A stretch of 64,000 nucleotides of DNA from a virus. Both the position numbers and the translations under genes were made by a program. Under the pieces are notes generated by a model. It made no database searches. It had not been told where the DNA came from and saw only the letters and a list, made by a program, of their open reading frames with translations. The DNA lies in IMG/VR virus record IMGVR_UViG_3300043411_001114, positions 1-64,000 of that record; one strand, written 5' to 3'. Shown here one piece after another: positions 1-64,000 of the stretch (position 1 is the first letter of the stretch; each line of letters begins with the position of its first letter).

Positions 1-1968
1 AATCCCGAGAAAATGACGTACCAAAAGGGTTTCACTCCCCAAGAGCTTCATCAATACATTTCCGAGAGGCTAGGACCGGGATATTCGGTCAGCCGCGCCA
101 ATATCGGGAGCGCTCCAGCAGTTCATGTCGTCAAAAATCCTAAATCCGTCACGGCCCGCCGCCGAGTCAGGAGCGCCGCCTTGAGAAAAGTCGCCCACAA
201 CCGGGCCATGAAACTGGCCTGGGGTGAAGTAGAAGCCCCGACGATGGTCGACACCTTGCGCGAGGAGGGGTCGGCCCCCGAGGACGACAACAACGACTTC
301 GAGCGTTATGTCGATCCGCCCGAGGAACTTGCCGACCCCGACCTGTCGGCCGCCTCCCGCATCGACCGTCAGCAGGAGATGCAGGGCACCGGCGATCCGG
401 CCGCGCAGGGGGTTCCCGGTGCCGCCGAGGGTGGTGCCCCACCGCAGCAGCCGCAGCAGCAGTTCATCACCCTCCAGGTGCCCGTTCCGGCCGCCCAGGA
501 TGCCGGTGTCCCGATGGCCGCCACCCCGGCCGCAGCAGCCCCTCAGGCCCCTCCGATGGCCCCACCGCAGCAGCCCCAGCAGGTGATGGCGTCCACCCTC
601 GACTACTTCGAGAGGTACTACGGGCGGCGCATCGCCAACTGGATGGACGCCATTGAAGCCCGCCGGGAGTTGACTCCGGAGGAAAAAGCCGATTACCGGC
701 GTCAAACAGCAAGCCTCTCGACCCTGGAAAATGGTCGAGAACTTTCAACAACCAATAGGAACCCCACGAAAGGAACCGCCAACATGGCACGCACCAATAT
801 CGCCAGCCGCACCAAGGTGGCGACCGCCGGGCGGCGTCAGCACTTCGCTGAGGGTCCGCTCGTCGACGGCGGCGATCGCAGCCGCAACAACCAGGGCGAG
901 CAGGAGGAGGCCTTCATCTCCCAGACCCCGCCCGAGGTTAGCGGGGAGTTCCCCGGCGACGACGCCCATAACATCTCCAACACCGAGCACAACCTGGTGG
1001 CCCGGGTGCAGCGGGGGCGCGACCAACTGCTGCGCGACGCCAACCAGCTTGCCAGCATCCGGCAGCGCCGGGCCTTCGATGAGGCCGGTGGCCCGGTGGC
1101 CACCACCGTCGACCCCAAGGTGCAGACCGGCCCCGAGGGTGAGGCCCTCACCGGTGACGACTTCACCTCGGCCAACCCGAACGAGGGTGTCTCGCCGACC
1201 AACCCGAAGGACGCCTCGCTGCGCGCCTTCCGGGCCTTCGACGGCTGGCTGGCCCAAAAGACCGGCAAGTCGAGCCGCCGCCACAACGAGGCGACCATCA
1301 AGAAGGCCGCCGCCCAGTTCTCGCGCGAGGCCGGTATTAGCCCGCAGGCGCTCTTCCCGGCACTGGGAATCGTCCTCCGGGAGGCTCGAAAGAGCGAGAA
1401 GCAAGCCAACTCCAAGGGAGCCTCGATGCGTAAGCGTTCCAATGAGTCGCTGGAAGTCGCAGCGCCCGACGCCCGTATCGACGTCGTGTCGCCGGTGAAG
1501 AACGTCAGCGACGACAAGGCGCAGGCGAGCCAGTTCAGTGTCCACGACTTCGGGAACAACGCCGGTGACGGTGTCGCTAAGCCCGACCTGTCGACCGACC
1601 AGAACTGGGCACCCGGTGAGGCCAGCAAGACCAGCGCCCGTGTCAAGACCGCCGGTGGCCTCCTGGCCATGCGGTGCGCCGAAGGCATGATCGAGGCCGG
1701 GCTGGAGCCGAACAGCCGCGATCGGAAGTATCAGCTCGCGGCAGAGTTCGAAAACATGAATCGCAACCTGATCCAGGATCGGGTCGCGCTTCTCGAAAGG
1801 TTTGCCGCCGTGCGTCAGGCAGACCTCCAGAGGGTCGCCAGCGGAAGTTCTCGCGGGGCCGCACGTTCGCCGATCCCGGCAGGACTCGGTGGTGGAACCC
1901 GCACCGCTGCGACCGGCCAGCGACTGGCAGCGCACGACCCCCGTAACGATAGCTCGCTGTTCATCTGA
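1..1968 (+). CDS. Capsid scaffold/maturation-type protein, C-terminal part (probably begins upstream of the window)
   Basis: The frame is open back to base 1. It is low-complexity Ala/Pro/Gln-rich and lies directly upstream of the decoration and major capsid genes. An internal SD (AAAGGA) and in-frame ATG occur at 784. Confidence 0.6.
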   Translation, partial: NPEKMTYQKGFTPQELHQYISERLGPGYSVSRANIGSAPAVHVVKNPKSVTARRRVRSAALRKVAHNRAMKLAWGEVEAPTMVDTLREEGSAPEDDNNDFERYVDPPEELADPDLSAASRIDRQQEMQGTGDPAAQGVPGAAEGGAPPQQPQQQFITLQVPVPAAQDAGVPMAATPAAAAPQAPPMAPPQQPQQVMASTLDYFERYYGRRIANWMDAIEARRELTPEEKADYRRQTASLSTLENGRELSTTNRNPTKGTANMARTNIASRTKVATAGRRQHFAEGPLVDGGDRSRNNQGEQEEAFISQTPPEVSGEFPGDDAHNISNTEHNLVARVQRGRDQLLRDANQLASIRQRRAFDEAGGPVATTVDPKVQTGPEGEALTGDDFTSANPNEGVSPTNPKDASLRAFRAFDGWLAQKTGKSSRRHNEATIKKAAAQFSREAGISPQALFPALGIVLREARKSEKQANSKGASMRKRSNESLEVAAPDARIDVVSPVKNVSDDKAQASQFSVHDFGNNAGDGVAKPDLSTDQNWAPGEASKTSARVKTAGGLLAMRCAEGMIEAGLEPNSRDRKYQLAAEFENMNRNLIQDRVALLERFAAVRQADLQRVASGSSRGAARSPIPAGLGGGTRTAATGQRLAAHDPRNDSSLFI

Positions 1969-2002
1969 TTGAACGGCACCCCTACACCTTAGAAAGGAGG
2001 GA

Positions 2003-2536
2003 ATGATGTTCCGTCCGCCGCTGTCGAACCCGACTCAGAAGCGCACCCTGCGTCCCCTGTACGCCAACTACCAGGCGACACCTTGGGCAGGCTTTCTGGA
2101 CCCGGATCTCGACGTCGACTTCGACATCCTTCCCGGCACCGTCATGCAGCGTCTGTATGGCGAGGTCTTCGCTCCCTACACCGGAGAATCGGGCACCGTC
2201 CCCTTCGGTCTCTCGGCCCTCTTCGTCGCCCCCAAGCTGGGCGTCAACGAGGTTTCCTCGTCCGGCACCGGCCTGTTCACGGTCTGGGTCGGCGGCGATC
2301 AGGCGGTCTTCGAGGTCTTGGCTCCGGCCTTCGACATCGAGGCGACCTGGCCGACCACGACCGGCCCGAGCCGTGTCATGCTGACCGCCAACGACAAGGG
2401 TCGCCTGACCCCCGAAGGCGTGACCGCAGAAAATGCCATCGCGGAACTGATCGACATCCCGTCGACCGACAAGATCGTCGTCCGCCTCAACCGTCTCGAC
2501 CTCTCGTCGACGACCGACCTGGCAGGGGGTAGCTAG
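2003..2536 (+). CDS. Putative capsid decoration/minor capsid protein
   Basis: 177 aa with a strong SD (AGAAAGGAGG), between the scaffold-like and major capsid genes. Confidence 0.65.
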   Translation: MMFRPPLSNPTQKRTLRPLYANYQATPWAGFLDPDLDVDFDILPGTVMQRLYGEVFAPYTGESGTVPFGLSALFVAPKLGVNEVSSSGTGLFTVWVGGDQAVFEVLAPAFDIEATWPTTTGPSRVMLTANDKGRLTPEGVTAENAIAELIDIPSTDKIVVRLNRLDLSSTTDLAGGS

Positions 2537-2538
2537 CC

Positions 2539-3540
2539 ATGAGCCTCCCAGTGGCAGCCGGAAGCGGCCTCGGGCGTTTCGCCCGGGCGAGCGACGACTA
2601 TGTCTCCGACATCGTTTCCGCAAAGCAGCGGCTCGGCGGGCGCAAGCTCTCCGCCCGCGAGAAGCAGGCCAAACTCGCTCACATCCTGAGCGACAAGACC
2701 GGCGGTATTCAGCGTCTGGGCCAGTCGATGATCGGCCCGATCCAGTTGCAGCTTCGCTACCAGGGCATCCTGCGTAACGTGCTTCTGGAGGACACCCTGA
2801 CCCCGGGCGTGCCGATTTTCTACGACGTGCTCGATGACCTGGGGCGTGCCTACATGCTCCACGGCAACGAGGGCGAGATCAAGATCACCCCCTTCGAAGG
2901 CAAGCGTGTCGAGGTGCAGCTGTTCCGCATCGCCTCGTTCCCGCAGATCAAGAAGGAAGATCTGTACTACCTCCGTAGCAATATCGTGGAGTACACCCAG
3001 GACATGACCAAGCAGGCGATCATGCGGCAGGAAGACTCCCGCCTGATCACCCTGCTGGAGGCGGCGGCGGTCTCGTACCGCGCGGTCGATGCCTCCTCGG
3101 TTCCGGGTACCGGCGCTCTGCCGAACGAGATCACCGTCGCAGGTACCCACCTGCAGCCGGATGACCTCTACACGGCGGTCACCTGCACCGATCAGCGGCA
3201 GCTGGATTCCAGCCGCCTGCTCTGCAATCCGCAGGAGTACCGCGACTTCTACCGGTGGGACATCAACACCACCGGCTGGGCGTTCAAGGACTCGGTCGTC
3301 GCCGGTGAGCGGATCGTGCAGTTCGGTGAGTTCCAGATCGGCAAGTCGATCATCGTCCCGCGTGGCACGACCTACCTGACGCCCGATCCCGAGTTCCTCG
3401 GCGTCTTCCCGGTCATGTACTCGCTCGATGTGGAAGAGGACAATCGCGTCGCTCACTTCCACACCGGATGGGTTATGGACGAACTTGTTGGGATGGCGGT
3501 CTTGAACCCCCGCGGTATCGTTATACTTCGTAAGGCTTGA
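2539..3540 (+). CDS. Major capsid protein (HK97 fold)
   Basis: 333 aa with a typical MCP C-terminus (GWVMDELVGMAVLNPRGIV), strongly biased codons, and a downstream terminator. Confidence 0.85.
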   Translation: MSLPVAAGSGLGRFARASDDYVSDIVSAKQRLGGRKLSAREKQAKLAHILSDKTGGIQRLGQSMIGPIQLQLRYQGILRNVLLEDTLTPGVPIFYDVLDDLGRAYMLHGNEGEIKITPFEGKRVEVQLFRIASFPQIKKEDLYYLRSNIVEYTQDMTKQAIMRQEDSRLITLLEAAAVSYRAVDASSVPGTGALPNEITVAGTHLQPDDLYTAVTCTDQRQLDSSRLLCNPQEYRDFYRWDINTTGWAFKDSVVAGERIVQFGEFQIGKSIIVPRGTTYLTPDPEFLGVFPVMYSLDVEEDNRVAHFHTGWVMDELVGMAVLNPRGIVILRKA

Positions 3541-3573
3541 GTCTAAAAAAACGCAGGTCAGACGTAGTAAAGT

Positions 3574-3606
3574 AAAGCCCCGCATCTTTCGAGATGCGGG
3601 GTTTTG
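3574..3606. terminator. Intrinsic terminator, possibly bidirectional
   Basis: AAA-GCCCCGCATCT-TTCG-AGATGCGGGGT-TTT: UUCG loop with A/T tracts on both sides. Confidence 0.85.
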
Positions 3607-3688
3607 CTATTACCAGGATTAAGCATCGTCATTCCGACCAATTCATTCATAACCCAACTCTTCAGTAATGCGACACAATGAAAAAGCG

Positions 3689-3697
3689 TGCTATAAT
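3689..3697 (+). promoter_or_regulatory. SigA-type extended -10 promoter (leaderless transcript) of the endonuclease gene
   Basis: TGcTATAAT, 7 nt before ATG 3705, with no SD. Confidence 0.65.
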
Positions 3698-3704
3698 GGT
3701 TTTT

Positions 3705-4691
3705 ATGGCACCCGGAATAAAACACCCACGAAGAGGTGAGGCGCTGGAGTTGTGGCTCCAGGGGCACTCCTGCAGAAATATCGCGAAAATGCTTTCCGTC
3801 ACCGACAGGAGCGTTCGGGACTGGCGGGACGCGGATGGATGGCCAGAGCAAAAAATCACCCTTCCTAAGGGGTATGACTCAAGCGGTCGCAAGGAAAAAG
3901 TCGATGCCGAGTTTGCCGCCGTGCGTGAGGAACTTGCAGTCGTGTGGGAGAAATCCATTCAGCCAAGAAGGGTTGGAAGCACGGGAATAGTGATGCAGGG
4001 TTCCGCTCATCGAGTCGCCGAACATTTCGGCTGGTCTCCATCCAAGACAATCAAGTTCCTCAAAAGGGCGGGATTACTCACCCCCAGGCCGTCTAACAAG
4101 ACGCATGGAGGCAGGGCCGCCGAGCTGTTTGAATCGGGATGGTCTGTCCCCCGAATAGCGACCGAGGTCGAGGTTAGTGAAGACACGATAAGATCCTGGC
4201 TGAAAAAGCGAGGACTAGATCTGTCGAATCACCACGATCGCCGTTCACACGAGGAGAAAATCGCCTTCCGACAGGCAATCAGTGATGGCCGGGGCGGTTC
4301 GGTGGTGGGTAACGGAAGATTCAAATACAACGATGTCCGAATGGACTCCTCATGGGAAGTTCGTTTCGCCAAGAATCTCGACCGGCTCGGTGTCGAGTGG
4401 ACTGTATGGGATCGAGAGCGGGACGGCACCGTGGAGATTCCCGGCGAGGTCGTTGGCCGTTACTCCCCCGACTTCCTGGTCGGTGATCTTCCGGTGGAGA
4501 TTAAGGGTGTCTATGACGCCACGGCGGCTCTCAAGGTGTCCACCTGGCGTAAGGAGCGCGGCAGACTTGCGGTCGTGATGAGGAACGAGCTACTCGAACT
4601 GGAGTCAGCCAGAACCGCCGAGGAAGCCATCGCCATCCTCCAGGCCTTTTGTTACCTGGACCCTCCGGCCAGAAGGGATGGCTGGTCTTGA
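3705..4691 (+). CDS. Free-standing putative homing endonuclease (HTH repeats plus PD-(D/E)XK domain)
   Basis: HTH-like segments (RNIAKMLSVTDRSVRDW; PRIATEVEVSEDTIRSWL) and a C-terminal MDSSWE...YSPDF...VEIKG nuclease motif. GC is lower than in the flanks. Alternative start 3678. Confidence 0.7.
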   Translation: MAPGIKHPRRGEALELWLQGHSCRNIAKMLSVTDRSVRDWRDADGWPEQKITLPKGYDSSGRKEKVDAEFAAVREELAVVWEKSIQPRRVGSTGIVMQGSAHRVAEHFGWSPSKTIKFLKRAGLLTPRPSNKTHGGRAAELFESGWSVPRIATEVEVSEDTIRSWLKKRGLDLSNHHDRRSHEEKIAFRQAISDGRGGSVVGNGRFKYNDVRMDSSWEVRFAKNLDRLGVEWTVWDRERDGTVEIPGEVVGRYSPDFLVGDLPVEIKGVYDATAALKVSTWRKERGRLAVVMRNELLELESARTAEEAIAILQAFCYLDPPARRDGWS

Positions 4692-5050
4692 TGAAAATTC
4701 CATTCAAAGAAGTTCTTGAAATGATCGAGTGGCTGCACGATGACATGGGGCTATCGTCGGTCGTGACGGGTACAGAATTAGCCGCCCTTCTGGCCGAGAC
4801 GTTGGTTTCGGTCAGGGACCCGTTCTGCACCACCTGCGACGTCAACACGATGGAGGTTGGCGAGTACTACATGGTCGACCACGCTTTATGGAATCGTTAC
4901 GGGGTAGGAAAGGGGATGATGTGCATCGGTTGTCTGGAGGACAGACTGGGACGCGAATTGGTTTCATCCGACTTCTCTGACGTTCCTATCAACACTATGG
5001 ACACCGACTTAAGATCAAAGCGCCTCAAGGCTAGGCTGGGTTTGCTATAA
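4691..5050 (+). CDS. Small Cys4 zinc-binding hypothetical protein
   Basis: TGATG overlap with the upstream stop; CTTC...EYYMV..ALW...CIGCLE.RLGR motif. Confidence 0.7.
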   Translation: MKIPFKEVLEMIEWLHDDMGLSSVVTGTELAALLAETLVSVRDPFCTTCDVNTMEVGEYYMVDHALWNRYGVGKGMMCIGCLEDRLGRELVSSDFSDVPINTMDTDLRSKRLKARLGLL

Positions 5051-5087
5051 TTAAAAGACACCACCACCCACCCCCAAGGGAGTCATC

Positions 5088-5264
5088 ATGGCCACCAACT
5101 TCGACTACGAACTCTCGCACTTCGGCAACATCTGGGAGATCAGGGCCATCAGCCTCCCCGTCACCCTCGACACCAGCGTGCCCACCGAGTCGCTCGTCGC
5201 CACCTTCTTCAGCGAGGACGAGGCCATGACCGCCTGGGAGCAAGTCACGGAAGCCGCTTTCTAG
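5088..5264 (+). CDS. 58-aa hypothetical protein (not in ORF track), MATNFDYELSHF...EAAF
   Basis: TGcTATAAT at 5043-5051, CA-rich leader, AAGGGAG SD and high-GC3 codons. Confidence 0.75.
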   Translation: MATNFDYELSHFGNIWEIRAISLPVTLDTSVPTESLVATFFSEDEAMTAWEQVTEAAF

Positions 5265-5275
5265 ACCGTCCCTCC

Positions 5276-5330
5276 CCTGTCAACACCCCGACGGGCCTCC
5301 TCAATAGGTAGAACGAGGAGGCCCGTTTCC
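5276..5330 (+). promoter_or_regulatory. Late-promoter-like motif within a 12-bp terminator/RBS-sequestering hairpin
   Basis: CCTGT-N22-AATAGGTAG. Stem ACGGGCCTCCTC (5291-5302)/GAGGAGGCCCGT (5315-5326) contains the SD. Confidence 0.65.
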
Positions 5331-6950
5331 GTGTCCAGAATCATCCGCGCCACAAGTAAGACTGCAGTTCGTTTGCGCCTACCCGAAACTCAGTCCAAGG
5401 GTTTGGATGCTCTGGGTATCACCCAACGCAAGCTCAATGGAAACTTCATGAGTTGGATGGACACCCTCTCGGATCAGGACAAAGCCGAGGGTGGTTTGTG
5501 GTACCCCACCGGGAACGACTGGGGCCATTACATGTCTCAGTTGCATGGCGCGCATCCCGACAAGGTGTTCGGGGTCATGTCCAAGATGTCTCCCCAGCGT
5601 GACTGGCACGGGAACCTTGACGACGTTCACATGATCGCCTCTAACTATCACCAGAACCCTGACGCAATCAGGAGACCCCCGGGCATTTCTGGAAACGACA
5701 ACCTCAAACAATCTTTACGTGTCTTCGGCGCAGAAGACGACCCTGACGCTATTCATGCTGCCTTCCTGGGAACCAAGAAGAACGGCAGAGGTCAGCTGAT
5801 CCCCCGGCTTTCTAAAGACCTCCCCAAGACCTACGACTTCTATCAGGCACTGCGGGACCCAGAGACCGGCGGGGCGGGCAATTACATGCTCCACCCTGCT
5901 GTTGTCGACTCCTGGATGAGTCGGTCGATGCTGTGGTCGAAGAATGCCTGGGATAAAGCCCAGGCTGGTGGTAGGCCACTGTCGTGGCCGGGTAAAGGCA
6001 CCGGTGAGGGGTTGGACAAGCATCTCCCTGTCAAGAAGCTGAATCCAGAAACGGGAGAGTATCAAGTCGTCGGAACCAGACCACCGAACGCTCGCGACGT
6101 TGCGGCCCGGGTGGTGGGCCTGAGTGGCGGCTATGACCGGATGCGTAACGCCATGCGTAACGGTGCGGCAGTTCATGACATGCCTTTCTCGCATGGTGCT
6201 CAGGCCGCCGTGTGGAAGGCCATCAGTGGTAACGCCAACCCTGATCCAACACCCCAATATGGCGATCTTTCTGAGATTCATCATGATCCGCGCGGACTGT
6301 GGAACGAGATGTGGGCACGCCGGGCCAGCGGACTGCACGTCCCTCAACAGCAGGGGATCACCGCCCACCGCACCGCTGCTCATGGGGTGACTCCGGGAGA
6401 CCCTCACGGCCCGGAGGATTCGCACGATGAAGGCTGGGGAACCCCCGAGGACGTCATGTCGATGATTCGTCATGTCCAGATGGGGCCACCCGGATACGAC
6501 CACTGGGAAGGCGGACCTCAAGGAATGTCATTCGATAGCGTTCCGCACCCCGGGCCTCCTGAGCGTGGATATGTCATGGCGGCCTCCCGCAGCAACGATC
6601 CCGACGCGCCCCAGGCCTTCCTGGGCCACCTGGCGGCGTTCGACGACTTCGACGAGATCATGGGCGGCCAGAGTTTCCCCCATCAGATGGACGGCGGTTC
6701 GGGCGGCGACCACCCCTGGAAGGGTGAGTACGCCGACGCGCTGAGGGCCGGGTGCAAGTATTGCGGTGCCGACCCGGACGAGATGTGCGATCCGCACTGT
6801 CCGACCAACCACAGCGAGGACCCCAAGGTCTGGGAGCGCGACTACAAGGCGCTCGGCGGGCCACCGGCCAAGGCGGTCGACGACACCATGTTCCGACTGA
6901 ACAACGTCCGCGACGTCCTGGGCTACGTCAACAAACTGCTGTCTGAGTAG
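5331..6950 (+). CDS. Hypothetical protein with HhH-glycosylase-like N-terminal domain; possible internal virion protein
   Basis: Motifs G.LWY...GV.SKMSPQ.DW..N, K..DF, VVDSWM.R and QAAVW. Acidic/His-rich tail with CxxC. Confidence 0.5.
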   Translation: MSRIIRATSKTAVRLRLPETQSKGLDALGITQRKLNGNFMSWMDTLSDQDKAEGGLWYPTGNDWGHYMSQLHGAHPDKVFGVMSKMSPQRDWHGNLDDVHMIASNYHQNPDAIRRPPGISGNDNLKQSLRVFGAEDDPDAIHAAFLGTKKNGRGQLIPRLSKDLPKTYDFYQALRDPETGGAGNYMLHPAVVDSWMSRSMLWSKNAWDKAQAGGRPLSWPGKGTGEGLDKHLPVKKLNPETGEYQVVGTRPPNARDVAARVVGLSGGYDRMRNAMRNGAAVHDMPFSHGAQAAVWKAISGNANPDPTPQYGDLSEIHHDPRGLWNEMWARRASGLHVPQQQGITAHRTAAHGVTPGDPHGPEDSHDEGWGTPEDVMSMIRHVQMGPPGYDHWEGGPQGMSFDSVPHPGPPERGYVMAASRSNDPDAPQAFLGHLAAFDDFDEIMGGQSFPHQMDGGSGGDHPWKGEYADALRAGCKYCGADPDEMCDPHCPTNHSEDPKVWERDYKALGGPPAKAVDDTMFRLNNVRDVLGYVNKLLSE

Positions 6951-7062
6951 ACGAGGGACACCTGGGCATAAAAACCTCCACCCCTGTTTCCCGCTCCCTG
7001 ACGGTCATGAATAAGTAGCGGGGACTGCCGTCCCTGACGCTCCGTAGTCAGAGGGTGGTTGC

Positions 7063-10000
7063 ATGTCGTCGAAGTGGGTGGACGCCAACGGCAACCAGTG
7101 GCGTTTCTCGGCGGCGACCAATACCTGGCAGGCCCTGGTCAACGGCCGCTGGGTCGCCAGACCGCTGCCCGCCGGTGGCCTGAAGCGAGGCGACCTCGAC
7201 CGCTACAAGCCGGGCACGGCCATCGTCGAGACGATGGGTCCCCCGGGTGCCTCGGGCGCTCCGGGGCCGATGATGTCTGTCCAGCCGCTGAACACCAAGA
7301 GCACACCCGACGACGATGACCAGTTCATTCTGGCCGACTCCGACGACTTCTGGAATCTGCGCAAGATTTCCTCGACCGACCTCAAGTCGGCGATGCTCAA
7401 CCACGTCTACACCACGGAGGTCAGCCTCAGCAACAAGACCCTGATCAACCCCCGGGTCTCCGACACCATCCGCGACGGCGCGGGCGGTTCGGTGCTCAAG
7501 ATCGAGGGCGCTTCGGGGTCGGTCAACCACCTGGCGGTCCGGTCCTCGGCGACCGGGAACGCGGTCGGGCTGGCGGCCACCGGTAGCGACGCGGCGATCA
7601 ATATCGCGATCGACCCCAAGGGCGCGGGCCAGGTACTGCTCGGCGGTGTCCCGGCGGTCACCACCACCGGCACCCAGACTCTCACCAACAAGACGATAAG
7701 CCTCACCAACAACACTCTGGTGGGGACGATCGGTCAGTTCAACACCGCCCTGACCGGGGCCGACTTCGCGACCATCGCCGGGACCGAGACCCTCACCGGT
7801 AAGACCCTGACCTCCCCGACGATCACCGGGGCCTCAATCACCGGCTCGTCGGTGACCGGGGCGAGCGCCCTGTCGATGGGTAACACCACCCTCACCGGCA
7901 CCACAACCCCGCTCTTCCTGAGCCTGGGCGGCACCTACGGAACCAGCACCGCCGGGAGTGCGGCCAACCTCAAGCTCAAGGTGCACGAGGACACCTCGGC
8001 GGCCTTCGGGCTGGGCATCTCGACCTCCAACCTGGAGTACCAGGTCCCGCTGTCGAACTACGCGCACCGTTTCTACGCCGGTGGCACCGAGGTGGCGGCG
8101 ATCACCTCGACCGGGATCACCGCATCGGGGGTGGCGGTTCCGACCGTCTCCTCGACCAGCACGTTGACCAACAAGACCCTGTCCGGAGCAAACAATACTT
8201 TCTCTGCGGTTCCTCAAAGCGCTGTCACGAATCTCACGAGCGACCTGGCGGCCCGGGAGTTGGCCGCGAACAAGGGCCAGCCGAGCGGTTATGCGAGCCT
8301 GGACTCGGGCGGCAAGGTTCCGGTCACTCAACTCCCGCACTCGATCATGCAGTACCAGGGGACCTGGAACGTCTCCACCAACACCCCCGCGCTGGCTGAT
8401 GGATCGGGCGACACCGGAGACGTGTACCGGGTCACGGTCGGCGGCTCCCGGAACCTCGGCTCCGGCTCGATCACCTTCGACGTCGGCGACTACGCCATCT
8501 ACAACGGGACGGTCTGGGAGAAGTCGGACACCACCGACGCGGTAGCCAGCGTCAACGGCTACACCGGCAACGTCAGCCTGAACAAGTCCGACGTCGGCCT
8601 GGGCAATGTCGACAACACCTCGGACGCGACCAGGAACGCCGCGTCAGCCACCCTGACCAACAAGACGATCAGCCTCGGCTCCAACACGGTCACCGGGACG
8701 GTGGCCCAGTTCAATACCGCACTGTCGGACGGCGACTTCGCCACTCTGGCGGGCACCGAGACCCTCACCAATAAGACCATCACAGAACCTAAAATCAGCA
8801 CTGTTCGGCATCCGACAGATAACCAGGCGTGGCTGAGTTCTGTTTCCGGCAGCCTGGTGTACATAAGCCCGAATGGGAATTCGGCTCTTCAGGTTGGATC
8901 GGTAGCGTCTGCTGTCAATTATGTTCGGATCACGGGGGCGGCTACAGGCGTTAATCCGGCAGTTACCAGTTCTGGCACCGACACGAACGTATCACTGGAA
9001 CTCAACACCAGAGGTTCGGGAACTGTCAAGGCCAACGGTGTCGATGTTGCAACAATCAGCGGGGCGCAGACTTTAACAAACAAGACCATTTCCGGTGCAT
9101 CTAACACGATCACCAACCTGCCCGCGAGTGCGACCCCTGACGCGGCACGATTGGTGTGCAAGACCGCGACCGGCGGCTCGGGGGTCGAGAACGGAGCGAA
9201 CACCTGGGCGAAACTGGTGACGCTCACGCCTGCCGTCAATGGCTCATGTGCGCTGCTGCTGGGGATTACGACCGGTACGTCATTTCAGCCGCAAACCGCC
9301 ATACTCCAGGTTTGGGCCTATGCCACTCAACCCAGCCCCGCACTGCCTTTGGTGGCGGTGCAACTGATCGGGATGCCCAACAGCGGCTACGCCTTCTACG
9401 CCGACGGATTCAAACTTGTCAACAACGGCTACGGGCAGCCGGTTGAGTTGTGGATTAAGAAGTCCGATCAGTACACCGATTTCAGTGTGACCGAGATTTC
9501 CCGCTCGGTGTCAGGCACGGTCACCTATAACAACAATGCGGCCTGGCAGTCTGCGGAGCCGACCGGTTCGGCGATCAACACCCGTTCCACCGGGGTCACG
9601 ATTTCCGGTGTCCCGGTTGTCACCACGACGGCCACGCAGACGTTGACGAATAAGACGTTGACCAGCCCGACAGTTAACAACATCTTCAACAACAGCGTTA
9701 GGGCAATCAATTTTTCGTCAGCCGCTGGCGCTGTTGACTATTTTGATGTTAACAACGCTACCGGCACTGTCGGGCTACGGGCTTTAGGGACTTCGACTAA
9801 CATCGGAATCACGCTTGAACCTAAAGGCAACGGCAAAACATCAATCTACGCAGCAACTGGGCAGACACCTGCCATTGCTGCCACTGGTGCCGACGCCAAC
9901 CACTCCCTGAATCTTGTTCCCAAAGGTTCTGGCACGGTTCAGGCTAACGGTGTCCCGGTTGTCACCACCACCGGGGCGCAAGACCTCACCAATAAAACTT

Positions 10001-12591
10001 TGACCAGTCCGACGATTACTTCACCGACCGGAAATATCGTTACGTCCATCGACGGTGCCAGCGGCGCGATCACCGGAGTGGCTCGGCGGGTGGCGACCAC
10101 TTCTTACACCGGGGCAGTGACTAACCAGTGGGCGAAAGTTTTGACATGGACTGCCTCCACTGCTTATTACTCACAGTCGATACTTATGGGTTTCGTAGCC
10201 ACTCCAGGCGTGGCTTTAACGGCAACCGTTCTAGTTCAGTTCACCAATAACGCCGCCGGAGTAAATCCAACCGGCAACGTTTACATGACCAGTCTTGGCA
10301 GTGATCCAGGCAGGATTGACGCCAATGCGTTCAAACTTGTTGGGGGCGCTTACGGTGAGCCGATTGAATTATGGGTTAAGCAAAAATCGTACACAGCCTT
10401 GGTTGTTTTCGAGATTGCCCGTTACAACAATGGCGGCACGCTAACTTACCTGACGAACGACCCGCTTCAAGGAACTGAGCCTGTCGGTTCAGTAATCAAT
10501 GTGTCAACTAACGGTGTTGTGGCCGGTGATGTGCCAGTCGTCACCACCACGGGCACGCAGACGTTGACGAATAAGACGTTGACTTCGCCGCGTGTAAATC
10601 AGATTCTGGACACCAACGGTGCTATCGCACTGGATTTTTCAGGAACGCCCAGCGCGGCAAACTATCTTTGGGCAGCAAATGCGGTTGCCGCTGACTTTCC
10701 CAAACTCCGCGCCCTTGGGTCGGCCACAGACGTGTCTCTTGGATTCAGGCCCAAGGGCGCTGGAACATTCAGGTTCCAGGCACCTGCCGGTGAAGAAGCA
10801 CTTCAGATCGTACCTATTGCGTCTGCGGTGAACTATTTCCGATTTGATAGTTCTGCTACAGGTAGTCCTTTGCCGATATGGGCCGGGGGCACCGACACGA
10901 ACATTGGTATCAATCTGCGCCCCAAAGGTTCTGGAACCGTTCAGCAGAACGGTGTCCCGGTTGTCACCACCACCGGGGCGCAAGCGGTTCAGAACAAGAC
11001 GCTGGATTCCACCAACACGTCCACCAAGTTCATCTCCCGCTCTGTCGCTACGGTTACCGCCCCTACCGCGCTGGGGTCTACGGCGGCAACGGATTACGTC
11101 ACGTTCGCGGACATGCGCCGCACTGTGGCTTTGCTGCATTGTGAGGGGTCTGACGGGTCTACCACCGTGGTTGATTCCAGCAACCTGGGGGCGGGTTGGA
11201 CGTGTGCGGGTAACGCGCAGTTGGATACGGCGCAGTACAAGTTCGGTTCGTCTTCGTTGTTGTTCGATGGGACCGGGGATTACATCACCCCGACTGCTGC
11301 TGCGGAGAACTTCGCGTTCGCTGGGGATTTCACCGTTGAGATGTGGATTCGGCCAACGACTAGCTTCGGTACTTCCAGAATCGTCTACGACAACCGACCG
11401 CCAGGGGCGAGCGGGGCGTACACAACTATTTACATTCTGCCCACAGGAGTGATTAATTACTACACAAATGGAGTGAACAGGATCACTGGCCCGACCTTAT
11501 CACTGGACACTTGGTATCACGTTGCGGTGTCAAGAGCTTCGGGCACCACCCGCATGTTCATTGATGGTACGCAGACGGGCAGTTCCTACACCGACGCTAA
11601 CTCGTATCTAGCAAGATTGCCGAAAATCGGTTCGCAGGATTATGCGCCAGGAGCCGATTTTCTCGGCCACATGGACGAAATCAGCATCGTCAACGGATTG
11701 GCAAGGTACACAAGCAATTTCACGCCACCTACTGCGCCACTCAATAATGTGACTGAAGATGTTTCTACCGCTGCCGGAACGGTGGCGCTGCTCCATTGCG
11801 ACGGCGCTAACGCTTCCACGACGGTCACCGATTCTGGTGTGTTGCTGTCGAATTGGACGGCGGCGGGTAACGCGCAGATTTCCACGGCGCAGTCCAAGTT
11901 TGGCGGGTCGAGCCTGGTGTTCGACGGCACCGGTGATTACATCACCCCGACAGCGGATTCCTCTAATTTCGCTTTCGGCACAGGCGATTTCACTATTGAG
12001 ATGTTCGTGCGTCCTAATGACGTGACCAACCCACGGTACATTTTCGATGGCAGGCCATCGGGGGGTAACGGCGCGTACCCGGCAATCTACGTCAACGCAG
12101 GAAACCTTTACTTCTATGTGCAGTCTGCGAATCGTATTACTGCCACCGCCCCCCCGATCAACACTTGGTCACACATAGCAGTGTGCCGAGCGTCGGGTAC
12201 CACGCGGATGTTCGTGGGCGGCGTTGAGGTCGGGTCTTCTTACTCCGACGCGAATTCGTACCTACCTTCCACAGGTCGGCCATTTGTCGGTGCGAATCGT
12301 GACGCTGGTTCAGCGTACGACGGCTACATGGACGAAATCCGCATCTCGCGTGTCGCCAGATACGTCAGCAATTTCACCCCGCCCACAGTCCCCCACCCTG
12401 ACCCGCCAGCGATCAAAATCCCCACCGCAGTCGCCAACACCAACCGCTACACGGTGAAATGCACCGGGCCGCAGCCGGTACTGCTGTCCAACGGGCAGGG
12501 GCAGACCATCAACGGCGGCGGCACCGTGGTCATCGAGCAGGACGAGTCGCTGGATTCCGTGTCCACCGGAGCCGTATGGAGGTTGGTGTGA
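7063..12591 (+). CDS. Long tail fibre/minor tail protein with two LamG/ConA-like domains
   Basis: 1842 aa with repeated [12 protein letters not shown] and PKG.G.V units, and two C-terminal domains (ALLHCxG...FTxEMxxRP...WxHxAVxRxSG...GxMDEI). Confidence 0.85.
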
Positions 12592-15188
12592 GCTACCGCA
12601 AACCCGTTGAGGCGCGTACTACCGCAGCGGAGTCCAAGACCTCCCCGGTCAACACCGATGTGGTGCCGCTCGTTGACGCTACGGGCAAGCTGAAGAAGCT
12701 GACGTGGCTGAACCTCAAGACCGCTATCTACCCTGATCGGATTTTCTTCGTAGATGACTACGGCGCTGACCCGACAGGTGCAGCGCCTTCCGGGGCTGCC
12801 TTGGAGGCGGCTCGTGCAGCTATGGGCACAGAACCGGGAATTATCGCCTTCGGTGTCGGCACCTATCTGATTGAGGAAGCTGGACTCAACGCGGAGAACA
12901 ACACATCTCTGGGTCTACGCCAGGGTGTGCGAGGCCAGGGTTCGGGAGCAACGAGGATCATCTACAACGGCGAGAACGCCTGCTTCGAATTCCGCAACCT
13001 GGACTGGGAGTTCAACACCGCATCAGAGCCTTCTGGCGGTATCCACGGCATGTGGATCTACGGCTGGGAGAACACCAACACCGACACCTACGGCATCCGG
13101 TATGGCGATATCGGGCGTATGCGTGTCAGTGATGTGCATATCGCAGGGTTCAATCAGGACGGCTGCGTAGGACTGTTCGGAGATAATCGGGTCGCCTGGG
13201 CTGAGCGCGGCGATATCGAATGTTCGGTAGAGCAATGCACCACCGCGTTCCTGTTCCAGGGGTGCATGCCTAACTCCTTACAGAGCTACGGCTCATCGTT
13301 TGACTACTCCAAGTACCGGCTGACGTTTGTTGTCATGCCAAACCAGGACGCATTCGTCTTGCGCTCACTTCCCGGCGGCATAAACACCCACATGAACGGT
13401 GTTGATCTAGCGCTAACCGGCAACTGCAACAACGCACCGCCGGGAGGGACTAACACCGGCACCCTGTTTAAGGTTGGACGGGACAACGAGGATGGAGCCG
13501 CTCTCTCTGGAGAGCTGCATGTGAACGTGGAAACCTCCGGGTACGTCGATGGGGTAACCCACTTCGACTTCTCTATGGGAGATGGCCCGTTCTGGGAAGT
13601 TCAATCCAGGGTATCGGCGTTTGGGTCAATCAACCTGATTCCGTTCTCTGGCACCAACTTCCGCGCTGGGACAGCCACACCCCGGACGTTCGCCTTCGCA
13701 GGGTTGCTGAAGAAGTCTCCAGCGTTCGGCTCGACCACCAACAGTCAGGCGTTTCAACCGCTGCAACTGCTTTCGCAGGCCAGAGGCGAGTATTGGATCG
13801 CCCCGACTAACGCCGTCCAGATGGTGTATCTGGTCGAGGCAACCGTCGGCACGTTCCGTTTGAATTATGACGGCGACTTGACTGATCCCATTCCGTATGA
13901 CGCTTCTGTAGCTGCCGTACAGACAGCTTTGGATGAGATACCGGGGTTGGCAGGCAACGTCACGGTGGTTAGTGCTCAATCGAGATTCGTAAACGGCTAC
14001 TACAACGATGAGACCGCTTACGGAATCACGTTTGGCGAGGCGCTGGCCGAGACAGATGTTCCTACGTTCACGGTTGACGATTCGGCTCTTACCGGCTCTG
14101 CCGAGGTAGTGGTTCGTAAACCCGGTAGCACCAACAAGACTCTCACTGCCCGGATCGAATCCGGCAATATCATCAAGATAGAGGAAACTCCGGGCGTTTA
14201 CCGGCTGGGTCTTGATATCGGTAACTTGACCGATCAGGTTGGTGTGGATAGGGATTCGCCGTTCGGCTTGACCGCCGTGGATATCTGGATCAAACAGCCG
14301 ACTACCGGCGGCAATGTTGTGTTGGAGGGTCCGTGGTTCCGGCCTAACGCACAGGCTGGTAGCACCTACACATTCCAGTGGTTCGACGGTATTGAGCCGG
14401 TGCTTTCCACAGAGCCAGATAAGTTCGACGTTATCCGTTTGTCTACCTACAACTTCAACGTGTGGGTCGGACAGCACATCACTAAGCCGATAGAGTCTGG
14501 CCCTCCGGGCGCTACCGGAGCTGTTGGCGCTACAGGTGCTACCGGAGCGTCAGGTATCCCCGGCGTTTCCGGCCCGGTTGGGGCCACCGGAGCTTCCGGC
14601 GCTAGCGGTGTGCCTGGCGCTAGCGGTGCTGGCGAGGATTTCATCAGGGCCATCGTCGGGGTTGGATCAACACAACTGACCACCGGCATTTTGACCATGC
14701 CGCGCCCGCAGGCCAATCGGGGAGCCTACAACTACGACGGTGTCGCTGACTCGACGCTGATGTTGACCTACGTCTACCCGTCCGAGGACATCGACATCGA
14801 CAACCTGATGTGTTTCACCCGTGAAGTTGGCACCGGGTCGCCGACGTTGGCGCAGATGGCGGTGTATTCCGTTGACCTGTTGGGTGATTTGACGTTGATG
14901 GCCTCGACCACCTCCGATACCGCTATCTTGACCACCGCCTGGTCGGGTCACTACAAGACGTTGAACACCACCGCCAGTCTGGTGGCCGGGTCGGTCTACG
15001 CTTTCGCGTTCCTCGGGGTGGGCACCACCACGATGCCCGGCTTCTACGGCATCAGCGGGCCATCAGGTGAGTTCGCACTCGACCCGCCGGTGTGCGGGAA
15101 GGTGGACTCCACCACCACGTTGCCGTCCACCGTCGACTTCGGCGACATCGACCCTATCGGTGTCGCGCTTTATATGCGTGGGTACTGA
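12588..15188 (+). CDS. Tailspike/receptor-binding protein (pectate-lyase-like beta-helix, collagen-like linker)
   Basis: GTGA overlap with the upstream stop; VDDYGADPTG beta-helix start motif; G-x-x repeats (GATGAVGATG). Confidence 0.7.
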   Translation: MSYRKPVEARTTAAESKTSPVNTDVVPLVDATGKLKKLTWLNLKTAIYPDRIFFVDDYGADPTGAAPSGAALEAARAAMGTEPGIIAFGVGTYLIEEAGLNAENNTSLGLRQGVRGQGSGATRIIYNGENACFEFRNLDWEFNTASEPSGGIHGMWIYGWENTNTDTYGIRYGDIGRMRVSDVHIAGFNQDGCVGLFGDNRVAWAERGDIECSVEQCTTAFLFQGCMPNSLQSYGSSFDYSKYRLTFVVMPNQDAFVLRSLPGGINTHMNGVDLALTGNCNNAPPGGTNTGTLFKVGRDNEDGAALSGELHVNVETSGYVDGVTHFDFSMGDGPFWEVQSRVSAFGSINLIPFSGTNFRAGTATPRTFAFAGLLKKSPAFGSTTNSQAFQPLQLLSQARGEYWIAPTNAVQMVYLVEATVGTFRLNYDGDLTDPIPYDASVAAVQTALDEIPGLAGNVTVVSAQSRFVNGYYNDETAYGITFGEALAETDVPTFTVDDSALTGSAEVVVRKPGSTNKTLTARIESGNIIKIEETPGVYRLGLDIGNLTDQVGVDRDSPFGLTAVDIWIKQPTTGGNVVLEGPWFRPNAQAGSTYTFQWFDGIEPVLSTEPDKFDVIRLSTYNFNVWVGQHITKPIESGPPGATGAVGATGATGASGIPGVSGPVGATGASGASGVPGASGAGEDFIRAIVGVGSTQLTTGILTMPRPQANRGAYNYDGVADSTLMLTYVYPSEDIDIDNLMCFTREVGTGSPTLAQMAVYSVDLLGDLTLMASTTSDTAILTTAWSGHYKTLNTTASLVAGSVYAFAFLGVGTTTMPGFYGISGPSGEFALDPPVCGKVDSTTTLPSTVDFGDIDPIGVALYMRGY

Positions 15189-15406
15189 CCCCCCCCAAGT
15201 TCGCCGAGCTACAGGCAAAGGTCTCTGCCGTCCTGCAAATGCTGATCACTAAATACCCAGATGCGGCTTTCGGCCCATTCAACGGGAAGAACGGCCGGGC
15301 CGGTGCGGTGTACTTCCGGGCCTACCAGTAGTGTGATTCAGTGGCTCTCAAGCTTTTAATGATTGAAGGACAAACCCACAAACTCCTGAAGGGAAATCTT
15401 TAACTC

Positions 15407-15547
15407 ATGGACGGTCTCGTCTATCTGCTCAACCAGTCCGGCCTCGCCCTGAGCCAGGCCAACGATCGCATCGCCGAACTAACCCGCCTCCTGGAGGCTC
15501 GCACCCCGCAGGAAGGACCTACCGGTGACGACTCCGAGACGGTTTGA
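15407..15547 (+). CDS. 46-aa coiled-coil hypothetical protein (not in track)
   Basis: MDGLVYLLNQSGLALSQANDRIAELTRLLEAR...; upstream GAAGGGA; high-GC3 codons. Confidence 0.55.
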   Translation: MDGLVYLLNQSGLALSQANDRIAELTRLLEARTPQEGPTGDDSETV

Positions 15548-15827
15548 CGAGGTCTACGCCGAACTGCAGGCCAAGATGGCGGCCGCGATGGCTGTCATCG
15601 CCACCGATCCGGTGATGGCCGCCGCAGTTCGTGAGGCCATCGACGGCGCGCAGACTGCCGCCGAGATCGCCGAGGGCGAGGCTCAGGACGAGGCCCGGGC
15701 CAACGTCCTGAACAACATGATCCTGGGTGTCCGGGAGATGCTGGTCTCTGCGGTCGGTGCTTCTGGCGGTGAGGGTGCCTCCGGCGCTTCTGGCGAAGAG
15801 GGTTCTTCGGGAGCTTCGGGCGAGTAG
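15525..15827 (+). CDS. Hypothetical protein
   Basis: 100 aa, GGAAGGA SD, GASG-repeat tail. Confidence 0.7.
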   Translation: MTTPRRFDEVYAELQAKMAAAMAVIATDPVMAAAVREAIDGAQTAAEIAEGEAQDEARANVLNNMILGVREMLVSAVGASGGEGASGASGEEGSSGASGE

Positions 15828-15835
15828 TTCGCCCT

Positions 15836-15908
15836 TGGCGCGTAGCTCAATTGGCAGAGCGCTGGACTGTTAATCCGGTGGTTGGAGGTTCGATTCCTCC
15901 CGCGCCAG
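15836..15908 (+). tRNA. tRNA-Asn (GTT)
   Basis: Acceptor TGGCGCG/CGCGCCA, D-arm GCTC/GAGC, anticodon arm CTGGA-CTGTTAA-TCCGG, T-arm GGAGG-TTCGATT-CCTCC; no encoded CCA. Confidence 0.95.
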
Positions 15909-15912
15909 CACC

Positions 15913-15960
15913 CCCTCCCCAGGCCTCTCGACGATGCACAAATGGGGAGGGCTTTTCTTC
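15913..15960 (+). terminator. Probable intrinsic terminator after the tRNA
   Basis: CCCTCCCCA...TGGGGAGGG followed by CTTTTCTT. Confidence 0.55.
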
Positions 15961-15988
15961 TGAACTACAGTCATGCTACAATTAAGGC

Positions 15989-16282
15989 ATGACGAACACC
16001 ACCGCCACCCAGTCCCTCCACATCGGCCACGTCTACCCGGTCGCCCGAACCTTCGGCTTCGGCGAACCGGCTTACGAGAACGTCACCAAGTCCGACACCG
16101 GCGTCGAGTTCGGGGCCACCAGCTTCGTCAAAGATGATCTGCGGGTCACCTTCCTGGCCACCGACGGCATCGTTGACCAGGTGTCGATCGTGCGCGGCGA
16201 GAACTTCATTATCTCCGCCGCCGTGGATGCGCCGCAGGTCGGGCTTCAGGCCCTGGCCGGGGTGGACGTGTTCGCCCGCTAA
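15989..16282 (+). CDS. Small hypothetical protein, leaderless, early-type promoter
   Basis: TGcTACAAT at 15974-15982, 6 nt before the ATG. Confidence 0.75.
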   Translation: MTNTTATQSLHIGHVYPVARTFGFGEPAYENVTKSDTGVEFGATSFVKDDLRVTFLATDGIVDQVSIVRGENFIISAAVDAPQVGLQALAGVDVFAR

Positions 16283-16283
16283 T

Positions 16284-16352
16284 CCTGTGTCCCACCCGAC
16301 GGGCCTTCTCAATAACTGAGGAGGCCCGTTTTTCTATGTCCCGTCGCATCAT
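16284..16352 (+). repeat. 69-bp direct repeat, copy 1 (promoter motif, hairpin, SD and start of leader)
   Basis: Identical to 18590-18658. Confidence 0.95.
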
Positions 16353-18234
16353 CACCGCCCGCGAGCAGGTTGCCATGCTCTCACCCTGGAGTCGCGAGGC
16401 CTTCATCAAGGTAGCGCGATACCCACAGGAGTGGCGCGCCGATGCCCCCTACGGGCGTTTCTCCAACTCGGGTCGCGCCCGCAACCGGCCGCCATCGGTT
16501 CGGGTTGATCCCGACGATCGCAGTGCGGGGATTATCGACCCGAGCGATATTCGCTATGAACTCCTGGGCGACTCGGTATCGGCCTACCACCCTAACGGCG
16601 CTCATCTCGGCAACTATTCGTGGGAAGAGGACTACCACAGCGGCGGTGCCCACATCGGCATCGCTCAGGTGCATCCCAAGTATCAGGGTCAGGGTGTCGC
16701 CGGTGGCATCATCGACCATATTCGAGAAAACTATCAACCCGAACTCGTTCACTCCGGACACCGAGGTGTCGGTTCGCTGAGCTATCAGGGCCGCGCCGGT
16801 GCCTTGCGCGACCTGGGCAACACCGAAGAAGAGCATAACGACTACTTCAACACCATCCCGTTCAACCACGGGAGCACCGAGCCTGCTGGTTTCGGGAATT
16901 TCGGCCCACCAACCGAGGAGCAACGGAAGGCTCATCTCGAATTGATGCAGCAATTCGAGGAAGACAGGCAGCACCCGAACTGGACGGGACGAACCAGCGA
17001 CAACCCTAACGACCCTGACCTGTACGACTACGATGGCGACCGTCACGAGTACGGGTACGACCATGCTGGCGACTACGTCGGACTGTCTTCCGGCGGCAAG
17101 GATTATGAGGGGTACAGCGAAGAGGGATACGACCATCGGGGCTATGACCGGGAGGGTTTTGACATCCATGGTTTCGATGACGAGAACTACGACCAGGAAG
17201 GCTTCCACGAATCGACGGGCCTGAACCGGGACGGGGAAACTCGGCACGGATACACCCCCGGCGACGGTACTCCTCCAGAAGGAACCGTCCCGATGAGTCA
17301 GATGGCATCCCACTGGGCGCAGAACGGGTTGCTGCCCCAAAACCCCGAGCACGAGCAAATGATGGACGATGCCGCCAATTTGGGCGTCGGCCAGACGATG
17401 TATGCCGTGCGGCGGTCACACGAACGCAGCAATCACACCGGGGAACATCACGTCGGCAATGGGGACACCCTCTACTCCTCGCTGGAGCGGGCGCGTCAGG
17501 TGGCCTACCACCCCAACGATCCCAGCAAGGACATGGACATCGTCAGCGCCGACTGGCTCGATCCCGATTATCTGCACACCGACGCATCGGGCGCGACCCC
17601 CGAAGACTTCCACTACGCCCCCGTATCAGGGGAGTGGGATGCCGAAAACACCGCCTCCACCCCGGCGAACATCGTCCACGACCCGCAGCGCCACCAGCGC
17701 ATCCTGGGCGACCTGGGACACGGATGGAATAAGGGCAATTTGCCCTATGGCAGCCATCCTAGTTTCGAATACACCGACCCGAATGGCGGTCGCAGTGGCC
17801 GCATGTGGCAGGAAACCGGCGGTATGTGGCGCACCGAACACGAGCCGCAGTTCGGCACCACAAAACGGGGATTCCATCACGACTACCGCACCGCTGCCGA
17901 CACCATCCTGGAAGGGACCCAACCCGGACCCCCTATGGAACACCACGCCCTGGAGGTCAACAATGACTACCGAGCCTCTGGCGGCGGCGAGGTCGACTGG
18001 GAGCCGCACCCCAGCGGTCAGGGTCTCACGGCGCGAACACCTCACGGCGACCTTAATCTAGTTCAGGACCAAAATACGGGCCGATGGAACTGGCACGCCG
18101 GTCCGCACGGACATCAGCCCGGAGACGACGGTGGTGTTCAAGGCAGGTTTCCCCACAGCCTCAATCACGCCGCCGAAGAAGGTATACGAAGAATCACCGC
18201 AAGACCTTTTCATGGGGGGCAGCTTCATGGATAA
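16336..18234 (+). CDS. Leader-tagged multidomain protein with GNAT acetyltransferase domain and GYD repeats
   Basis: MSRRIITAREQVAMLSPW leader; GNAT motif A VHPKYQGQGVAGGII; GYDxx/GFDxx repeats. Confidence 0.7.
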   Translation: MSRRIITAREQVAMLSPWSREAFIKVARYPQEWRADAPYGRFSNSGRARNRPPSVRVDPDDRSAGIIDPSDIRYELLGDSVSAYHPNGAHLGNYSWEEDYHSGGAHIGIAQVHPKYQGQGVAGGIIDHIRENYQPELVHSGHRGVGSLSYQGRAGALRDLGNTEEEHNDYFNTIPFNHGSTEPAGFGNFGPPTEEQRKAHLELMQQFEEDRQHPNWTGRTSDNPNDPDLYDYDGDRHEYGYDHAGDYVGLSSGGKDYEGYSEEGYDHRGYDREGFDIHGFDDENYDQEGFHESTGLNRDGETRHGYTPGDGTPPEGTVPMSQMASHWAQNGLLPQNPEHEQMMDDAANLGVGQTMYAVRRSHERSNHTGEHHVGNGDTLYSSLERARQVAYHPNDPSKDMDIVSADWLDPDYLHTDASGATPEDFHYAPVSGEWDAENTASTPANIVHDPQRHQRILGDLGHGWNKGNLPYGSHPSFEYTDPNGGRSGRMWQETGGMWRTEHEPQFGTTKRGFHHDYRTAADTILEGTQPGPPMEHHALEVNNDYRASGGGEVDWEPHPSGQGLTARTPHGDLNLVQDQNTGRWNWHAGPHGHQPGDDGGVQGRFPHSLNHAAEEGIRRITARPFHGGQLHG

Positions 18235-18322
18235 CATCGGCAAATAACCTACCAGCCGCTGGTGTTGTGGTACAATTAAAGTTAAATAACAAACCACCGC
18301 CACCCACAAGGAGACTGCACTC

Positions 18323-18571
18323 ATGAGTGAACTCAAGATCGTTGGCCCATCCTCTCCTAGAGGAGATTCCGAAACAAAGATACTCAAGCTGGTTCAGGGC
18401 GATCAGGTTCTCGGGCAACTCGTCTACTACGATTCTACTCGAACTGTGGTTGAGGTGAGACCCTGGGAGGGTCCGATCTACGAGCGGCTCGTCCGGGAAG
18501 CCAAGGCTCGCGGTCTGCTGCACGGCAAAGACATTCCCGACCACCTTCAGCACGACCGGGAACACCTGTGA
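18323..18571 (+). CDS. Small hypothetical protein, early-type promoter
   Basis: TGgTACAAT at 18268-18276, CA-rich leader, AAGGAG SD. Confidence 0.75.
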   Translation: MSELKIVGPSSPRGDSETKILKLVQGDQVLGQLVYYDSTRTVVEVRPWEGPIYERLVREAKARGLLHGKDIPDHLQHDREHL

Positions 18572-18589
18572 CTGTCTTTCCCTGATTCA

Positions 18590-18658
18590 CCTGTGTCCCA
18601 CCCGACGGGCCTTCTCAATAACTGAGGAGGCCCGTTTTTCTATGTCCCGTCGCATCAT
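18590..18658 (+). repeat. 69-bp direct repeat, copy 2
   Basis: Identical to 16284-16352. Confidence 0.95.
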
Positions 18659-19226
18659 TACCGCCAGGGAACAACTGGCAATGCTCTCCCCGTGGCGGCG
18701 GCTGGCCGAGCGGGTCACCGACTTTCGGTGGGAGCGCAGTTTCAGTGGCGGCGGCGGTTGGGACCTGATCGTCCGCAACCCTGACGGGAATCCGGTTCGG
18801 GTGGTCACCGAACGGGCCACCGGGCAGCGCACCAGCGCGGTGACCCTACCCTACATCCGCAACAACACCGGGGTCAGGCAATACTCCCGGGGCGACGACT
18901 TCGGCCAGCAGCACGAGCCGTGGGGTCGCTACATGTCGCCCGGGCCAGACCAGGAGTCAGACCTCCACCACTACCCCGTGCAGTCGGGATGGGAGCGGGG
19001 TACGGTCGACTTCTCCAACCCGCTCTACATTCCCCACGAATACGGCGACTGGAAGCAGAACCTGGCCGAACAGTACGGGGCGACCGGACGCCAGTTGTCG
19101 GAAAAGCTCCTGGCCGACGGCTACGACGGGGTGATCAGCCACGACAAGTACGGCATCGGCGAGATTGTCGACGTCCGGCCTAAAGGACAGCGGGGCCATC
19201 GCCCCTCGATAGGGGGCGGGTTATGA
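18642..19226 (+). CDS. Leader-tagged ADP-ribosyltransferase-like protein
   Basis: Leader MSRRIITAREQLAMLSPW; YIRN...GRYMS...FSNPL...L...GYDGVI...GEIV pattern. Confidence 0.55.
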   Translation: MSRRIITAREQLAMLSPWRRLAERVTDFRWERSFSGGGGWDLIVRNPDGNPVRVVTERATGQRTSAVTLPYIRNNTGVRQYSRGDDFGQQHEPWGRYMSPGPDQESDLHHYPVQSGWERGTVDFSNPLYIPHEYGDWKQNLAEQYGATGRQLSEKLLADGYDGVISHDKYGIGEIVDVRPKGQRGHRPSIGGGL

Positions 19227-19393
19227 CATTCGAGGCCGTGGCCACGGTAGTGGTCTGTACGGTATGGCTCCTGGTGTTCGCCTGGCTCCTGGCCGGACTG
19301 CGGGACCAGGAGATGCCAAAACCCCAAGATCACCCCTCAAATGGTGAGGGGATTCCCGTCCTCCGATTCATCTTCACCTTAGGAGCCACCATC

Positions 19394-19771
19394 ATGTCTG
19401 CCCTCGAATCCGCCCTGGCCCGACTGAACACCTTCGTCCGCGACGTGGTGACCCAGCTGGGGGTCGCCCGAGACACCAACGCCACCCAGACCGAGAAGCT
19501 GGCCGAACTGCAAGCCAAGCTGGCCGAGGCCCTCTCCGACGACGACGCCGACAAGGCCGCCATTGTGGCGCTGCAGAACGAGGTGTCCAGCCTTCAGGAT
19601 GCGGTGGCGGCCCAGATCAACGCCGCCATCGACTCGCTGGAGAACGTCCCGGCAGCCGAGGACGTCGTCGCCGACTCTCCGGTCGAGGAGGCCCCGGTCG
19701 AGGACGAGGTGTCCGACGAACTGGTGGTCGTCGAGGACGAGGCTCCGATCGAGGACAAGCCCGCCGAATAA
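19394..19771 (+). CDS. Acidic coiled-coil hypothetical protein (possible in-frame upstream start at 19223 adds a TM helix)
   Basis: AGGAG SD before ATG 19394; heptad pattern. Confidence 0.7.
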   Translation: MSALESALARLNTFVRDVVTQLGVARDTNATQTEKLAELQAKLAEALSDDDADKAAIVALQNEVSSLQDAVAAQINAAIDSLENVPAAEDVVADSPVEEAPVEDEVSDELVVVEDEAPIEDKPAE

Positions 19772-19852
19772 TCTCTCACAGCCTTCCCAGTGGGTGGGAA
19801 GAGGGGGATTGATTAGATGTGAGCCACCCGTCGCTCCATCAGTTCTCCCCCA

Positions 19853-19900
19853 CAGGAAGCGGGCCTCTCCCCTCCCCGGACAGGCCCGCTTCCTTCTGTT
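19853..19900 (+). terminator. Probable intrinsic terminator
   Basis: AGGAAGCGGGCCT...AGGCCCGCTTCCT followed by TCTGTT. Confidence 0.6.
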
Positions 19901-20091
19901 CTGTTAATGACCAAACCGAAACCGGTGACTTCGTGCTGTAGCTTTTCGGGCCGGACAGGAGTAGTTCTGAACAGGAGAAGCCTTGAGGGAAGCACCCCAG
20001 AGTTGGGGTGATTTGCATGTATTACTCAATTCTTCGACAATAAAGTTATAGAGGGAAGAAAAAACTCTTTCTTCCCCACATGAAGTGGAGA

Positions 20092-20343
20092 ATGGAAATG
20101 CCATCTACCGATAACGGGCAGACGGCCATGCACACCTACCTCGTGACACTGGCCGACCGGGAGACCGGGCAGGATCAGCGCATCCTGGTGCAGTCCGCCG
20201 ACGACCAGGGGATGCAGGAGTTCGTCACCTCCGATCAGGTGCTCCCCTCGTTGAACCTGACCAATCCGGTGGTGATTGCCGTCCACCGGCTCAACATCAA
20301 GCGCTCCTACAAGACGGTGATGGCCACCCACTCCCGGCCGTAG
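20092..20343 (+). CDS. Small hypothetical protein (start uncertain)
   Basis: High-GC3 codons over most of the frame; GGAG upstream. Confidence 0.6.
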   Translation: MEMPSTDNGQTAMHTYLVTLADRETGQDQRILVQSADDQGMQEFVTSDQVLPSLNLTNPVVIAVHRLNIKRSYKTVMATHSRP

Positions 20344-20428
20344 CCGGACGCGACCCTGTAGGAGGGATGACTAGGCTCCTGAACAGGTGAGGGACAACAC
20401 CTCACCCTAGTGAAGGAGCCATATAGTC

Positions 20429-21103
20429 ATGACCACACCCACCCAGGCGCGTAAGTCGCTGCGCGAACTCCGCGAGTCCACGGGGACCCTGTTCGCGAAG
20501 AACAACACCGCCACCAAGATCACCTGCAACACCGAGACCGTCAGCTTCGAACTGGAGCCTGCCGGGTACGACGACTCGATCCGCATCGTCCCCAAGGAGT
20601 GCCTGAACGTCCCGGGATTCCAGCGCCTGTGGATGCGCAACGCGGTCTCGATCTCCGACGACGAGCGCATGGAGAGCGAGATCACCCTGCTGATGGGCGG
20701 CCAGGTCGCCTTCACCCCCAAGGTGTTCACGGTCGACGATACCGGTGCCCAGATCGAGGTCGAGGCCGAACTGACCGAGAACCCGGCGAGCCGCGACTTC
20801 GTCATGAGGGAGTCGGGCGACCCGACCGGGCGCGACTATGCGATCCAGACCGAGCAGAAGTGCATCGTCTCCGGCCAGCCGGTCTACATGACCCAGAAAC
20901 AGATCGACGACGGGGAGCCGCCCCTGCATCCCGACTACGCCTCCGAGCGTAGCCGCATCGTGTCGACCCCCAGCCACGACGGCACCTGGACTCATCAGCT
21001 CGTCAACATCGAGCCGGTGACACCCGCCACCCCGGCGGAAATCAAGCCCCCGGCCAAGCGGGGTCGTCCGCGCAAGAGCGTGAGCACCAGCAGCGCTAGC
21101 TAG
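20429..21103 (+). CDS. Hypothetical protein at the start of the neck operon
   Basis: GAAGGAG SD; late motif at 20355-20390; AT-hook-like KRGRPRK tail. Confidence 0.75.
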   Translation: MTTPTQARKSLRELRESTGTLFAKNNTATKITCNTETVSFELEPAGYDDSIRIVPKECLNVPGFQRLWMRNAVSISDDERMESEITLLMGGQVAFTPKVFTVDDTGAQIEVEAELTENPASRDFVMRESGDPTGRDYAIQTEQKCIVSGQPVYMTQKQIDDGEPPLHPDYASERSRIVSTPSHDGTWTHQLVNIEPVTPATPAEIKPPAKRGRPRKSVSTSSAS

Positions 21104-21120
21104 ATGAGAGAGAGAAAATC

Positions 21121-21402
21121 ATGACCGATCTGAGTCCGTTCGCCGACTCGGTGTACGCCCAGCCGGGTCTGACCCACCTGGTTCGCAACTACGACACCCG
21201 CCCCCTCCAGGGACAGAGTCCCCTGTCGGCGGTGGCCGAGCCGTCGGCTCAGGCGGTCGCCGCCGAGGCCTCCTCCCTGGAAGCCGCTGCGGCGACCGGG
21301 GTGGACAATCCCAGCACGACCCGGGCCGAGATGACGTCGCACAGCGATGCCTACGTCAACTTCTTCGACTCGACCACCATCAACCGCAACTACACCGGCT
21401 GA
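21121..21402 (+). CDS. Hypothetical protein
   Basis: 93 aa with operonic spacing and codon bias. Confidence 0.7.
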   Translation: MTDLSPFADSVYAQPGLTHLVRNYDTRPLQGQSPLSAVAEPSAQAVAAEASSLEAAAATGVDNPSTTRAEMTSHSDAYVNFFDSTTINRNYTG

Positions 21403-21486
21403 CAACCCGAGACGACCACCGCCCCGTCTGCCTGACGTACCCAGGTTCGGGCGGGGCGGTGGTCTCCCGCCATCAAGGAGGTCCCG

Positions 21487-22452
21487 GTGCCCACGAATTA
21501 CCCGGCCGGTTTCGATGAGTTCATCGAGCCGACCCAGCCCGAGAACATTCCGCTGTCCCAGGCCGGGACGGGGAATTTCAACCACGTCGAGTCGCACACC
21601 AACATGGGTGATGCGATTGAGGCCCTGCAGCACTACGCCTCAATCCGCAGTCACGACCATTCCGGTGCCGGTACCGATCCCACCAAGGGGGCCAAGCTCA
21701 AACAGGCCAACACCCACCAGGATGCCGACACAGACACCTCCGTATCTGCCCTGCACCACACTCTGGGCACCGGTGCCTACCAGGCCGCTCCCGGTAACCA
21801 CACCCACGACTACGACGACGGGTCGATCACCAACGCGCCCTATATCCGGTGCACCTCATCGACCAGACCGGCCAGCCCGACCTCGGGCCTGACCATCTAC
21901 GAGACCGACACCAACCGGATGCGGGTCTGGAACGACTTCGGCAACGGCAACCGGTGGAATATCCTGCCGACCGCCACAATCCCAATCGTCCGGCTCTCCC
22001 AGTCGATCGCCCAGACCATCAGCCCCTCGGGCAGCGCGATCCAGTGGAACGAGGAGATCGAAGACAACTTCGGTTACTTCAGTTCGGGAAGCCCGACCGC
22101 GATCACGGTCACCGAGCCGGGTGTTTACCAACTAGACGCGGCCCTGCAGTGGAGCGTGAACTTCCTGCCCGAGGTGGCGGTGGTGGTCGCCTGCATCAAC
22201 GGGATCGAGACCGTGCTGCGCAACTCGTCGCTACAGACCCGCCCCGGCCTGCTCAGCCTGCTAGGGGTCACCATCAACCCCGACTTCTCCCAGACCCTGG
22301 CTATCTCCGGCAAGCTGCGGGTGGGCCTTGGCGACGTTATTACCCTGAAATGCCGTTACGGAGGCTCCTCCATCATCGGCACCATCAACACCTACTTCGA
22401 CATCAACTCGCGCGTGAAGTCCCGGCTGGAACTCAGCTACGTCGGCCCCTGA
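21487..22452 (+). CDS. Putative head/neck fibre (HxH repeats, C1q/TNF-like C-terminus)
   Basis: SHDH, LHH and NHTH motifs; ITVTEPGVYQLDA...LRVGLGDVITL jelly-roll pattern. Confidence 0.55.
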   Translation: MPTNYPAGFDEFIEPTQPENIPLSQAGTGNFNHVESHTNMGDAIEALQHYASIRSHDHSGAGTDPTKGAKLKQANTHQDADTDTSVSALHHTLGTGAYQAAPGNHTHDYDDGSITNAPYIRCTSSTRPASPTSGLTIYETDTNRMRVWNDFGNGNRWNILPTATIPIVRLSQSIAQTISPSGSAIQWNEEIEDNFGYFSSGSPTAITVTEPGVYQLDAALQWSVNFLPEVAVVVACINGIETVLRNSSLQTRPGLLSLLGVTINPDFSQTLAISGKLRVGLGDVITLKCRYGGSSIIGTINTYFDINSRVKSRLELSYVGP

Positions 22453-22473
22453 TTCGGCTAGGAGAGCATCACC

Positions 22474-23478
22474 ATGACGGAGCCTATCTTCGGCGACGAG
22501 GTCTACAGCCAGAAGCTGGTAAGTCAAGCCAAGGCCCGCAAGTTCGTCTCGCAGAATGGTCGCGGCTATGTCGCGATCGGCATCGTCGACGGCTCCCAGA
22601 CCCCGATCGACCCCGACACCGACACCCTGGTGCTCAAGGTGTGGCGAAACAACCTCACCGACCCCGATCCCGACGACGAGCGGGGGGTGCTGGTCATCGA
22701 CACCGGCGAGTCGGGATCGCCCCAGCCGGTGCGTGACGATGTCGGCAAGTTCCGGTTCGACATCGGCCCGGCCTGGACGGGGCAGCGGGGCCTGCTCTCG
22801 GTCGAGTGGACATACCAGGTCGGCGGCACCGACTTCGCCTTCCAGGACAATCTTCAAATCCTGGAGCAGATGCCGAACTACGAACTGCTGTCCGACTCGA
22901 CCAAAATGATGGTCGAGCAGGCCTCCTGGTTCTTCGCCGACCTGTTCGACTCGACCACCGGCGGCCCCTGGCTTCAGGAGAACTTCCAGACCCACTTCGA
23001 CTACGACCGGATGGCCTTCCTGCTGCGGATGGCGACCATGAAGTTCAACGTCACCGGTTACCCGGTCACCCAGTTCGGGGTCTCCAAGGACGACAAGGCG
23101 ATCCCGGGCAACTTCACCGAATTGATCCTGTGGGGAACCAAGCTGGAGGCGATCCGGCACCTGATCACCTCCTACACCGAGATTCCCGACTTCCGCAACA
23201 TCCAGACCACCTACACCGACCGGCGCGACTACATGCAGCGCTGGCAGGCGGTTCTGCAGGACGAGAAGCCCGACTATGAGAAGGCCGTCAAGATGAGCAA
23301 GCGGAGCCTGCTCAGTCTGGGTCGCGGCTCGCTACTGGTGGCCGGAGGAATCTACGGCGGTTCGGCGAGAGGAATCTTCATCTCGGGAATGTACAGCGCG
23401 ATGGCCCGATCGGCCCGGTTCTACCCGGCCGCCCCGAGCGTCTCGTTCGGTAACCAGGCCTTCGGATTGCCGAGGTAG
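22474..23478 (+). CDS. Putative head-to-tail adaptor
   Basis: Position upstream of neck and sheath genes; size 334 aa. Confidence 0.55.
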   Translation: MTEPIFGDEVYSQKLVSQAKARKFVSQNGRGYVAIGIVDGSQTPIDPDTDTLVLKVWRNNLTDPDPDDERGVLVIDTGESGSPQPVRDDVGKFRFDIGPAWTGQRGLLSVEWTYQVGGTDFAFQDNLQILEQMPNYELLSDSTKMMVEQASWFFADLFDSTTGGPWLQENFQTHFDYDRMAFLLRMATMKFNVTGYPVTQFGVSKDDKAIPGNFTELILWGTKLEAIRHLITSYTEIPDFRNIQTTYTDRRDYMQRWQAVLQDEKPDYEKAVKMSKRSLLSLGRGSLLVAGGIYGGSARGIFISGMYSAMARSARFYPAAPSVSFGNQAFGLPR

Positions 23479-23483
23479 TCGTC

Positions 23484-24383
23484 ATGGGCCGCCGCATTCT
23501 GACCGCACGGGAACAGCACGAGATGCTGTCCCCGTGGCGGCTGGGCATGCCCTGGCGCACCGAGCACCCCGACTACCAGCCCGCTGACGTGGCTCACAAT
23601 TACAACCCCGACATCGGCGGTGCCCAGGGCGGCGGCGGCCACAAGAACTACCTCGTCGGCCCGGCCAACAATGTGTGGTGGCACGGCAGCGGTTCGGGTG
23701 ACATTGGTGGCGGTGACGCTGATTTCGGTCTGCATGTCGGTGACTACCAGACCGCAGCAGACAACCTCAACGCCCGCCTGGGTCTCAACCCCAAACATCC
23801 CCAAGGGCGGTGGACAGGGCAACACTCATTAGCCGAGGCCCACCCGGATAGCTATGACGAGAACGGCAACTCAGTCCCCAACCACATGGGCTATCACCGT
23901 TTCACCCACTCCGACGGCAGCCCAATGCATGGAAGCTATAAGCCCAACGTCTTCCCCCTGGCCATCGTCGGCCCGATGGGCAACACCACCGACACCGCCG
24001 TGTCCGACGGGCAGGCTCATGCCCTGATACGCCGCCAGCGCACCCGACCACCGAAGACCCCCAAGGGGTACTACTACATCAACGCCGGGGAGGGCGACGG
24101 CGTCAGTCCCGAGACCGGGATCGTCAGTGCCGTGTCGGCTGCAGTCCCGTCAGTCAGCCACATTCAGAAGCTCGACCCGGCGGAGCATGAACACGTCGCC
24201 CAGGAAGCACACAATAACTGGTACGAATACAAATACAACAATCCTAACAAAGGTTCCTACGACATGTCGAAGGTGGACGGCATGCCACCGACGTCGATGG
24301 AGAGATACCAAGAACTCCAAAGGCAGAGAAAAGAGCAGGAAAACGGTGCCCTGGAATGGCGTCGGCGTAGGAGAGGTAACTGA
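23484..24383 (+). CDS. Leader-tagged ADP-ribosyltransferase-like protein
   Basis: MGRRILTAREQHEMLSPW leader; VWWHGS...GLHVG...A...YYYINAGEG pattern. Confidence 0.5.
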   Translation: MGRRILTAREQHEMLSPWRLGMPWRTEHPDYQPADVAHNYNPDIGGAQGGGGHKNYLVGPANNVWWHGSGSGDIGGGDADFGLHVGDYQTAADNLNARLGLNPKHPQGRWTGQHSLAEAHPDSYDENGNSVPNHMGYHRFTHSDGSPMHGSYKPNVFPLAIVGPMGNTTDTAVSDGQAHALIRRQRTRPPKTPKGYYYINAGEGDGVSPETGIVSAVSAAVPSVSHIQKLDPAEHEHVAQEAHNNWYEYKYNNPNKGSYDMSKVDGMPPTSMERYQELQRQRKEQENGALEWRRRRRGN

Positions 24384-24979
24384 TGGCCAGATTGGACCTC
24401 ACCGAGCCGTATTCAATCCGGCTGGCGAGGGAGTCAATCCGGGACAGCCTCCGCTCGCACGGCGAGGAGTGTGTGCTGCTGCACATGCATCACGTCAACG
24501 AGGCCCAGGACGTCGTCCCCCGCTGCCCGGACTGCTACGACGATGTTTACAAGCAGGGCGAACGCTACGACTGCTCGCGGTGCTACGGAACAACCTTCGA
24601 CGGCGGTATAGCTCAGGCGTATCGGGCTTGGGGATTGTTCACCGATGCCCAGGATGCCGAGACCTTCGGCAAGCGCGGTATGTGGCACCCGATCGCCTCC
24701 AGCATCCAGACCGAGCACCTGCCCGACCTCTGGCAGCGCGACTATGTGATCCGGGTCGGGCGGTGGAGCGTCGACCATCGGGTCGAGGAAGTCGACGGCA
24801 TCTACGTCTTTAAGCAGGTCGCCAACGAGAGCCTGCGCACCGGTGGCATGCGCGGCCAGACCCTCTACGACACCATCGCCCAGCGGGCCGACATACAGTT
24901 GATCGCCGAGAACATGCCGATCCACCAGTACCCGATCAAAGGTGTTCGGTTCGACCGGTTTGACGGCAAGGATCGGTGA
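24383..24979 (+). CDS. Putative head closure/neck protein with zinc finger
   Basis: CPDC...CSRCYGT motif; neck-region position. Confidence 0.55.
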   Translation: MARLDLTEPYSIRLARESIRDSLRSHGEECVLLHMHHVNEAQDVVPRCPDCYDDVYKQGERYDCSRCYGTTFDGGIAQAYRAWGLFTDAQDAETFGKRGMWHPIASSIQTEHLPDLWQRDYVIRVGRWSVDHRVEEVDGIYVFKQVANESLRTGGMRGQTLYDTIAQRADIQLIAENMPIHQYPIKGVRFDRFDGKDR

Positions 24980-25158
24980 TGGCCGTCCTGTCGAGAACCT
25001 CCCGCACCACCCTGCAGCGTGACATCACCGAGGCACTGCTACGCCTGAAACTGGCCAGGGCGACCAGGGACGGCAAGGAAGAACTAGCCCAGCAGGAGCG
25101 GCTCAACCGGCTGCTGGATCGTCTCGCCCGCGACCTGGGTTTGGGGGAAAAAGAATGA
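24976..25158 (+). CDS. Small helical hypothetical protein
   Basis: Start/stop overlaps on both sides. Confidence 0.6.
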   Translation: MMAVLSRTSRTTLQRDITEALLRLKLARATRDGKEELAQQERLNRLLDRLARDLGLGEKE

Positions 25159-25655
25159 CCAGACGTGTCATCACCGCCCGCGAGCAGGTCGAGATGCTGG
25201 CCCCGTGGCGGCGTGTGGCCGCTGGCGGCAAAGTGTATCGGGGATTTGACCTGAAAATGCCTCCCGATCTGGAGGCTCTCTACCACCGCCATCTCCAGAT
25301 GCCAGAAGACGAGTCTGAGATCGACCAGCACTACAAACTGGCTGATCCCCTTCTTGACCACCTAGAGGCCAACACCAGTCTGGCCAATGACCACCCTGGC
25401 ATCGGCCCCAACTGGAGCCACAGCAGGCACATGAGCCAAGAGTTCGCCAAGGGCGGCAAGCACTACCCGGTGATGGTTGAGGCCGACCATCCAGGCGATG
25501 AGCACATTGACCCTGACCGCCGACCTTGCACCAGCGAGCAAGAGATCAACTATCGACCAGGAACCCCCGTTAACGTCACCGGCCTGTATGTTCCTAATCC
25601 CTTTCAATCGGGATGGCTGAACGTGCTGCAGCAACCCCAGGCAAGGAGCACCTGA
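25155..25655 (+). CDS. Leader-tagged R-S-E type ADP-ribosyltransferase-like protein
   Basis: MTRRVITAREQVEMLAPW leader; KVYRG...GPNWS......FA...EQEI. Confidence 0.65.
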   Translation: MTRRVITAREQVEMLAPWRRVAAGGKVYRGFDLKMPPDLEALYHRHLQMPEDESEIDQHYKLADPLLDHLEANTSLANDHPGIGPNWSHSRHMSQEFAKGGKHYPVMVEADHPGDEHIDPDRRPCTSEQEINYRPGTPVNVTGLYVPNPFQSGWLNVLQQPQARST

Positions 25656-26434
25656 TGACCAGACGTGTCATCACCGCACGCGAGCAGGTCGAGATGCTGG
25701 CACCCTGGCGCACGGCCACCACAGAGCCAGGAGAAGGTTTCCCAATCACCGACGCCGGGTTCACCCCCCGCAACGACAACGGACGGTGGGATTACCGATA
25801 CAACCCTGAGCTTCAAAAGAACGAGTATCACAACTGGGGTGTCCACCCCCAGTCAGCGCCCGCCTCCAAAACTGATCAATTCTACGGCCGAACCAAGACC
25901 GTTTATTACGACCCTGAACTCACCGACATGGGAAGAGATGACCTCCACTTCATCCCTTCATATCTCGGGAATGACATCACTGACATGAACCCGCCTACAG
26001 GGATGCTGTGGCGGGGCATGAGCAAAGAGGAGTACGAAGAAGCCGGGCAACGCGGCTACTTCCAGTCCAGAGGAGACGCCAATATAGGCGACAGCCAGGT
26101 CGGTAAAACTTACTTTTCCACCAACGCCGACTCTGCCGGGAGCTACGCCTCTGGTTTCGCCCTCCCCGAGCATAAACCGACCTTCACCCATCCCGGCTAT
26201 GTGGTGGGCATCCCTGACCGGCCAGAGCTTCCTCGTGAAGGAGGGCATGAAGTCGGTGTTCCCGGCCAGATTCCGTTTGATTCGGCCACCCATCACTACC
26301 GGGTGCGCCCAGTATCCATCACCCCGGGAAGCCGGGGGATGTACAAGGAGTGGAACGGATGGAGCCAGGCAGGGGGTTCCCACCCCGGAGCCTTATATCA
26401 CTGGGAACCCCACAAGCCGGGAGGTTCTGCATGA
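25655..26434 (+). CDS. Leader-tagged R-S-E type ADP-ribosyltransferase-like protein
   Basis: AAGGAG SD and TGATG overlap; same leader; LWRGMS...TYFST....A.SYA...HEVGV. Confidence 0.65.
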   Translation: MTRRVITAREQVEMLAPWRTATTEPGEGFPITDAGFTPRNDNGRWDYRYNPELQKNEYHNWGVHPQSAPASKTDQFYGRTKTVYYDPELTDMGRDDLHFIPSYLGNDITDMNPPTGMLWRGMSKEEYEEAGQRGYFQSRGDANIGDSQVGKTYFSTNADSAGSYASGFALPEHKPTFTHPGYVVGIPDRPELPREGGHEVGVPGQIPFDSATHHYRVRPVSITPGSRGMYKEWNGWSQAGGSHPGALYHWEPHKPGGSA

Positions 26435-26886
26435 CCAGAATCCCAGCCCCCGCAGACCTCACCAACACCATCGCCAACCGGGCGATGCAGAACGCCCGGC
26501 GCGACATCGTCAAGCGGGGCTGGAAGTCGGCCACGGCGCTGCGCCCCTACGCCACCGAGGGGTCTGTCGGCATCACCTCGACCGTCAACCACCTACTGAT
26601 CCAGAACAAGGGCTTCGACCCCTTCGTCATGTGGTGGGTAAAGAATCGGGTCGTACCGCTCGGCTGCCCGATGGGCGACGGGCCGCACTTTCGCAACGGG
26701 TCGGGGGTGGGCACCCCGGGCATGGTCGACATCCCCCACAAAGGCAAGGTATGGCGTCCGGTTCGGTGGCGTCACCCGGGCCTGCAACCGAAACGATTCA
26801 TGGAGACCTCCATCACTCAGGCGATCAAGGACAGCAAGGCCGACATTCGCAAATCGGTGATGATGACCCTGCGGGGAGGACGCTGA
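26431..26886 (+). CDS. Putative neck/tail completion protein
   Basis: ATGA overlap; basic protein with W.HPG..PKRFME motif typical of the HK97 gp10-like class. Confidence 0.6.
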   Translation: MTRIPAPADLTNTIANRAMQNARRDIVKRGWKSATALRPYATEGSVGITSTVNHLLIQNKGFDPFVMWWVKNRVVPLGCPMGDGPHFRNGSGVGTPGMVDIPHKGKVWRPVRWRHPGLQPKRFMETSITQAIKDSKADIRKSVMMTLRGGR

Positions 26887-26887
26887 C

Positions 26888-27658
26888 ATGCCCACCGACT
26901 TAGAGCCGCCCTGGCCGTCAGACCCTGCCGGGCCGACACCAGACCCCGCCGCCCGGACCAACGCCGAACTCCCCGGTGCGGGCGGTTCAGGCATGATCGA
27001 GACCGTCAAGAGGGCGATCATGAACGCCCTTAGGGAGGCCTTGTCGGGCAGTACGCTCAATCATCTGGTGAACGGCACCAACGTCACCATCGACATGGAG
27101 TACCCGATCGAGAAGGAGAACTACCCGGGAATCTGGGTCCAGTTCTCCTTCTCTGAAATCACCCAGGCCGGTCTCGGTCACGAGCCGCTGATCAAGAACG
27201 TCCTGGAAGAAGCGACCGAGAATACTCCGGAGGTCGTCAACTGGGAGCCGGTCAGGGAGTTCCAGTTCAAGGGCAGAATCACCCTAAGCATCGTCGCGCT
27301 AACCAGCCTGGAACGCGATCGGCTTGCCGATGCGGTGGTCACCATGCTGGCCTTCTCCCGGCCGCCGTCGATGGTTCTGACCAACCCGGCCGAGGACACC
27401 AGGCAGTTCCGGCAGTTCATCACCAGCCTCGCCGAGAACCCGTATGTTTCAATCAGCGTCAACCATGACCAGATCATCCCCGGCGGCCAGGCGATGACCA
27501 CCGGCGTCCCGTGGGACGAGGAGATTCCCGGCTACGAGGACTCCTACTCCTTCGACATTCTCGGCCAGACCAACATCGTCTTTCGTCACGACGGGACCTA
27601 CAGTCTGCGCAACGTCGTGGAGACCCCGGAGATGCTCACCCAGTACGACTGGCAATAA
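26888..27658 (+). CDS. Putative tail terminator
   Basis: Immediately upstream of the sheath gene; YP.I.V pattern. Confidence 0.55.
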   Translation: MPTDLEPPWPSDPAGPTPDPAARTNAELPGAGGSGMIETVKRAIMNALREALSGSTLNHLVNGTNVTIDMEYPIEKENYPGIWVQFSFSEITQAGLGHEPLIKNVLEEATENTPEVVNWEPVREFQFKGRITLSIVALTSLERDRLADAVVTMLAFSRPPSMVLTNPAEDTRQFRQFITSLAENPYVSISVNHDQIIPGGQAMTTGVPWDEEIPGYEDSYSFDILGQTNIVFRHDGTYSLRNVVETPEMLTQYDWQ

Positions 27659-27727
27659 ATCAACCCTGTCAAGCAGTCCATCCCCACCAAGAAGACATAG
27701 AAGGCTTCTGGAAAGGGTCCCGATCAC

Positions 27728-29422
27728 ATGGCCATCGACTTCACCCGCTATCGTCCGCCCGGCGTCTACACCGAGTCCATCGGCGGACCCCAGCTGGCGG
27801 TGCGCTCCTCGGTGCCCACGGCGGTCGCCTTGTTCGGCCTCAGTGTCGGATACCGATCCTACCGCGAGTCGATCCGCATCAATCCTGACGTCCTCGACGA
27901 CGAGGGCGATCTGGTGCCCGCCACCAATGCCCCGCTGTCCCGGCAGGGCATCAAGGTCATCACCGGCAGCCCGGTCATCTACGCGACCGCCAACATCGAC
28001 CTCGCCTCGCCGGGCGCTCCGATTGATGGCCTGCTACCCGACAACACCGAGGGCGAGGTCACCCCGACCACCGGCCAGTTGGTGTATCTGACCAACCAGA
28101 CCAAGCCGACCGAGAACGGTGTGTACGAGTTCCGGGGGTCCACCACCCCGCTACGGGTGGTCGTCGACACCCTCAAGGTGATCAACCCCGACACCGGCTA
28201 CGTCTACATCAACGGACTCGACTACACGGTCACCCTGGTAGATGCCAACGCCGAGTTCGATGACGTCGAGACGAGCACCGACGTCCAGGCCCGCAACAAC
28301 CTCTACACCATCAAACGCCGCAACCGGGGCGACGGGGTGGGAATCCAGGAGGGCGACATCGTCTCGGTCTCCTACCGCTACACCGACCCCGACTACTTCG
28401 AGGTCTACTCGCTCTACGACTACGATGACGTCCGCGAGGTGTACGGCGAGCCGTTCGACTCGTCGGGCAATATCCGGTCGGAGTTGTCGCTGGCCGCCAA
28501 GTTCGCGTTCCTCAACGGTGCCTCCACTGTCCTCACCTGCGCGGTCGACCCCGAAGACCCGGACAACCCGACGATGGGCGACTACGAGAACGCCCTGTCG
28601 AAATTCCGTGACGAGGAACAGATCGCCATCATCGTCCCCGCCACCGGTTCCTCGGAAATCCAGCAGCTCGTGCAGGACCACGTCGCCAGCCAGTCGAACA
28701 ACAAGTACGAGCGTCGGGCGATCATCGGTGTCGACGGATCGTCCTCGACGATCAGCACCGCCACCCGTATCGACTACGCCCAATCGCTGTCCGACCAGCG
28801 GATTGCCCTGGTCAGCCCGAGCCGCTTCCACTACTTCGCGCCGGAGTTGAACAAGAAGATCACTCTCGGCGGGCAGTACATGGCGGCCGCAGTCGCCGGT
28901 AAGTCTGTCTCGCAGATTCCGGCCATGCCCCTGACCCGCAAGGTGATCTCCGGTTTCGCCGGGGTCGCCGAGAACATGCGGGAGGGTGAGAAGAACCTGG
29001 AGTCCCAGAACGGCCTGATGGTCATCGAGAAGACCCGCCGCAACCAGATCCAGGTGCGTCACGGGGTGACCACCAACTCGACCGACCTGCTGACCCGGGA
29101 GTGGTCGATTATCGGCCAGCAGGACGTCATGGTATACCGCATCCGGGACTACCTGGACGCCGACGGCCTGATCGGTATGCCGATCTACGACACCACCCTG
29201 ATTCAGGTCAAGGCGTCGGCCGAGGCGGCCATGGTGTCCCTGGTGCGCGACGGAGTGATCGTCGGCTACCAGAACCTCAAGGTTCGCCAGTTGTCCACCC
29301 TGCCGGACGTGATCGAAGTTCGATACGAGTGGAAGCCCGCCTACCCGCTCAACTACATCGTCGTCCGATACTCGGTCGCTGTCATGACCGGCGACGTGGT
29401 CGTCACCGAATCTTCGACCTGA
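27728..29422 (+). CDS. Tail sheath protein
   Basis: Y.PPGVYTE N-terminus, VRHGVTT, and C-terminal PAYPLNYIVVRY. Confidence 0.92.
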   Translation: MAIDFTRYRPPGVYTESIGGPQLAVRSSVPTAVALFGLSVGYRSYRESIRINPDVLDDEGDLVPATNAPLSRQGIKVITGSPVIYATANIDLASPGAPIDGLLPDNTEGEVTPTTGQLVYLTNQTKPTENGVYEFRGSTTPLRVVVDTLKVINPDTGYVYINGLDYTVTLVDANAEFDDVETSTDVQARNNLYTIKRRNRGDGVGIQEGDIVSVSYRYTDPDYFEVYSLYDYDDVREVYGEPFDSSGNIRSELSLAAKFAFLNGASTVLTCAVDPEDPDNPTMGDYENALSKFRDEEQIAIIVPATGSSEIQQLVQDHVASQSNNKYERRAIIGVDGSSSTISTATRIDYAQSLSDQRIALVSPSRFHYFAPELNKKITLGGQYMAAAVAGKSVSQIPAMPLTRKVISGFAGVAENMREGEKNLESQNGLMVIEKTRRNQIQVRHGVTTNSTDLLTREWSIIGQQDVMVYRIRDYLDADGLIGMPIYDTTLIQVKASAEAAMVSLVRDGVIVGYQNLKVRQLSTLPDVIEVRYEWKPAYPLNYIVVRYSVAVMTGDVVVTESST

Positions 29423-29473
29423 TCGACCAACAAACCATGACCAAACACAAATCCTTGAAGGAGGTGACCACCG

Positions 29474-29944
29474 GTGGCTGAAAGCAAGACCAGAATCGGC
29501 GGGGCCGGGTTTACCATCATGACCTTTCGGAACACCCGGCTGGCCTACCTGCAGACCCTGCAGGACACGCCACCCCAGCCGGTGGCCGGTGCCCAGGTGG
29601 TTCAGGCGATCGACGACGCGACCCCGCAGGAGATCGTCACCTCCCAGGCGGTCGGCGCGGGTACTCTGCGCCTGACCTTCTACGAGTTGTGGAACGAGCC
29701 GGTGTGGAGCCGACTGCCGGGCCTGGAGTTGACCAACAACCTCCTGGACGTCCTGCAGCGCCAGCTTCAATTGGGCGAAATCTCGTGCCGGAAGATCATC
29801 AAGTCGCCGAGCGGCATTCAGCGCGCCCGGGTCTACCACGGCTGCGTCCTGACCGACATCGACGAGGGTGAGCAACTGAACATCGGGACGATGACGCTCC
29901 CGAAGACCATCACGATGCAATATATCAAGACCACTATCGTTTAG
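29474..29944 (+). CDS. Tail tube protein
   Basis: 156 aa directly after the sheath gene; YHGCVLTD motif. Confidence 0.8.
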   Translation: MAESKTRIGGAGFTIMTFRNTRLAYLQTLQDTPPQPVAGAQVVQAIDDATPQEIVTSQAVGAGTLRLTFYELWNEPVWSRLPGLELTNNLLDVLQRQLQLGEISCRKIIKSPSGIQRARVYHGCVLTDIDEGEQLNIGTMTLPKTITMQYIKTTIV

Positions 29945-30034
29945 CCTTCTGACCTGCACTTTTATCCTTAAAATTCTTCGTCTTGAGGAGTTGTTTCAAG
30001 ACCTGGAATTGGTACTGTGATAGTATCAATGTCC

Positions 30035-31426
30035 ATGAAGTGCAAACCGGGATGCACCTGCAAGCGCCACAACAGGGTGCTCACTGACGAGCATCGGGAA
30101 AACATCGCCAAGGCTAACGCGGCCCGCAGGGGAGAATCGCGCAAATGCCCTGACGGGTGCGCCTGCAACCGGCATAAGGCCTACTACCGGGGCGGCAGTA
30201 AAAAGGGGAGAACCTTCTCCGATCAGGCCAGGGCGAACATGACCGCCAGCGCCAGGAATCGTGCCTACACCCCAGAAGGCATCCAGTCCCTGTCCGACAG
30301 GATGAAGGAAAACCACCAAGACCCCGACTTCACGGCCAGAAGGGTTTCTGCCCTGAAAGATTACTGGGCCAACGTCGTGTCTCCGGAAGATTTGGCGCGA
30401 GGGGTGAAGCGATCCAGTAGGGCGGAAAAGATCATCGCCCCGTTCCTGGAAGGCATGGGGTACCACCACAACGAGGGTGTCGGTCAGCTAAGAATCGGCC
30501 GAAGGACACCGGACTTCATCGACTCCGAAAACAGAAGAGTCTTTGAGTATTTTGGCGTGTACTGGCACCCCGATCCTCAGGAAGCTCTTGACCTGGTTGA
30601 CTTCTATGCGAGCCGGGGCTGGTGGGCCACCATCCTGTGGGAGGACCGGGTGCTTAGGTGGATTGAAGACCACAAAGACCTGGTCGATGAAGAACGCTAC
30701 GAGTCGGCAAGACACTCTTTGTCCAATCTTCACAGGTATCACCCAGGTCCTCCGCCGAACCTCTCCCCGAGGGTGATTTACCAACACGAGTGGGACGACC
30801 CCCGGGTGCGGACAATAATTTCAAGCCAATCCAGATATGCAGAAAACAAAACCACCAACAGGGTTGGTGCCCGGCTTTGCGAAATTGACACGAATGTTTC
30901 TTCGACAGAAGCCGCTAGTTTCCTGGACGAAAACCACCTCCAGGGGAGAGCCGGGGGGTCGGTCAGGATTGGGTTGAGGCACGATTCAGAACTGATCGCC
31001 CTGATGTCGTTCGGCGTCCCCCGAATGCAGAAAAAGTCTGCTCCCGTCGAGTGGGAAATGATTCGATACGCGGTCAGGCTGGATCATGCCGTTCCCGGCG
31101 GGGCCTCACGGCTGTTCAAAGAGTTCGTCAGGACCACCAACCCCTCCAGCATTGTGAGCTATTCGGACAACGCGAAATCTTCGGGCAAGCTCTACGAGAC
31201 GCTGGGATTCTCTTTTTCCAACGAGACCGCACCGGACTATGTGTGGTGGGACGGCAAGATCGTCAAGAAAAGATACGAGTGCATGTCCTACAAACTGAAA
31301 CAAAAATACCCCAATCTGCCCGGCATCGACTCGATGAGCGAATCTCAGATCATGTCCGGCCTGGGGTACCGGAAGATTTCCGACCTCGGCAAGAAGGTGT
31401 GGGTCTGGAACAAGAACGACCTGTGA
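30035..31426 (+). CDS. Free-standing putative homing endonuclease (NUMOD3-like, Vsr/DUF559-like and Hef-like domains)
   Basis: TDEHRENIAKA helix; PDF....VFEYFGVYWH nuclease motif; FLDENHLQG...GGASRLFK...IVSYSD. Alternative starts 30017/30029. Confidence 0.7.
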   Translation: MKCKPGCTCKRHNRVLTDEHRENIAKANAARRGESRKCPDGCACNRHKAYYRGGSKKGRTFSDQARANMTASARNRAYTPEGIQSLSDRMKENHQDPDFTARRVSALKDYWANVVSPEDLARGVKRSSRAEKIIAPFLEGMGYHHNEGVGQLRIGRRTPDFIDSENRRVFEYFGVYWHPDPQEALDLVDFYASRGWWATILWEDRVLRWIEDHKDLVDEERYESARHSLSNLHRYHPGPPPNLSPRVIYQHEWDDPRVRTIISSQSRYAENKTTNRVGARLCEIDTNVSSTEAASFLDENHLQGRAGGSVRIGLRHDSELIALMSFGVPRMQKKSAPVEWEMIRYAVRLDHAVPGGASRLFKEFVRTTNPSSIVSYSDNAKSSGKLYETLGFSFSNETAPDYVWWDGKIVKKRYECMSYKLKQKYPNLPGIDSMSESQIMSGLGYRKISDLGKKVWVWNKNDL

Positions 31427-31480
31427 TTCCCTGCCTGGCTCTCATCAATAGGTGAGAACAGGAAGGCCGGGGTCACCAAC

Positions 31481-32203
31481 ATGTCGATGCCTATTCAGCG
31501 TCAGAGCGAGTCCTTCGGGATTTTCGACGACGGCCCCCGCTTCGCCCGCGACCGCTCCTCTCATGACCTCCCCAAGGGTCTGGCCGGTCTGGTCAACAGC
31601 TTCGGGCCACGCATCACTGCCGGGATGCTCAACACCCGCACCGCAGGTGATGACCTCGACGCCGCGCTGGCAGATTCCTCCGAATACGCCGGAGGGGGTG
31701 TGTCGACCAGCCTTCCCGGTGCGGCGGCGAAGATGATCTGGAACGGTTCGACAATGACCGGCCAGGAAAGCACCCCCGCGTTCAATCCCGGCCCGGCCAA
31801 GGCCGCCCGTATCGCCTCCTGCGACTACTGCGGAGAACCCGGCCACGAATGGGACGTCCACCCCGAGGCCCGGGCCGACGTCACCGCATGGGAGCGGGAG
31901 AAGGCCGGTCTGGAGTTTCCGTTCGGCGACCACCACGAAGCCTCCCGGCATCAGGCCGTCAACGTCGACGGGATGGACCCCAGCAGCCACGCCTATCACG
32001 AAGAAAGCTACGGCGGCCCCTATGACCCGGGCGGCCAGTGGCTCGGCGACGAGGACGGCGGCCCGGCACCTCGACGCGACTGGAACCCGAACTCCGGCTA
32101 CGAGCCGTCCTACCTGGACGAGCAGAACCACGAGTTGGTGGCCGGGGACGACGAGAGCGGATACAACTGGGGTCCCGAGCCGGACCCCCGCAGCGTTTAC
32201 TGA
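31481..32203 (+). CDS. Acidic hypothetical protein, possible internal head protein
   Basis: Late motif at 31420-31455; RFA/RTA/RIA sites; CDYC motif. Confidence 0.6.
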   Translation: MSMPIQRQSESFGIFDDGPRFARDRSSHDLPKGLAGLVNSFGPRITAGMLNTRTAGDDLDAALADSSEYAGGGVSTSLPGAAAKMIWNGSTMTGQESTPAFNPGPAKAARIASCDYCGEPGHEWDVHPEARADVTAWEREKAGLEFPFGDHHEASRHQAVNVDGMDPSSHAYHEESYGGPYDPGGQWLGDEDGGPAPRRDWNPNSGYEPSYLDEQNHELVAGDDESGYNWGPEPDPRSVY

Positions 32204-32226
32204 CAGCAAAGTGAAAGGCGGTCACA

Positions 32227-32784
32227 GTGACCACGGCAACCAGTGCAGAAAAGAAAGAAGTTCCGGTCGACCCGGCGGTGGAGCCGGGTATCGAACCTCC
32301 CGCAATGCCCACCCGCAGGGTGGTCGCCGAGGAGCCTGAGGACGACCCCCAGTCTCCTGAGAAGACCCCGATCGTCGTCACCGAACTGACCGACTCCGAG
32401 CGGGCAGACTTCGCGTCCCTGATGACCTGCGGTCGGCGATCCAAAACCATCACCGTCATGGGTCACCCGGTGGTGATTCAGACCCTCACCACCGCCGACG
32501 AGATGAGAATCGGCCTCTACACCAAGGACTTCGCCGACACCCAGTTGGGCTTCCAGCGGGCCTATCAGGTGGCGGTGTGCGCGGCAGGGGTCAGGGAGGT
32601 GCAGGGCAAGCCGCTCTTCACCTCGCTGCGCGAGATCACCAGCGACGACGAGGTCTTCGACAGGTCGGCCGCCGAGATCAAGAAGTTCTACCCGATCGTC
32701 ATCACCCAGATTTATCAGGCCATCATGGACCTGGAGCGGGAGTTCGCGGAACTGGCGATCAAACTGGGAAAACTGTCCGGCTAG
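32227..32784 (+). CDS. Tail assembly chaperone (G)
   Basis: Upstream of the tape measure gene; slippery G-GGA-AAA at 32766-32772. Confidence 0.8.
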   Translation: MTTATSAEKKEVPVDPAVEPGIEPPAMPTRRVVAEEPEDDPQSPEKTPIVVTELTDSERADFASLMTCGRRSKTITVMGHPVVIQTLTTADEMRIGLYTKDFADTQLGFQRAYQVAVCAAGVREVQGKPLFTSLREITSDDEVFDRSAAEIKKFYPIVITQIYQAIMDLEREFAELAIKLGKLSG

Positions 32785-33155
32785 ACGAGGTCTCCGAGTC
32801 CGAGATTCGTCTAGCCTTCCACCAGGGCCTACTGAGCGGTAGCAGCCTCAACGCCTTCCAGGCGTGGGCGCTGAAATACGCGATCGTGATGAACCGACGG
32901 ATTGAACTTCAGGACGCCGAGGATCGGCTGCAGCGCCAGACCTGGTATCTCGCCCCGGGCCGGTATGAGGAGTTGTTCCTTGCCGGAGCATTCGCACCAG
33001 ACCCTCTCACCATCGCCGGGAGAGACATAGAAGAAGTAGTAGACGATGTCGATGAACTCGACCGCTACTTCGACCAGCTGGAGCAGAAAAGGTCTGTCAC
33101 CGGCGCGGACGTCATGCACGCCCTGCGGCAGTCCGGTGAAGGAGAGTGGATGTGA
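32766..33155 (+). CDS. Tail assembly chaperone -1 frameshift extension (GT)
   Basis: GGGAAAA heptamer in the correct phase; the -1 frame is open to 33155. Confidence 0.8.
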   Translation, partial: GKTVRLDEVSESEIRLAFHQGLLSGSSLNAFQAWALKYAIVMNRRIELQDAEDRLQRQTWYLAPGRYEELFLAGAFAPDPLTIAGRDIEEVVDDVDELDRYFDQLEQKRSVTGADVMHALRQSGEGEWM

Positions 33156-35446
33156 CGACTCCCTCCGATTCCTCGTTCGACTACACCGACGATTCGGTCA
33201 TAGCCCGGGTCGCCTTCGACATCCCGCACCAGGCGGTCGGTGACGTCAGCCAGTTGACCGCCGCGATGTCGGCGATGCGCACCGAACTGGAATCCATCGC
33301 CCGCGCGCAGTCCGACTGGATGGACTACCTGCGCCAGGTGCCCGAGATCACCAGCCGAGCCAATCAGGCGATCCGCGAGCAGATCACTCTGATGGAGCGG
33401 ATGTCCTACGTCCAGGGTGAGGTCGGGATCGGCGGCGGGGGCGGTAAGTTCTGGGGCGGCGGTGGTGGTGCACCCGGGGCCGCTGGAGGCGGCGGTGGTG
33501 GAGGCGGTGGTGGCTACTCCACTGCGGCAGCGCCCGGCTACGTCAACCCCTTCCGCGATATGGCCTTCGGTACCGGTGCCCACGGCGGCGACGGCGGGGC
33601 CGGTGGGATGGGTGCCGCACTCGGTGCCCTGGAGAAAAACGACCCGCACACCTTCGCCAACGTCACCTCGGCCCGGGGGCAGGCCGTCAATCCGGCCCTG
33701 CTCGGCATGGTGGGAGGCGCTCTGGCGGCCTCCTACGGCAAGGGAACCCAGCCCGGCCAGGCAGGGTCGGGTGGTGAGGCTGACGGCTCCACCGTCCCGC
33801 AAGGCACCAGCGCGGCCCGTACCTCGGCGGGCAAGCCCGACCCGGGCAAGGGCGGCGCACCGATGGGTGCCGCATCCCAGAACGACCCCGGCGAGCCGTC
33901 ACCCGATGGCACCGACAACCAGAAGATGATCTCCAACCTCCTCAACGAGGCCAGGACGGGGCGAATCGGCCCCCGAATCGCCAGCATTATCAGGTCGGTC
34001 ATCGGCGGCGGTCGGGACGCCGGTGGCGGCGGTGGTGCGGGCGGCAGCGCCGACGGTGGCGGGGCCAACGACCTCATCGGGTCGGCTTTGGGCAGCCTGG
34101 GGAGCAGCATGCTGCCCGGCATGTTCGGCGGCAGGGCCGGGGGTGGTATCGCCGGGATGCTCGGCGCTCACAAAGGCACCGCCATCGGGCTGGGTGTCGC
34201 CGGTCTGGGCCTGGGTGCCATGGGTGCCGCCCAGAACATCGGCGAGCGGGTCACCGACCTGACCCAACTCGGTTCGGTGCAGGGTGGCGGTGCGGTCGAG
34301 GGTCACGGGTACGAGGTCTCGGCCAGGATCATGGCCCTCAACCCGTTCATCAACACCGACCAGGCCCGCCAGGTCATGCAGATGAGCCTCAAGTCCGGCT
34401 TCCGTGGCGGCGAAGGCGACATGGTTCAAGACTTCATGGTCAAGAACTTCAAAGACATGTCGATGTCCTTCGCCGACTCGCTGTCGGTCATCGAATCCAG
34501 CGCCCAGAAGAGCGGCGACTCGACCCTGGGCCTTGCCGACAAGATGAAAGACCTCCAGGGCACGCTCGACCTGATGAAGGGCCTCTCCGGCGAGGGTGGT
34601 GCCGCGCTGCCGGAGCGGGAGGCGCAGTTCGAGTCGACCGTCAAAACCCTGAGTTCGCTCAACGTCAGCCCGGAGAGCGCCAACCGGTCGGCGCTGGCGA
34701 TGCAGGAGATGTTCAAGGACAACCCGATCCTGCGTTCGGCGGCACCCCAGCTCGCCAACGCCGCCGCCCAGAACCCGATGTTCATGCAGCAGGTGGCGAT
34801 GCGCAACGGAATCACCGGAATGCTGCCCGGCGCGCTACCTGGGGCCTTAGAAGACGCCGGGATCGACACCCACGATGCTTTCCTCGACCAGGCCAAGTAT
34901 GTCGCCAACATGGTGAGCAAATACCCGGGCGGGAAACGCAACCAGGCCGCCATGTTCCAGGAGTTGATGGCCCAGCAGGGTGTCCCGATGGATCAGAAGA
35001 CCGCCTACGCCCTGTATGGGGAGGTTTCGGGCGGTCGCGACATCGCCGGTGACACGGAAAAGTCCATGCAGGCCGGGGCGGGTCACAAGACCATAGGTTC
35101 CAAGATCATGGACAATTTCACCCGCCAGTCCGGTGCCCAAAGCGCCGCCGACAACTTCTCGGCCAGCCGCCAGGACGGCTTCACCCCCGACGGCCAGCCG
35201 CCTCGGTCGCTACCCCAGTCCCGGGAGCAGGTGGGTTCGGGCAGCCTGACCGCCCAAGGAACGGTGAACGGCGAACTCCGAGTCACCGTAGACCAGCAGG
35301 GACGAGTCACCGCCCCGCCGACGATCCAACTCACCGGCCAGCAGAAGGCGGTCATGGCGGGCGGCGGGTCGGGGCAGCTGAACAGCGTCGGACCGGGCGA
35401 CCCGAACTACATGCACGCGCACAACACCTTCCCGGGCGGGAGGTAG
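33152..35446 (+). CDS. Tape measure protein
   Basis: Follows the frameshifted chaperone; Gly/Ala/Met-rich helical protein of about 764 aa; GTGA overlap. Confidence 0.75.
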   Translation: MTTPSDSSFDYTDDSVIARVAFDIPHQAVGDVSQLTAAMSAMRTELESIARAQSDWMDYLRQVPEITSRANQAIREQITLMERMSYVQGEVGIGGGGGKFWGGGGGAPGAAGGGGGGGGGGYSTAAAPGYVNPFRDMAFGTGAHGGDGGAGGMGAALGALEKNDPHTFANVTSARGQAVNPALLGMVGGALAASYGKGTQPGQAGSGGEADGSTVPQGTSAARTSAGKPDPGKGGAPMGAASQNDPGEPSPDGTDNQKMISNLLNEARTGRIGPRIASIIRSVIGGGRDAGGGGGAGGSADGGGANDLIGSALGSLGSSMLPGMFGGRAGGGIAGMLGAHKGTAIGLGVAGLGLGAMGAAQNIGERVTDLTQLGSVQGGGAVEGHGYEVSARIMALNPFINTDQARQVMQMSLKSGFRGGEGDMVQDFMVKNFKDMSMSFADSLSVIESSAQKSGDSTLGLADKMKDLQGTLDLMKGLSGEGGAALPEREAQFESTVKTLSSLNVSPESANRSALAMQEMFKDNPILRSAAPQLANAAAQNPMFMQQVAMRNGITGMLPGALPGALEDAGIDTHDAFLDQAKYVANMVSKYPGGKRNQAAMFQELMAQQGVPMDQKTAYALYGEVSGGRDIAGDTEKSMQAGAGHKTIGSKIMDNFTRQSGAQSAADNFSASRQDGFTPDGQPPRSLPQSREQVGSGSLTAQGTVNGELRVTVDQQGRVTAPPTIQLTGQQKAVMAGGGSGQLNSVGPGDPNYMHAHNTFPGGR

Positions 35447-35449
35447 TCG

Positions 35450-36166
35450 ATGGCCAAACCCGTCTCTCCCAGCAGCTACCAGTTCCCCCAGGTTGCCGCG
35501 CCGATCACCTCCCCCGACGAGCGCGGGATCGCCAGCATTTATCACCCCGAGGTGGGCACCCTGCGGCTGCGCTCCAATCCCAAGGAGTTCAACTGGTCGT
35601 ACACGCTCAACAAACGGGTCGACCAGACCTACGGCGGTCGGGTCATCCAGTTGCTGGGGACCCGAATCGAGGACTTCACCTTCACCGCCGACTGCGGTTC
35701 GGGGCGCTGGGAGTACATGAACAAGGTCGCCAAATTCATGCGCGACATCATGATCAAGCAGCGAGGCGGGGCACCGGCGACGTTCGAATACACAACCCGG
35801 GGCTGGAAGTTCAACGCCTACATCGCCAGCATCCCGTTCGCGGACGCGGTCGAGGAGGTGGCCCGCGAGTTCGAGGTGGCCATGAAGGTTCAGGAAGATG
35901 TGTCGGGGCTGATGAGCCGAAACACCCTGTCCGCCGAACTGAGGCGGCTCCAGGACGGCATGGGATTCACCCGCAGCCGCTACAACGACCCGCTCAAGGC
36001 CGGTAACGGGGTACCCAACTCGGAGGCCTTCGCCGGTAGTCCCGAAGCGATATTGGAGAGCGTCCAAGAGCTTGCGCCGAGTTTCAATTTCCTGCCGCAG
36101 AACTTCGGCGGCGGAATCGGGACCCTGCTCGGCACGCTGGCGACCGGAATCCCGGGCGAGGAGTAG
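35450..36166 (+). CDS. Baseplate/tail tube initiator-like protein
   Basis: NP.EF.WSY......QTYGG pattern; follows the tape measure gene. Confidence 0.6.
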   Translation: MAKPVSPSSYQFPQVAAPITSPDERGIASIYHPEVGTLRLRSNPKEFNWSYTLNKRVDQTYGGRVIQLLGTRIEDFTFTADCGSGRWEYMNKVAKFMRDIMIKQRGGAPATFEYTTRGWKFNAYIASIPFADAVEEVAREFEVAMKVQEDVSGLMSRNTLSAELRRLQDGMGFTRSRYNDPLKAGNGVPNSEAFAGSPEAILESVQELAPSFNFLPQNFGGGIGTLLGTLATGIPGEE

Positions 36167-36169
36167 ATC

Positions 36170-36340
36170 ATGGCCGATTACGTTTCCAACACCCCGGTAT
36201 CTGGGCCACGCAACCTCGACTGGAAGGTGGCGTGGGACATCGGCGGCATGTCCTGGAGCTACGAGTGGGGAATGTTCTACTCAACCAGCGGCAGGGACGA
36301 CATGCTCCCGCTCCGCGAGCCTAGCTGGCCGGAGAAGTAA
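36170..36340 (+). CDS. 56-aa hypothetical protein (not in track)
   Basis: GAGGAG SD; fills the gap exactly; MADYVSNTPVSGP...WPEK. Confidence 0.7.
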   Translation: MADYVSNTPVSGPRNLDWKVAWDIGGMSWSYEWGMFYSTSGRDDMLPLREPSWPEK

Positions 36341-36940
36341 ATGTCCCAGATGCTGCTCAAGGGTCATGGTGGTGCGAGATTCAAGCTCAGCGTGACCCAG
36401 TTCCGGTCGCCGATGTCGGCCTCGATCAACTCGGTTCAGGTCCGCTCGATGATGCATCACTTCCCGATCCGTGCCGGGCAGCCCGACATCCAGTTCACCG
36501 TCCAGTTCGCATCGCAGGACGACAAGCATGAGTTCCAGGACTTCGTCCGAGACCACCAGCGCAACACCCAGAAGGCGTCCTACACCGGCAACGGGGACGG
36601 GACGGTCACCCTCTTCTGGCCGGAGCGCAACATTGATAACTGGACCGGCTACATCACCACCATGCCGGTCTCCGAGTCGAGGTTCATCTACGCCCCCAAG
36701 GTGACCTTCGGGGTGGCCCTGGTCGACTCGCTGCTCAGCGAGCGGACCGTCGACTTCAGCCGTGGCAACAGTTTCTGGACCGTGGCCGGGTCTCAGATAC
36801 CGCAATTCATCATGGACGTGTTCGCGGTCGAGTCGCTGTTCAGGCTCCCGAACAACCCCAGCTCGCAGGTTATCCAGGAGGTCATGGGGGTCGGCCAGTC
36901 GGTGGCCGAGCAGATCATCAACAACACGACGGGGTTCTGA
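36341..36940 (+). CDS. Minor tail/baseplate protein
   Basis: Operonic position and codon bias. Confidence 0.6.
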   Translation: MSQMLLKGHGGARFKLSVTQFRSPMSASINSVQVRSMMHHFPIRAGQPDIQFTVQFASQDDKHEFQDFVRDHQRNTQKASYTGNGDGTVTLFWPERNIDNWTGYITTMPVSESRFIYAPKVTFGVALVDSLLSERTVDFSRGNSFWTVAGSQIPQFIMDVFAVESLFRLPNNPSSQVIQEVMGVGQSVAEQIINNTTGF

Positions 36941-36943
36941 GCA

Positions 36944-39802
36944 ATGACCAGCCCCGATCCTCGCGAAAAGGAATCCGAGCAGTACATCGAGCAGGGTAAG
37001 GACAATGTCCTGCTCAATATCGACCCGACCAGCCCGCCGCCGATGAAGACCCTGGTGTACTCGCCAGAAATCAAGATCCTCATCGCCCGGGGCAACAAAC
37101 AGTACGACGTTTCGGCCGACGTGGTGGCCTGGTCGCTCCGGCGGCCCGAGAACTCGATCGCCTCGCTCGTCTTCCGGCTCTCCAACAAACCGGCCTCCAA
37201 CACCGACCTGAAGAAACTGCGCTACAACCAGCTTTTCGAGCGCATGGATCGGGTCACGGTATTCCTGAAACGGATCGAGTGGGTTCAGGTCTTCTCGGGC
37301 TACCTCGACTCGGTTCCGCACGTCCAAATCTATCCGGGCACGGTGAACTTCCGGGCCTCCTGCACCCTCAAGCGACTCCTGCACACCTGGTGGGACCCGG
37401 GTCTGCCCGAGTCGCAACGCATCTTCGACCAGTCCGGCAGGGCTTTAACGGAGCTGGAAAACGGTGAGATGCAAACCGACATGGGTTTGGGGTCGCTGTT
37501 GCGTCGGCTCCTGGTCCTGGTCGGCGGCTGGAATCCCCAGAACATCCATATCCAGCGCTTCCCGTCCGGCTTCTACGACTACATGGAGGAGCAGATCAGA
37601 CGACTGACCCCGGGAGCGGAGAAGGACGTTCGATCCTTCAAGGAACTGCTGCTGGGCGAGGGTGACATCAGTATGGGTCCCGGAAGGGCCGCAGGACGCC
37701 AGCAGGGTGTCACCATGGGTGGCTACATGGTGTCGCAGCCCGAACGGATGCTGGAGGTCATTCGGGCGGTCGACGAGATGGGTATGGGGCCGGACAATAT
37801 GGACCTCGCCGCATCGCAGGGTTTGGGCACCGTCGCCGAGGGGGTCAAGGACTACCAGGATCAGGAGTTCTCCAAAGGCCAGACCGAGGTCGGCAAGAAC
37901 TGGTACGACGCGGCCCTCAAATCCGACGCCGCGATCCATTGCTTCATGACGATCGCCGCCGAATCGAACTGGATCATGTACGCCAACCGGGCGGCACCGG
38001 AGTCTCTGGGCTACCCCTACGACCCGGGCGCGATCTCCACCGACGGCTCCTCGGTGGGCCTGTATCAGCAGCAGAACAACGGGGCCTGGGGTTCGACCGC
38101 CCAGCGGATGAACGTCAAGGCCTCGACCCAGATGTTCCTCGAACAACTCAATCGGTACGAGTGGCGCAACATGGATCGGGCGGCGGCCTGCCAGGCGGTT
38201 CAGCGTTCGGCCTTCGCCGACGGCTCCAACTACAAGAAGTGGGAGCAGGCGGCGATCGAGCAGGTGCGGGCGATCCGATCCGGCACTGGTACCGCCACCG
38301 GTGCCGCCGGGGCCGCCAGCGGCAACCCGATCCCGGGCACCAACCTGGGTGGCACCCCGGTCGGCACCAACATCGCCCCGGCCCTGCCCGGCACCAGCAA
38401 CATCACCGGAGTTCCAGGAGTGCCTACGGTGAACGGAATGCCTGGGCCGACGGCGGCCGCGAGTGTGGTTGGCAAGCCGCTCTACGACTCGGGTGGCGCG
38501 CTGTCGTGCGCCCTGGCCCAGGTCGGGAAGCCGTATGTTCTTGGAGCCAACGGACCGGACGCCTTCGATTGTGGTTCCCTAATGCAATTCTCCTATCGCT
38601 CAATCGGGCTGGAAATCAGCAGAACCACCTACACCCAAGCCAGTCAGTTGGAGCGCATCCCGGCCACCAACCTCCGACCCGGAGACATGATCCAACCCGA
38701 CGAGGGTCATGTTGTGATGTACGTCAGTCCGGGGTGGGTTGTTCACGCCCCACAGCCTGGCGATGTTGTTCAGGTTGCTCCCATGTGGTTCGACCCGAAT
38801 ACTGCGGTGTGCCTGAGGGCACCCGGCGCGGAGTTCGGTGGAACCGTCCCGACCGCCTTCGACATCACCAAAGCCATGTCGGCCACCAACGCGGTGGCCG
38901 GGACGGTGACCACCGGACTGAACGGCAGCACCGGCACCGGGCAGACCGAGCCGGTCGCTCGAAACCTTTTCACCTACCAGTTCGCGGGCGGCCAATTCGC
39001 CAGCGCCATCTCGATAATGTTCGGAGGCGAGGTCGGCACCCAGGAGAAGGCGTTCATCAACGACGAGCCGCTGATTCAGACGGTGGTGTCCTTCGCTCAG
39101 GCAGGTTTGCGGAACTTCCAGTCGGCCCCCAACGGCGACTTCATCGCCTACTACCCCGACTATTTCGGTCTGGATGGCAAGGATGCGGTCTTCGCGCTCG
39201 AAGACATCGAGATGAAGAACGTCCAGATCGACCTCAACGATGACGCTATGGCTACCCACGTCTATATATCCGGCTCGACGCAGATGAATGGCAGCGGCGG
39301 CGGTGGCGTGATGGGGTGGCTCAACTCCAAGGGCGTGGCCACCGTCGAGAACCAGTGGCTGTTCGCCCGGATGGCGGCGGCGGCACCCCACGTCCCGGGC
39401 GAGTTCATTCCGAACGGTAAGGACGTGATGCGCAAGTTCGGTGCCCGGCCGCTGCAGAAGTCGATGTCATCGGTTCAGTCGGGGCCGATGGAGTTCCTGC
39501 TGGCGGTCCAGACCTTCATGACCAAATGGGCCGAACAGTATGCCACCACCATCGAGACCACATTCCTACCCGAGGTGTTCCCGGGCATGCGGCTCCACCT
39601 GGTTGATCACGGCCTGCAGGTGTACGTCGCCGAGGTCACCCACAGCGGCGACTACGAAAGCGGTTTCACGACCTCTATGGTCATCACCGCGCCCTCCAAT
39701 CCGGCGCTGCGAAACATGGCGACAAACATCTTCAACTCGACCGCCAAGGACATTGCGGACCGCCAGGACCTGACGTCGAACAAGTCGGAGGTGGCTAACT
39801 AA
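36944..39802 (+). CDS. Baseplate hub with lysozyme-like and NlpC/P60 peptidoglycan hydrolase domains
   Basis: AES...SVGLYQQ...WG lysozyme-like motif; GKPYVLGA.GPDAFDCGS...GHV.MY...VHAP NlpC/P60 triad. Confidence 0.85.
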   Translation: MTSPDPREKESEQYIEQGKDNVLLNIDPTSPPPMKTLVYSPEIKILIARGNKQYDVSADVVAWSLRRPENSIASLVFRLSNKPASNTDLKKLRYNQLFERMDRVTVFLKRIEWVQVFSGYLDSVPHVQIYPGTVNFRASCTLKRLLHTWWDPGLPESQRIFDQSGRALTELENGEMQTDMGLGSLLRRLLVLVGGWNPQNIHIQRFPSGFYDYMEEQIRRLTPGAEKDVRSFKELLLGEGDISMGPGRAAGRQQGVTMGGYMVSQPERMLEVIRAVDEMGMGPDNMDLAASQGLGTVAEGVKDYQDQEFSKGQTEVGKNWYDAALKSDAAIHCFMTIAAESNWIMYANRAAPESLGYPYDPGAISTDGSSVGLYQQQNNGAWGSTAQRMNVKASTQMFLEQLNRYEWRNMDRAAACQAVQRSAFADGSNYKKWEQAAIEQVRAIRSGTGTATGAAGAASGNPIPGTNLGGTPVGTNIAPALPGTSNITGVPGVPTVNGMPGPTAAASVVGKPLYDSGGALSCALAQVGKPYVLGANGPDAFDCGSLMQFSYRSIGLEISRTTYTQASQLERIPATNLRPGDMIQPDEGHVVMYVSPGWVVHAPQPGDVVQVAPMWFDPNTAVCLRAPGAEFGGTVPTAFDITKAMSATNAVAGTVTTGLNGSTGTGQTEPVARNLFTYQFAGGQFASAISIMFGGEVGTQEKAFINDEPLIQTVVSFAQAGLRNFQSAPNGDFIAYYPDYFGLDGKDAVFALEDIEMKNVQIDLNDDAMATHVYISGSTQMNGSGGGGVMGWLNSKGVATVENQWLFARMAAAAPHVPGEFIPNGKDVMRKFGARPLQKSMSSVQSGPMEFLLAVQTFMTKWAEQYATTIETTFLPEVFPGMRLHLVDHGLQVYVAEVTHSGDYESGFTTSMVITAPSNPALRNMATNIFNSTAKDIADRQDLTSNKSEVAN

Positions 39803-42800
39803 ATGGCCGAACTCTCATTCTCCCGCCGGACGGGCAGCGAGCGCGATATTCAGCCGGTCGCTATTGTCGCAGTCGACGCCTCGACCAGGACAGCGACCGG
39901 AGTCACCCGAACCCGGCACAGCATCCAGATCAACTGCGCCTACGCCACCGGTGACACCATCACGATCCCCGCCTCGGGCGAGCAATGGTATGTCGAGCGA
40001 TTCGACATGGAGTGGCGGCTCTACGGCCGGATTCCGTTCAATGACGCGACCCTCAACATCGCCCCCGAGGAGGGGCAGGTCTCGGTCGGCTCGGCCAGCG
40101 GTCCTCTGGAACTGAACGGCACCGAGGTTCGGGCCAACGGCGAGACCTTGCGCCTCAATGGGGTCTACTTTCGGGATACCGGCGAGCAGTTCGAGCGGTC
40201 GACCGACAAGATCAACTGGACCCCGGTCGCGGCAGGTCTGGCGGGCCTGGTGGAACTCATCGCCAACGCCCTCACCGGCTACGAGGGCGTGAGCCAGACC
40301 GACGCGGTGCAGGCGCTCAAGGACTGGGCGTCCCTGATTCAGGAGATTCTGGACAGCTTCTGGCTCTTCTGGACGCAGATGTGCGAGAACATCTTCGTCA
40401 ACGGCCTCAAGCGGCTCGGGGTGGGCGAGACCGACCTGGAGAAGATCGTCAACGGGTTGCAGAACTTCGTCAACTACGCCTTCAGCCTGATCTTCTGCGA
40501 CTTCACCGGCGACCTCACCCCGCAGACCTTCCTGGCCCGGCTGCGCGACCTGCTGGCCCCCCTCAAGGACAACCCGATCATTCTGGGATTCCAGGCGATC
40601 GCTCAAATTCTTGAGTTGTCCGTCGGCAACCTGCTCAACGACGCGGTCGCCGGGGCCACCGGATTCCTGGAACTCCTGTTCAACATCATCACCTGCAACT
40701 GGGAGGACATCGACCTCGCCTGGATCGAGGGGATCATCGGCCTGGTCGGAGAGGACACCCCGTTCGCGCCAGCAAACATCTTCAAGTTCATCGTCGGACT
40801 GATCGAGCCGCTGATGACCAACCCCTTCGCCCTGGGCCTGATGGCCATCGCCGAGGCTCTGGGCAAGGAGGTCTCGGGCCTGCTGGACGGGGCCATCACC
40901 GGTGGCATGGAGTTTATTCGGTTCCTGTTCGACCTGCTGCTCTGCCAGGTCGACCCCGATGAACTCACCGCCGTTCTCGGGATCGCCGGATCGACATTCA
41001 GCCCGGCCTTCATCGCCAAGGCGATCAACGACTTCTTTCAGTTCTTCCGCGACAACCCTTTCCTGACCGGGTTGCAGGACTTCCTGGGTCTGGTCGGGGA
41101 GACCACCGGCAATCTGTTACAGGACGCGGTGGCCGGTGTCACCGAGTTCGTCAGCCTTGTGGTGGGCGTCATCTTCTGCGACCCCGACAAGCTAGAGCAG
41201 CTGGGCGACCTGGTGGACGGCATCCTGCCCGGCATCGGTGACCCGTTGGGCATCCTGCGCCTGATCTACGAGAAGATCATCAGCCCCATCCTGAACAACC
41301 CTCTGGTGATGCTCATCAAAGGCTTTGCCGAAACCGTCCTGGGTATCGGTGGCGGACTGCTGAACCAGGTTCTGGTCGGTTCGGGCGACCTGATCAACTG
41401 GGTTCTGAAAATCATCAAGACCATCATCCCGCTCGGCACCGGAGCGTGGGCCGCCTTACTCCCGTTCGTCGACTGGGATGCCGTCGATGAGGCTGACGTC
41501 AATTTTCCCGATCTGGGTACCGTACTGGCCGGTTTCGATCCTTTCGATCTTTTCGTGCCGCTGCAGCAGTTCTTCGCCAACCTGACCAGCCTGTTTGGTT
41601 TGGACTTCCTGGACGAGGACTTCGATCCCCTAACCGCCGTCAGCGACTTCCTGACCCACGTCACTACCGACCTGAGTGGTTGGATTCAAACCAACGTCAT
41701 AGGACCGATAGTCACCGCCATACTCGGATCAGGTTTCACCAGTCTCGCTAACATAACTACGTTCTTCAATCGCCTCCGTCAGATCTTTAACGGCTTCAAT
41801 TTCATGGGTGGTTCGTTCAACCCAATAGACGCCGTCAGGGCGTTGCTTGAACTATTCTTCAACCCGGACAAGGTTCTACAACTCGATGACGACGACGAAC
41901 TGCCCGTCAGCACCATTAAAGGCATCGCCGATTTCGCCAACTCGAACATCATCCGGCCGATCGTTACCACGCTGCTGCTCGGTAGCGGGCTAGACCTCAC
42001 CAAATTCGGAATCAACACCCAGGAAGACCTCGACAATGTCGACATCGGCGTACTTGGCGACCTGGCCGGGAGTCTACTGACCTCTCTGGGCAACATTCCG
42101 GCCGACCTGCTGACAGGACTGATCCCTCCCGCGATCATGGGTGTGGTTCCGGTCGCCAACATCTCCGACACCTCGCCCAACCTCCTCCTTCAGGGGGCTT
42201 TCCTTGATGCGATTAGCGTCGAGGACAACGACAACTGGTTCTGGGACTCGACCACCAACATGGCGGGTAGCGTCGGTGGTTCTGCCAAGACGGTTATCTC
42301 CCCGGCCAAGAATCGGTACCTGTACTCACGACAGACCATTCCGGTCGCGGTGGGAGACAGGATTCGGCTGAACGGCTTCGTCAAGACGACCGGACTGACC
42401 GTTTCTCCCGGCGGTTCCACCCCGATCTCCATCTCCCTGATCCCGTTTATCCGAAACTCGTCAGGGGCCACCGAGGCCCAGACTCCGGTGGTCATCGGAA
42501 CACAGTTAGGTTCCTCGACAAGCTGGACGAATGTAGGCCAATCCTCCACCACCCACTACGAGGTCACCAACGCCAGTTGGGTTTATGTTGTGGTTCGTCT
42601 GGGTGTCGCTTCGACCGCCACCGCCGGAACGGTCTGGTGGGACGCGATCAGCCTCAAGAAGGTCGGCCTACTCACGCAAGGAAACGTAGACAGCCTTCTG
42701 GCCACATGGGAACAGTCCTGGACTACAATTTTCGGCACGAGCGGTGCGGGAAAGAATTGGTCGCATTTCGTGGCAGCCCTGAGTCAGCTTAATTGGACCG

Positions 42801-43573
42801 CAGGTCAAGGTGTGGAAAAGGGTGATGGTGCCAACGGAAATGTTGTAGGGGTCATCGACTCTATTGGGAAATCCATATTCGGTGACGCCTATAGCTACAA
42901 TTCCCCCGGCCAAGTAAAGACTGCGATGCAGCACTTTATCAACAAGCTGTTCGGTGTCAACACAGTACAGACCGAATTACAGACTGCCGTTATCCCGCCG
43001 TTGGATGCGTCGTCAATTGACCGAGGGACTCTCGATATCGGCCGCATTCCGACTGACGATGTTGGGGCGGCACTCACCACTACGGGATCGGGCGGTCTCA
43101 TGAAGAGGACGGGCCAAACCGCATACGCTGCAGGAAGTACTGGTCGCCGAATTATTGGAGATAATTTCTTTGATGCCACACCGGTAACTAGTCCCGACAT
43201 TACCGTCAGGGGGGCCAAAAAGGGTTTCACCGTAACTTTGGCCGGGTGGTATATGGTAGAACTTGCGTATAAACTCAATCCCGTAGCGACTTGGGGGTGG
43301 AACTTTGCTCCAGTTCTTTACGTCAACGGTACGGCAACAAAGCGCGGAACGGATTGCATGTACACCTGGGGAGCTGTTGGAAGTGCTGGGTCACAAAAAT
43401 CTGTTCAAAACAGCTTTATTGTATATTTGGGCACCAACGGTTATGTCGAAGCTGGATACGACGTCGCCTTAGGGGCTGGATTTGGTGACACCAACGTCCT
43501 GGGAGGTCCAGACGGAGGAACTGGCATAGAAAGCTACTTTTCGATCTCACTACTGAACCGTAGTTACGCATAG
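39803..43573 (+). CDS. Minor tail/central spike protein
   Basis: OB-fold-like N-terminus (IPASGEQWYVER), long amphipathic repeat region, carbohydrate-binding-like module. Confidence 0.65.
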   Translation: MAELSFSRRTGSERDIQPVAIVAVDASTRTATGVTRTRHSIQINCAYATGDTITIPASGEQWYVERFDMEWRLYGRIPFNDATLNIAPEEGQVSVGSASGPLELNGTEVRANGETLRLNGVYFRDTGEQFERSTDKINWTPVAAGLAGLVELIANALTGYEGVSQTDAVQALKDWASLIQEILDSFWLFWTQMCENIFVNGLKRLGVGETDLEKIVNGLQNFVNYAFSLIFCDFTGDLTPQTFLARLRDLLAPLKDNPIILGFQAIAQILELSVGNLLNDAVAGATGFLELLFNIITCNWEDIDLAWIEGIIGLVGEDTPFAPANIFKFIVGLIEPLMTNPFALGLMAIAEALGKEVSGLLDGAITGGMEFIRFLFDLLLCQVDPDELTAVLGIAGSTFSPAFIAKAINDFFQFFRDNPFLTGLQDFLGLVGETTGNLLQDAVAGVTEFVSLVVGVIFCDPDKLEQLGDLVDGILPGIGDPLGILRLIYEKIISPILNNPLVMLIKGFAETVLGIGGGLLNQVLVGSGDLINWVLKIIKTIIPLGTGAWAALLPFVDWDAVDEADVNFPDLGTVLAGFDPFDLFVPLQQFFANLTSLFGLDFLDEDFDPLTAVSDFLTHVTTDLSGWIQTNVIGPIVTAILGSGFTSLANITTFFNRLRQIFNGFNFMGGSFNPIDAVRALLELFFNPDKVLQLDDDDELPVSTIKGIADFANSNIIRPIVTTLLLGSGLDLTKFGINTQEDLDNVDIGVLGDLAGSLLTSLGNIPADLLTGLIPPAIMGVVPVANISDTSPNLLLQGAFLDAISVEDNDNWFWDSTTNMAGSVGGSAKTVISPAKNRYLYSRQTIPVAVGDRIRLNGFVKTTGLTVSPGGSTPISISLIPFIRNSSGATEAQTPVVIGTQLGSSTSWTNVGQSSTTHYEVTNASWVYVVVRLGVASTATAGTVWWDAISLKKVGLLTQGNVDSLLATWEQSWTTIFGTSGAGKNWSHFVAALSQLNWTAGQGVEKGDGANGNVVGVIDSIGKSIFGDAYSYNSPGQVKTAMQHFINKLFGVNTVQTELQTAVIPPLDASSIDRGTLDIGRIPTDDVGAALTTTGSGGLMKRTGQTAYAAGSTGRRIIGDNFFDATPVTSPDITVRGAKKGFTVTLAGWYMVELAYKLNPVATWGWNFAPVLYVNGTATKRGTDCMYTWGAVGSAGSQKSVQNSFIVYLGTNGYVEAGYDVALGAGFGDTNVLGGPDGGTGIESYFSISLLNRSYA

Positions 43574-43587
43574 AAATAAGGAGTGTG

Positions 43588-43749
43588 ATGAGAGAAATTC
43601 GAGTATCGCCAGACGGCAACTCGGTAGCTATTAGAAGCGACGCTGACGTGGACGCTTCTAATGCTTGGGGTGTTATGAGAGCAGTTGGTGGCGGGTGCTG
43701 GATGCGCTCGTCTCAGGTTGCAGAATGGGAGGTCATTAGTCATGGCTAG
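43588..43749 (+). CDS. 53-aa hypothetical protein (not in track)
   Basis: TAAGGAG SD; MREIRVSPDGNSVAIRS, related to the next ORF (NPDTGVIAVRT). Confidence 0.7.
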   Translation: MREIRVSPDGNSVAIRSDADVDASNAWGVMRAVGGGCWMRSSQVAEWEVISHG

Positions 43750-43936
43750 TATGGGTCACACCAAAAGAAACCCAGACACAGGAGTAATAGCCGTTCGAAC
43801 TCATTTCGATGAATCAATCCCCGAACTGGCTTCTATGGCATGGGCAACAATTAACCCAATAACCGGCTCGGGCCGTGCTACCAGTGAAGAGGTAGATTCT
43901 TGGGATGATTTGTTTGTTCCAGAACCTGAGGAGTAG
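43742..43936 (+). CDS. Small hypothetical protein
   Basis: GGGAGG SD before ATG 43742. Confidence 0.7.
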   Translation: MASMGHTKRNPDTGVIAVRTHFDESIPELASMAWATINPITGSGRATSEEVDSWDDLFVPEPEE

Positions 43937-43945
43937 GGGTAGAGC

Positions 43946-45058
43946 TTGAAAGCCTCGTTTTTCTACGCTATCGGGACTAGCTACATCCTAAACATCATGA
44001 CCCCGGGCTTCGGGTCGATAGTATCGCTGGACAATGATCAGATTCTGCGATTCGGGAATAGCATTATTAACCCACGCGAACTTGCCCACTCCTCTATTCG
44101 AGGTCTCAACGGCGAGACCTTCATGTGGGACATGACGCCTCTAAGTGACCCCTTCCGGCTCATGCTCGACCCAGAGCTTTGGGACCAGCGGGAGATGGTC
44201 GAATACCCTGCCGTTGTCTTCCCGGGCAATATCAGCATCGGGTACGGGAGATCGTCGCTTATGGCGAAAATCATGAGTTTACCCAGAGGAAAAAAGTTTG
44301 CCATCGGCGGTTACTCGCAGGGGGCAGCGGTGTGCAGCACGGTCTATGAGGCTGGCCTGAAACCAGGCACAAAAGGGCCTTTGGAATCCAGGAGAGACGA
44401 TTTCCTGGGTGCGGTGTGTTTCGGTAACCCACGACGCCAAGTTAACCACCGAGGTGCATCTGGGGCGTTCGGAACCTGGTCCGGGTCATGGATTGATCAC
44501 ACCATCACCACGGGAAGCGGCGGGGCATTCCCGGACGGTGGCCCGCTCGGTCGTCTGACAGGTTGCGAACAAAAATGGGTGGAGTTCACGGCACCCAGAG
44601 AGTTAGTGTCCGCTATCGGGAACTCTGAGGCAGACGAGTTGTTGCGTTTTGCTGGTGGCATATTTTTGGGGACGCCTGACGTTTTTTCTTTTTTGAAGAA
44701 TGTCCTCAAAGATGGTGTTGTCGACGTCATGCAGGCAGTCAACGACTTAGTGTCCGGAAAGAATGGACAGCTACCCAACTACTTCATCGACGCCAACGGT
44801 AACCCCCGCGACGTCGGCGGTGCCGGGCACACCACCTACTCAATATTCCCACCTCCGAACTCTGGCGGGGTGCACCCCACCACCACCACAGTGATCGGTG
44901 ACAAGACCTACCACACGGCGGTCGGGCAGACCGCCTACCAATTGGGCGCGCAGTGGCTCAACGATCAGGCCGAACTGTATGTCGACGACCCTGTCATCGC
45001 ACCACCCCCTCCCGTCGTGAACTACGGCTGGTCGACCACACTATCTCCGCCGGTGTAA
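43946..45058 (+). CDS. Cutinase/LysB-like serine hydrolase, paralog 1
   Basis: GYSQG nucleophile elbow, FGNPRR and late GH. Confidence 0.75.
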   Translation: MKASFFYAIGTSYILNIMTPGFGSIVSLDNDQILRFGNSIINPRELAHSSIRGLNGETFMWDMTPLSDPFRLMLDPELWDQREMVEYPAVVFPGNISIGYGRSSLMAKIMSLPRGKKFAIGGYSQGAAVCSTVYEAGLKPGTKGPLESRRDDFLGAVCFGNPRRQVNHRGASGAFGTWSGSWIDHTITTGSGGAFPDGGPLGRLTGCEQKWVEFTAPRELVSAIGNSEADELLRFAGGIFLGTPDVFSFLKNVLKDGVVDVMQAVNDLVSGKNGQLPNYFIDANGNPRDVGGAGHTTYSIFPPPNSGGVHPTTTTVIGDKTYHTAVGQTAYQLGAQWLNDQAELYVDDPVIAPPPPVVNYGWSTTLSPPV

Positions 45059-45060
45059 AA

Positions 45061-46212
45061 ATGAAGGCCTCATTTTTCTACTGTCATGGCACAAATTATC
45101 TTTACAACTTCATGACACCATTCATCGACAGCGAATTATTCAACACCCTGTCCCCGATCGCCCAAGAATCACTACTGTCCATCGACAATGACCTGTTTCT
45201 TCGGGTTGGAAACCAGCTTGTCTCTGGTGGTGGTCTCGTAGAGGCGGCCATACCGGGCCTCAACGGTGAGAAGTACATGTGGAACATGACTCCGGCCGAT
45301 GACCCGTTTCCCCGCATGCTCGACCCGGACCTCTGGGACGACCGGGTCATGGTTCCCTACCCGGCCGTCATTTTCCCCGGGAATGCCAGTATCGAGTACG
45401 GCAGGGCGTCGATGGTCTCCAAAATCTCGGCTTTGACTCGTGGAAAAAAGTTTGCCATCGGAGGCTTCTCGCAGGGGGCAGCGGTGGCTAGTTCGGTCTA
45501 CCTGTCCGGCCTGAAACCTGGCACAACAGGGCCTTTGGAATCACGGAGAGACGATTTTCTTGGTGCGGTGACGTTCGGCAACCCGCGACGCCAAGTTAAC
45601 CACCGAGGCGCTGGCGGACAGTTCGGCACCTGGTCGGGATCATGGTTGGACGACGCCCCGGGTGCCGGGGGGTGTTTTCCAGATTACGGTCCCCAGAAAA
45701 GGCTGACCGGATGCGAGGACAAGTGGGTGGACTTCGTCGCTCCGGGTGAGGTGATTACCGGGAACGGCACTTCCGAAAAGGAGTTGGAGTGGCAGTTTCT
45801 CTCGTCAATCATGGTTGCTTCCATTGACCCTGGTGAGGCGATCAATTGGGTGATCAAGTCGGGAATCGAGGGTCTTATCGACACGGTTGGCCAAATGATG
45901 AACGGAGGGGCCTACGGAAGGGTGGGAGTGAACTACTTCATCGACGCTGACGGTAATCCCCGCAACGTCGGTGGTGGGGGTCACACCGCTTACGGAATCT
46001 GGGGGCTGCCCAACTCCAGTGGGGTCATCCCCACCACCGACACGGTCATCGGAGATGAAACCTACCGCGCTGCGGTTGGACAGACGATGTATCAGGTCGC
46101 CCTCGAATGGCTCAATGACCAGGCCGCCGAATACACCACCGACCCTCTGGTCATCCCGCCACCCAACCTTCCCACCCCAGGATGGTCAACTACCATATAC
46201 CCACCGGCCTGA
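45061..46212 (+). CDS. Cutinase/LysB-like serine hydrolase, paralog 2
   Basis: GFSQG, FGNPRR and GH; colinear with paralog 1 from MKASFFY. Confidence 0.75.
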   Translation: MKASFFYCHGTNYLYNFMTPFIDSELFNTLSPIAQESLLSIDNDLFLRVGNQLVSGGGLVEAAIPGLNGEKYMWNMTPADDPFPRMLDPDLWDDRVMVPYPAVIFPGNASIEYGRASMVSKISALTRGKKFAIGGFSQGAAVASSVYLSGLKPGTTGPLESRRDDFLGAVTFGNPRRQVNHRGAGGQFGTWSGSWLDDAPGAGGCFPDYGPQKRLTGCEDKWVDFVAPGEVITGNGTSEKELEWQFLSSIMVASIDPGEAINWVIKSGIEGLIDTVGQMMNGGAYGRVGVNYFIDADGNPRNVGGGGHTAYGIWGLPNSSGVIPTTDTVIGDETYRAAVGQTMYQVALEWLNDQAAEYTTDPLVIPPPNLPTPGWSTTIYPPA

Positions 46213-46240
46213 TTCCCCATATCTCAAGACAGGAAAATTC

Positions 46241-46576
46241 GTGACAAAACATCTTCGCATCGAGGTCAACGGCAACGAGTGGGTGAACGGCGATTTCGCC
46301 GAAATCACCTTCGTTGACGGGCCTACCGGAGTCAAGATCGAGGGCAAAATCGAATCTGCCGCTGGCGGCAATGGCGGCCTGTTCGGGATGCTGATGGGCA
46401 AGAATCCCGGAGAATCGGCGGCGGCCCCGCAAAGGCGCACTATCACTCCGCGCGCCCCGATCCGTCGTCCCACCCCGAAACCGGACGAGGTGCTCGTTCC
46501 GGAGCCGGAGTTAGAGGAACACCTCAACTACGACCCGGTCATCGTGGAGACGGTGGAGGACGAACCGGAGGCCTGA
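46241..46576 (+). CDS. Hypothetical protein
   Basis: AGGA SD before GTG 46241. Confidence 0.65.
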   Translation: MTKHLRIEVNGNEWVNGDFAEITFVDGPTGVKIEGKIESAAGGNGGLFGMLMGKNPGESAAAPQRRTITPRAPIRRPTPKPDEVLVPEPELEEHLNYDPVIVETVEDEPEA

Positions 46577-46634
46577 CCTTCGCCCCCACCCTGTCGGGGA
46601 CAGGCCTGCAGACCATAAATGGTGAGGAGGCCCC

Positions 46635-47051
46635 GTGTCCTACAGCCTTGCCATATCCAACGGCGATCTTGTTCAGCAAGGGTCGCGGCTCGGTCTTGTC
46701 TATGGGGTCGACAAACTGCGCCAGGACATCAATTGCTGGCTCCTGGAGCGTTATGGGGGCGATCGTTTCCATGTCAACATGGGGTCGATCCTGCAGGAGT
46801 TCATCGGCGGGATCATCAGCGAGTCCAGCCGGGCCGAGGTTCAGGCGGAAATCTTCCGGGTGCTACAGAACTACCAGTCGATGCAACTCAAGAGGTTCAA
46901 GGAGAACCCCCAGCAGCTATCGGCCAGCGAGTTGCTGGTCTCCGTCGACGACATCTCCACCTCGGTCGGTTACGACACCATCTGGGCCTCGGTGAAGCTG
47001 CGCAACGGGTCCAACCAGAGCACGACCATCAAAGTCGCGACCAACGCCTAG
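46635..47051 (+). CDS. Baseplate wedge protein (gp25/GpW-like)
   Basis: G..KL.QDI...LL...G...FH...GS pattern; precedes the baseplate J gene. Confidence 0.8.
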   Translation: MSYSLAISNGDLVQQGSRLGLVYGVDKLRQDINCWLLERYGGDRFHVNMGSILQEFIGGIISESSRAEVQAEIFRVLQNYQSMQLKRFKENPQQLSASELLVSVDDISTSVGYDTIWASVKLRNGSNQSTTIKVATNA

Positions 47052-47067
47052 TGGAGACCCTTGAGTT

Positions 47068-48918
47068 ATGTCGAAAAATCCTGACGCCGTCGCCAAAGAG
47101 ATTCTCGCCAAACTGGCTTTGACGGCACCCGGGTTCAGCCTGGAATTAGGCACCCCGGAGCGCAAGATCGTCGACGCGGTGGCCGAAGCCGTCAGCGAGG
47201 CCTACATCGACCAGTACCTGATCGGCTCCCTGCTCGACATCGAGTCCAAGGCCGGTCTGGAACTAGAGCAGTTCCTCGGAATCTTCGGTTTCGGCCGCCT
47301 GCAGGGCAGGAGGGCCACAGGAACTGTCCGGATCGAACTGAACAACGCAAACGCCCAGGACATCAACATCACGTCCGGCAGCCAGTTCTACACCCGCCAG
47401 TCGCTGCCGGGAAGCGGCAACCCGCTGTACTTCTCGTCCACCCAGGCGGTGGTCATCCCGGCAGGCTCCTACCTGGCTGACGTCCCCGTAGAGTGCACCG
47501 ACGTCGGCACGGTAGGCAATGTGCCACCCGACAGCGTGGTGTTCGTAGGAGACGTCCTGGGGGCCACTTCGGTCACCAACCTGCAGGCCTTCACCGGCGG
47601 CGTGGACGTCGAGACCGACGAGGAATTGCGGCAGCGGTTCAAGGACACCTTTCTGCGGTCGATCACCGGCACCGAGGACTGGTATCTCGGCCTGGCCTAC
47701 CAGAACAAGAACATCTCCAAGGCGGCCTGCTTCGGCCCGATCCGCAAGTACGCGACCCAGATCGAGGTGCCCAGCACCTCGGTGAGCCTGGACGCTTACG
47801 TCAGCGACGACGTCAAGTACGCCTGGGACGGCGACTGGCACGTCTCGGTGTTCAAAAACCTCGGCCAGGAGGACGAGAAGTTCTACCGCCGCAATATTGA
47901 CTTCACCTGGGTGTCCGGCTCGTCGCCCTCCTTCGGGAGGATCTCTGACGGCGATATGGTGACCGGTGACGTGGTGGACCTGGAGTTCGAGTTCACCACC
48001 CGCTCGTCGCGCAACGACCCGGTCAACGGGATCACCAACAAGATCGACGTCTTCGTCAACGGCTCCGACCCCTACACCGTGACCGAACGGACTAAGGTTC
48101 CGCCCTCCAACGGGGCGACTGCGGTGGTGCTGTCCGCCGACGAGGACGACCAGCTTTACGCCGGAAGTTTCGCCCGGGTCGGATCGACCGGTTCCCCGAC
48201 GGCGGGGAACCGTTTTACCCGCCTCGGAAGCACCCCCATCATCTCGTTCCCGTCCATCATCACCGTATCGACCACCAACTCCGGGGCCTCCGGCGGGGTG
48301 ACGAGAACAAACTACCAGCAGGGCATCGACTACCACCTCCTGCGCCCGGCTCCCGACCAGATCGTCACGCCCACGACTCTGCTGGCCGGATCGCCCTACG
48401 AAATCGCCGGTATCGAGTGGACCAGCACCGGCCCGGTCGCCGGGACGGCCATCACCCTGAACTACATCTACAACCGGGTTCCCGAGGTCATGCAGGCGGT
48501 CATCAAGACCTCGAAGCAGATCGCCACCGACGTCATGGTCCACCAGGCCGGATACCAGCACCTGAAGGTCTACCTCTCGGTCGAGTATGACCGTGGGTTT
48601 GTCGTCACCCAGGTCAACAACGCGATCAACGAGCGGCTCCGCTCGTATTTCGCCGGAATGCCCTTCGGGGCCTGGATCGAAATCTCCGACCTCACCCTGG
48701 CCGTCCATCAGGTTCTCGGGGTCGACAACGTCAAGCTCACCTACGCCGACGATCCCGGGGTCGACCCGGTGGCCAAGGACTACGGGATCAAGACCTACGG
48801 CGACTCGGCCGACGTCGTCTCCCTGACCGAGGATCCTTTCGAGGACGACTTCAAGCTGCGCGACAACCAGCTTCCCGTTTTCCTTGAGGCGATAGTCAGA
48901 CGGCGGGCGAACCGATGA
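47068..48918 (+). CDS. Baseplate J-like protein
   Basis: ATG.V, G..GNV, TN...FTGG.D.ETDEELRQR motifs. Confidence 0.9.
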   Translation: MSKNPDAVAKEILAKLALTAPGFSLELGTPERKIVDAVAEAVSEAYIDQYLIGSLLDIESKAGLELEQFLGIFGFGRLQGRRATGTVRIELNNANAQDINITSGSQFYTRQSLPGSGNPLYFSSTQAVVIPAGSYLADVPVECTDVGTVGNVPPDSVVFVGDVLGATSVTNLQAFTGGVDVETDEELRQRFKDTFLRSITGTEDWYLGLAYQNKNISKAACFGPIRKYATQIEVPSTSVSLDAYVSDDVKYAWDGDWHVSVFKNLGQEDEKFYRRNIDFTWVSGSSPSFGRISDGDMVTGDVVDLEFEFTTRSSRNDPVNGITNKIDVFVNGSDPYTVTERTKVPPSNGATAVVLSADEDDQLYAGSFARVGSTGSPTAGNRFTRLGSTPIISFPSIITVSTTNSGASGGVTRTNYQQGIDYHLLRPAPDQIVTPTTLLAGSPYEIAGIEWTSTGPVAGTAITLNYIYNRVPEVMQAVIKTSKQIATDVMVHQAGYQHLKVYLSVEYDRGFVVTQVNNAINERLRSYFAGMPFGAWIEISDLTLAVHQVLGVDNVKLTYADDPGVDPVAKDYGIKTYGDSADVVSLTEDPFEDDFKLRDNQLPVFLEAIVRRRANR

Positions 48919-48932
48919 TGGGAGTGATCCGC

Positions 48933-49058
48933 ATGGCTAACCACCCCCTCAAGCCAGATCCTCACCACGCGGCGTATATCGGGCTGATCATGAGCCTGGT
49001 CGCCTTCGGCTTCGCTGTAGCGGCCTTGGGTGCGGCACTGGCGATGGGGGTGCGCTGA
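48933..49058 (+). CDS. 41-aa single-TM membrane protein (not in track)
   Basis: GGAG SD; hydrophobic YIGLIMSLVAFGFAVAALGAALAM; TGATG overlap. Confidence 0.55.
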   Translation: MANHPLKPDPHHAAYIGLIMSLVAFGFAVAALGAALAMGVR

Positions 49059-51550
49059 TGTCGTCATCAGCTTGGCCTCTCATGCCTCCGAAATCCACCG
49101 AGACCCGGCTGGAACATTTCGATGAACAGCTGTACACGGCCGATCCGACCACCCTGCTGTACAAGTTCGTCGACGCCCTCTGTGGCGACGCCGGTGCGGG
49201 GAGCCTGAAGAAGGAGATATTCCTCCAACGTCTCTCTGGTGCCATGGACGGCATCTATGGCTCCGACTTGGATTACATCTTCGGCAACACCCGGGTGCTG
49301 TCCCGCGTCTCGTCGGAGGCGTACACCTACAACACCATGAGCCAGATGCTCACCTCCGACCAGTGGGACGAGGTGATGGCCAAGGATGCCTTATACCGCA
49401 ACCGCATCCGGGAGTTCTTCATCGCCGCCGCCAAGGGCGGCACCGCCGAGGGAATCCGGCAGCTGGTGCATGCCGCCATCTCCTGCGACTGCCAGGTGCT
49501 GGAGAACTGGAGATATATTGATTGTGCAGATGAAGAGACAGAAATCCTTACTCGTTCAGGATACAAGCGTTATTCTGAGCTAAAAGAAGGTGAGGAGGTG
49601 CTTACACTGAACATATCTTCCGGGTTAGCGGAGTGGCAGGCCACCACCAAGATCAACGTCTTTCCCGTAATTGATCATGAAATGCTTTCTGTAGAGATGG
49701 GCGGCAGACACTCCTCCTTAACCACCATGAATCATCGCTGGCCTGTGAGCAGTAGGATTAAAAACACCGAAGGAATCCGTGGGTATTCAGACATTCGCAT
49801 TCGTGCATCCGCCGAAATAACAACCGAAGACAGATTTATTCGAGCCGCGCCAGCAATAAAATTAACCGATTTCGCTAAATTTTCTGACTCTCTTGTCGAA
49901 CTAGTCGCTTGGTTCGTGACTGAAGGTCATGTTCATGCCCAATCATCAGTTGTCACCATCGTGCAGTCCCACGCAGTTAATCCCACCAAAGTGGACAATA
50001 TCAGGGCAGCTCTGACCACACTCATCGGAACTTCTGTCAAGAATTTTGATCGCACCGGGGCAAGAAAAGACCAAAGCCCTGCTTGGCGAGAATGGGTAAG
50101 TTGCTCTAAACCGGACATTACTGTATTTCGGCTCAATTCGGCTGCCGGGCGACTGTTGATCGCCCAGGCTCCTGAAAAAATAGCGTCGATGGATTTCATT
50201 AATTCATTGACACGATCCCAGCTTCAGCTTTTCCTAGACACCTGCATCGCCGCTGATGGACATGTTCGAGGAGATGGTTACCGATCTTTCATTCAAAAAT
50301 CAATGGAGAGAACCGTTCCGATTCAGATTGCGGCGACTCTGCTTGGAATACCCACCTCCATCCAGAAGACGCAAGGAGTGTGCCACGTTTTAAGCCTTTG
50401 TGAGAGGCAGAAGTTCGTTCAACCTCTCGGACAAGGGCGGAAAAACGCAAAAATTGTCCGATACACAGGAACCGTATGGTGCCCCACAACCCCTAACGGA
50501 ACTTGGTTTGCTCGACGTCGGGGCACCACTTACTTCACAGGCAATTCCTTCGGTCTGGCCGGGGATGTCGGGCGGGCCGGGGAGGGTGGGTCCTTCTCGG
50601 CGGTTGATCTCGCTACTGGACACGAGGTGATCCGCAAGACCCGCAACCAGGCCGAGTCCTACGCCGACACCAGCGGCCTGGATGACGGGCCACACAATAT
50701 CCGGGCTAACCAGGCCCGATCCGAAATCACCATCGTCCCCTACAAGACCGACCTTCACCCCCGGGAGACCCGGGTGCTGCGGGATATGCTTGACCGGATC
50801 ACCCCGCAGGATACGGTGGTCACCATCAGCCCCGAGGGACTCAGCGTCAGTTCTCCCGTCACGGTACGGGCGATCACCTCCGACTCGACGTACTACCAGG
50901 TCGAGAAGATGGTCACCGGCACCCCGGTATTGGACGAGCTTCCGCCGCCGGAGATGCTGGCGATCGACCTCGATCCCACCGCGAACTGGCTCAACCCCCG
51001 AACCCCGGAACTGGCCCCCTACGCGCAGTTCAACATCACCCAGGAGTTCGGTTACTACTACCTGGTTTCGGGCGGTCGGCGGTCACCGATCGACGAGGTC
51101 ACCTACGGGGTTCTGGAGGAGAACGACAAGGTCCGTCTGGAGGCGGCCTTCGAGTGGTACGAGCAGAACGAGCAGTTCGGGCCGTGGACCGAGTACGAGA
51201 AGGCCGACAGCCCCGACAACTACCCTGGTGGCAAGTTCGGGCTGACTCCCAACAGCCTCCCGGCCCGCAACCCAGACCGGAGTCCGTACCAGTTCCAGTA
51301 CGAGTCGCAGTCGGCCTACATCACCCAGAAAAAACAGGAGGTGCTGGCGCTCGGCGGTAACGCCAACGACACCAGATACCAGCTTCCGATACAGAAGTCG
51401 ACGACGGCCAAGCGTGTCTACACACCCGACCTGGCCATCGCCTTCACGGCACCAGTTCGAGACTCGACGGTAACCAGCAGTTGGACGTCTCGCAAGCCTC
51501 GCTACGTCAGCAGCGAGTTACGCAACTCATCGTCATTCATCCGGTCGTGA
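49058..51550 (+). CDS. Baseplate wedge (GpI-like) protein containing an intein
   Basis: LD.IFG..R, D..YR.RI and GGT..GI motifs after baseplate J. Confidence 0.75.
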   Translation: MSSSAWPLMPPKSTETRLEHFDEQLYTADPTTLLYKFVDALCGDAGAGSLKKEIFLQRLSGAMDGIYGSDLDYIFGNTRVLSRVSSEAYTYNTMSQMLTSDQWDEVMAKDALYRNRIREFFIAAAKGGTAEGIRQLVHAAISCDCQVLENWRYIDCADEETEILTRSGYKRYSELKEGEEVLTLNISSGLAEWQATTKINVFPVIDHEMLSVEMGGRHSSLTTMNHRWPVSSRIKNTEGIRGYSDIRIRASAEITTEDRFIRAAPAIKLTDFAKFSDSLVELVAWFVTEGHVHAQSSVVTIVQSHAVNPTKVDNIRAALTTLIGTSVKNFDRTGARKDQSPAWREWVSCSKPDITVFRLNSAAGRLLIAQAPEKIASMDFINSLTRSQLQLFLDTCIAADGHVRGDGYRSFIQKSMERTVPIQIAATLLGIPTSIQKTQGVCHVLSLCERQKFVQPLGQGRKNAKIVRYTGTVWCPTTPNGTWFARRRGTTYFTGNSFGLAGDVGRAGEGGSFSAVDLATGHEVIRKTRNQAESYADTSGLDDGPHNIRANQARSEITIVPYKTDLHPRETRVLRDMLDRITPQDTVVTISPEGLSVSSPVTVRAITSDSTYYQVEKMVTGTPVLDELPPPEMLAIDLDPTANWLNPRTPELAPYAQFNITQEFGYYYLVSGGRRSPIDEVTYGVLEENDKVRLEAAFEWYEQNEQFGPWTEYEKADSPDNYPGGKFGLTPNSLPARNPDRSPYQFQYESQSAYITQKKQEVLALGGNANDTRYQLPIQKSTTAKRVYTPDLAIAFTAPVRDSTVTSSWTSRKPRYVSSELRNSSSFIRS
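49523..50545 (+). mobile_element. Intein with LAGLIDADG endonuclease (341 aa)
   Basis: CADEETEILTRSG, block B TMNHRW, VWCPTT...YFTGN|S; LVAWFVTEG and FLDTCIAADG; sharp GC drop. Confidence 0.92.
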
Positions 51551-51571
51551 CCAGGCTGAGGAGAGCAAAAC

Positions 51572-54500
51572 ATGGCCGGTAAAACCGACTACTTTTATGA
51601 CTTTCACTACCCACTGCCGTTTGTTGAGTTGATCCTCAAACTGCTCGGCAAAAAGCAGGACGGCACCACGCAACTCACCGACACGGCGAACCGGGAATGG
51701 TTCTCCCAGCCCCGGCTGTCGTCCAGCGGCCAGACCGACTGCATCACGGTGAACTTCCGACTCCCGCTCTCGGTCAGCGAGATCAGCACCGAAATACTGC
51801 GGATGCCGTGCCTGGTGGAACTGTGGTACCAGGATCGCTCCAACAACTGGCGTCCCATCCTGGACACCCAGCGGACCCCGCTGAAAGTCAATGTCTCCCG
51901 GTCGGACACCGCGTCGTGGTACAAGTATTTCTCGAAGTGCTACCCGATTGTGGCGAAGAAGGTGCAGTTCCGCATCACCCGCACCAACGATCCTGCAGTG
52001 GACGGGATCCCGTACCCGGTGGGGATGCGCAATACCCTGATCCGGCGCAACGTCTATGACCGCGACTCGGGCGGCTCGTTCGAGGACGAGGTCGACATCA
52101 TGGGCAACGTGGTGTCGAAGTACATCAAGGACTGGGATGCCCAGCGGGCCGCCGACGACAACTACCTGACCTTCTGGCGGTCGGCACCACAGCCCGACCC
52201 TGCAGCGGTGGTGAGCCTCTATCTCGACGTCCGCGACGAGGAGGGTCGACCGCAGGTCATCGACAAAATCTATCTCGATCCTGTCTACAGCGGTCAGCAC
52301 CTGAACCTGTACTACAGCATCGACGGCCTGGTGGGCACACGATTCCTGTCACCCATCACGCTCGGGCCTGCGACGGGAACCGAGGAAGACCCGACGGTGT
52401 CGGGCATGGAGTGGCGTTCGGGGCAGGGTCTCCGGGATTCGTTGGACGTCGAGGACACCGACTCATCGTTCTACACCTGGCCGCTGTCGATCGGCCCCCT
52501 GCCCACCCAGGACGGCTGGATCGGGGTCGAGTGGCGACCCAATTTCGAGTCGGCCAACGTCGAACTGAACCACAACCCGATTCTGTTCCAGGCCGAACAG
52601 GTTTCCGGCAAATTCAAGCCGACCCTGCTTTACGACCCCGAGAACCGGACTTTCGAACTGGTGCTCGGAACCGGGCACGTCTACACCAGTTCGGCGATCA
52701 GTCAGGAGTTCGTCGTCGGCGACTCGCTGCGCATCGTCGCCGGATGGCGGTATGTGTCGGGTGGTGACGATGTGGTGGTCATCAAAGTCACCGACCAGCG
52801 GGGCCGAGTCCTGGCGAGCCTGAGCGAGGACACCGAACTGCCGGAGATCATCGGATTCGATGGCACCTGTCGGGTGGCGGACTTCCGAGGAATCCTGCCC
52901 AACCTCATTGTGAAGCTGGAGAACCCGGAACTCTCGTCGGAGAACTTTCTCAAAAACCCTCTCTACTACGTCGATCCCGACCCGGTGATTGTCGATGAGT
53001 CTGGTTCGCGCCCGGTGACGTCACTCAACAACGCCATCTACGCCGCGCCGTTCGTCGCCCGCGAGCACGGCTCTGGCGGCTCGGACTCCAGTCATTTCGA
53101 GGACAAGGAATGGACCCCGATCTGGCGCGACTACACCGCCGTGCGGGGGATGCTGCACCTGCCCAAGCCGGTCTCGATGAGCTACCTCAAACTGGAGTTC
53201 ACCAACCTGACAGAACAGCCCTACCCGATCTACGAGGCCGGAATCGAGACCTCCTACAAGGTCTTCCCGATCCAGGTCACCCAGCAGTCGTCAATCGGGC
53301 CGAAGCTCTACACCGGCGGCGGCGGCTTCCTCGGCATGGGGACATTCATCTCGATGAACGGCACCCGGTCGGTGAACTGGCTCGACCCGGTGTCGGTCAT
53401 GCAGGCGGTGGGCAGCGTTCTCGGCCCCCAGACGCCACCGGTGATCATCAGCACCGCCACCCCCTACATCGTTGACCGGCTGCCCAACAATGGGACGCAG
53501 GCCGTCGAGGAACAGACCCGGATCGAGGCCGCCTCGGCCTACGTCTACCCGAGGGAGGCCCTCAACCCCTACATTCTGGCCCAGGACCAGTACAACACCA
53601 CCATCAAAGCCGAGGGTCTGCAGGCCATCCAGCCCTACGTCGACGTCCCGTGGGAGGCTATCGAGGCCGCCAATCCCGGTTCTGTCACCAAGGTTCGGTC
53701 GACCGGCACCGTGCCGATCCGGGGCACCGACTGGTGGATTTATCCCGGCCAGCAGATCAAGGTCCCGGCGTCGGTGATGACCAAACTGACGTCGACCGAG
53801 ACTGTCACCGAGCGCAAACTGACACTGGAGAACCGAACCCGGTTCAACACCACGTCGGTACACCGCTACGAGACCAGGACGGTCAAGAGGGATGCGGCGA
53901 TCGCGTACTTCGCCGGGGTCCGGGAGGTTCAGCCCTACACCTCGACCTACATCACCGGCGAGGATCGGCCTTACTTCGAGTTCCCGAGCTACGACGCGAC
54001 CCAGTGGACTTACGTCGAGGAGAACGCCCAGAAGTCCCCTCAAGGCCCCATCTCTGCCCGCTACCCGAACATTCCCCTGATCATCAGCAAACACTTCGAG
54101 ACCCAGTCCGAGTTCGTCAAGGTCTCTATGGAATTTCAGGATTCGGGTTTGCTGAGGTCGAACTCGATGTGGGCCGACATCGACCAGGCGGTGGCCGGGA
54201 TCGAGGACACCAGACTCTCGCCCTACGTCAACACCGTCCCGGCCAACATCCCGGGCGGCAACTGGGCCGACGACCGTGCGGTCTGGCTCGACCCGGGAAC
54301 GGTCTGGGGCGCGGTGCGTGGCCTGGTCTCGATCAATGTCGACAGCGACCGGCGTTACCAGGGCCGTCGGGTGCTGCACTTCACCCGGGCCGCCGGGTCT
54401 GGTGAGGCCGGTATCAGCCTCGATCAGTGGACTAATTTCGTCCCTGGTGCGCAGTTCCGGATGGGGGCCGTCTTCTATCGCCCGAACAATACCGACAACG

Positions 54501-55363
54501 AACTGGTGATGACCCTGACCCGCTCGGACGGGGTGGAGATTCACCGTGAGGTGCTCGACTACGCCCCGGTCGGACGGTGGTTCGAGCGCACCACCCAGTT
54601 CGTCGAGATACCCGAGACCTTGCCCAACAACACCTTCGACAGCGGGCTGCTCGGCTGGGTGCCACTGGGCGGCTCCTGGGCCGCCGAGACGGCGGTGGGC
54701 CGGTCGGGCACTAAATCCGCCCGGCTGACCACAAACGGCACCCTGTCCAGCCTGACCTCGTCTCGCATGCAGTCGCTGACCGATACGGTGGTCACCGCCT
54801 CGGCCTGGGTCCGGTGGCAGGACTTGACCCCCGGCACCGACCTGATCTACCTACAGGTGCTGATGTACGACAACGACGACGAGTTGGTGGCCACCCACAC
54901 CCTGGAGAACAAAATCTCTCCGGCGCAGGCGACCATGACGTCGTGGGTACCGGTGTCGGGTTCGGTGACGGTTCCCGACGATCAGGGTGTCACCCAGGTG
55001 GCGTTCCGCATCCTGGTGGCGGTGGCGGCTGGCACGGGTGGCAAGGTCTGGGTCGATGACTTTGCCACCGACGTACCCGGAGCGCCCCGGCAGCAGTTCA
55101 CCGCCGCGCTGACGGTGGTGGGCGACGAGGAAGAGAGCCTGTACGTCTCCGACCTCTACACCGAGGTCACTCCGGTGCGGTATTTCGCCCGGCTGGGGAC
55201 GGCACCGGAAGACCTCATCGAGGTCACCGACCTGCGCTACACCAAGGGGGTGGCCACCGTGACCACCAGCCAGCCGGTGAACACCCTGGACGTCCAGGCG
55301 GTCATCAACAGCCCACGAGCCTGGGCTTTCGGCTGCAAAATAACTCCCGCCTACTTAAAATGA
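51572..55363 (+). CDS. Large baseplate/tail protein with carbohydrate-binding-like module
   Basis: 1263 aa at the end of the baseplate operon; LPNNTFDSG...W...VWVDDF module. Confidence 0.65.
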   Translation: MAGKTDYFYDFHYPLPFVELILKLLGKKQDGTTQLTDTANREWFSQPRLSSSGQTDCITVNFRLPLSVSEISTEILRMPCLVELWYQDRSNNWRPILDTQRTPLKVNVSRSDTASWYKYFSKCYPIVAKKVQFRITRTNDPAVDGIPYPVGMRNTLIRRNVYDRDSGGSFEDEVDIMGNVVSKYIKDWDAQRAADDNYLTFWRSAPQPDPAAVVSLYLDVRDEEGRPQVIDKIYLDPVYSGQHLNLYYSIDGLVGTRFLSPITLGPATGTEEDPTVSGMEWRSGQGLRDSLDVEDTDSSFYTWPLSIGPLPTQDGWIGVEWRPNFESANVELNHNPILFQAEQVSGKFKPTLLYDPENRTFELVLGTGHVYTSSAISQEFVVGDSLRIVAGWRYVSGGDDVVVIKVTDQRGRVLASLSEDTELPEIIGFDGTCRVADFRGILPNLIVKLENPELSSENFLKNPLYYVDPDPVIVDESGSRPVTSLNNAIYAAPFVAREHGSGGSDSSHFEDKEWTPIWRDYTAVRGMLHLPKPVSMSYLKLEFTNLTEQPYPIYEAGIETSYKVFPIQVTQQSSIGPKLYTGGGGFLGMGTFISMNGTRSVNWLDPVSVMQAVGSVLGPQTPPVIISTATPYIVDRLPNNGTQAVEEQTRIEAASAYVYPREALNPYILAQDQYNTTIKAEGLQAIQPYVDVPWEAIEAANPGSVTKVRSTGTVPIRGTDWWIYPGQQIKVPASVMTKLTSTETVTERKLTLENRTRFNTTSVHRYETRTVKRDAAIAYFAGVREVQPYTSTYITGEDRPYFEFPSYDATQWTYVEENAQKSPQGPISARYPNIPLIISKHFETQSEFVKVSMEFQDSGLLRSNSMWADIDQAVAGIEDTRLSPYVNTVPANIPGGNWADDRAVWLDPGTVWGAVRGLVSINVDSDRRYQGRRVLHFTRAAGSGEAGISLDQWTNFVPGAQFRMGAVFYRPNNTDNELVMTLTRSDGVEIHREVLDYAPVGRWFERTTQFVEIPETLPNNTFDSGLLGWVPLGGSWAAETAVGRSGTKSARLTTNGTLSSLTSSRMQSLTDTVVTASAWVRWQDLTPGTDLIYLQVLMYDNDDELVATHTLENKISPAQATMTSWVPVSGSVTVPDDQGVTQVAFRILVAVAAGTGGKVWVDDFATDVPGAPRQQFTAALTVVGDEEESLYVSDLYTEVTPVRYFARLGTAPEDLIEVTDLRYTKGVATVTTSQPVNTLDVQAVINSPRAWAFGCKITPAYLK

Positions 55364-55412
55364 TGCTATAATTACGGGACACCACCACCACCCCCGTCAG
55401 GAGATCATCATC

Positions 55413-55598
55413 ATGCCCGACACCAAGACCGTCATCGTCATGCCGACCCGCAAGATGTCCAAGGAGCAGCTCGCCGAGCAGGCCCACTTCGCGCGCCGGG
55501 CCGGTGCGGACGTCAACCGTGCCCGTCAGGCCCGCAAGGGGTTCGCCAAGGGCGGCCGGGCCGGTGGACGGCGTGCGGCGATCGCTTCGTTTGGGTGA
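55413..55598 (+). CDS. Small basic protein, early-type promoter
   Basis: TGcTATAAT at 55364-55372, CA-rich leader, AGGAG SD. Confidence 0.7.
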   Translation: MPDTKTVIVMPTRKMSKEQLAEQAHFARRAGADVNRARQARKGFAKGGRAGGRRAAIASFG

Positions 55599-55673
55599 AA
55601 CCCCTGGATAACGCCTCCAAACCCACCTGAATAGGTGGAACGGCACCGGCCGCCGAACGGAGGTTTCCTCTCA

Positions 55674-55937
55674 GTGAGTCTGGCAGACCATTACGATCAA
55701 GCCAACAAGCAGGAACCCAAGCCGCGCGTCTGCAAGGTGTGTGACTGGTATCGGACTTTAGAGTCTCGGGACAGGATTTTCTTCGACGAAAAGGCCGAGG
55801 AAGCACTGTCCGGCCGGGGGAGCATGCAGCAACTCCGGCGCGCAATATTATCCACCGGTTTCTACGCGGCCCGTTCGACCTTCCAGGTCCACCTGAACGA
55901 GCACCATCGGGAACTGCTGCAGGAACTGCGGTCATGA
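55674..55937 (+). CDS. Small zinc-binding hypothetical protein
   Basis: GGAGG SD before GTG 55674; CKVC...H...H. Confidence 0.65.
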   Translation: MSLADHYDQANKQEPKPRVCKVCDWYRTLESRDRIFFDEKAEEALSGRGSMQQLRRAILSTGFYAARSTFQVHLNEHHRELLQELRS

Positions 55938-57115
55938 GCCTGGAAGATCACTACAACGACCTGGAGCCATCCGGCGACGAGGCCGAAGAACACCCCTGGC
56001 GGGCCGACTGGGAGGGTGCTGAGGGCACCATCCAGACCGGTGCCCTGCCCGACGACTTCGATCCCCACGACTTTTCTGCCGTCCTGCACCGTCTCGGGTA
56101 CTCACCCGACGAGGTGAAAATGGAACTCGTCTCGGCCTCCCGCTGGGAGCAGCGCACCGCCGTCCGGGACGACGAGGGCCGCAAGACCGGCGAGATGGCG
56201 TCAACCTACCTCAACGCCTACAAATACAAGGCGGTGCGTAACGCGCTGTGCGTCCCCCTCCCGGCCCTGTACGCCGAGGTCAAGGCGTCCAAGCCGACTA
56301 AGAATGCCCCGTCCCCCACCGGACGCACGGCGGTGGTGGTGTTCGGCGACCTCCAGTGCGGCAAAGTCGATCACCTCGGTGGCCTAACCGAGATGCTGCA
56401 CCGGCTGGACGAAAAACGAGCGGCACTGAAAAAGTACCTCAAATCGGCCAAGGTGGAGTCGGTGATTATCGCCGACGTCGGCGACATCGTGGAGGGCTTC
56501 GAGAACATCCCGGCGCAGACCAGAACCAACTGCCTGTCGCTAATGGATCAGGTCGACGTCGCCGCCACCGAATTATGGAAGACGATCCGGGTCGCCGAGA
56601 AGTTCGGGCCGGTCGACGTCCTGTCGGTGCCGAGCAACCATGCCCAGTGGAGACGTGGGAAGAGCCTGGTCGGCAAACCGACCGACGACTGGGGGCTGCA
56701 CATCAATCAGCGCCTGGAAAGGCTCAATGAGGAAGCCGGTCTGCGGGTCGCCTTCCACCGCCCTCCAGACTGGGAAGAGACCCTGTCCTTCGAGGTTCAA
56801 GGAATCACGCTCGGGATGGCCCACGGCCACCAGGCCAACAGCCCCGACCGGGTCAAGGACTGGTGGGCGAAGATGACCCACGGCGGGGTGCTGGACTGCC
56901 AGATTCTGCTGACCGGCCACTATCACTTTCCCAGCCTCCGACCCAGCGGACGGGACGCCAAGACCGGACGCACCCGATGGCACATCCAGGCCTCCACCCT
57001 GGACAACGGTTCGGCCTGGGTGCGCAACAAGATGGGCGAGGATGGGGACCCGGCCATGACCGTTTTCGTCGTCGACCAGACCGGCTTCGACGTCCAGTCA
57101 TTCAGTTTGCTGTGA
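55934..57115 (+). CDS. Calcineurin-like metallophosphoesterase
   Basis: GDLQ, GDIVEG, SNH, AHGH and GHYH motifs. Confidence 0.88.
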   Translation: MSLEDHYNDLEPSGDEAEEHPWRADWEGAEGTIQTGALPDDFDPHDFSAVLHRLGYSPDEVKMELVSASRWEQRTAVRDDEGRKTGEMASTYLNAYKYKAVRNALCVPLPALYAEVKASKPTKNAPSPTGRTAVVVFGDLQCGKVDHLGGLTEMLHRLDEKRAALKKYLKSAKVESVIIADVGDIVEGFENIPAQTRTNCLSLMDQVDVAATELWKTIRVAEKFGPVDVLSVPSNHAQWRRGKSLVGKPTDDWGLHINQRLERLNEEAGLRVAFHRPPDWEETLSFEVQGITLGMAHGHQANSPDRVKDWWAKMTHGGVLDCQILLTGHYHFPSLRPSGRDAKTGRTRWHIQASTLDNGSAWVRNKMGEDGDPAMTVFVVDQTGFDVQSFSLL

Positions 57116-57128
57116 GAGAGGAATCGCT

Positions 57129-57428
57129 GTGAAAATTTGGGTCATCAAAATGTTTGGCCGCAAAGTTCTGGAAATAGAATCCAGGGAGGAAGTCACCGTC
57201 GACGACGTGGTGCGCAGGATGGTGGCCGCCACCGTCGGGATCGTCGTGGACGACGAGTGCGACTGCGAAGAGGACTACCGGGGGATCATCGAGGGGTTGA
57301 TCCCCTGCGAGTCGTGCGGCGAGATGTTCCTCCCCGACGATGAGGAAGCGGTGGACGCCGAGTTCGCCAACCTCACCGAGAGACTGATCTGGGGTCCCTC
57401 CCCGGAGGAAGAACCGGAAGAGGAGTAG
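57129..57428 (+). CDS. Acidic hypothetical protein with Cys cluster
   Basis: GAGAGG SD; CDC...CESC. Confidence 0.6.
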   Translation: MKIWVIKMFGRKVLEIESREEVTVDDVVRRMVAATVGIVVDDECDCEEDYRGIIEGLIPCESCGEMFLPDDEEAVDAEFANLTERLIWGPSPEEEPEEE

Positions 57429-58293
57429 CGTCGTCGGTAATTACCGGCTCGCGCTTGGTGGTGAGCAGGACACGCAACTTGTGCAACCCCTTCATGGTCA
57501 CACGAACCTGCGGGGTGCCCAGATAGTAAACACCATCAGACCTATCGAAGTATCGTTCACCGATTTTTTCGGTCAGCCGACCGGCCTCAATTTGAGATTG
57601 ATAGGGTCGCCAGTGAGACCGAGACCCCCTGGTTCGATAAATCCATCCCTGCTGTCCCATGAATTTGAACAATCGGTTGGCACCGATTTTGATGCCATAG
57701 TCGTTGTGAAGAATCGCCGAAACATCTGCGACAGCAAATGTCCCCCTAGCGTCTGCTAGGGCGAGCCAGCTTTCCGCGACCGGCTCAATGAGCTTCACAT
57801 ACTCCTGAGTGTCCTGGTGGTTTCGCTTTTCGTCGTCCAGCGCGTCCTGGGTGGCAATCAGCGCCGAGGCCAGCGCATCGGCACGGCGGGCCAGAAGCTG
57901 GGTCTGCAGCGCCAACTCGCGGGCGTCGGACGGCTCGTCCGGGGTGTGGCGCTGCTGCAGTTCTTCGCGCATCCGCCGGAAGGCCTGGATCAACTGGACC
58001 TTGAAGTCGACCACGGCCTCGTTGTTGCGCATGAAGGTCAACAGCAGGCTGGCCTGGTACTCGTTGAGCACGGCGTAGGTCTCGGGACGCCCCGGACCTG
58101 CGGTTATTTTTGCGATCTCAAATCGCAAAACGCCAAACTCCTCGAATTTGGCCTGATGGGTGCGAACCAGGCGAAAAACAGAACGGTGATCGGAGTTGGT
58201 GCCCTGGGCGATCACCAGGGTCGTGGTGACGGGATCGCCGCCGTCAGCGGTTACCAGACCAACGGTGGTGTTGGTATGCTCAAGTTCTGGCAT
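57373..58293 (-). CDS. Rha-family regulator/antirepressor with ANT (KilA-C) domain
   Basis: TTLVIA....H.SV..LV, GRP...A.LNE.QA.LL, and C-terminal IG.NRLF..M...GW...PYQ...VT.KG; GGAG SD before 58293. Confidence 0.85.
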   Translation of the reverse strand: MPELEHTNTTVGLVTADGGDPVTTTLVIAQGTNSDHRSVFRLVRTHQAKFEEFGVLRFEIAKITAGPGRPETYAVLNEYQASLLLTFMRNNEAVVDFKVQLIQAFRRMREELQQRHTPDEPSDARELALQTQLLARRADALASALIATQDALDDEKRNHQDTQEYVKLIEPVAESWLALADARGTFAVADVSAILHNDYGIKIGANRLFKFMGQQGWIYRTRGSRSHWRPYQSQIEAGRLTEKIGERYFDRSDGVYYLGTPQVRVTMKGLHKLRVLLTTKREPVITDDATPLPVLPPGRDPRSVSR

Positions 58294-58349
58294 GAGGACT
58301 CCGATTCCTTTTGTCGGACGACCCCCGTCCCTGAACAGGCGGGGGTCAT

Positions 58350-61280
58350 TTATTTGGCCTCCCCGAACAGCAGCCATTCGAGATTCTTGGCCTCATCCGG
58401 GGTCTTAGAAGAACTATAGCTCAATTCCTCGCTGGTCCCCTGTACTGCGGCGGCCAGCGCGCGGCGCTCGTTGCATATCTGCCATATCCGTTCCTCCACC
58501 GAGTCCTCGGTGATGAGAACGTAGGCGGTCAAACCGTCCAGGTGGGAGTCTGTGCGGTCGATGCGGGCATTGCGCTGGGCCAGGTCGTCGTAGGAGTAGG
58601 TGGGGTCGACGCTGATGACATACCGGGCCTCCTGCAGGTTCAAGCCGTAGGTTCCCGCATCGGAGGAGCAGAAGGCGGTGATGTCGGGATCGGCCTTGAA
58701 GCGATCCTGAGCGGCCTGGGACTCCGCTGCGGACTGTCCGGTGGCGTAGTGCAGAACGTGCGGCACCGTTAGATGTGGGGCCAGCGGGAGCAGTCCCAGT
58801 TCCGTCCAGTGGCAGAAGACCACCGCCTTGTCCTGAGCCTCCCGGACACCCTCCAGCATCCCGTTGAGGACCTCGATCTTCCCCGAGTGGGTGGCATCGA
58901 ACAGGTCGGGCCGTTGGGCGAGAATGTCGGCGGCGACCTCGCTCTTCGAGTTGAGCAGCGCCGCCGGGTTGATGCAGGCGATCCGGGCCGCCAGGTAGTG
59001 GTGGGCGAGACTCTCGCCCTTATCCCGGGCCTGACGGGCGCTGTCGAGGATCAGGCCGAGCAACTGCTCGGTGCCCGGAGTGGCCTGGACGTACATCGGG
59101 ATGGTCTCGATGCCCCGGAACTGCTCCTGCACCCCGGGGTCGGTCTTGCGGACAGCCATCGTCCAGTCGCCGACCCGGTGCCGTATCTCCTGCAGTTTGA
59201 CGAGGTTCCAGTCGTAGGTGACGAACCCGAAGGATCGACCGGTTCGGGTCTTCATCGGGACATTGCGAACCCGGTCGGCGTAGCGCTGAATAAAGTCGGT
59301 CTTGGTCGATAGCGGGTTGTGCCCCTCCTGGCCGTCGAGGGAGAAGACGTCCCGGTACCGCAGCGGGTTGCCTCCGACCACGGTGGCACTCATCGGCCAC
59401 ACAATGGCATGACAGGCCCTCACCATCCTGTCGAGCGCCTGGCGGGCCTTGTTGGGGGTCGAGTCGGTGATCAGCTTGGAAGCCTCGTCAAGCACCCACA
59501 AGACCCGCTTCCCGGCAATCAGGGTGATCAAGTCTTCCTCGTCGTGCCAGAGTTTCTCGTAGTTCATGACGTAGACCTGGTGACCGGCGGCGTACATCTT
59601 GCGGCGCTTGGCCTTGGTGCCGTCAGTGACCACCGCGTCCAGCCCGGCCGGGGCCTGGAAGGTGCGGCAGAGGTTGATTTTGAGTTTGGACAGCGTGCAG
59701 GCGATGACCAGGTCGACGTCGTCGTGATTGAACAACTCCAGGGCACCGGCCCCTGAGCAATGGCTATTGTGAGTGACATTATGTCCCCGAGTAACGTAAA
59801 GATTGTTCTGAGCGGCTACGGTGATGCACACCTGTTCCTCAGACATACCTTCATCGAAGACGTTGGAAATGATTTTGTTCGGAATCTGACGCTGCACGGG
59901 CGGACAGTAGGCTTGGGCTTTGCGTGATAGCCGGAACGGCATGACGTCAGGCGGAAATACGATGCTGACACGCCAAGATTGACGACCAGGAATACGATCA
60001 CCGTTTTTGTCGGTGTACTTGGTGATTCTTCCCGAGGAAATGGTGGCTCTGCCCCGCAGGCCACGAACAAGATCAGCCACCTGATCCCGAAGAGCCTCAC
60101 TGGTGGTGGAAAACTCCACTCCAGTCTTTCCTGAGTAGGCATGGCCATCGGTGTCCAGAAGTCCCTGGAGTAGGGCTAATCTCTCAGCAGCAGAAGATCG
60201 TAAATAGTTCTCGGGAACATGTTTCTCGTAAGAGAATTGTCCCCAAAGACCCATGTCCTTCAAAACACGCCTGATCGAAGCCGGAACCATGGCGACTGCA
60301 GTGTGTTCGGTTTCCGTCGCCGTCACACGATTCCATCCGAACTGATCAATAATTTCTTTATCGGTGTGAATACTGTCAGCTCGGAAACACCCATCTCCAA
60401 GAAGAACCCCGAGCATGTAGGGGGGTAGTGGCAAGGATTCTGGAAGCGGCGAAAAATGAACTGTCTCAAGCGCCGGAATCTGCCAGCGATGCTTTCCCCG
60501 TTCGGGCAGGTTGACCATGATTTCTTTGGTGGTGAGAGTTTTCCAAGGAGCCTCTTCGATACGCTCTTTTCTGGTCGGGTCACTGAGGGAAGGACCACGA
60601 CGTCGGGTGCTGGATTTTCGTACATTCCAGAGGTGATCTCCGTCGCATCTGACGAAAGTCTTGTCGTTGAACTCGACGCGATAAACAGAACGCACACCCT
60701 GAGGGTGTACTGCAATCACCGAAGTGGCCATGCCGTCTGAGCCAATAACCTGATCGCCGGGCCGCAAATCCCCCATGGTGCGCCATCCTGTCGGGGTGAG
60801 CACAGGCTCACTGACGGGTTCCGCCTTCCCGGACCCGGCCGCCCAATTCCAGAACCAGAACCTGTCGGTGTTTGTCTGACCGTTCCTGGCCCGCTCCAGC
60901 GCCCGGTTCATACTGAACGTCTGGAACGGCTTGAGGGTGTAGCCCTCGATGTCCAGCGGGGCGTTCCAGCGGGCCACGTCCTCCCGGACGGCCTGCGCCG
61001 AGGGTGTCCAGACGGGATGGTAGCCGTCCTTTTCGAGCGCCTCGATGAACTGGTCGGCCAGGTGCAGGCCGTTGAGGATGAGATACCGGCTCACCCAGTC
61101 CTTGTGCCGTTCCAGGAACAGCCCACGGCTGGTCTCGTCCAGCGGTTCGAACGACAGGTTGTCGGGATAGTCGGGATGCTGGTCGACCAGGATGATGCGC
61201 GATTCGGGGACACCGGAGTCGAGTAGGGCGATCACGTCCCTCTCGGTGGCATCGAGGGTCACGGTGTCCTGGTCGGTCAT
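58350..61280 (-). CDS. SNF2-type (SF2) helicase containing an intein
   Basis: GSGK|S Walker A, MNYE, LDEAS, SAT, GLNLQ.A and QRNARIDR. Confidence 0.88.
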   Translation of the reverse strand: MTDQDTVTLDATERDVIALLDSGVPESRIILVDQHPDYPDNLSFEPLDETSRGLFLERHKDWVSRYLILNGLHLADQFIEALEKDGYHPVWTPSAQAVREDVARWNAPLDIEGYTLKPFQTFSMNRALERARNGQTNTDRFWFWNWAAGSGKAEPVSEPVLTPTGWRTMGDLRPGDQVIGSDGMATSVIAVHPQGVRSVYRVEFNDKTFVRCDGDHLWNVRKSSTRRRGPSLSDPTRKERIEEAPWKTLTTKEIMVNLPERGKHRWQIPALETVHFSPLPESLPLPPYMLGVLLGDGCFRADSIHTDKEIIDQFGWNRVTATETEHTAVAMVPASIRRVLKDMGLWGQFSYEKHVPENYLRSSAAERLALLQGLLDTDGHAYSGKTGVEFSTTSEALRDQVADLVRGLRGRATISSGRITKYTDKNGDRIPGRQSWRVSIVFPPDVMPFRLSRKAQAYCPPVQRQIPNKIISNVFDEGMSEEQVCITVAAQNNLYVTRGHNVTHNSHCSGAGALELFNHDDVDLVIACTLSKLKINLCRTFQAPAGLDAVVTDGTKAKRRKMYAAGHQVYVMNYEKLWHDEEDLITLIAGKRVLWVLDEASKLITDSTPNKARQALDRMVRACHAIVWPMSATVVGGNPLRYRDVFSLDGQEGHNPLSTKTDFIQRYADRVRNVPMKTRTGRSFGFVTYDWNLVKLQEIRHRVGDWTMAVRKTDPGVQEQFRGIETIPMYVQATPGTEQLLGLILDSARQARDKGESLAHHYLAARIACINPAALLNSKSEVAADILAQRPDLFDATHSGKIEVLNGMLEGVREAQDKAVVFCHWTELGLLPLAPHLTVPHVLHYATGQSAAESQAAQDRFKADPDITAFCSSDAGTYGLNLQEARYVISVDPTYSYDDLAQRNARIDRTDSHLDGLTAYVLITEDSVEERIWQICNERRALAAAVQGTSEELSYSSSKTPDEAKNLEWLLFGEAK
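59766..60824 (-). mobile_element. Class 3 intein with LAGLIDADG endonuclease (353 aa)
   Basis: Starts with Ala (AEPVSEPVLTPTGW); DHLW, VCITV, VTHN|S give the W-C-T triplet; LGVLLGDG and LLQGLLDTDG. Confidence 0.92.
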
Positions 61281-61310
61281 CCTGCGATTTTACCCTGCCA
61301 CCAGGGTGTT

Positions 61311-61340
61311 TTGCAGATTCTCAGACAGTGGTGGTACAAA
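61311..61340 (+). promoter_or_regulatory. SigA-type promoter
   Basis: TTGCAG-N18-TACAAA with TGn extension. Confidence 0.5.
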
Positions 61341-61345
61341 TTACG

Positions 61346-61700
61346 AAAATCCCTCGAACATAAGGAGACACCACCCCGGCGTTATGCGGACGAGTCCGCC
61401 GGGTTACCAAACCAACCGTTTCCTGCTGCTACCTGGCACCTAATACGTCCTCGTAGTTGTGCTCACTCCCCAAACGCTCGGACAGGCGGGCTACCTGATC
61501 TGTGGGTCGCGAACCCGGTGATGGTCGGATCGAAGCCCCTTGGCCAGAAGAGGTCAAGGGGCCAGACGTGGTGCGGGACAATCGGTGAGCGGTCAATGGG
61601 AGGTCATGGCCCTGGGAGGTCCCAGAGGGCATGGGTTACTTGTGTCCTCTTCCTCCGAGGAATAACTGCAGGTCTGGAACACCACCAATACAGACTGAAG
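61346..61700 (+). ncRNA. Candidate structured RNA or long structured leader
   Basis: Several local and nested long-range stems in a ~450-nt intergenic region downstream of a promoter. Confidence 0.4.
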
Positions 61701-61734
61701 ACTTTCAAACTACTTTTGAGCTACCCTGTAGGGC

Positions 61735-62097
61735 ATGAAGGTTAAAGACGACCAGTCATGGTCCTTGCAGATGGCTGAGTTCTCCGCAGACGAGTCAAGC
61801 ATCAAGTTCCGGGATTTTCTGGTGTTGTGGGTGGATACCGCAGAGATGGTCATGCAGGACGGTAATGGCTCGAAGCACCCCCATGACAGTCTCAGCAAAG
61901 CATTCGAGGTAGCTGAGCAAAGTTTGGGGTATTTATCGGTGGAATGGCTGGGCCAGATGCTGCTGGTGATCGTCCAGCACTGGGTTAACGGCGATCGGGT
62001 GTGGGATGCCATGAGCGTGTGGGAGCGCAGGATGGTGGAGCAGGCCACCGCCCTGAAGCTGGTCGAACTGCAGGGTTCTGCGCAGATGGGCGAGTAG
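61735..62097 (+). CDS. Hypothetical protein
   Basis: 120-aa ORF with plausible codon use. Confidence 0.65.
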   Translation: MKVKDDQSWSLQMAEFSADESSIKFRDFLVLWVDTAEMVMQDGNGSKHPHDSLSKAFEVAEQSLGYLSVEWLGQMLLVIVQHWVNGDRVWDAMSVWERRMVEQATALKLVELQGSAQMGE

Positions 62098-62110
62098 TCT
62101 CCACACCGGC

Positions 62111-62139
62111 TTGACTTTACTGTTTTTATAGCTCATACT
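62111..62139 (+). promoter_or_regulatory. SigA-type promoter
   Basis: TTGACT-N17-CATACT followed by a CA-rich leader and AAGGGAG. Confidence 0.7.
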
Positions 62140-62181
62140 AATAGAGCAAGCAGCCACCACCACCAACAAGGGAGTCACCAC

Positions 62182-62898
62182 ATGACCGCCACCATCGCCA
62201 CCACCGACATCGCCACCATCCTGGCCAACGCGGAGGCCAACTACGTCAAGGCGATCCTGGCCAAGACCGAGGCCGAGGCGCTGGAGAACGTCAAGAAGTC
62301 CGGCTCGTCGGTCGCCCAGCGCAAGGCCTCCATCAACAAGGCCCTCGCCGAGGCGAACAAGCAGGCCATCGCGGCCCATGTCGCGGCGTTGAAGTCGATC
62401 CCGACCGAGGCCTCGGCCCTCGCCGCGATCGGTGACGAGGTCTCCGACAACGGCCTGACCACCGACCAGGCGGTCCTGGCGATGGAGCACGTCCTGCACA
62501 TCAAGGCGGCGAAGGACCTGATCGACGCCACCTACGAGGCGACCCGGGCGATGGTCTACCGCACGATGGACCTCGCCTTCGCCGACGAGGAGTTCCCCGA
62601 GCACACCAACGGGGTGATCGACGTCCCCGAGACCGGGAAGCGTTTCGCCCGCGAGGGTGCCGGTCGCAAGCCCGCCACCATCGACAACAAGGCCCTGGCC
62701 GACGCGATCGGTGCCGAGTTGTGGGACGAGATCAGCACCGAGCAGGTCACCGTCAAGCGTGTGATCGACGAGGAGAAGCTGGCGGCGGTGGTCGCCGACC
62801 ACCCCGAACTGCTGGAGGCCATCCGGGGCGCAGTCGTCCCGGGCGAGTGGAAGACCCCGCGCCTGATGGTGCGCAACATTCCCCCAACGAAGGAGTAG
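62182..62898 (+). CDS. Helical hypothetical protein, probably highly expressed early
   Basis: Strong promoter and SD, extreme GC3 bias. Confidence 0.8.
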   Translation: MTATIATTDIATILANAEANYVKAILAKTEAEALENVKKSGSSVAQRKASINKALAEANKQAIAAHVAALKSIPTEASALAAIGDEVSDNGLTTDQAVLAMEHVLHIKAAKDLIDATYEATRAMVYRTMDLAFADEEFPEHTNGVIDVPETGKRFAREGAGRKPATIDNKALADAIGAELWDEISTEQVTVKRVIDEEKLAAVVADHPELLEAIRGAVVPGEWKTPRLMVRNIPPTKE

Positions 62899-62900
62899 TG

Positions 62901-63464
62901 ATGGAGCACGACCTCGATGTGATCGACGTCGTCCCGACCGGAAGCCCCGAGGTTGACCCTCGGGGCGTTTCGGTTGTGGAGCCGCTGGAGATTGACGAGA
63001 CCCCGGTGGAGAGGCCGGGCGGTGAGTTGATGGCCGATGCGGGACTGGAGTTGTCCTACTCAACCGACTCGGCGGCAGAGTTCTTCAACCGCTCGAACCA
63101 GTGGCTTTACTGGGGCCTGCGGGAGGGGGTGTTCACCTACGAGGACGGCACCACGATCGAGCCGATCCGCATCGGCCCCGATCAGCGCCGCCGATTCACC
63201 CTGGCGGTGATCAAAGAGATCATGAAGTGCTGCTACCGGCGCGGAAACTTCAGCAAGAACGACGTCGAGATCATCATGACCCGCATCAAGCTGGCCGAAA
63301 AGGGCGTCGAGTGGCGCGAGGTCGAGGGCTGGCGTTACGCCAAGACCGGCCGGTCGACCTGGCGGTGGGTTCCGCCCGACGAGGCGGTTCGAGACCAGTT
63401 CACCGGCGAGTGGGAGTGGGTCGGGAAGATCAAGCAGCGTCGGGGCAAGAAGCCGCGCCAGTGA
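62901..63464 (+). CDS. HTH (MerR-like) DNA-binding protein
   Basis: YST..AAEFF.RS.QWL.W...R....RR.FTL; AAGGAG SD. Confidence 0.65.
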   Translation: MEHDLDVIDVVPTGSPEVDPRGVSVVEPLEIDETPVERPGGELMADAGLELSYSTDSAAEFFNRSNQWLYWGLREGVFTYEDGTTIEPIRIGPDQRRRFTLAVIKEIMKCCYRRGNFSKNDVEIIMTRIKLAEKGVEWREVEGWRYAKTGRSTWRWVPPDEAVRDQFTGEWEWVGKIKQRRGKKPRQ

Positions 63465-64000
63465 CCAAGCCCGCCGACGCGATCAGATCGGTGATCGACG
63501 AGTCGCTTGCCGGTCAGCGCGACAACTTCCGTAAGGTTCTGGCGGCCCGATCCACCGACGAACCGCTGCCGGTGGCCCGCACCGAACTGCTGTACGTCTG
63601 GGATGCCTACGGCAATCAGTTCCTGGACTTCGGTGCCCTCAATGCGCCGATCGGCCACCTCTCCCCTGCGGTTCTGGGGCTGGTCAAAGACCAGATGCGG
63701 TACGCGATCACCGGACCCGAGCAGGGATCCTCCCTCGACCGGTGGCCGATACAGTACGCCGCCGACCTGGCGTCCTCGTTCGCCGGACTCTGGGGCGGTG
63801 CCGGGGTGCAGGTGCTGTTCTGTGAGGGTCAGCACGATGCGGTCTCGACCGCCGCCAGGATGGTGTGGTCCAGCGACCGGACCCGGCTCACGGTGCTCTC
63901 ATCCGGGCTGCACGACTGGCTCTCTCCGGCCCTGGGGAGGGTGAACCACCGCAGCCCGCTGGAGGTGCCACACATCGGGGGCTGGACGGGCGGGCTGCTG
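63461..64000 (+). CDS. Class III aminotransferase-like protein, truncated by window end (not in track)
   Basis: GTGA overlap; YVWDAYGNQFLDF....PIGH..P.V...VKDQ matches the class III PLP aminotransferase N-terminus. Confidence 0.75.
   Translation, partial: MTKPADAIRSVIDESLAGQRDNFRKVLAARSTDEPLPVARTELLYVWDAYGNQFLDFGALNAPIGHLSPAVLGLVKDQMRYAITGPEQGSSLDRWPIQYAADLASSFAGLWGGAGVQVLFCEGQHDAVSTAARMVWSSDRTRLTVLSSGLHDWLSPALGRVNHRSPLEVPHIGGWTGGLL

Follow-up and report, generated by a model that had tools for sequence, protein, structure and literature searches.

An inverted copy of capsid-tail sequence before the promoter of a free-standing homing-endonuclease gene: a candidate target mimic in a mycobacteriophage-like virus

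In the 64,000-nt stretch of viral DNA analysed here (the window), a free-standing homing-endonuclease gene stands directly behind the major capsid gene, and a 56-nt inverted copy of capsid-tail sequence lies between the capsid terminator and the nuclease promoter. Comparison of related loci makes it plausible, if still short of probable, that this copy is a pseudo-target acting as the operator of the adjacent nuclease gene, as in I-TevI. The DNA that hosts the cassette is that of a mycobacteriophage-like virus. Below, WIN denotes the window's own locus, L-numbers denote related loci, and residues of the nuclease are numbered as in P0001. The features of the locus are as follows.

2539-3540, plus strand: major capsid protein gene, 333 aa, 83% identical in nucleotides to the major capsid genes of Bixzunavirus (cluster C mycobacteriophage)
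3233-5350, plus strand: 2.1-kb module, more than 99% common to WIN and L088, with flanks that differ by more than 20%
3435-3540, plus strand: capsid tail with clustered AT-ward synonymous changes between WIN and L003, a co-conversion patchwork or immunity changes
3457-3512, plus strand: capsid stretch matched by the copy, FHTGWVMDELVGMAVLNP plus 2 nt (profile positions 19-74); probable left half of the homing site
3510-3511, no strand: inferred break or insertion point between the Pro and Arg codons, placed by the end of the copy's homology and the start of the L019 tail, not by a mapped cut
3550-3562, minus strand: 13-nt motif TCTGACCTGCGTT in reverse orientation
3577-3610, no strand: capsid terminator hairpin and T-tract, terminator-like on both strands
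3613-3668, minus strand: inverted 56-nt copy, from profile and repeat search
3670-3697, plus strand: nuclease promoter, with -35-like GCGACA (3670-3675), a 16-nt spacer and extended -10 TGcTATAAT (3689-3697)
3705-4691, plus strand: free-standing homing-endonuclease gene, 328 aa from a probable leaderless ATG at 3705 (the list of open reading frames starts it at 3678)
4691-5050, plus strand: orf119 (phrog_6053), the right flank of the cassette, its start overlapping the nuclease stop

Extent and uniqueness of the inverted copy

The minus strand of 3613-3668 matches the capsid codons FHKGWVMDELVGMAVLNP. The core of this match had been described in a first-pass annotation as 29 of 42 identical nucleotides, and we recovered it as an ungapped, in-frame alignment of the reverse complement of 3615-3656 (WVMNELVGMTMLNP) with capsid positions 3469-3510 (WVMDELVGMAVLNP). 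The differences had been called mostly synonymous or transitions, and the count bears this out: the 13 mismatches are distributed 5/0/8 over codon positions 1/2/3, and 10 of them are transitions. The probability of zero position-2 mismatches between the copy and its own capsid stretch is 0.005. We built a nucleotide profile from 66 unique capsid tails, leaving out the inverted copy; the profile matched the minus strand at 3668-3613 with an E-value of 1.1e-8 in 394 kb of downstream DNA and of 3.6e-9 in the whole window. The copy is longer than first noted, by 12 nt on the promoter side (3657-3668), where the minus strand has LLKS codons and the capsid has FH(K/T)G. In the repeat search, the capsid stretch and the copy formed the longest inverted pair in 2400-5400, and the 112-kb record contains only one extra capsid-tail copy, the one at 3613-3668.

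The copy lies where it had been placed, after the terminator hairpin (3577-3601) and before the endonuclease promoter. The description of its source as the capsid 3' end holds for an origin in the tail but not for the extreme end: counted back from the end of the stop codon, the copied stretch runs from 84 to 28 nt, and the last nine capsid codons (RGIVILRKA) and the stop are missing. On the other side, the copy ends at 3668, with the -35-like hexamer 2 nt and the -10 23 nt further on, and overlaps neither the -10 nor the start codon. In L020, by reading of the sequence, about 13 nt separate the copy from the predicted -10.

The base composition of the copy is AT-rich, as in the cassette. Across the 66 capsid alleles, its identity to the tail of its own locus (35/56) is near the bottom of the distribution; that to L003 is 34/56 and the best is 43/56. 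By manual count, about 8 bases of the WIN copy and about 18 of the L044 copy occur in no capsid allele. Exact back-translation of the copy peptide gave no hit in IMG/VR, so no capsid there encodes WVMNELVGMTMLNP, and a peptide regular expression allowing up to five substitutions matched the copy in the window only; the degenerate copies of other loci were reached with the nucleotide profile. The 3.2 kb that follow the window's capsid stop, a span that covers the nuclease gene and the next genes, contain no direct remnant of the tail.

Several simpler identities for the copy were considered and rejected. The minus-strand open reading frame at 3558-3851 overlaps the nuclease start, has a Leu-to-Ser change in the L088 copy, and in L046, by reading of the sequence, carries a stop at the Trp position. 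Use as a homology arm in homing would place the nuclease gene reversed inside the capsid gene. Terminal inverted repeats of a transposon do not fit arms that enclose the terminator only and leave the nuclease gene outside. A cruciform substrate is made unlikely by the 106-nt spacer and 31% mismatch, and recent gene conversion from the resident capsid tail by the low rank of that tail among the alleles.

The nuclease cassette and its exchange junctions

The cassette is a free-standing homing endonuclease, as judged from its nuclease domain, DNA-binding modules, variable presence, own promoter and exchange junctions; its cleavage activity is predicted. There is no intron or intein at the nuclease locus. 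On the N-terminal side of the protein, the Pfam families HTH_23, Terminase_5 and HTH_28 match two stretches, and the AlphaFold model (pLDDT 78.5) has three helix-turn-helix (HTH) modules and a C-terminal alpha/beta domain. The structure matches of this domain have middling values in VIA-align (VRR_NUC, Z 6.6; TnsA, 6.4; Vsr, 5.8; I-Bth0305I, 5.5), and the last of them (3r3p_B, rmsd 3.5 over 83 residues) is tied with several other PD-(D/E)xK folds. Foldseek matched the I-Bth0305I catalytic domain with probability 0.84 and a TM-score of 0.59; with the full-length model it returned no match at E <= 1e-3. Residues E227, D265, E274 and K276 are invariant in an alignment of 13 homologues, so that the motif reads E...PD...ExK, and the string EDxHD is absent from the invariant and near-invariant columns of that alignment. 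The protein matched no Pfam nuclease family. It shares 29% identity (E 1e-6) with the nuclease domain of ScottMcG gp97, which is encoded at the same locus; neither a single-protein scan of IMG/VR with the nuclease nor blastn and tblastn searches with the cassette in 50,697 cultured phage records gave a match. We describe the predicted product as three HTH modules joined to a PD-(D/E)xK-like nuclease. Judging from the model, three such modules would be enough for a footprint of about 50 bp.

The capsid protein itself matched Pfam Phage_capsid_4 weakly and has 88 relatives in IMG/VR. Capsid gene bodies are 95.8-99.8% identical with an HTH-type nuclease, a Zn-type nuclease or no nuclease behind them. 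Three pairs of near-identical phages differ in cassette status, and the divergence within each pair is confined to the final 42-67 nt of the capsid gene, which puts the exchange junctions in the copied stretch. Between WIN and L003, the capsid genes (95.8% identical over the whole body) are about 97% identical per 60-nt bin in the preceding 540 nt, and the last bin falls to 50/60. GC3 in the capsid tail falls to 0.50 in WIN, as in L046 and L044. In L019, the right half of the displaced original tail, starting at profile position 73, is retained with the old terminator behind a nuclease remnant. Homology of the copy to the capsid stops at this same profile position. The end of the copy thus falls between the Pro and Arg codons, at the point of the insertion break in L019, so that the copy corresponds to the left half of the probable homing site. 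From the junctions and break points together, we infer that the capsid tail is the homing site.

Comparison of WIN with L088 showed 18 differences in 80 positions left of 3232, none in the 308 positions of 3233-3540, and a sharp break near 5351. Inside the module, the intergenic region differs at 4 of 164 positions (2.4%), one of them within the copy, vs 7 of 987 (0.7%) in the nuclease gene. The 2.1-kb module thus moved recently between phages, and the nuclease is, or recently was, mobile. To the right of the nuclease gene, orf119 is 71% identical in amino acids to the gene next after the different nuclease of L003. The motif TCTGACCTGCGTT occurs in forward orientation just past the capsid stop in L005, with 12 of 13 bases in L044 and in related forms in L017 and L050/58.

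Recurrence and conservation in related cassettes

The first-pass annotation had raised the possibility that homologous loci lack the element; instead, the copy is kept at the same place, homologous by synteny, in the homologous cassettes L044 and L046 and in the near-identical L088. It is also present in two cassettes of a sister nuclease type, L020/21 and L057. Within 260 nt after the capsid stop, a minus-strand copy was found in 4 of 15 unique nuclease-bearing loci (11.5-31.8 bits, E <= 5e-4) and in none of 41 nuclease-free loci (best score 6.9 bits), with a Fisher estimate of about 0.004 for this comparison. In the copy-bearing cassettes the order of elements is constant: terminator, copy, promoter, nuclease gene. 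No copy was found in L050/58, where a homologous nuclease has a different N-terminus, or in about nine cassettes of the Zn-ribbon type, and the profile match to the L046 copy was not significant.

Synonymous sites between the homologous cassettes are saturated (24-38% identical), and the copy is 48-66% identical. For WIN and L044, whose nucleases are 59% identical with 4-fold sites at a saturated 24%, the copy is identical at 37 of 56 positions (66%, p 3e-7), the terminator at 69%, the block from the -10 to the ATG at 63% and the spacer at 45%. The WIN and L046 copies are 48% identical, which is not above background. The terminator hairpin is 69-71% conserved among WIN, L044 and L046, and the -10 with its 7-nt distance to the ATG is conserved in L044 and L046. 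Within the copy, conservation is highest over the 17 nt nearest the promoter. Two observations temper these values. First, the intergenic region is a mosaic (in the post-stop segment, 25% identity between WIN and L044 vs 61% between WIN and L046), and a more recent origin of the copy block than of the gene would be a simple explanation. Second, the differences between the WIN and L044 copies fall 7/7/5 by codon position (manual count); this divergence has no codon phase and so lends no support to wobble-tolerant recognition, which had been invoked for such enzymes.

It had also been proposed to look at homologous nucleases next to other genes, and the outcome was mixed. One such locus, L089, has no copy of its neighbour. 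In the other, L095, a direct rather than inverted pseudo-copy of the neighbouring helicase tail (65 codons, 200 nt) precedes the nuclease homologue; this helicase-tail copy was found in a Mycolicibacterium genome.

Possible functions of the copy and comparison with known systems

Three origins or roles had been suggested for the copy, of which a homing-site mimic serving as operator or decoy fits best, given the junctions, the end at the break point, the abutment on the -35 and the retention; binding of the copy is a prediction from sequence. The three-HTH array would bind about 50 bp of capsid-tail sequence. In nuclease-free capsid alleles, the C-terminal PD-(D/E)xK-like domain would then cut near the Pro and Arg codons, and repair would copy the cassette in. 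The copy would be bound by the same array, but past the break point its sequence is unrelated, so no productive cut should follow. Protein bound there would cover about -37 to -92 and so adjoin the -35 position; the promoter relies on its extended -10, and the bound nuclease would tune its own transcription: by autorepression as in I-TevI, although activation is also allowed. That the nuclease binds both sites, and the direction of regulation, are what we presume from this arrangement. Since the mRNA is probably leaderless, capsid read-through would not be translated, which would make the promoter the control point. With a single half-site and no break region, the copy follows the same logic as the I-TevI operator (PMC2988022). 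The low similarity to the resident tail would be expected if that tail is immune and the copy keeps a susceptible form. Counted against an operator are the position of the copy, which abuts the promoter unlike the I-TevI operator, and the scars in the relatives L019 and L095.

Such scars bring in the live rival, which we consider rather unlikely: that the ancestral cassette, on settling, captured a broken capsid-tail fragment in inverted orientation, either as filler DNA in end joining or through fold-back or template-switch synthesis, and that the fragment is a functionless, decaying scar of the founding insertion. The boundary of the copy does coincide with the inferred break point, its orientation is always inverted and it directly follows the hairpin. 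True displaced-tail scars occur in the relatives, plainly so in L019 (the displaced right half) and L095 (the helicase-tail pseudo-copy). Decay has been uneven, with more than twice as many bases outside any capsid allele in L044 as in WIN, most Zn-type cassettes have no copy, and the one substitution within the copy between WIN and L088 is recent. Against disuse, however, the copy is 57-66% identical between cassettes whose 4-fold sites are at 24-29%, conservation peaks next to the promoter, and none of the 41 nuclease-free loci has such a relic. A simple fold-back at the terminator would moreover have copied the 67 nt from tail to hairpin as well, and these are missing on the other arm. The literal form of this idea in the first-pass annotation, a displaced original 3' end, is not supported: the copy is least like the resident tails, is AT-rich and travels with the cassette. 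Under the operator reading, too, the copy may originally have been a broken end that was captured and then retained for use as an operator.

An RNA element is a good deal less likely. Here, in read-through RNA, the copy and the tail of the capsid mRNA would form a long stem around the stop codon and the terminator. Such a stem might keep capsid and nuclease expression apart as a signal for processing (by RNase III, for instance) or insulation, or the copy might act as antisense to the capsid mRNAs of co-infecting phages. The predicted fold of 3455-3672 pairs both arms at -89.6 kcal/mol (z -7.6), with no shuffled sequence equally stable; the arms also pair in L044 and L046 (z -6.1 and -4.7), whereas loci that lack a copy score -3.2 to -3.7. 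On the plus strand, six of the ten transitions create G-U pairs (manual count), and T4 homing-nuclease genes are described in PMC2988022 as being under RNA-structure and terminator control. Nevertheless, in duplex formation with the copy the own tail ranks 35th of 66 in WIN and 3rd, 16th, 24th and 29th in the other cassettes, which indicates no co-adaptation, and the poor match of the copy to its own capsid tail speaks against RNA pairing as well as against displacement of a resident tail. The copy would be transcribed only when the terminator fails, and the nuclease start codon lies outside the stem; a gene that is probably leaderless needs no masking from read-through. No Rfam family scored above threshold at the copy.

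The suggestion that the copy encodes a small guide or antisense RNA for programmed targeting is barely credible. A target-like sequence does adjoin the nuclease gene, and the hairpin could end a minus-strand transcript, but no promoter-like site is present on the minus strand to the right of the copy or on the plus strand to its left; the only promoter-like site in 3400-3800 is the plus-strand nuclease promoter, downstream of the copy. A minus-strand transcript would be sense to the capsid mRNA and not antisense, the copy in the helicase-linked relative is direct and 200 nt long, and the protein has a conventional multi-HTH array with a restriction-type nuclease fold. Without a promoter of its own, an Rfam family above threshold or co-adaptation to the own tail, and with a three-HTH array present, this option is not supported.

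A broader form of the operator reading, which we think doubtful, is that enzymes of this superfamily regularly turn one half of their own cut target, once captured, into a cis-regulatory pseudo-site. The copy would end at the cleavage point because it was once the broken end, and would be kept because the DNA-binding array still recognises its sequence. If true, the capsid-tail copies in two nuclease architectures and the Mycolicibacterium helicase-tail copy would follow one rule, and the recognition sequences and cut positions of uncharacterised free-standing homing nucleases would become readable from genome sequence. Free-standing homing nucleases are major drivers of phage mosaicism. To our knowledge, for almost all of them neither the target site nor what restrains expression is known, and we know of autoregulation by target mimicry so far only for the intron-encoded GIY-YIG enzyme I-TevI. 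Were the operator reading correct, such autoregulation would extend to free-standing restriction-fold nucleases of actinophages, and a pseudo-site would indicate, by computation alone, both the recognition half-site and where the enzyme cuts, here at the Pro and Arg codons in a capsid tail that is highly conserved. Even as a scar, the copy marks a break point and documents the settling and swapping of cassettes behind an essential gene.

Among known systems, the cassettes of the ScottMcG gp97 type (cluster C, annotated 'HNH endonuclease') occupy the same locus: they directly follow the capsid terminator and encode a homologous nuclease domain, and in the uncultured relatives L020/21 and L057 they carry an inverted capsid-tail copy. 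They differ in that Cys-rich (CxxC) N-terminal repeats replace the HTH modules, and ScottMcG itself and most cassettes of this type have no copy. I-Ssp6803I and I-Bth0305I (PMC3239194) resemble the protein in a probable restriction-endonuclease-like fold and in the joining of a nuclease domain to separate DNA-binding parts; unlike the protein here, they are intron-encoded, and here there is neither a Pfam nuclease match nor EDxHD, and Z is tied with TnsA, VRR_NUC and Vsr. The T-even seg and mob nucleases and the boundary nucleases of ICP1-like and other phages (PMC2988022; PMC10448857) likewise have their own promoter, lie between conserved essential genes, are polymorphic for presence in close relatives and show sharp recombination junctions in the essential gene next to them. 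The neighbourhood of capsid genes is a frequent site, with 31% of T5orf172 nuclease genes found there. The folds differ (GIY-YIG, HNH or T5orf172), as do the DNA-binding modules, and the passages searched in both papers describe no inverted copy of a neighbouring gene's end in the cassettes.

The closest functional parallel is I-TevI of the T4 td intron, an autorepressor whose operator resembles its own homing site (Edgell et al. 2004; reviewed in PMC2988022). That operator matches at 15 of 20 nt, overlaps a late promoter, lies inside the intron and serves a GIY-YIG enzyme, whereas the predicted operator here is 56 nt long, inverted, codon-phased and upstream of the -35, and belongs to a free-standing actinophage nuclease with HTH modules and a PD-(D/E)xK-like domain. 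If the capsid tail is the homing site here, common to both would be a target-like sequence at the endonuclease promoter, which in I-TevI is bound like the target but has no cleavable sequence at the right distance.

The inverted capsid-tail copy and its setting

The window lies in a 112-kb IMG/VR virus record. A hairpin terminator, an inverted copy of the capsid tail, a promoter-like site and a nuclease ORF follow the capsid stop in that order.

Features around the capsid stop in the window
2539-3540, + strand: major capsid gene, 83% DNA identity to its counterparts in cluster C mycobacteriophages (genus Bixzunavirus)
3577-3601 plus T-tract: hairpin terminator, 3' of the capsid stop
3613-3668, minus strand: the copy
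3670-3675 (GCGACA), 16-nt spacer, 3689-3697 (TGcTATAAT): promoter-like site, on the nuclease side of the copy
3705-4691, + strand: nuclease gene

The inverted match reported in the first-pass annotation was reproduced: the reverse complement of 3615-3656 agrees with 3469-3510 at 29 of 42 nt, in frame (WVMNELVGMTMLNP in the copy, WVMDELVGMAVLNP in the capsid gene). Second codon positions are free of mismatches, and transitions account for 10 of the 13. The copy is larger than was then stated. A nucleotide profile from 66 unique capsid tails of related phages matched the minus strand of 3613-3668 (E 1e-8 in 394 kb; E 4e-9 against the whole window), so that the copy measures 56 nt and covers the codons FH(K/T)GWVMDELVGMAVLNP, without the last nine capsid codons and the stop. 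It was found once in the entire record. A minus-strand ORF running through it was considered as a gene and rejected, as the ORF is not conserved.

The nuclease mRNA is probably leaderless because the in-frame ATG at 3705 lies only 7 nt past the -10 hexamer; the MAPG start is conserved at this distance in three cassettes, which points the same way. The ORF start called mechanically, ATG 3678, comes before the hexamer. The GC content of 0.60-0.70 drops to 0.43-0.58 in the interval from about 3450 to about 5070.

Among the comparison loci (L handles, mostly related capsid loci from IMG/VR), the 13-mer TCTGACCTGCGTT stands in forward orientation after the capsid stop in L005 and, with 12 of 13 bases, in L044, and variants occur in L017 and L050/58. 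The window (3550-3562) and L088 carry its exact reverse complement and L046 a degenerate form. In the forward-orientation loci, the 13-mer could pair with the capsid CGCAAGG codons.

The nuclease and the distribution of cassettes

The gene beside the copy is a predicted free-standing homing endonuclease. Pfam recognized HTH_23 and Terminase_5-type helix-turn-helix (HTH) modules, and an AlphaFold model (13 homologues, pLDDT 78.5) contained three HTH modules and a C-terminal alpha/beta domain. In the model, this domain matches restriction-fold nucleases, with middling Z scores (VRR_NUC 6.6, TnsA 6.4, Vsr 5.8, I-Bth0305I 5.5, Bax1 5.5, Hjc 4.9). The invariant E...PD...ExK residues of the homologues agree with this prediction, as does the nuclease domain of ScottMcG gp97 from the same locus (29% identity). 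A database search found the HTH-type protein in no cultured phage.

For ScottMcG gene 97 (L001:4105-4806), annotated as an 'HNH endonuclease', the start is placed at locus position 4330; with an in-frame ATG that lies 225 nt further upstream, the protein gains Cys-rich repeats. Its nuclease domain is homologous to the modelled restriction-fold domain, so HNH is probably a misnomer. In L087/L093, a capsid relative (77% identity) is followed, about 300 nt past its stop, by a gene whose similarity to the nuclease is confined to the middle HTH part (35%, residues 61-201); the nuclease domain finds no match in it. This gene may be a DNA-binding remnant, either truncated or domesticated. The metagenome contig L094 is a frameshift-ridden form of the L050/L058 locus, probably through sequencing errors rather than as pseudogenes.

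We compared 80 capsid loci from IMG/VR and further loci reached via nuclease alignment. The site behind the capsid terminator is a hotspot with three states. It may carry an HTH-type nuclease, as in WIN (the window's own locus), L088, L044 and L046 and, in variant form, L050/58; it may carry a Cys-rich (Zn) type that has the nuclease domain in common and is found in about eleven lineages, ScottMcG among them; or it may carry no nuclease. Within 260 nt of the capsid stop, a minus-strand capsid-tail copy was present in 4 of 15 unique nuclease-bearing loci (WIN, L044, L020/21 and L057; E 2e-10 to 5e-4, two of the matches being individually modest) and in 0 of 41 nuclease-free loci above 6.9 bits. 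L046 has a degenerate homologue of the WIN/L044 copy, recognized by synteny only. Terminator, copy, promoter and nuclease keep an identical order in all copy-bearing cassettes, which number only five or six independent cases.

The wider interval 3541-7062 (3.5 kb: nuclease, orf119, a 58-aa ORF and a 539-aa ORF) lies in a hypervariable insertion hotspot, because the closest nuclease-free relatives (L005-L013) pass from the capsid terminator to a homologue of the 1842-aa gene (window 7063) within about 100-200 nt.

Exchange junctions and the probable break point

Three phage pairs have near-identical capsid bodies and different cassette status.

Where the capsid genes of each pair diverge
L044 (HTH) and L043 (Zn): capsid body 99.5%, last 57 nt before the stop
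L001 (Zn) and L018 (none): capsid body 99.8%, last 42 nt before the stop
WIN (HTH) and L003 (Zn): capsid body 95.8%, last 67 nt before the stop

Judged from these alignments, cassette exchange occurs in the capsid stretch that was copied. WIN and L088, a second environmental phage, have 3233-5350 in common at >99% between flanks that differ by >20%; this 2.1-kb module (capsid tail, nuclease, orf119 and 58-aa ORF), with sharp breaks at ~3232 and ~5351, has therefore moved recently. That nuclease genes settle in capsid neighbourhoods and mark sharp boundaries of exchange is already described (PMC10448857); an inverted copy of the neighbour's end within a cassette of this kind was not described in the literature searched.

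L019 shows a classical scar of insertion: 637-700 nt past the capsid stop, behind what remains of a truncated Zn-type nuclease and one further ORF, it has the displaced original right tail half (SGIVILRKA, stop) and the old, second terminator. With the start of this tail at profile position 73 and the end of the WIN copy at 74, the Pro|Arg junction (3510/3511) is the likely break or insertion point. The copy corresponds to the left half of the probable homing site.

Homologues beside other genes had been proposed as a check for copies of their own neighbours, and the outcome was mixed. L089 (48% homologue, bacterial-type context, start codon overlapping the upstream gene's stop) has no copy of the neighbouring gene. 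L095 (42% homologue, Mycolicibacterium MAG) lies 3' of a DEAD/DEAH helicase gene and carries, at 1991-2209 between the two genes, the last 65 codons of the helicase a second time, as a degenerate copy (37% protein identity, E 2e-7) in direct rather than inverted orientation. This copy includes the protein-identical run VSGLKFSVAL, with third-position DNA changes only, and has a stop codon of its own, 85 nt ahead of the nuclease start. A neighbour's 3'-end copy directly upstream of the nuclease thus recurs with a second target gene; the L095 copy, by its length and direct orientation, is as compatible with a recombination scar as with a mimic.

Retention and possible role of the copy

The nucleases of WIN and L044 share 59% identity, and their 4-fold degenerate sites are saturated (24% identical). 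The copies nevertheless align ungapped at 37/56 (66%, p 3e-7), on a level with the terminator (69%) and the -10-to-ATG block (63%) and above the spacer (45%). The L044 and L046 copies are 57% identical (p 4e-4), and those of WIN and L046 not significantly so (48%). Conservation is best in the promoter-proximal 17 nt and a distal GATTAAG block. As the intergenic region is a mosaic, the copy block may be of later date than the gene; on the recent time scale of WIN against L088, this region changed faster than coding DNA, with one change inside the copy.

We tentatively consider the most coherent account to be a pseudo-target that regulates the nuclease's own transcription. The copy, which may well have originated as a captured broken end, would be one homing-site half that lacks the break region and is retained next to the nuclease promoter, against its -35 position. 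On this site the HTH array would bind but no productive cut would follow, and the bound nuclease would regulate its own transcription.

That the copy is an unused scar is the less probable but strongest alternative. As for its source, the copy has K-type codons and low GC, as in the L044/L046 clade, and arrived with the cassette. The earlier suggestion of a displaced original 3' end finds no support in that literal form, the L003-type tail matching the copy at only 34/56. A role at the RNA level is improbable: both arms would fold into a long stem in read-through RNA (-89.6 kcal/mol, z -7.6), but its own tail is no better a pairing partner for the copy than the median allele (rank 35/66) and, at 35/56 identity, is among the alleles least similar to it (best, L033 at 43/56 and L044 at 42/56), which speaks against selection for pairing and also against a recent duplication of, or conversion from, that tail. 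The guide RNA also suggested earlier is scarcely credible, since no promoter for the copy alone was found around it and an Rfam search of the region gave nothing above threshold. A remainder of the probability goes to none of these readings.

The pseudo-target reading follows the same logic as the I-TevI operator, which shares 15/20 nt with the enzyme's own homing site without a cleavable sequence at the right distance (PMC2988022).

Follow-up and report, generated by a model that had tools for sequence, protein, structure and literature searches.

The closest described system is the capsid-targeting sequence (CTS) of phage T4, a 10-residue N-terminal peptide common to the otherwise unrelated proteins IPI-III and Alt, in which residues needed for targeting are placed N-terminally and those needed for processing at the end (PMC9026906). 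T4-related phages carry varied sets of CTS-bearing proteins (PMC9026906), and the cargos of T4 include an injected ADP-ribosyltransferase (ART). Polyvalent proteins combine ART, GNAT, ParB-like, metallopeptidase and lytic domains in a single chain; their genes accompany those of the late or head functions, and they are predicted to be injected (PMC5512222). In the same study, Iyer, Burroughs, Anand, de Souza and Aravind (2017) suggested capsid deployment for solo GNATs among the late genes of mycobacteriophage Alice, although no common N-terminal header was defined for actinophage proteins (PMC5512222).

Here a 22-residue leader peptide that heads many unrelated proteins of actinophages is compared with these and with two other types of system. 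MuF polymorphic toxins of temperate phages and the antirestriction proteins Dar of P1 are carried in the head and join a conserved N-terminal trafficking part to variable C-terminal effectors; trafficking there depends on a whole structural domain (MuF) or on dedicated assembly partners, whereas the element described here is a 22-residue peptide, and no MuF domain was matched by Pfam among 27 + 145 leader proteins. Encapsulin cargo-loading peptides are usually C-terminal and uncleaved and bind the shell protein directly. The leader, as we propose to read it, would resemble them as a short peptide addressing diverse enzymes into an HK97-fold shell, but it is N-terminal and has a putative cleavage site.

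The window, a stretch of 64,000 nucleotides from the 112-kb IMG/VR record IMGVR_UViG_3300043411_001114, derives from a Bixzunavirus-like (cluster C mycobacteriophage) myovirus. The initial annotation had reported that five ORFs, at 16336, 18642, 23484, 25155 and 25655 (here LP1 to LP5, all on the + strand), begin with one peptide, and each of them does. The five leaders follow M-x-R-R-[IV]-[IVL]-T-A-R-E-Q-x-[EA]-M-L-[SA]-P-W and mostly continue with R-x-A-A; the 22-residue leader consensus is M-x-R-R-I-V-T-A-R-E-Q-x-E-M-L-S-P-W-R-x-A-A. A degenerate DNA pattern for the leader gave five forward matches in the 112-kb record and its reversed control gave none, and a profile search of the record returned exactly LP1 to LP5. 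The leaders of LP4 and LP5 differ, as had been noted, only at nucleotides 24, 48 and 51 of the first 56, always synonymously. Across 29 leaders every synonymous codon occurs at the invariant residues T, A, R, E, Q, L and P, with Arg, for instance, encoded by CGN as well as AGG and Leu by CTN as well as TTG (W is a single-codon residue), and conservation is therefore at the peptide level, which bears out the selection that the initial annotation had proposed. Its claims that the bodies are otherwise unrelated and that similarity ends right after an R-x-A/G site also hold: pairwise BLASTP of the five bodies without leaders gave E values of at least 0.2 throughout, and similarity stops after a semi-conserved R-x-A-[A/S/M] at +12 to +15 past the Thr of TAREQ. 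In AF2 models of LP4 and LP5 the leader forms a short helix outside the fold, and the segment linking it to the body is modelled with low confidence. A Tat signal peptide (pattern S/T-R-R-x-F-L-K, an uncharged hydrophobic core and A-x-A) was rejected: S/T-R-R-I-V is present in the leader, but the residues that come directly after it are R, E, Q and E in place of a hydrophobic core, and intact leaders at internal positions also contradict this assignment. Upstream DNA is common only to leaders 1 and 2 among the five, as ∼70 identical bp with a hairpin and a Shine–Dalgarno sequence, and a similar hairpin lies upstream of a DUF7178 gene (5331..6950, + strand).

A leader profile, of the kind that the initial annotation had recommended, reveals a range of cargos reaching far beyond the window. 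Among 1.84e9 proteins, 224 representatives match the profile at E <= 1e-3, and the leader starts within the first residues in 133 of 143 occurrences. It is present in 211 of 50,697 phage records, all of them ∼150-kb Mycobacterium or Gordonia myoviruses, and is confined to this one phage lineage. Leader-like N-termini occur in 15 of 28 relatives with a head-protease homologue and in none of the most distant of the 28, in which the protease stands alone; distant relatives retain only the M-x-R-R-I-V-T-A-R-E-Q part. On the supposition that such a tag was undescribed in actinophages, a literature search found no publication on the leader itself; capsid deployment of the Alice GNATs had already been suggested (PMC5512222).

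In related phages the leader heads considerably more than a hundred further proteins of enzyme type, and cargos reach 1,375 amino acids. Domains recognized among 145 leader representatives are GNAT (14), DUF7178 (8), ParB_N (2), SLT (1), glutaredoxin (1) and Arr-like (1). The bodies of 139 leader proteins fall into 104 full-length architectures, and linking by any shared module joins 110 of them into one network. The multi-effector architecture typical of polyvalent proteins occurs in the relatives: one leader protein of 1021 aa (L016:3449-6511) has an Arr-like, an SprT-like and several GNAT domains, and P0103, P0129 and P0061 are also multi-domain. The five leader proteins of the window, in contrast to polyvalent proteins, are mostly single-module; LP5-, LP4- and LP2-type domains that follow one leader in P0103, P0006 and P0141 are here separate genes, each with a leader of its own. 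In the giant ORFs P0012, L018 and L022, intact leaders are kept at internal module boundaries. These sequence comparisons support the view of the leader as a modular tag placed at the N-terminus of many unrelated bodies. Alice has leader-bearing proteins, for example gp98, gp99 and gp115. Leaderless paralogues also exist, namely Alice gp117 and the GNAT gp113, which is among the proteins named in the polyvalent-protein study (PMC5512222). The DUF7178 protein of the window (DUF7178 match, E 1.5e-9) has a decayed leader, V-S-R-I-I-R-A-T, whereas its homologues in related phages have an intact one, that encoded at L012:2972-4081 aligning from residue 1. The tag is therefore not obligatory for such domains.

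The leader genes all lie among virion genes, as the initial annotation had stated. On the + strand of the window these are the genes for a capsid cement protein (2003..2536; PF23968, E 1.6e-97) an HK97-fold major capsid protein (2539..3540; match to PDB 6wkk, phage G gp27) and a tail sheath (27728..29422; PF04984); fibre-like genes are at 7063 and 12459, with conserved genes between. Across the compared loci, leader genes occur only in this late virion module, at two insertion hot spots, either directly 3' of the capsid gene, as in most relatives, or among the genes preceding the sheath. In the window they are flanked by fibre-like genes on one side and by the genes shortly preceding the sheath on the other, and have starts and stops that overlap those of adjacent genes. 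The conserved gene phrog_2791 (22474..23478, on the + strand like the next three) flanks the second hot spot, the start of phrog_2806 (24383..24979) overlaps the LP3 stop, the ATG of phrog_2819 (26431..26886) overlaps the LP5 stop (ATGA), and phrog_2748 (26888..27658) directly precedes the sheath gene. LP3 sits between two conserved genes that adjoin each other in phage Tonenili. Every leader locus with enough flanking sequence has the same capsid protein (83-90% identical; 78-100% across the leader-bearing lineage), and no conserved non-structural partner gene adjoins the leader genes in the compared loci.

The window opens with the C-terminal 655 residues of a head-protease/scaffold fusion protein (1..1968, + strand), the gene of which runs off the start of the contig. 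In its homologue from Tonenili, the N-terminal domain gives a match to phrog_18299 (head maturation protease) at E 7e-21, and the protease domain has an invariant His and Ser. The protease assignment derives from this one PHROG family; no Pfam S77, S78 or ClpP model matches, and the T4 gp21 model (PF03420) found nothing in the record of the window or in the complete Tonenili record. The tail of the fusion protein contains R-T-A-A and R-L-A-A, and R-[TV]-A-[AS] is common to this C-terminal tail and the site that follows the leader. In counts taken from homologous sequences, which are not independent events, R-[TVIL]-A-[ASG] directly follows the leader W in 33 of 136 leaders and occurs within 30 residues of the C-terminal end of the protease-scaffold protein at 22 of 34 loci, against a chance expectation of 3%. 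The N-terminus of the capsid protein is without R-[TV]-A-[AS] in 117 of 120 sequences.

Because the tag is modular, is confined to the virion module and has an end motif that recurs in the protease/scaffold tail, we lean, by analogy and with moderate confidence, towards the leader being a portable, T4-CTS-like head-targeting propeptide of Bixzunavirus-like actinophages. The docking, cleavage, packaging and injection that we infer would proceed as follows. Leader polypeptides would be made late in infection, alongside head and neck proteins, and the N-terminal half of the leader would dock them to the interior of the assembling prohead, where candidate receptors are the capsid protein, which is highly conserved, and the scaffold portion of the fusion protein. 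The head maturation protease would cut at R-x-A-[A/S] at the end of the leader, as it is presumed to do in the scaffold tail, and the freed enzyme would stay in the head, enter the next host with the DNA and modify host targets. The enzymes so delivered would be ART-fold, GNAT, ParB-like, transglycosylase and glutaredoxin domains, singly or joined in 'polyvalent' multi-domain proteins, cargo types that, as judged from sequence, fit injected effectors or polyvalent proteins. A literature search found no virion proteomics, N-terminal sequencing or injection studies for cluster C phages.

The apparent bipartite build of the leader, a conserved N-terminal part followed by a putative processing motif, resembles that of the T4 CTS and supports this reading, as do the varied sets of tagged proteins in relatives; both tags also appear to share an ART among their cargos, which in the present case is recognized by its predicted fold. 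The two tags also differ. The leader has no sequence similarity to the CTS, is 22 rather than 10 residues long, and has R-x-A-[A/S] or I-E-A as its putative cut site in place of L/I-x-E. The protease escapes the Pfam model of T4 gp21 and forms the N-terminal part of a fusion with the scaffold, the phage infects an actinobacterium, and the cargos can be large and multi-domain.

A different role for the peptide would be as a recognition tag within the producing cell, read by a chaperone, inhibitor or modifying enzyme or, as a degron, by a host protease, and controlling when the enzymes act or how toxic they are. The start of the leader resembles the Met-basic-hydrophobic N-termini that form one class of ClpX recognition signals, and the leaderless paralogues are instances of such domains occurring untagged. 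Nevertheless, the compared loci provide no non-structural partner that such a role might involve, a degron requiring a free N-terminus is at odds with the intact leaders inside giant ORFs, and a tag of this kind would explain neither the association with the virion module nor the motif common to the scaffold tail. We regard this role as unlikely. Somewhat less likely still is docking elsewhere in the virion than in the head, for example at the neck, in the tail lumen or at the baseplate, with the cargos as tail-borne accessories. The position of the window genes between fibre-like and pre-sheath genes would suit it, but in most relatives the capsid gene is the immediate neighbour, the end motif is common to a scaffold-protease tail located inside the prohead, and the cargos (ART, GNAT, ParB-like, glutaredoxin) are cytoplasm-type enzymes rather than binding or fibre domains. 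ARTs need NAD+ and GNATs need acetyl-CoA.

It could also be supposed that what the genes share at their 5' ends is a cassette for recombination or gene capture that acts at the DNA level (promoter, ribosome-binding site and first codons) and encodes a functionless peptide. The identical DNA upstream of LP1 and LP2 and the hairpin 5' of the DUF7178 gene are what such a cassette would leave, but the upstream DNA of the other three leaders is unrelated, in-frame internal copies are conserved, and free synonymous variation with invariant residues across 29-143 copies largely refutes the idea, which we consider very improbable. Returning to head targeting, a stronger and more tentative form of the proposal, to which we give rather less than even credence, is that the first ∼22 residues would be required, and would suffice, for loading any protein into capsids of cluster C phages (Bxz1, I3, Alice, Tonenili) and their many uncultured relatives, that more than 100 rapidly shuffled architectures of ART, GNAT, ParB-like, lytic and redox enzymes would thereby be carried into mycobacteria and other actinobacteria, and that this would be a CTS-type system independent of that of T4 and organized around the protease-scaffold fusion. 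If true, the leader would be usable as a protein-delivery tag for mycobacteria.

The initial annotation had noted ART-like motifs in four cargos and a GNAT motif in one; an ART fold for LP5, a weaker ART-like match for LP4 and a probable GNAT in LP1 are retained, whereas LP2 and LP3 are without HMM support. LP5 (25655..26434, 259 aa from the ATG at 25655) consists of the leader (25655-25720), a beta-rich N-domain and a domain at residues 114-257 that, in the AF2 model (pLDDT 78), clearly adopts an ART fold. All of the top 50 rows of the fold comparison are ART folds, including Tpt1 (VIA Z 9.6, rmsd 2.6, 89 aligned) and the LT/CT A1 class (Z 8.5-7, 104-107 aligned, 21-23% identity). Its invariant motifs are W-R-G-M-S, T-x-F and E199, with R120, T152, F154 and E199 invariant in nine homologues. 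The domain has a strand-1 Arg, a second strand rich in S/T and one conserved Glu, in common with the R-S-E clade (T4 Alt, ModA and ModB, cholera/LT-type A1 and the Rhs toxins TreX and TreTu) and with Tpt1/KptA, but LP5 has one conserved Glu where R-S-E enzymes have a Q/E-x-E pair, and the class is assigned here from the predicted fold. LP4 (25155..25655, 166 aa; leader 25155-25220) superposes on ART folds more weakly (pLDDT 79; best Z 6.0, rmsd 3.3, 83 aligned), although nearly all of its top 50 rows are ART folds; Y-R-G is invariant and a downstream E-x-E partly conserved, and an ART-like domain is suggested with less force than in LP5. No Pfam ART model matches LP4 or LP5.

LP3 (23484..24383, 299 aa; leader 23484-23549) has a 277-aa body with a sole homologue, P0051 (77% identity). 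For LP2 and LP3, no match was obtained in Pfam, own-genome and PDB sequence searches, and a language model was the single source of the ART-PolyVal leads, which scored 0.90 for LP2 and 0.85 for LP3. LP2 (18642..19226, 194 aa) consists of a leader (18642-18707), a ∼45-aa mini-module (18708-18842) and a C-terminal domain; the mini-module is mobile, recurring in P0103, P0146, P0004, P0141, P0058 and others, and the C-terminal domain occurs in P0006 as a fusion in which an LP5-like domain precedes it. LP1 (16336..18234, 632 aa; leader 16336-16401, 610-aa body) has a 62% identical homologue in L021/P0018. Its residues 108-133 resemble Acetyltransf_7 motif A below the cut-off (E 0.02), and residues 78-132 resemble the GNAT cargo L012:4087 (BLASTP E 4e-4), which itself passes Acetyltransf_1; the N-terminal part of LP1 is thus a probable GNAT acetyltransferase. 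The remainder of LP1 is rich in H, D, G and Y.

Five proteins of the window, the initial 64 kb of an IMG/VR viral record of 112 kb, begin with the same 22-residue peptide (the leader): LP1 (16336-18234, 632 aa), LP2 (18642-19226, 194 aa), LP3 (23484-24383, 299 aa), LP4 (25155-25655, 166 aa) and LP5 (25655-26434, 259 aa), all on the plus strand. A degenerate leader DNA pattern gave five matches in the record compared with none for the reversed control, and a leader profile recovered LP1-LP5 and nothing else, confirming the shared start peptide reported in the initial annotation. Pairwise comparison of the five bodies, the protein parts behind the leader, revealed no significant similarity. The LP4 and LP5 leaders differ at three of their first 56 nt, each difference being synonymous. 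The residues T, A, R, E, Q, L, P and W do not vary among 29 leaders from the window and related phages, and the full set of synonymous codons is in use at those invariant residues that are degenerate. Judged by this codon usage, selection on the leader is at the peptide level, and the earlier suggestion of a selected peptide is borne out. An RNA or DNA element was rejected because synonymous sites are free to vary, and a Tat signal because the hydrophobic core is absent.

Among the five, only the LP1 and LP2 leaders have upstream DNA in common. A terminator-like hairpin with a 14-bp stem, then a T run, ends 5 nt upstream of the ATG of both genes, in identical copies at 16298-16335 and 18604-18641. 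The Shine-Dalgarno sequence GAGGAGG lies inside its 3' arm, and a related hairpin is found upstream of the DUF7178 gene (~5290-5330). The LP1/LP2 hairpin may link termination or RNA structure with the translation of the cargo gene.

The virus is akin to the cluster C mycobacteriophages (Bixzunavirus), with Tonenili as the best nucleotide match. The leader also starts three head-module genes of Tonenili (leader proteins gp239, gp240 and gp245), and in phage Alice it is carried by gp99, gp115 and, as a variant, gp98. Scanning IMG/VR with the exact pattern yielded 27 distinct leader proteins at 18 loci, and a 33-column leader profile searched against 1.84 billion representatives yielded 224 proteins at E <= 1e-3, of 33 to 1,375 aa, two of which are repeat artefacts. 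The leader begins within the first residues in 133 of 143 occurrences and has the consensus M-x-R-R-I-V-T-A-R-E-Q-[VHY]-E-M-L-S-P-W-R-x-A-A, where conservation ends; more distant relatives retain only the first half, M-x-R-R-I-V-T-A-R-E-Q. It is present in 211 of 50,697 deposited phage genomes, all from ~150-kb myoviruses (204 Mycobacterium, 6 Gordonia and 1 Mycolicibacterium phages). A strict DNA pattern found the leader in just 4 of 28 related records, a low count that reflects the sensitivity limit of that pattern, as a profile search of the same records indicated. The capsid protein family comprises 1,182 clusters at 90% identity, the best 120 of which are 78-100% identical to the query, and this large, uniform family indicates that the leader-bearing actinophage lineage is abundant in metagenomes.

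Pfam searches of 145 representative leader proteins identified 14 GNAT acetyltransferases, eight DUF7178 and two ParB_N proteins, and one each of SLT transglycosylase, glutaredoxin, DUF7251 and Arr-like domains; a single 1,021-aa leader protein combines Arr-like, SprT-like and several GNAT domains. Pfam, NCBIfam and PHROGs gave almost no matches to the five window cargos. The clearest assignment is that of LP5, which has nine homologues and an AF2 model with a pLDDT of 78. Its residues 114-257 superpose on ADP-ribosyltransferase (ART) folds only, including Tpt1 (Z 9.6, rmsd 2.6, 89 residues), LT/cholera-type A1 chains (Z 8.5-7, 104-107 residues, 21-23% identity), pertussis S1, TreX/TreTu and DarT. 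W-R-G-M-S, T-x-F and E199 are invariant in this family, and its profile retrieved nothing credible in a PDB sequence search. The LP4 model (pLDDT 79) matches mostly ART folds, with a best Z of only 6.0; Y-R-G does not vary, E-x-E is conserved in part, and LP4 can be regarded with moderate confidence as ART-like. An hhalign comparison of the LP4 and LP5 families aligned a common 45-aa mini-module only and did not match the ART cores. LP1 contains a below-threshold GNAT motif A in a region similar to that of a Pfam-positive GNAT cargo. LP2 and LP3 gave weak language-model leads to ART-PolyVal only, with no support from HMM or PDB sequence searches, and the ART-PolyVal and Arr-ms models had no matches in the window's genome. 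The initial annotation had assigned ART motifs to four cargos and a GNAT motif to one; three of these five assignments (LP5, LP4 and LP1) are supported and those of LP2 and LP3 are not.

The bodies are extensively shuffled. The 139 bodies fall into 104 full-length architectures, and 110 of them are joined in one network by any shared module. In representative P0103 a single leader precedes LP5-like, LP4-like and LP2-N-like modules, P0006 joins an LP5-like module to the entire LP2 body, and P0129 and P0061 join LP4-like to ParB-like domains; these proteins indicate one leader per polypeptide whatever the number of domains. Domains encoded by separate genes, the arrangement seen in the window, each have a leader of their own. 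The giant ORFs in P0012, L018 and L022 have intact leaders at internal module boundaries, and their last unit is a stand-alone protein elsewhere. These internal leaders indicate that the leader acts per polypeptide or module and that a free N-terminus is not needed. The ~45-aa mini-module lies at 18708-18842 in the window (LP2 residues 23-67; F-x-W-E-R ... G-G-G-W-x-L ... P-D-G-N-P-V ... T-E). In relatives (P0103, P0146, P0004, P0141, P0058, P0067 and P0009) it stands directly behind the leader or C-terminally on ART-like cargos, and it may serve as a further adaptor or linker domain.

All leader loci with enough flanking sequence encode the same capsid protein, with 83-90% identity to that of the window, and they also share the cement protein and the large protein encoded upstream. 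Leader genes are found at two hot spots, immediately behind the capsid gene and among conserved genes ahead of the tail sheath. The genes that flank LP3, LP4 and LP5 are adjacent in Tonenili, which identifies the leader genes as insertions. The window's leader genes form with their neighbours a chain of overlapping stops and starts, which suggests that they are translated together with late structural proteins. Immediately behind the capsid gene, the site of leader genes in relatives, the window carries an inserted gene (3678-4691) that encodes two HTH/terminase-small-like domains (HTH_23, Terminase_5). Two very large fibre-like proteins are also encoded, one of 1,842 aa with C-terminal ConA-like/Laminin_G_3 repeats (7063-12591) and one of ~870-909 aa (12459-15188) whose N-terminal part is pectate-lyase-like and which also has a collagen-like G-x-y stretch.

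The Pfam prohead-protease models S78, S77 and ClpP matched neither the window's record nor complete Tonenili. The large protein encoded upstream of the cement and capsid genes, here termed the protease-scaffold fusion, matches PHROG 18299 'head maturation protease' over its N-terminal 230 residues (E 7e-21; Tonenili gp249, L001:1027-4737). A PDB sequence search with the protease domain was empty; an alignment of 42 homologues shows invariant His and Ser, and the C-terminal ~400 residues resemble a scaffold in position and composition. The window holds only the C-terminal part of the fusion (1-1968). In the lineage (also at L018:6848-9733) the fusion has a variable middle part, in which an endolysin- or tape-measure-like segment accompanies an L5 gp82-like domain, and its tail is strongly conserved (...A-A-N-D-P-x-N-D-S-x-L-F). 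The most distant relatives encode the protease as a separate protein of ~185 aa.

The motif R-[TVIL]-A-[ASG] occurs in the last 30 residues of the fusion at 22 of 34 loci, compared with ~3% expected from the local background, and right after the leader W in 33 of 136 representatives, compared with 0.1% expected, both counts being inflated by shared ancestry. The leader proteins and the fusion have this motif in common and otherwise nothing, and we consider it a likely cut site of the head protease. One sub-lineage has I-[EQ]-A after the leader instead. Cleavage of a capsid propeptide at the same motif was rejected, as the capsid N-terminus lacks it. The capsid N-arm (residues 34-46 of the protein encoded at 2539-3540; [RK]-K-L-S-A-R-[ED]-K-Q) bears a faint likeness to the leader core R-R-I-V-T-A-R-E-Q, which could be chance or could mean that the leader mimics a scaffold-binding part of the capsid protein.

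We give a slightly better than even chance to the leader being a head-targeting peptide. It would be bipartite, with a deeply conserved first half for targeting and an end for processing. New enzymes would be docked via the leader to the prohead interior, the leader would then be clipped off, and the enzymes would exit with the DNA at the next infection. The AF2 models of LP4 and LP5 place the leader outside the fold, as a short helix attached through a low-confidence linker. The capsid targeting sequence (CTS) of phage T4 internal proteins likewise has N-terminal targeting determinants and processing residues at its end, with affinity for the scaffolding core, and T4-related phages carry varied sets of CTS-bearing proteins (PMC9026906). 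The proposed actinophage layout matches this arrangement, whereas the leader is unrelated in sequence and occurs in phages with a protease-scaffold fusion; a CTS-like system of this kind seems to us marginally probable. Head targeting is also consistent with the 'polyvalent protein' idea, in which a solo GNAT of Alice was suggested to be deployed in the capsid (PMC5512222), although the protein named, gp113, has no leader.

The leader could instead dock its proteins to the tail or neck, or be a recognition tag or degron acting in the producer cell, and both are rivals to head targeting. A DNA-level cassette is essentially excluded, the synonymous-site pattern ruling against it. Literature searches on virion proteomics and structures of cluster C phages returned nothing on the leader and no proteomic or N-terminal data, and those on packaged or CTS-like proteins in mycobacteriophages and other actinophages found none. 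The original proposal, a modular tag that loads enzymes into the head, stands as regards the modular leader (224 representatives by profile) and the ART or GNAT cargo of three of the five proteins, while virion loading itself is what we infer.

The cluster C mycobacteriophages Bxz1 and I3 have long been in laboratory use on Mycobacterium smegmatis, and about a dozen genes of the cluster C virion module are still annotated 'hypothetical'. If the leader is a common address label, these genes and hundreds of metagenomic relatives would gain a role, and a repertoire of candidate injected enzymes for host takeover or anti-defence, with actinobacterial targets, would come to light. The T4 solution, in which polymorphic cargo bears a short capsid-targeting peptide that can be cleaved off, would then have a counterpart of unrelated sequence in an unrelated head-assembly system, and the leader would offer a simple tag to package reporters or enzymes in mycobacteriophage heads.

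Leaderless paralogues (Alice gp113 and gp117) weaken the head-targeting reading, as does the window's DUF7178 gene (5331-6950), which starts with a decayed leader (V-S-R-I-I-R-A-T-S-K...) and whose protein retrieved nothing credible in a PDB sequence search. Its homologue at L012:2972-4081 has the leader intact, and the window gene appears to have lost its tag naturally. In Alice gp117 (L026 21264-22064) a P-W-R-S-K-P-G-D-P-T-Y module lies behind an unrelated 19-residue N-terminus, and the same module directly follows the leader in L024, L023 and P0024.
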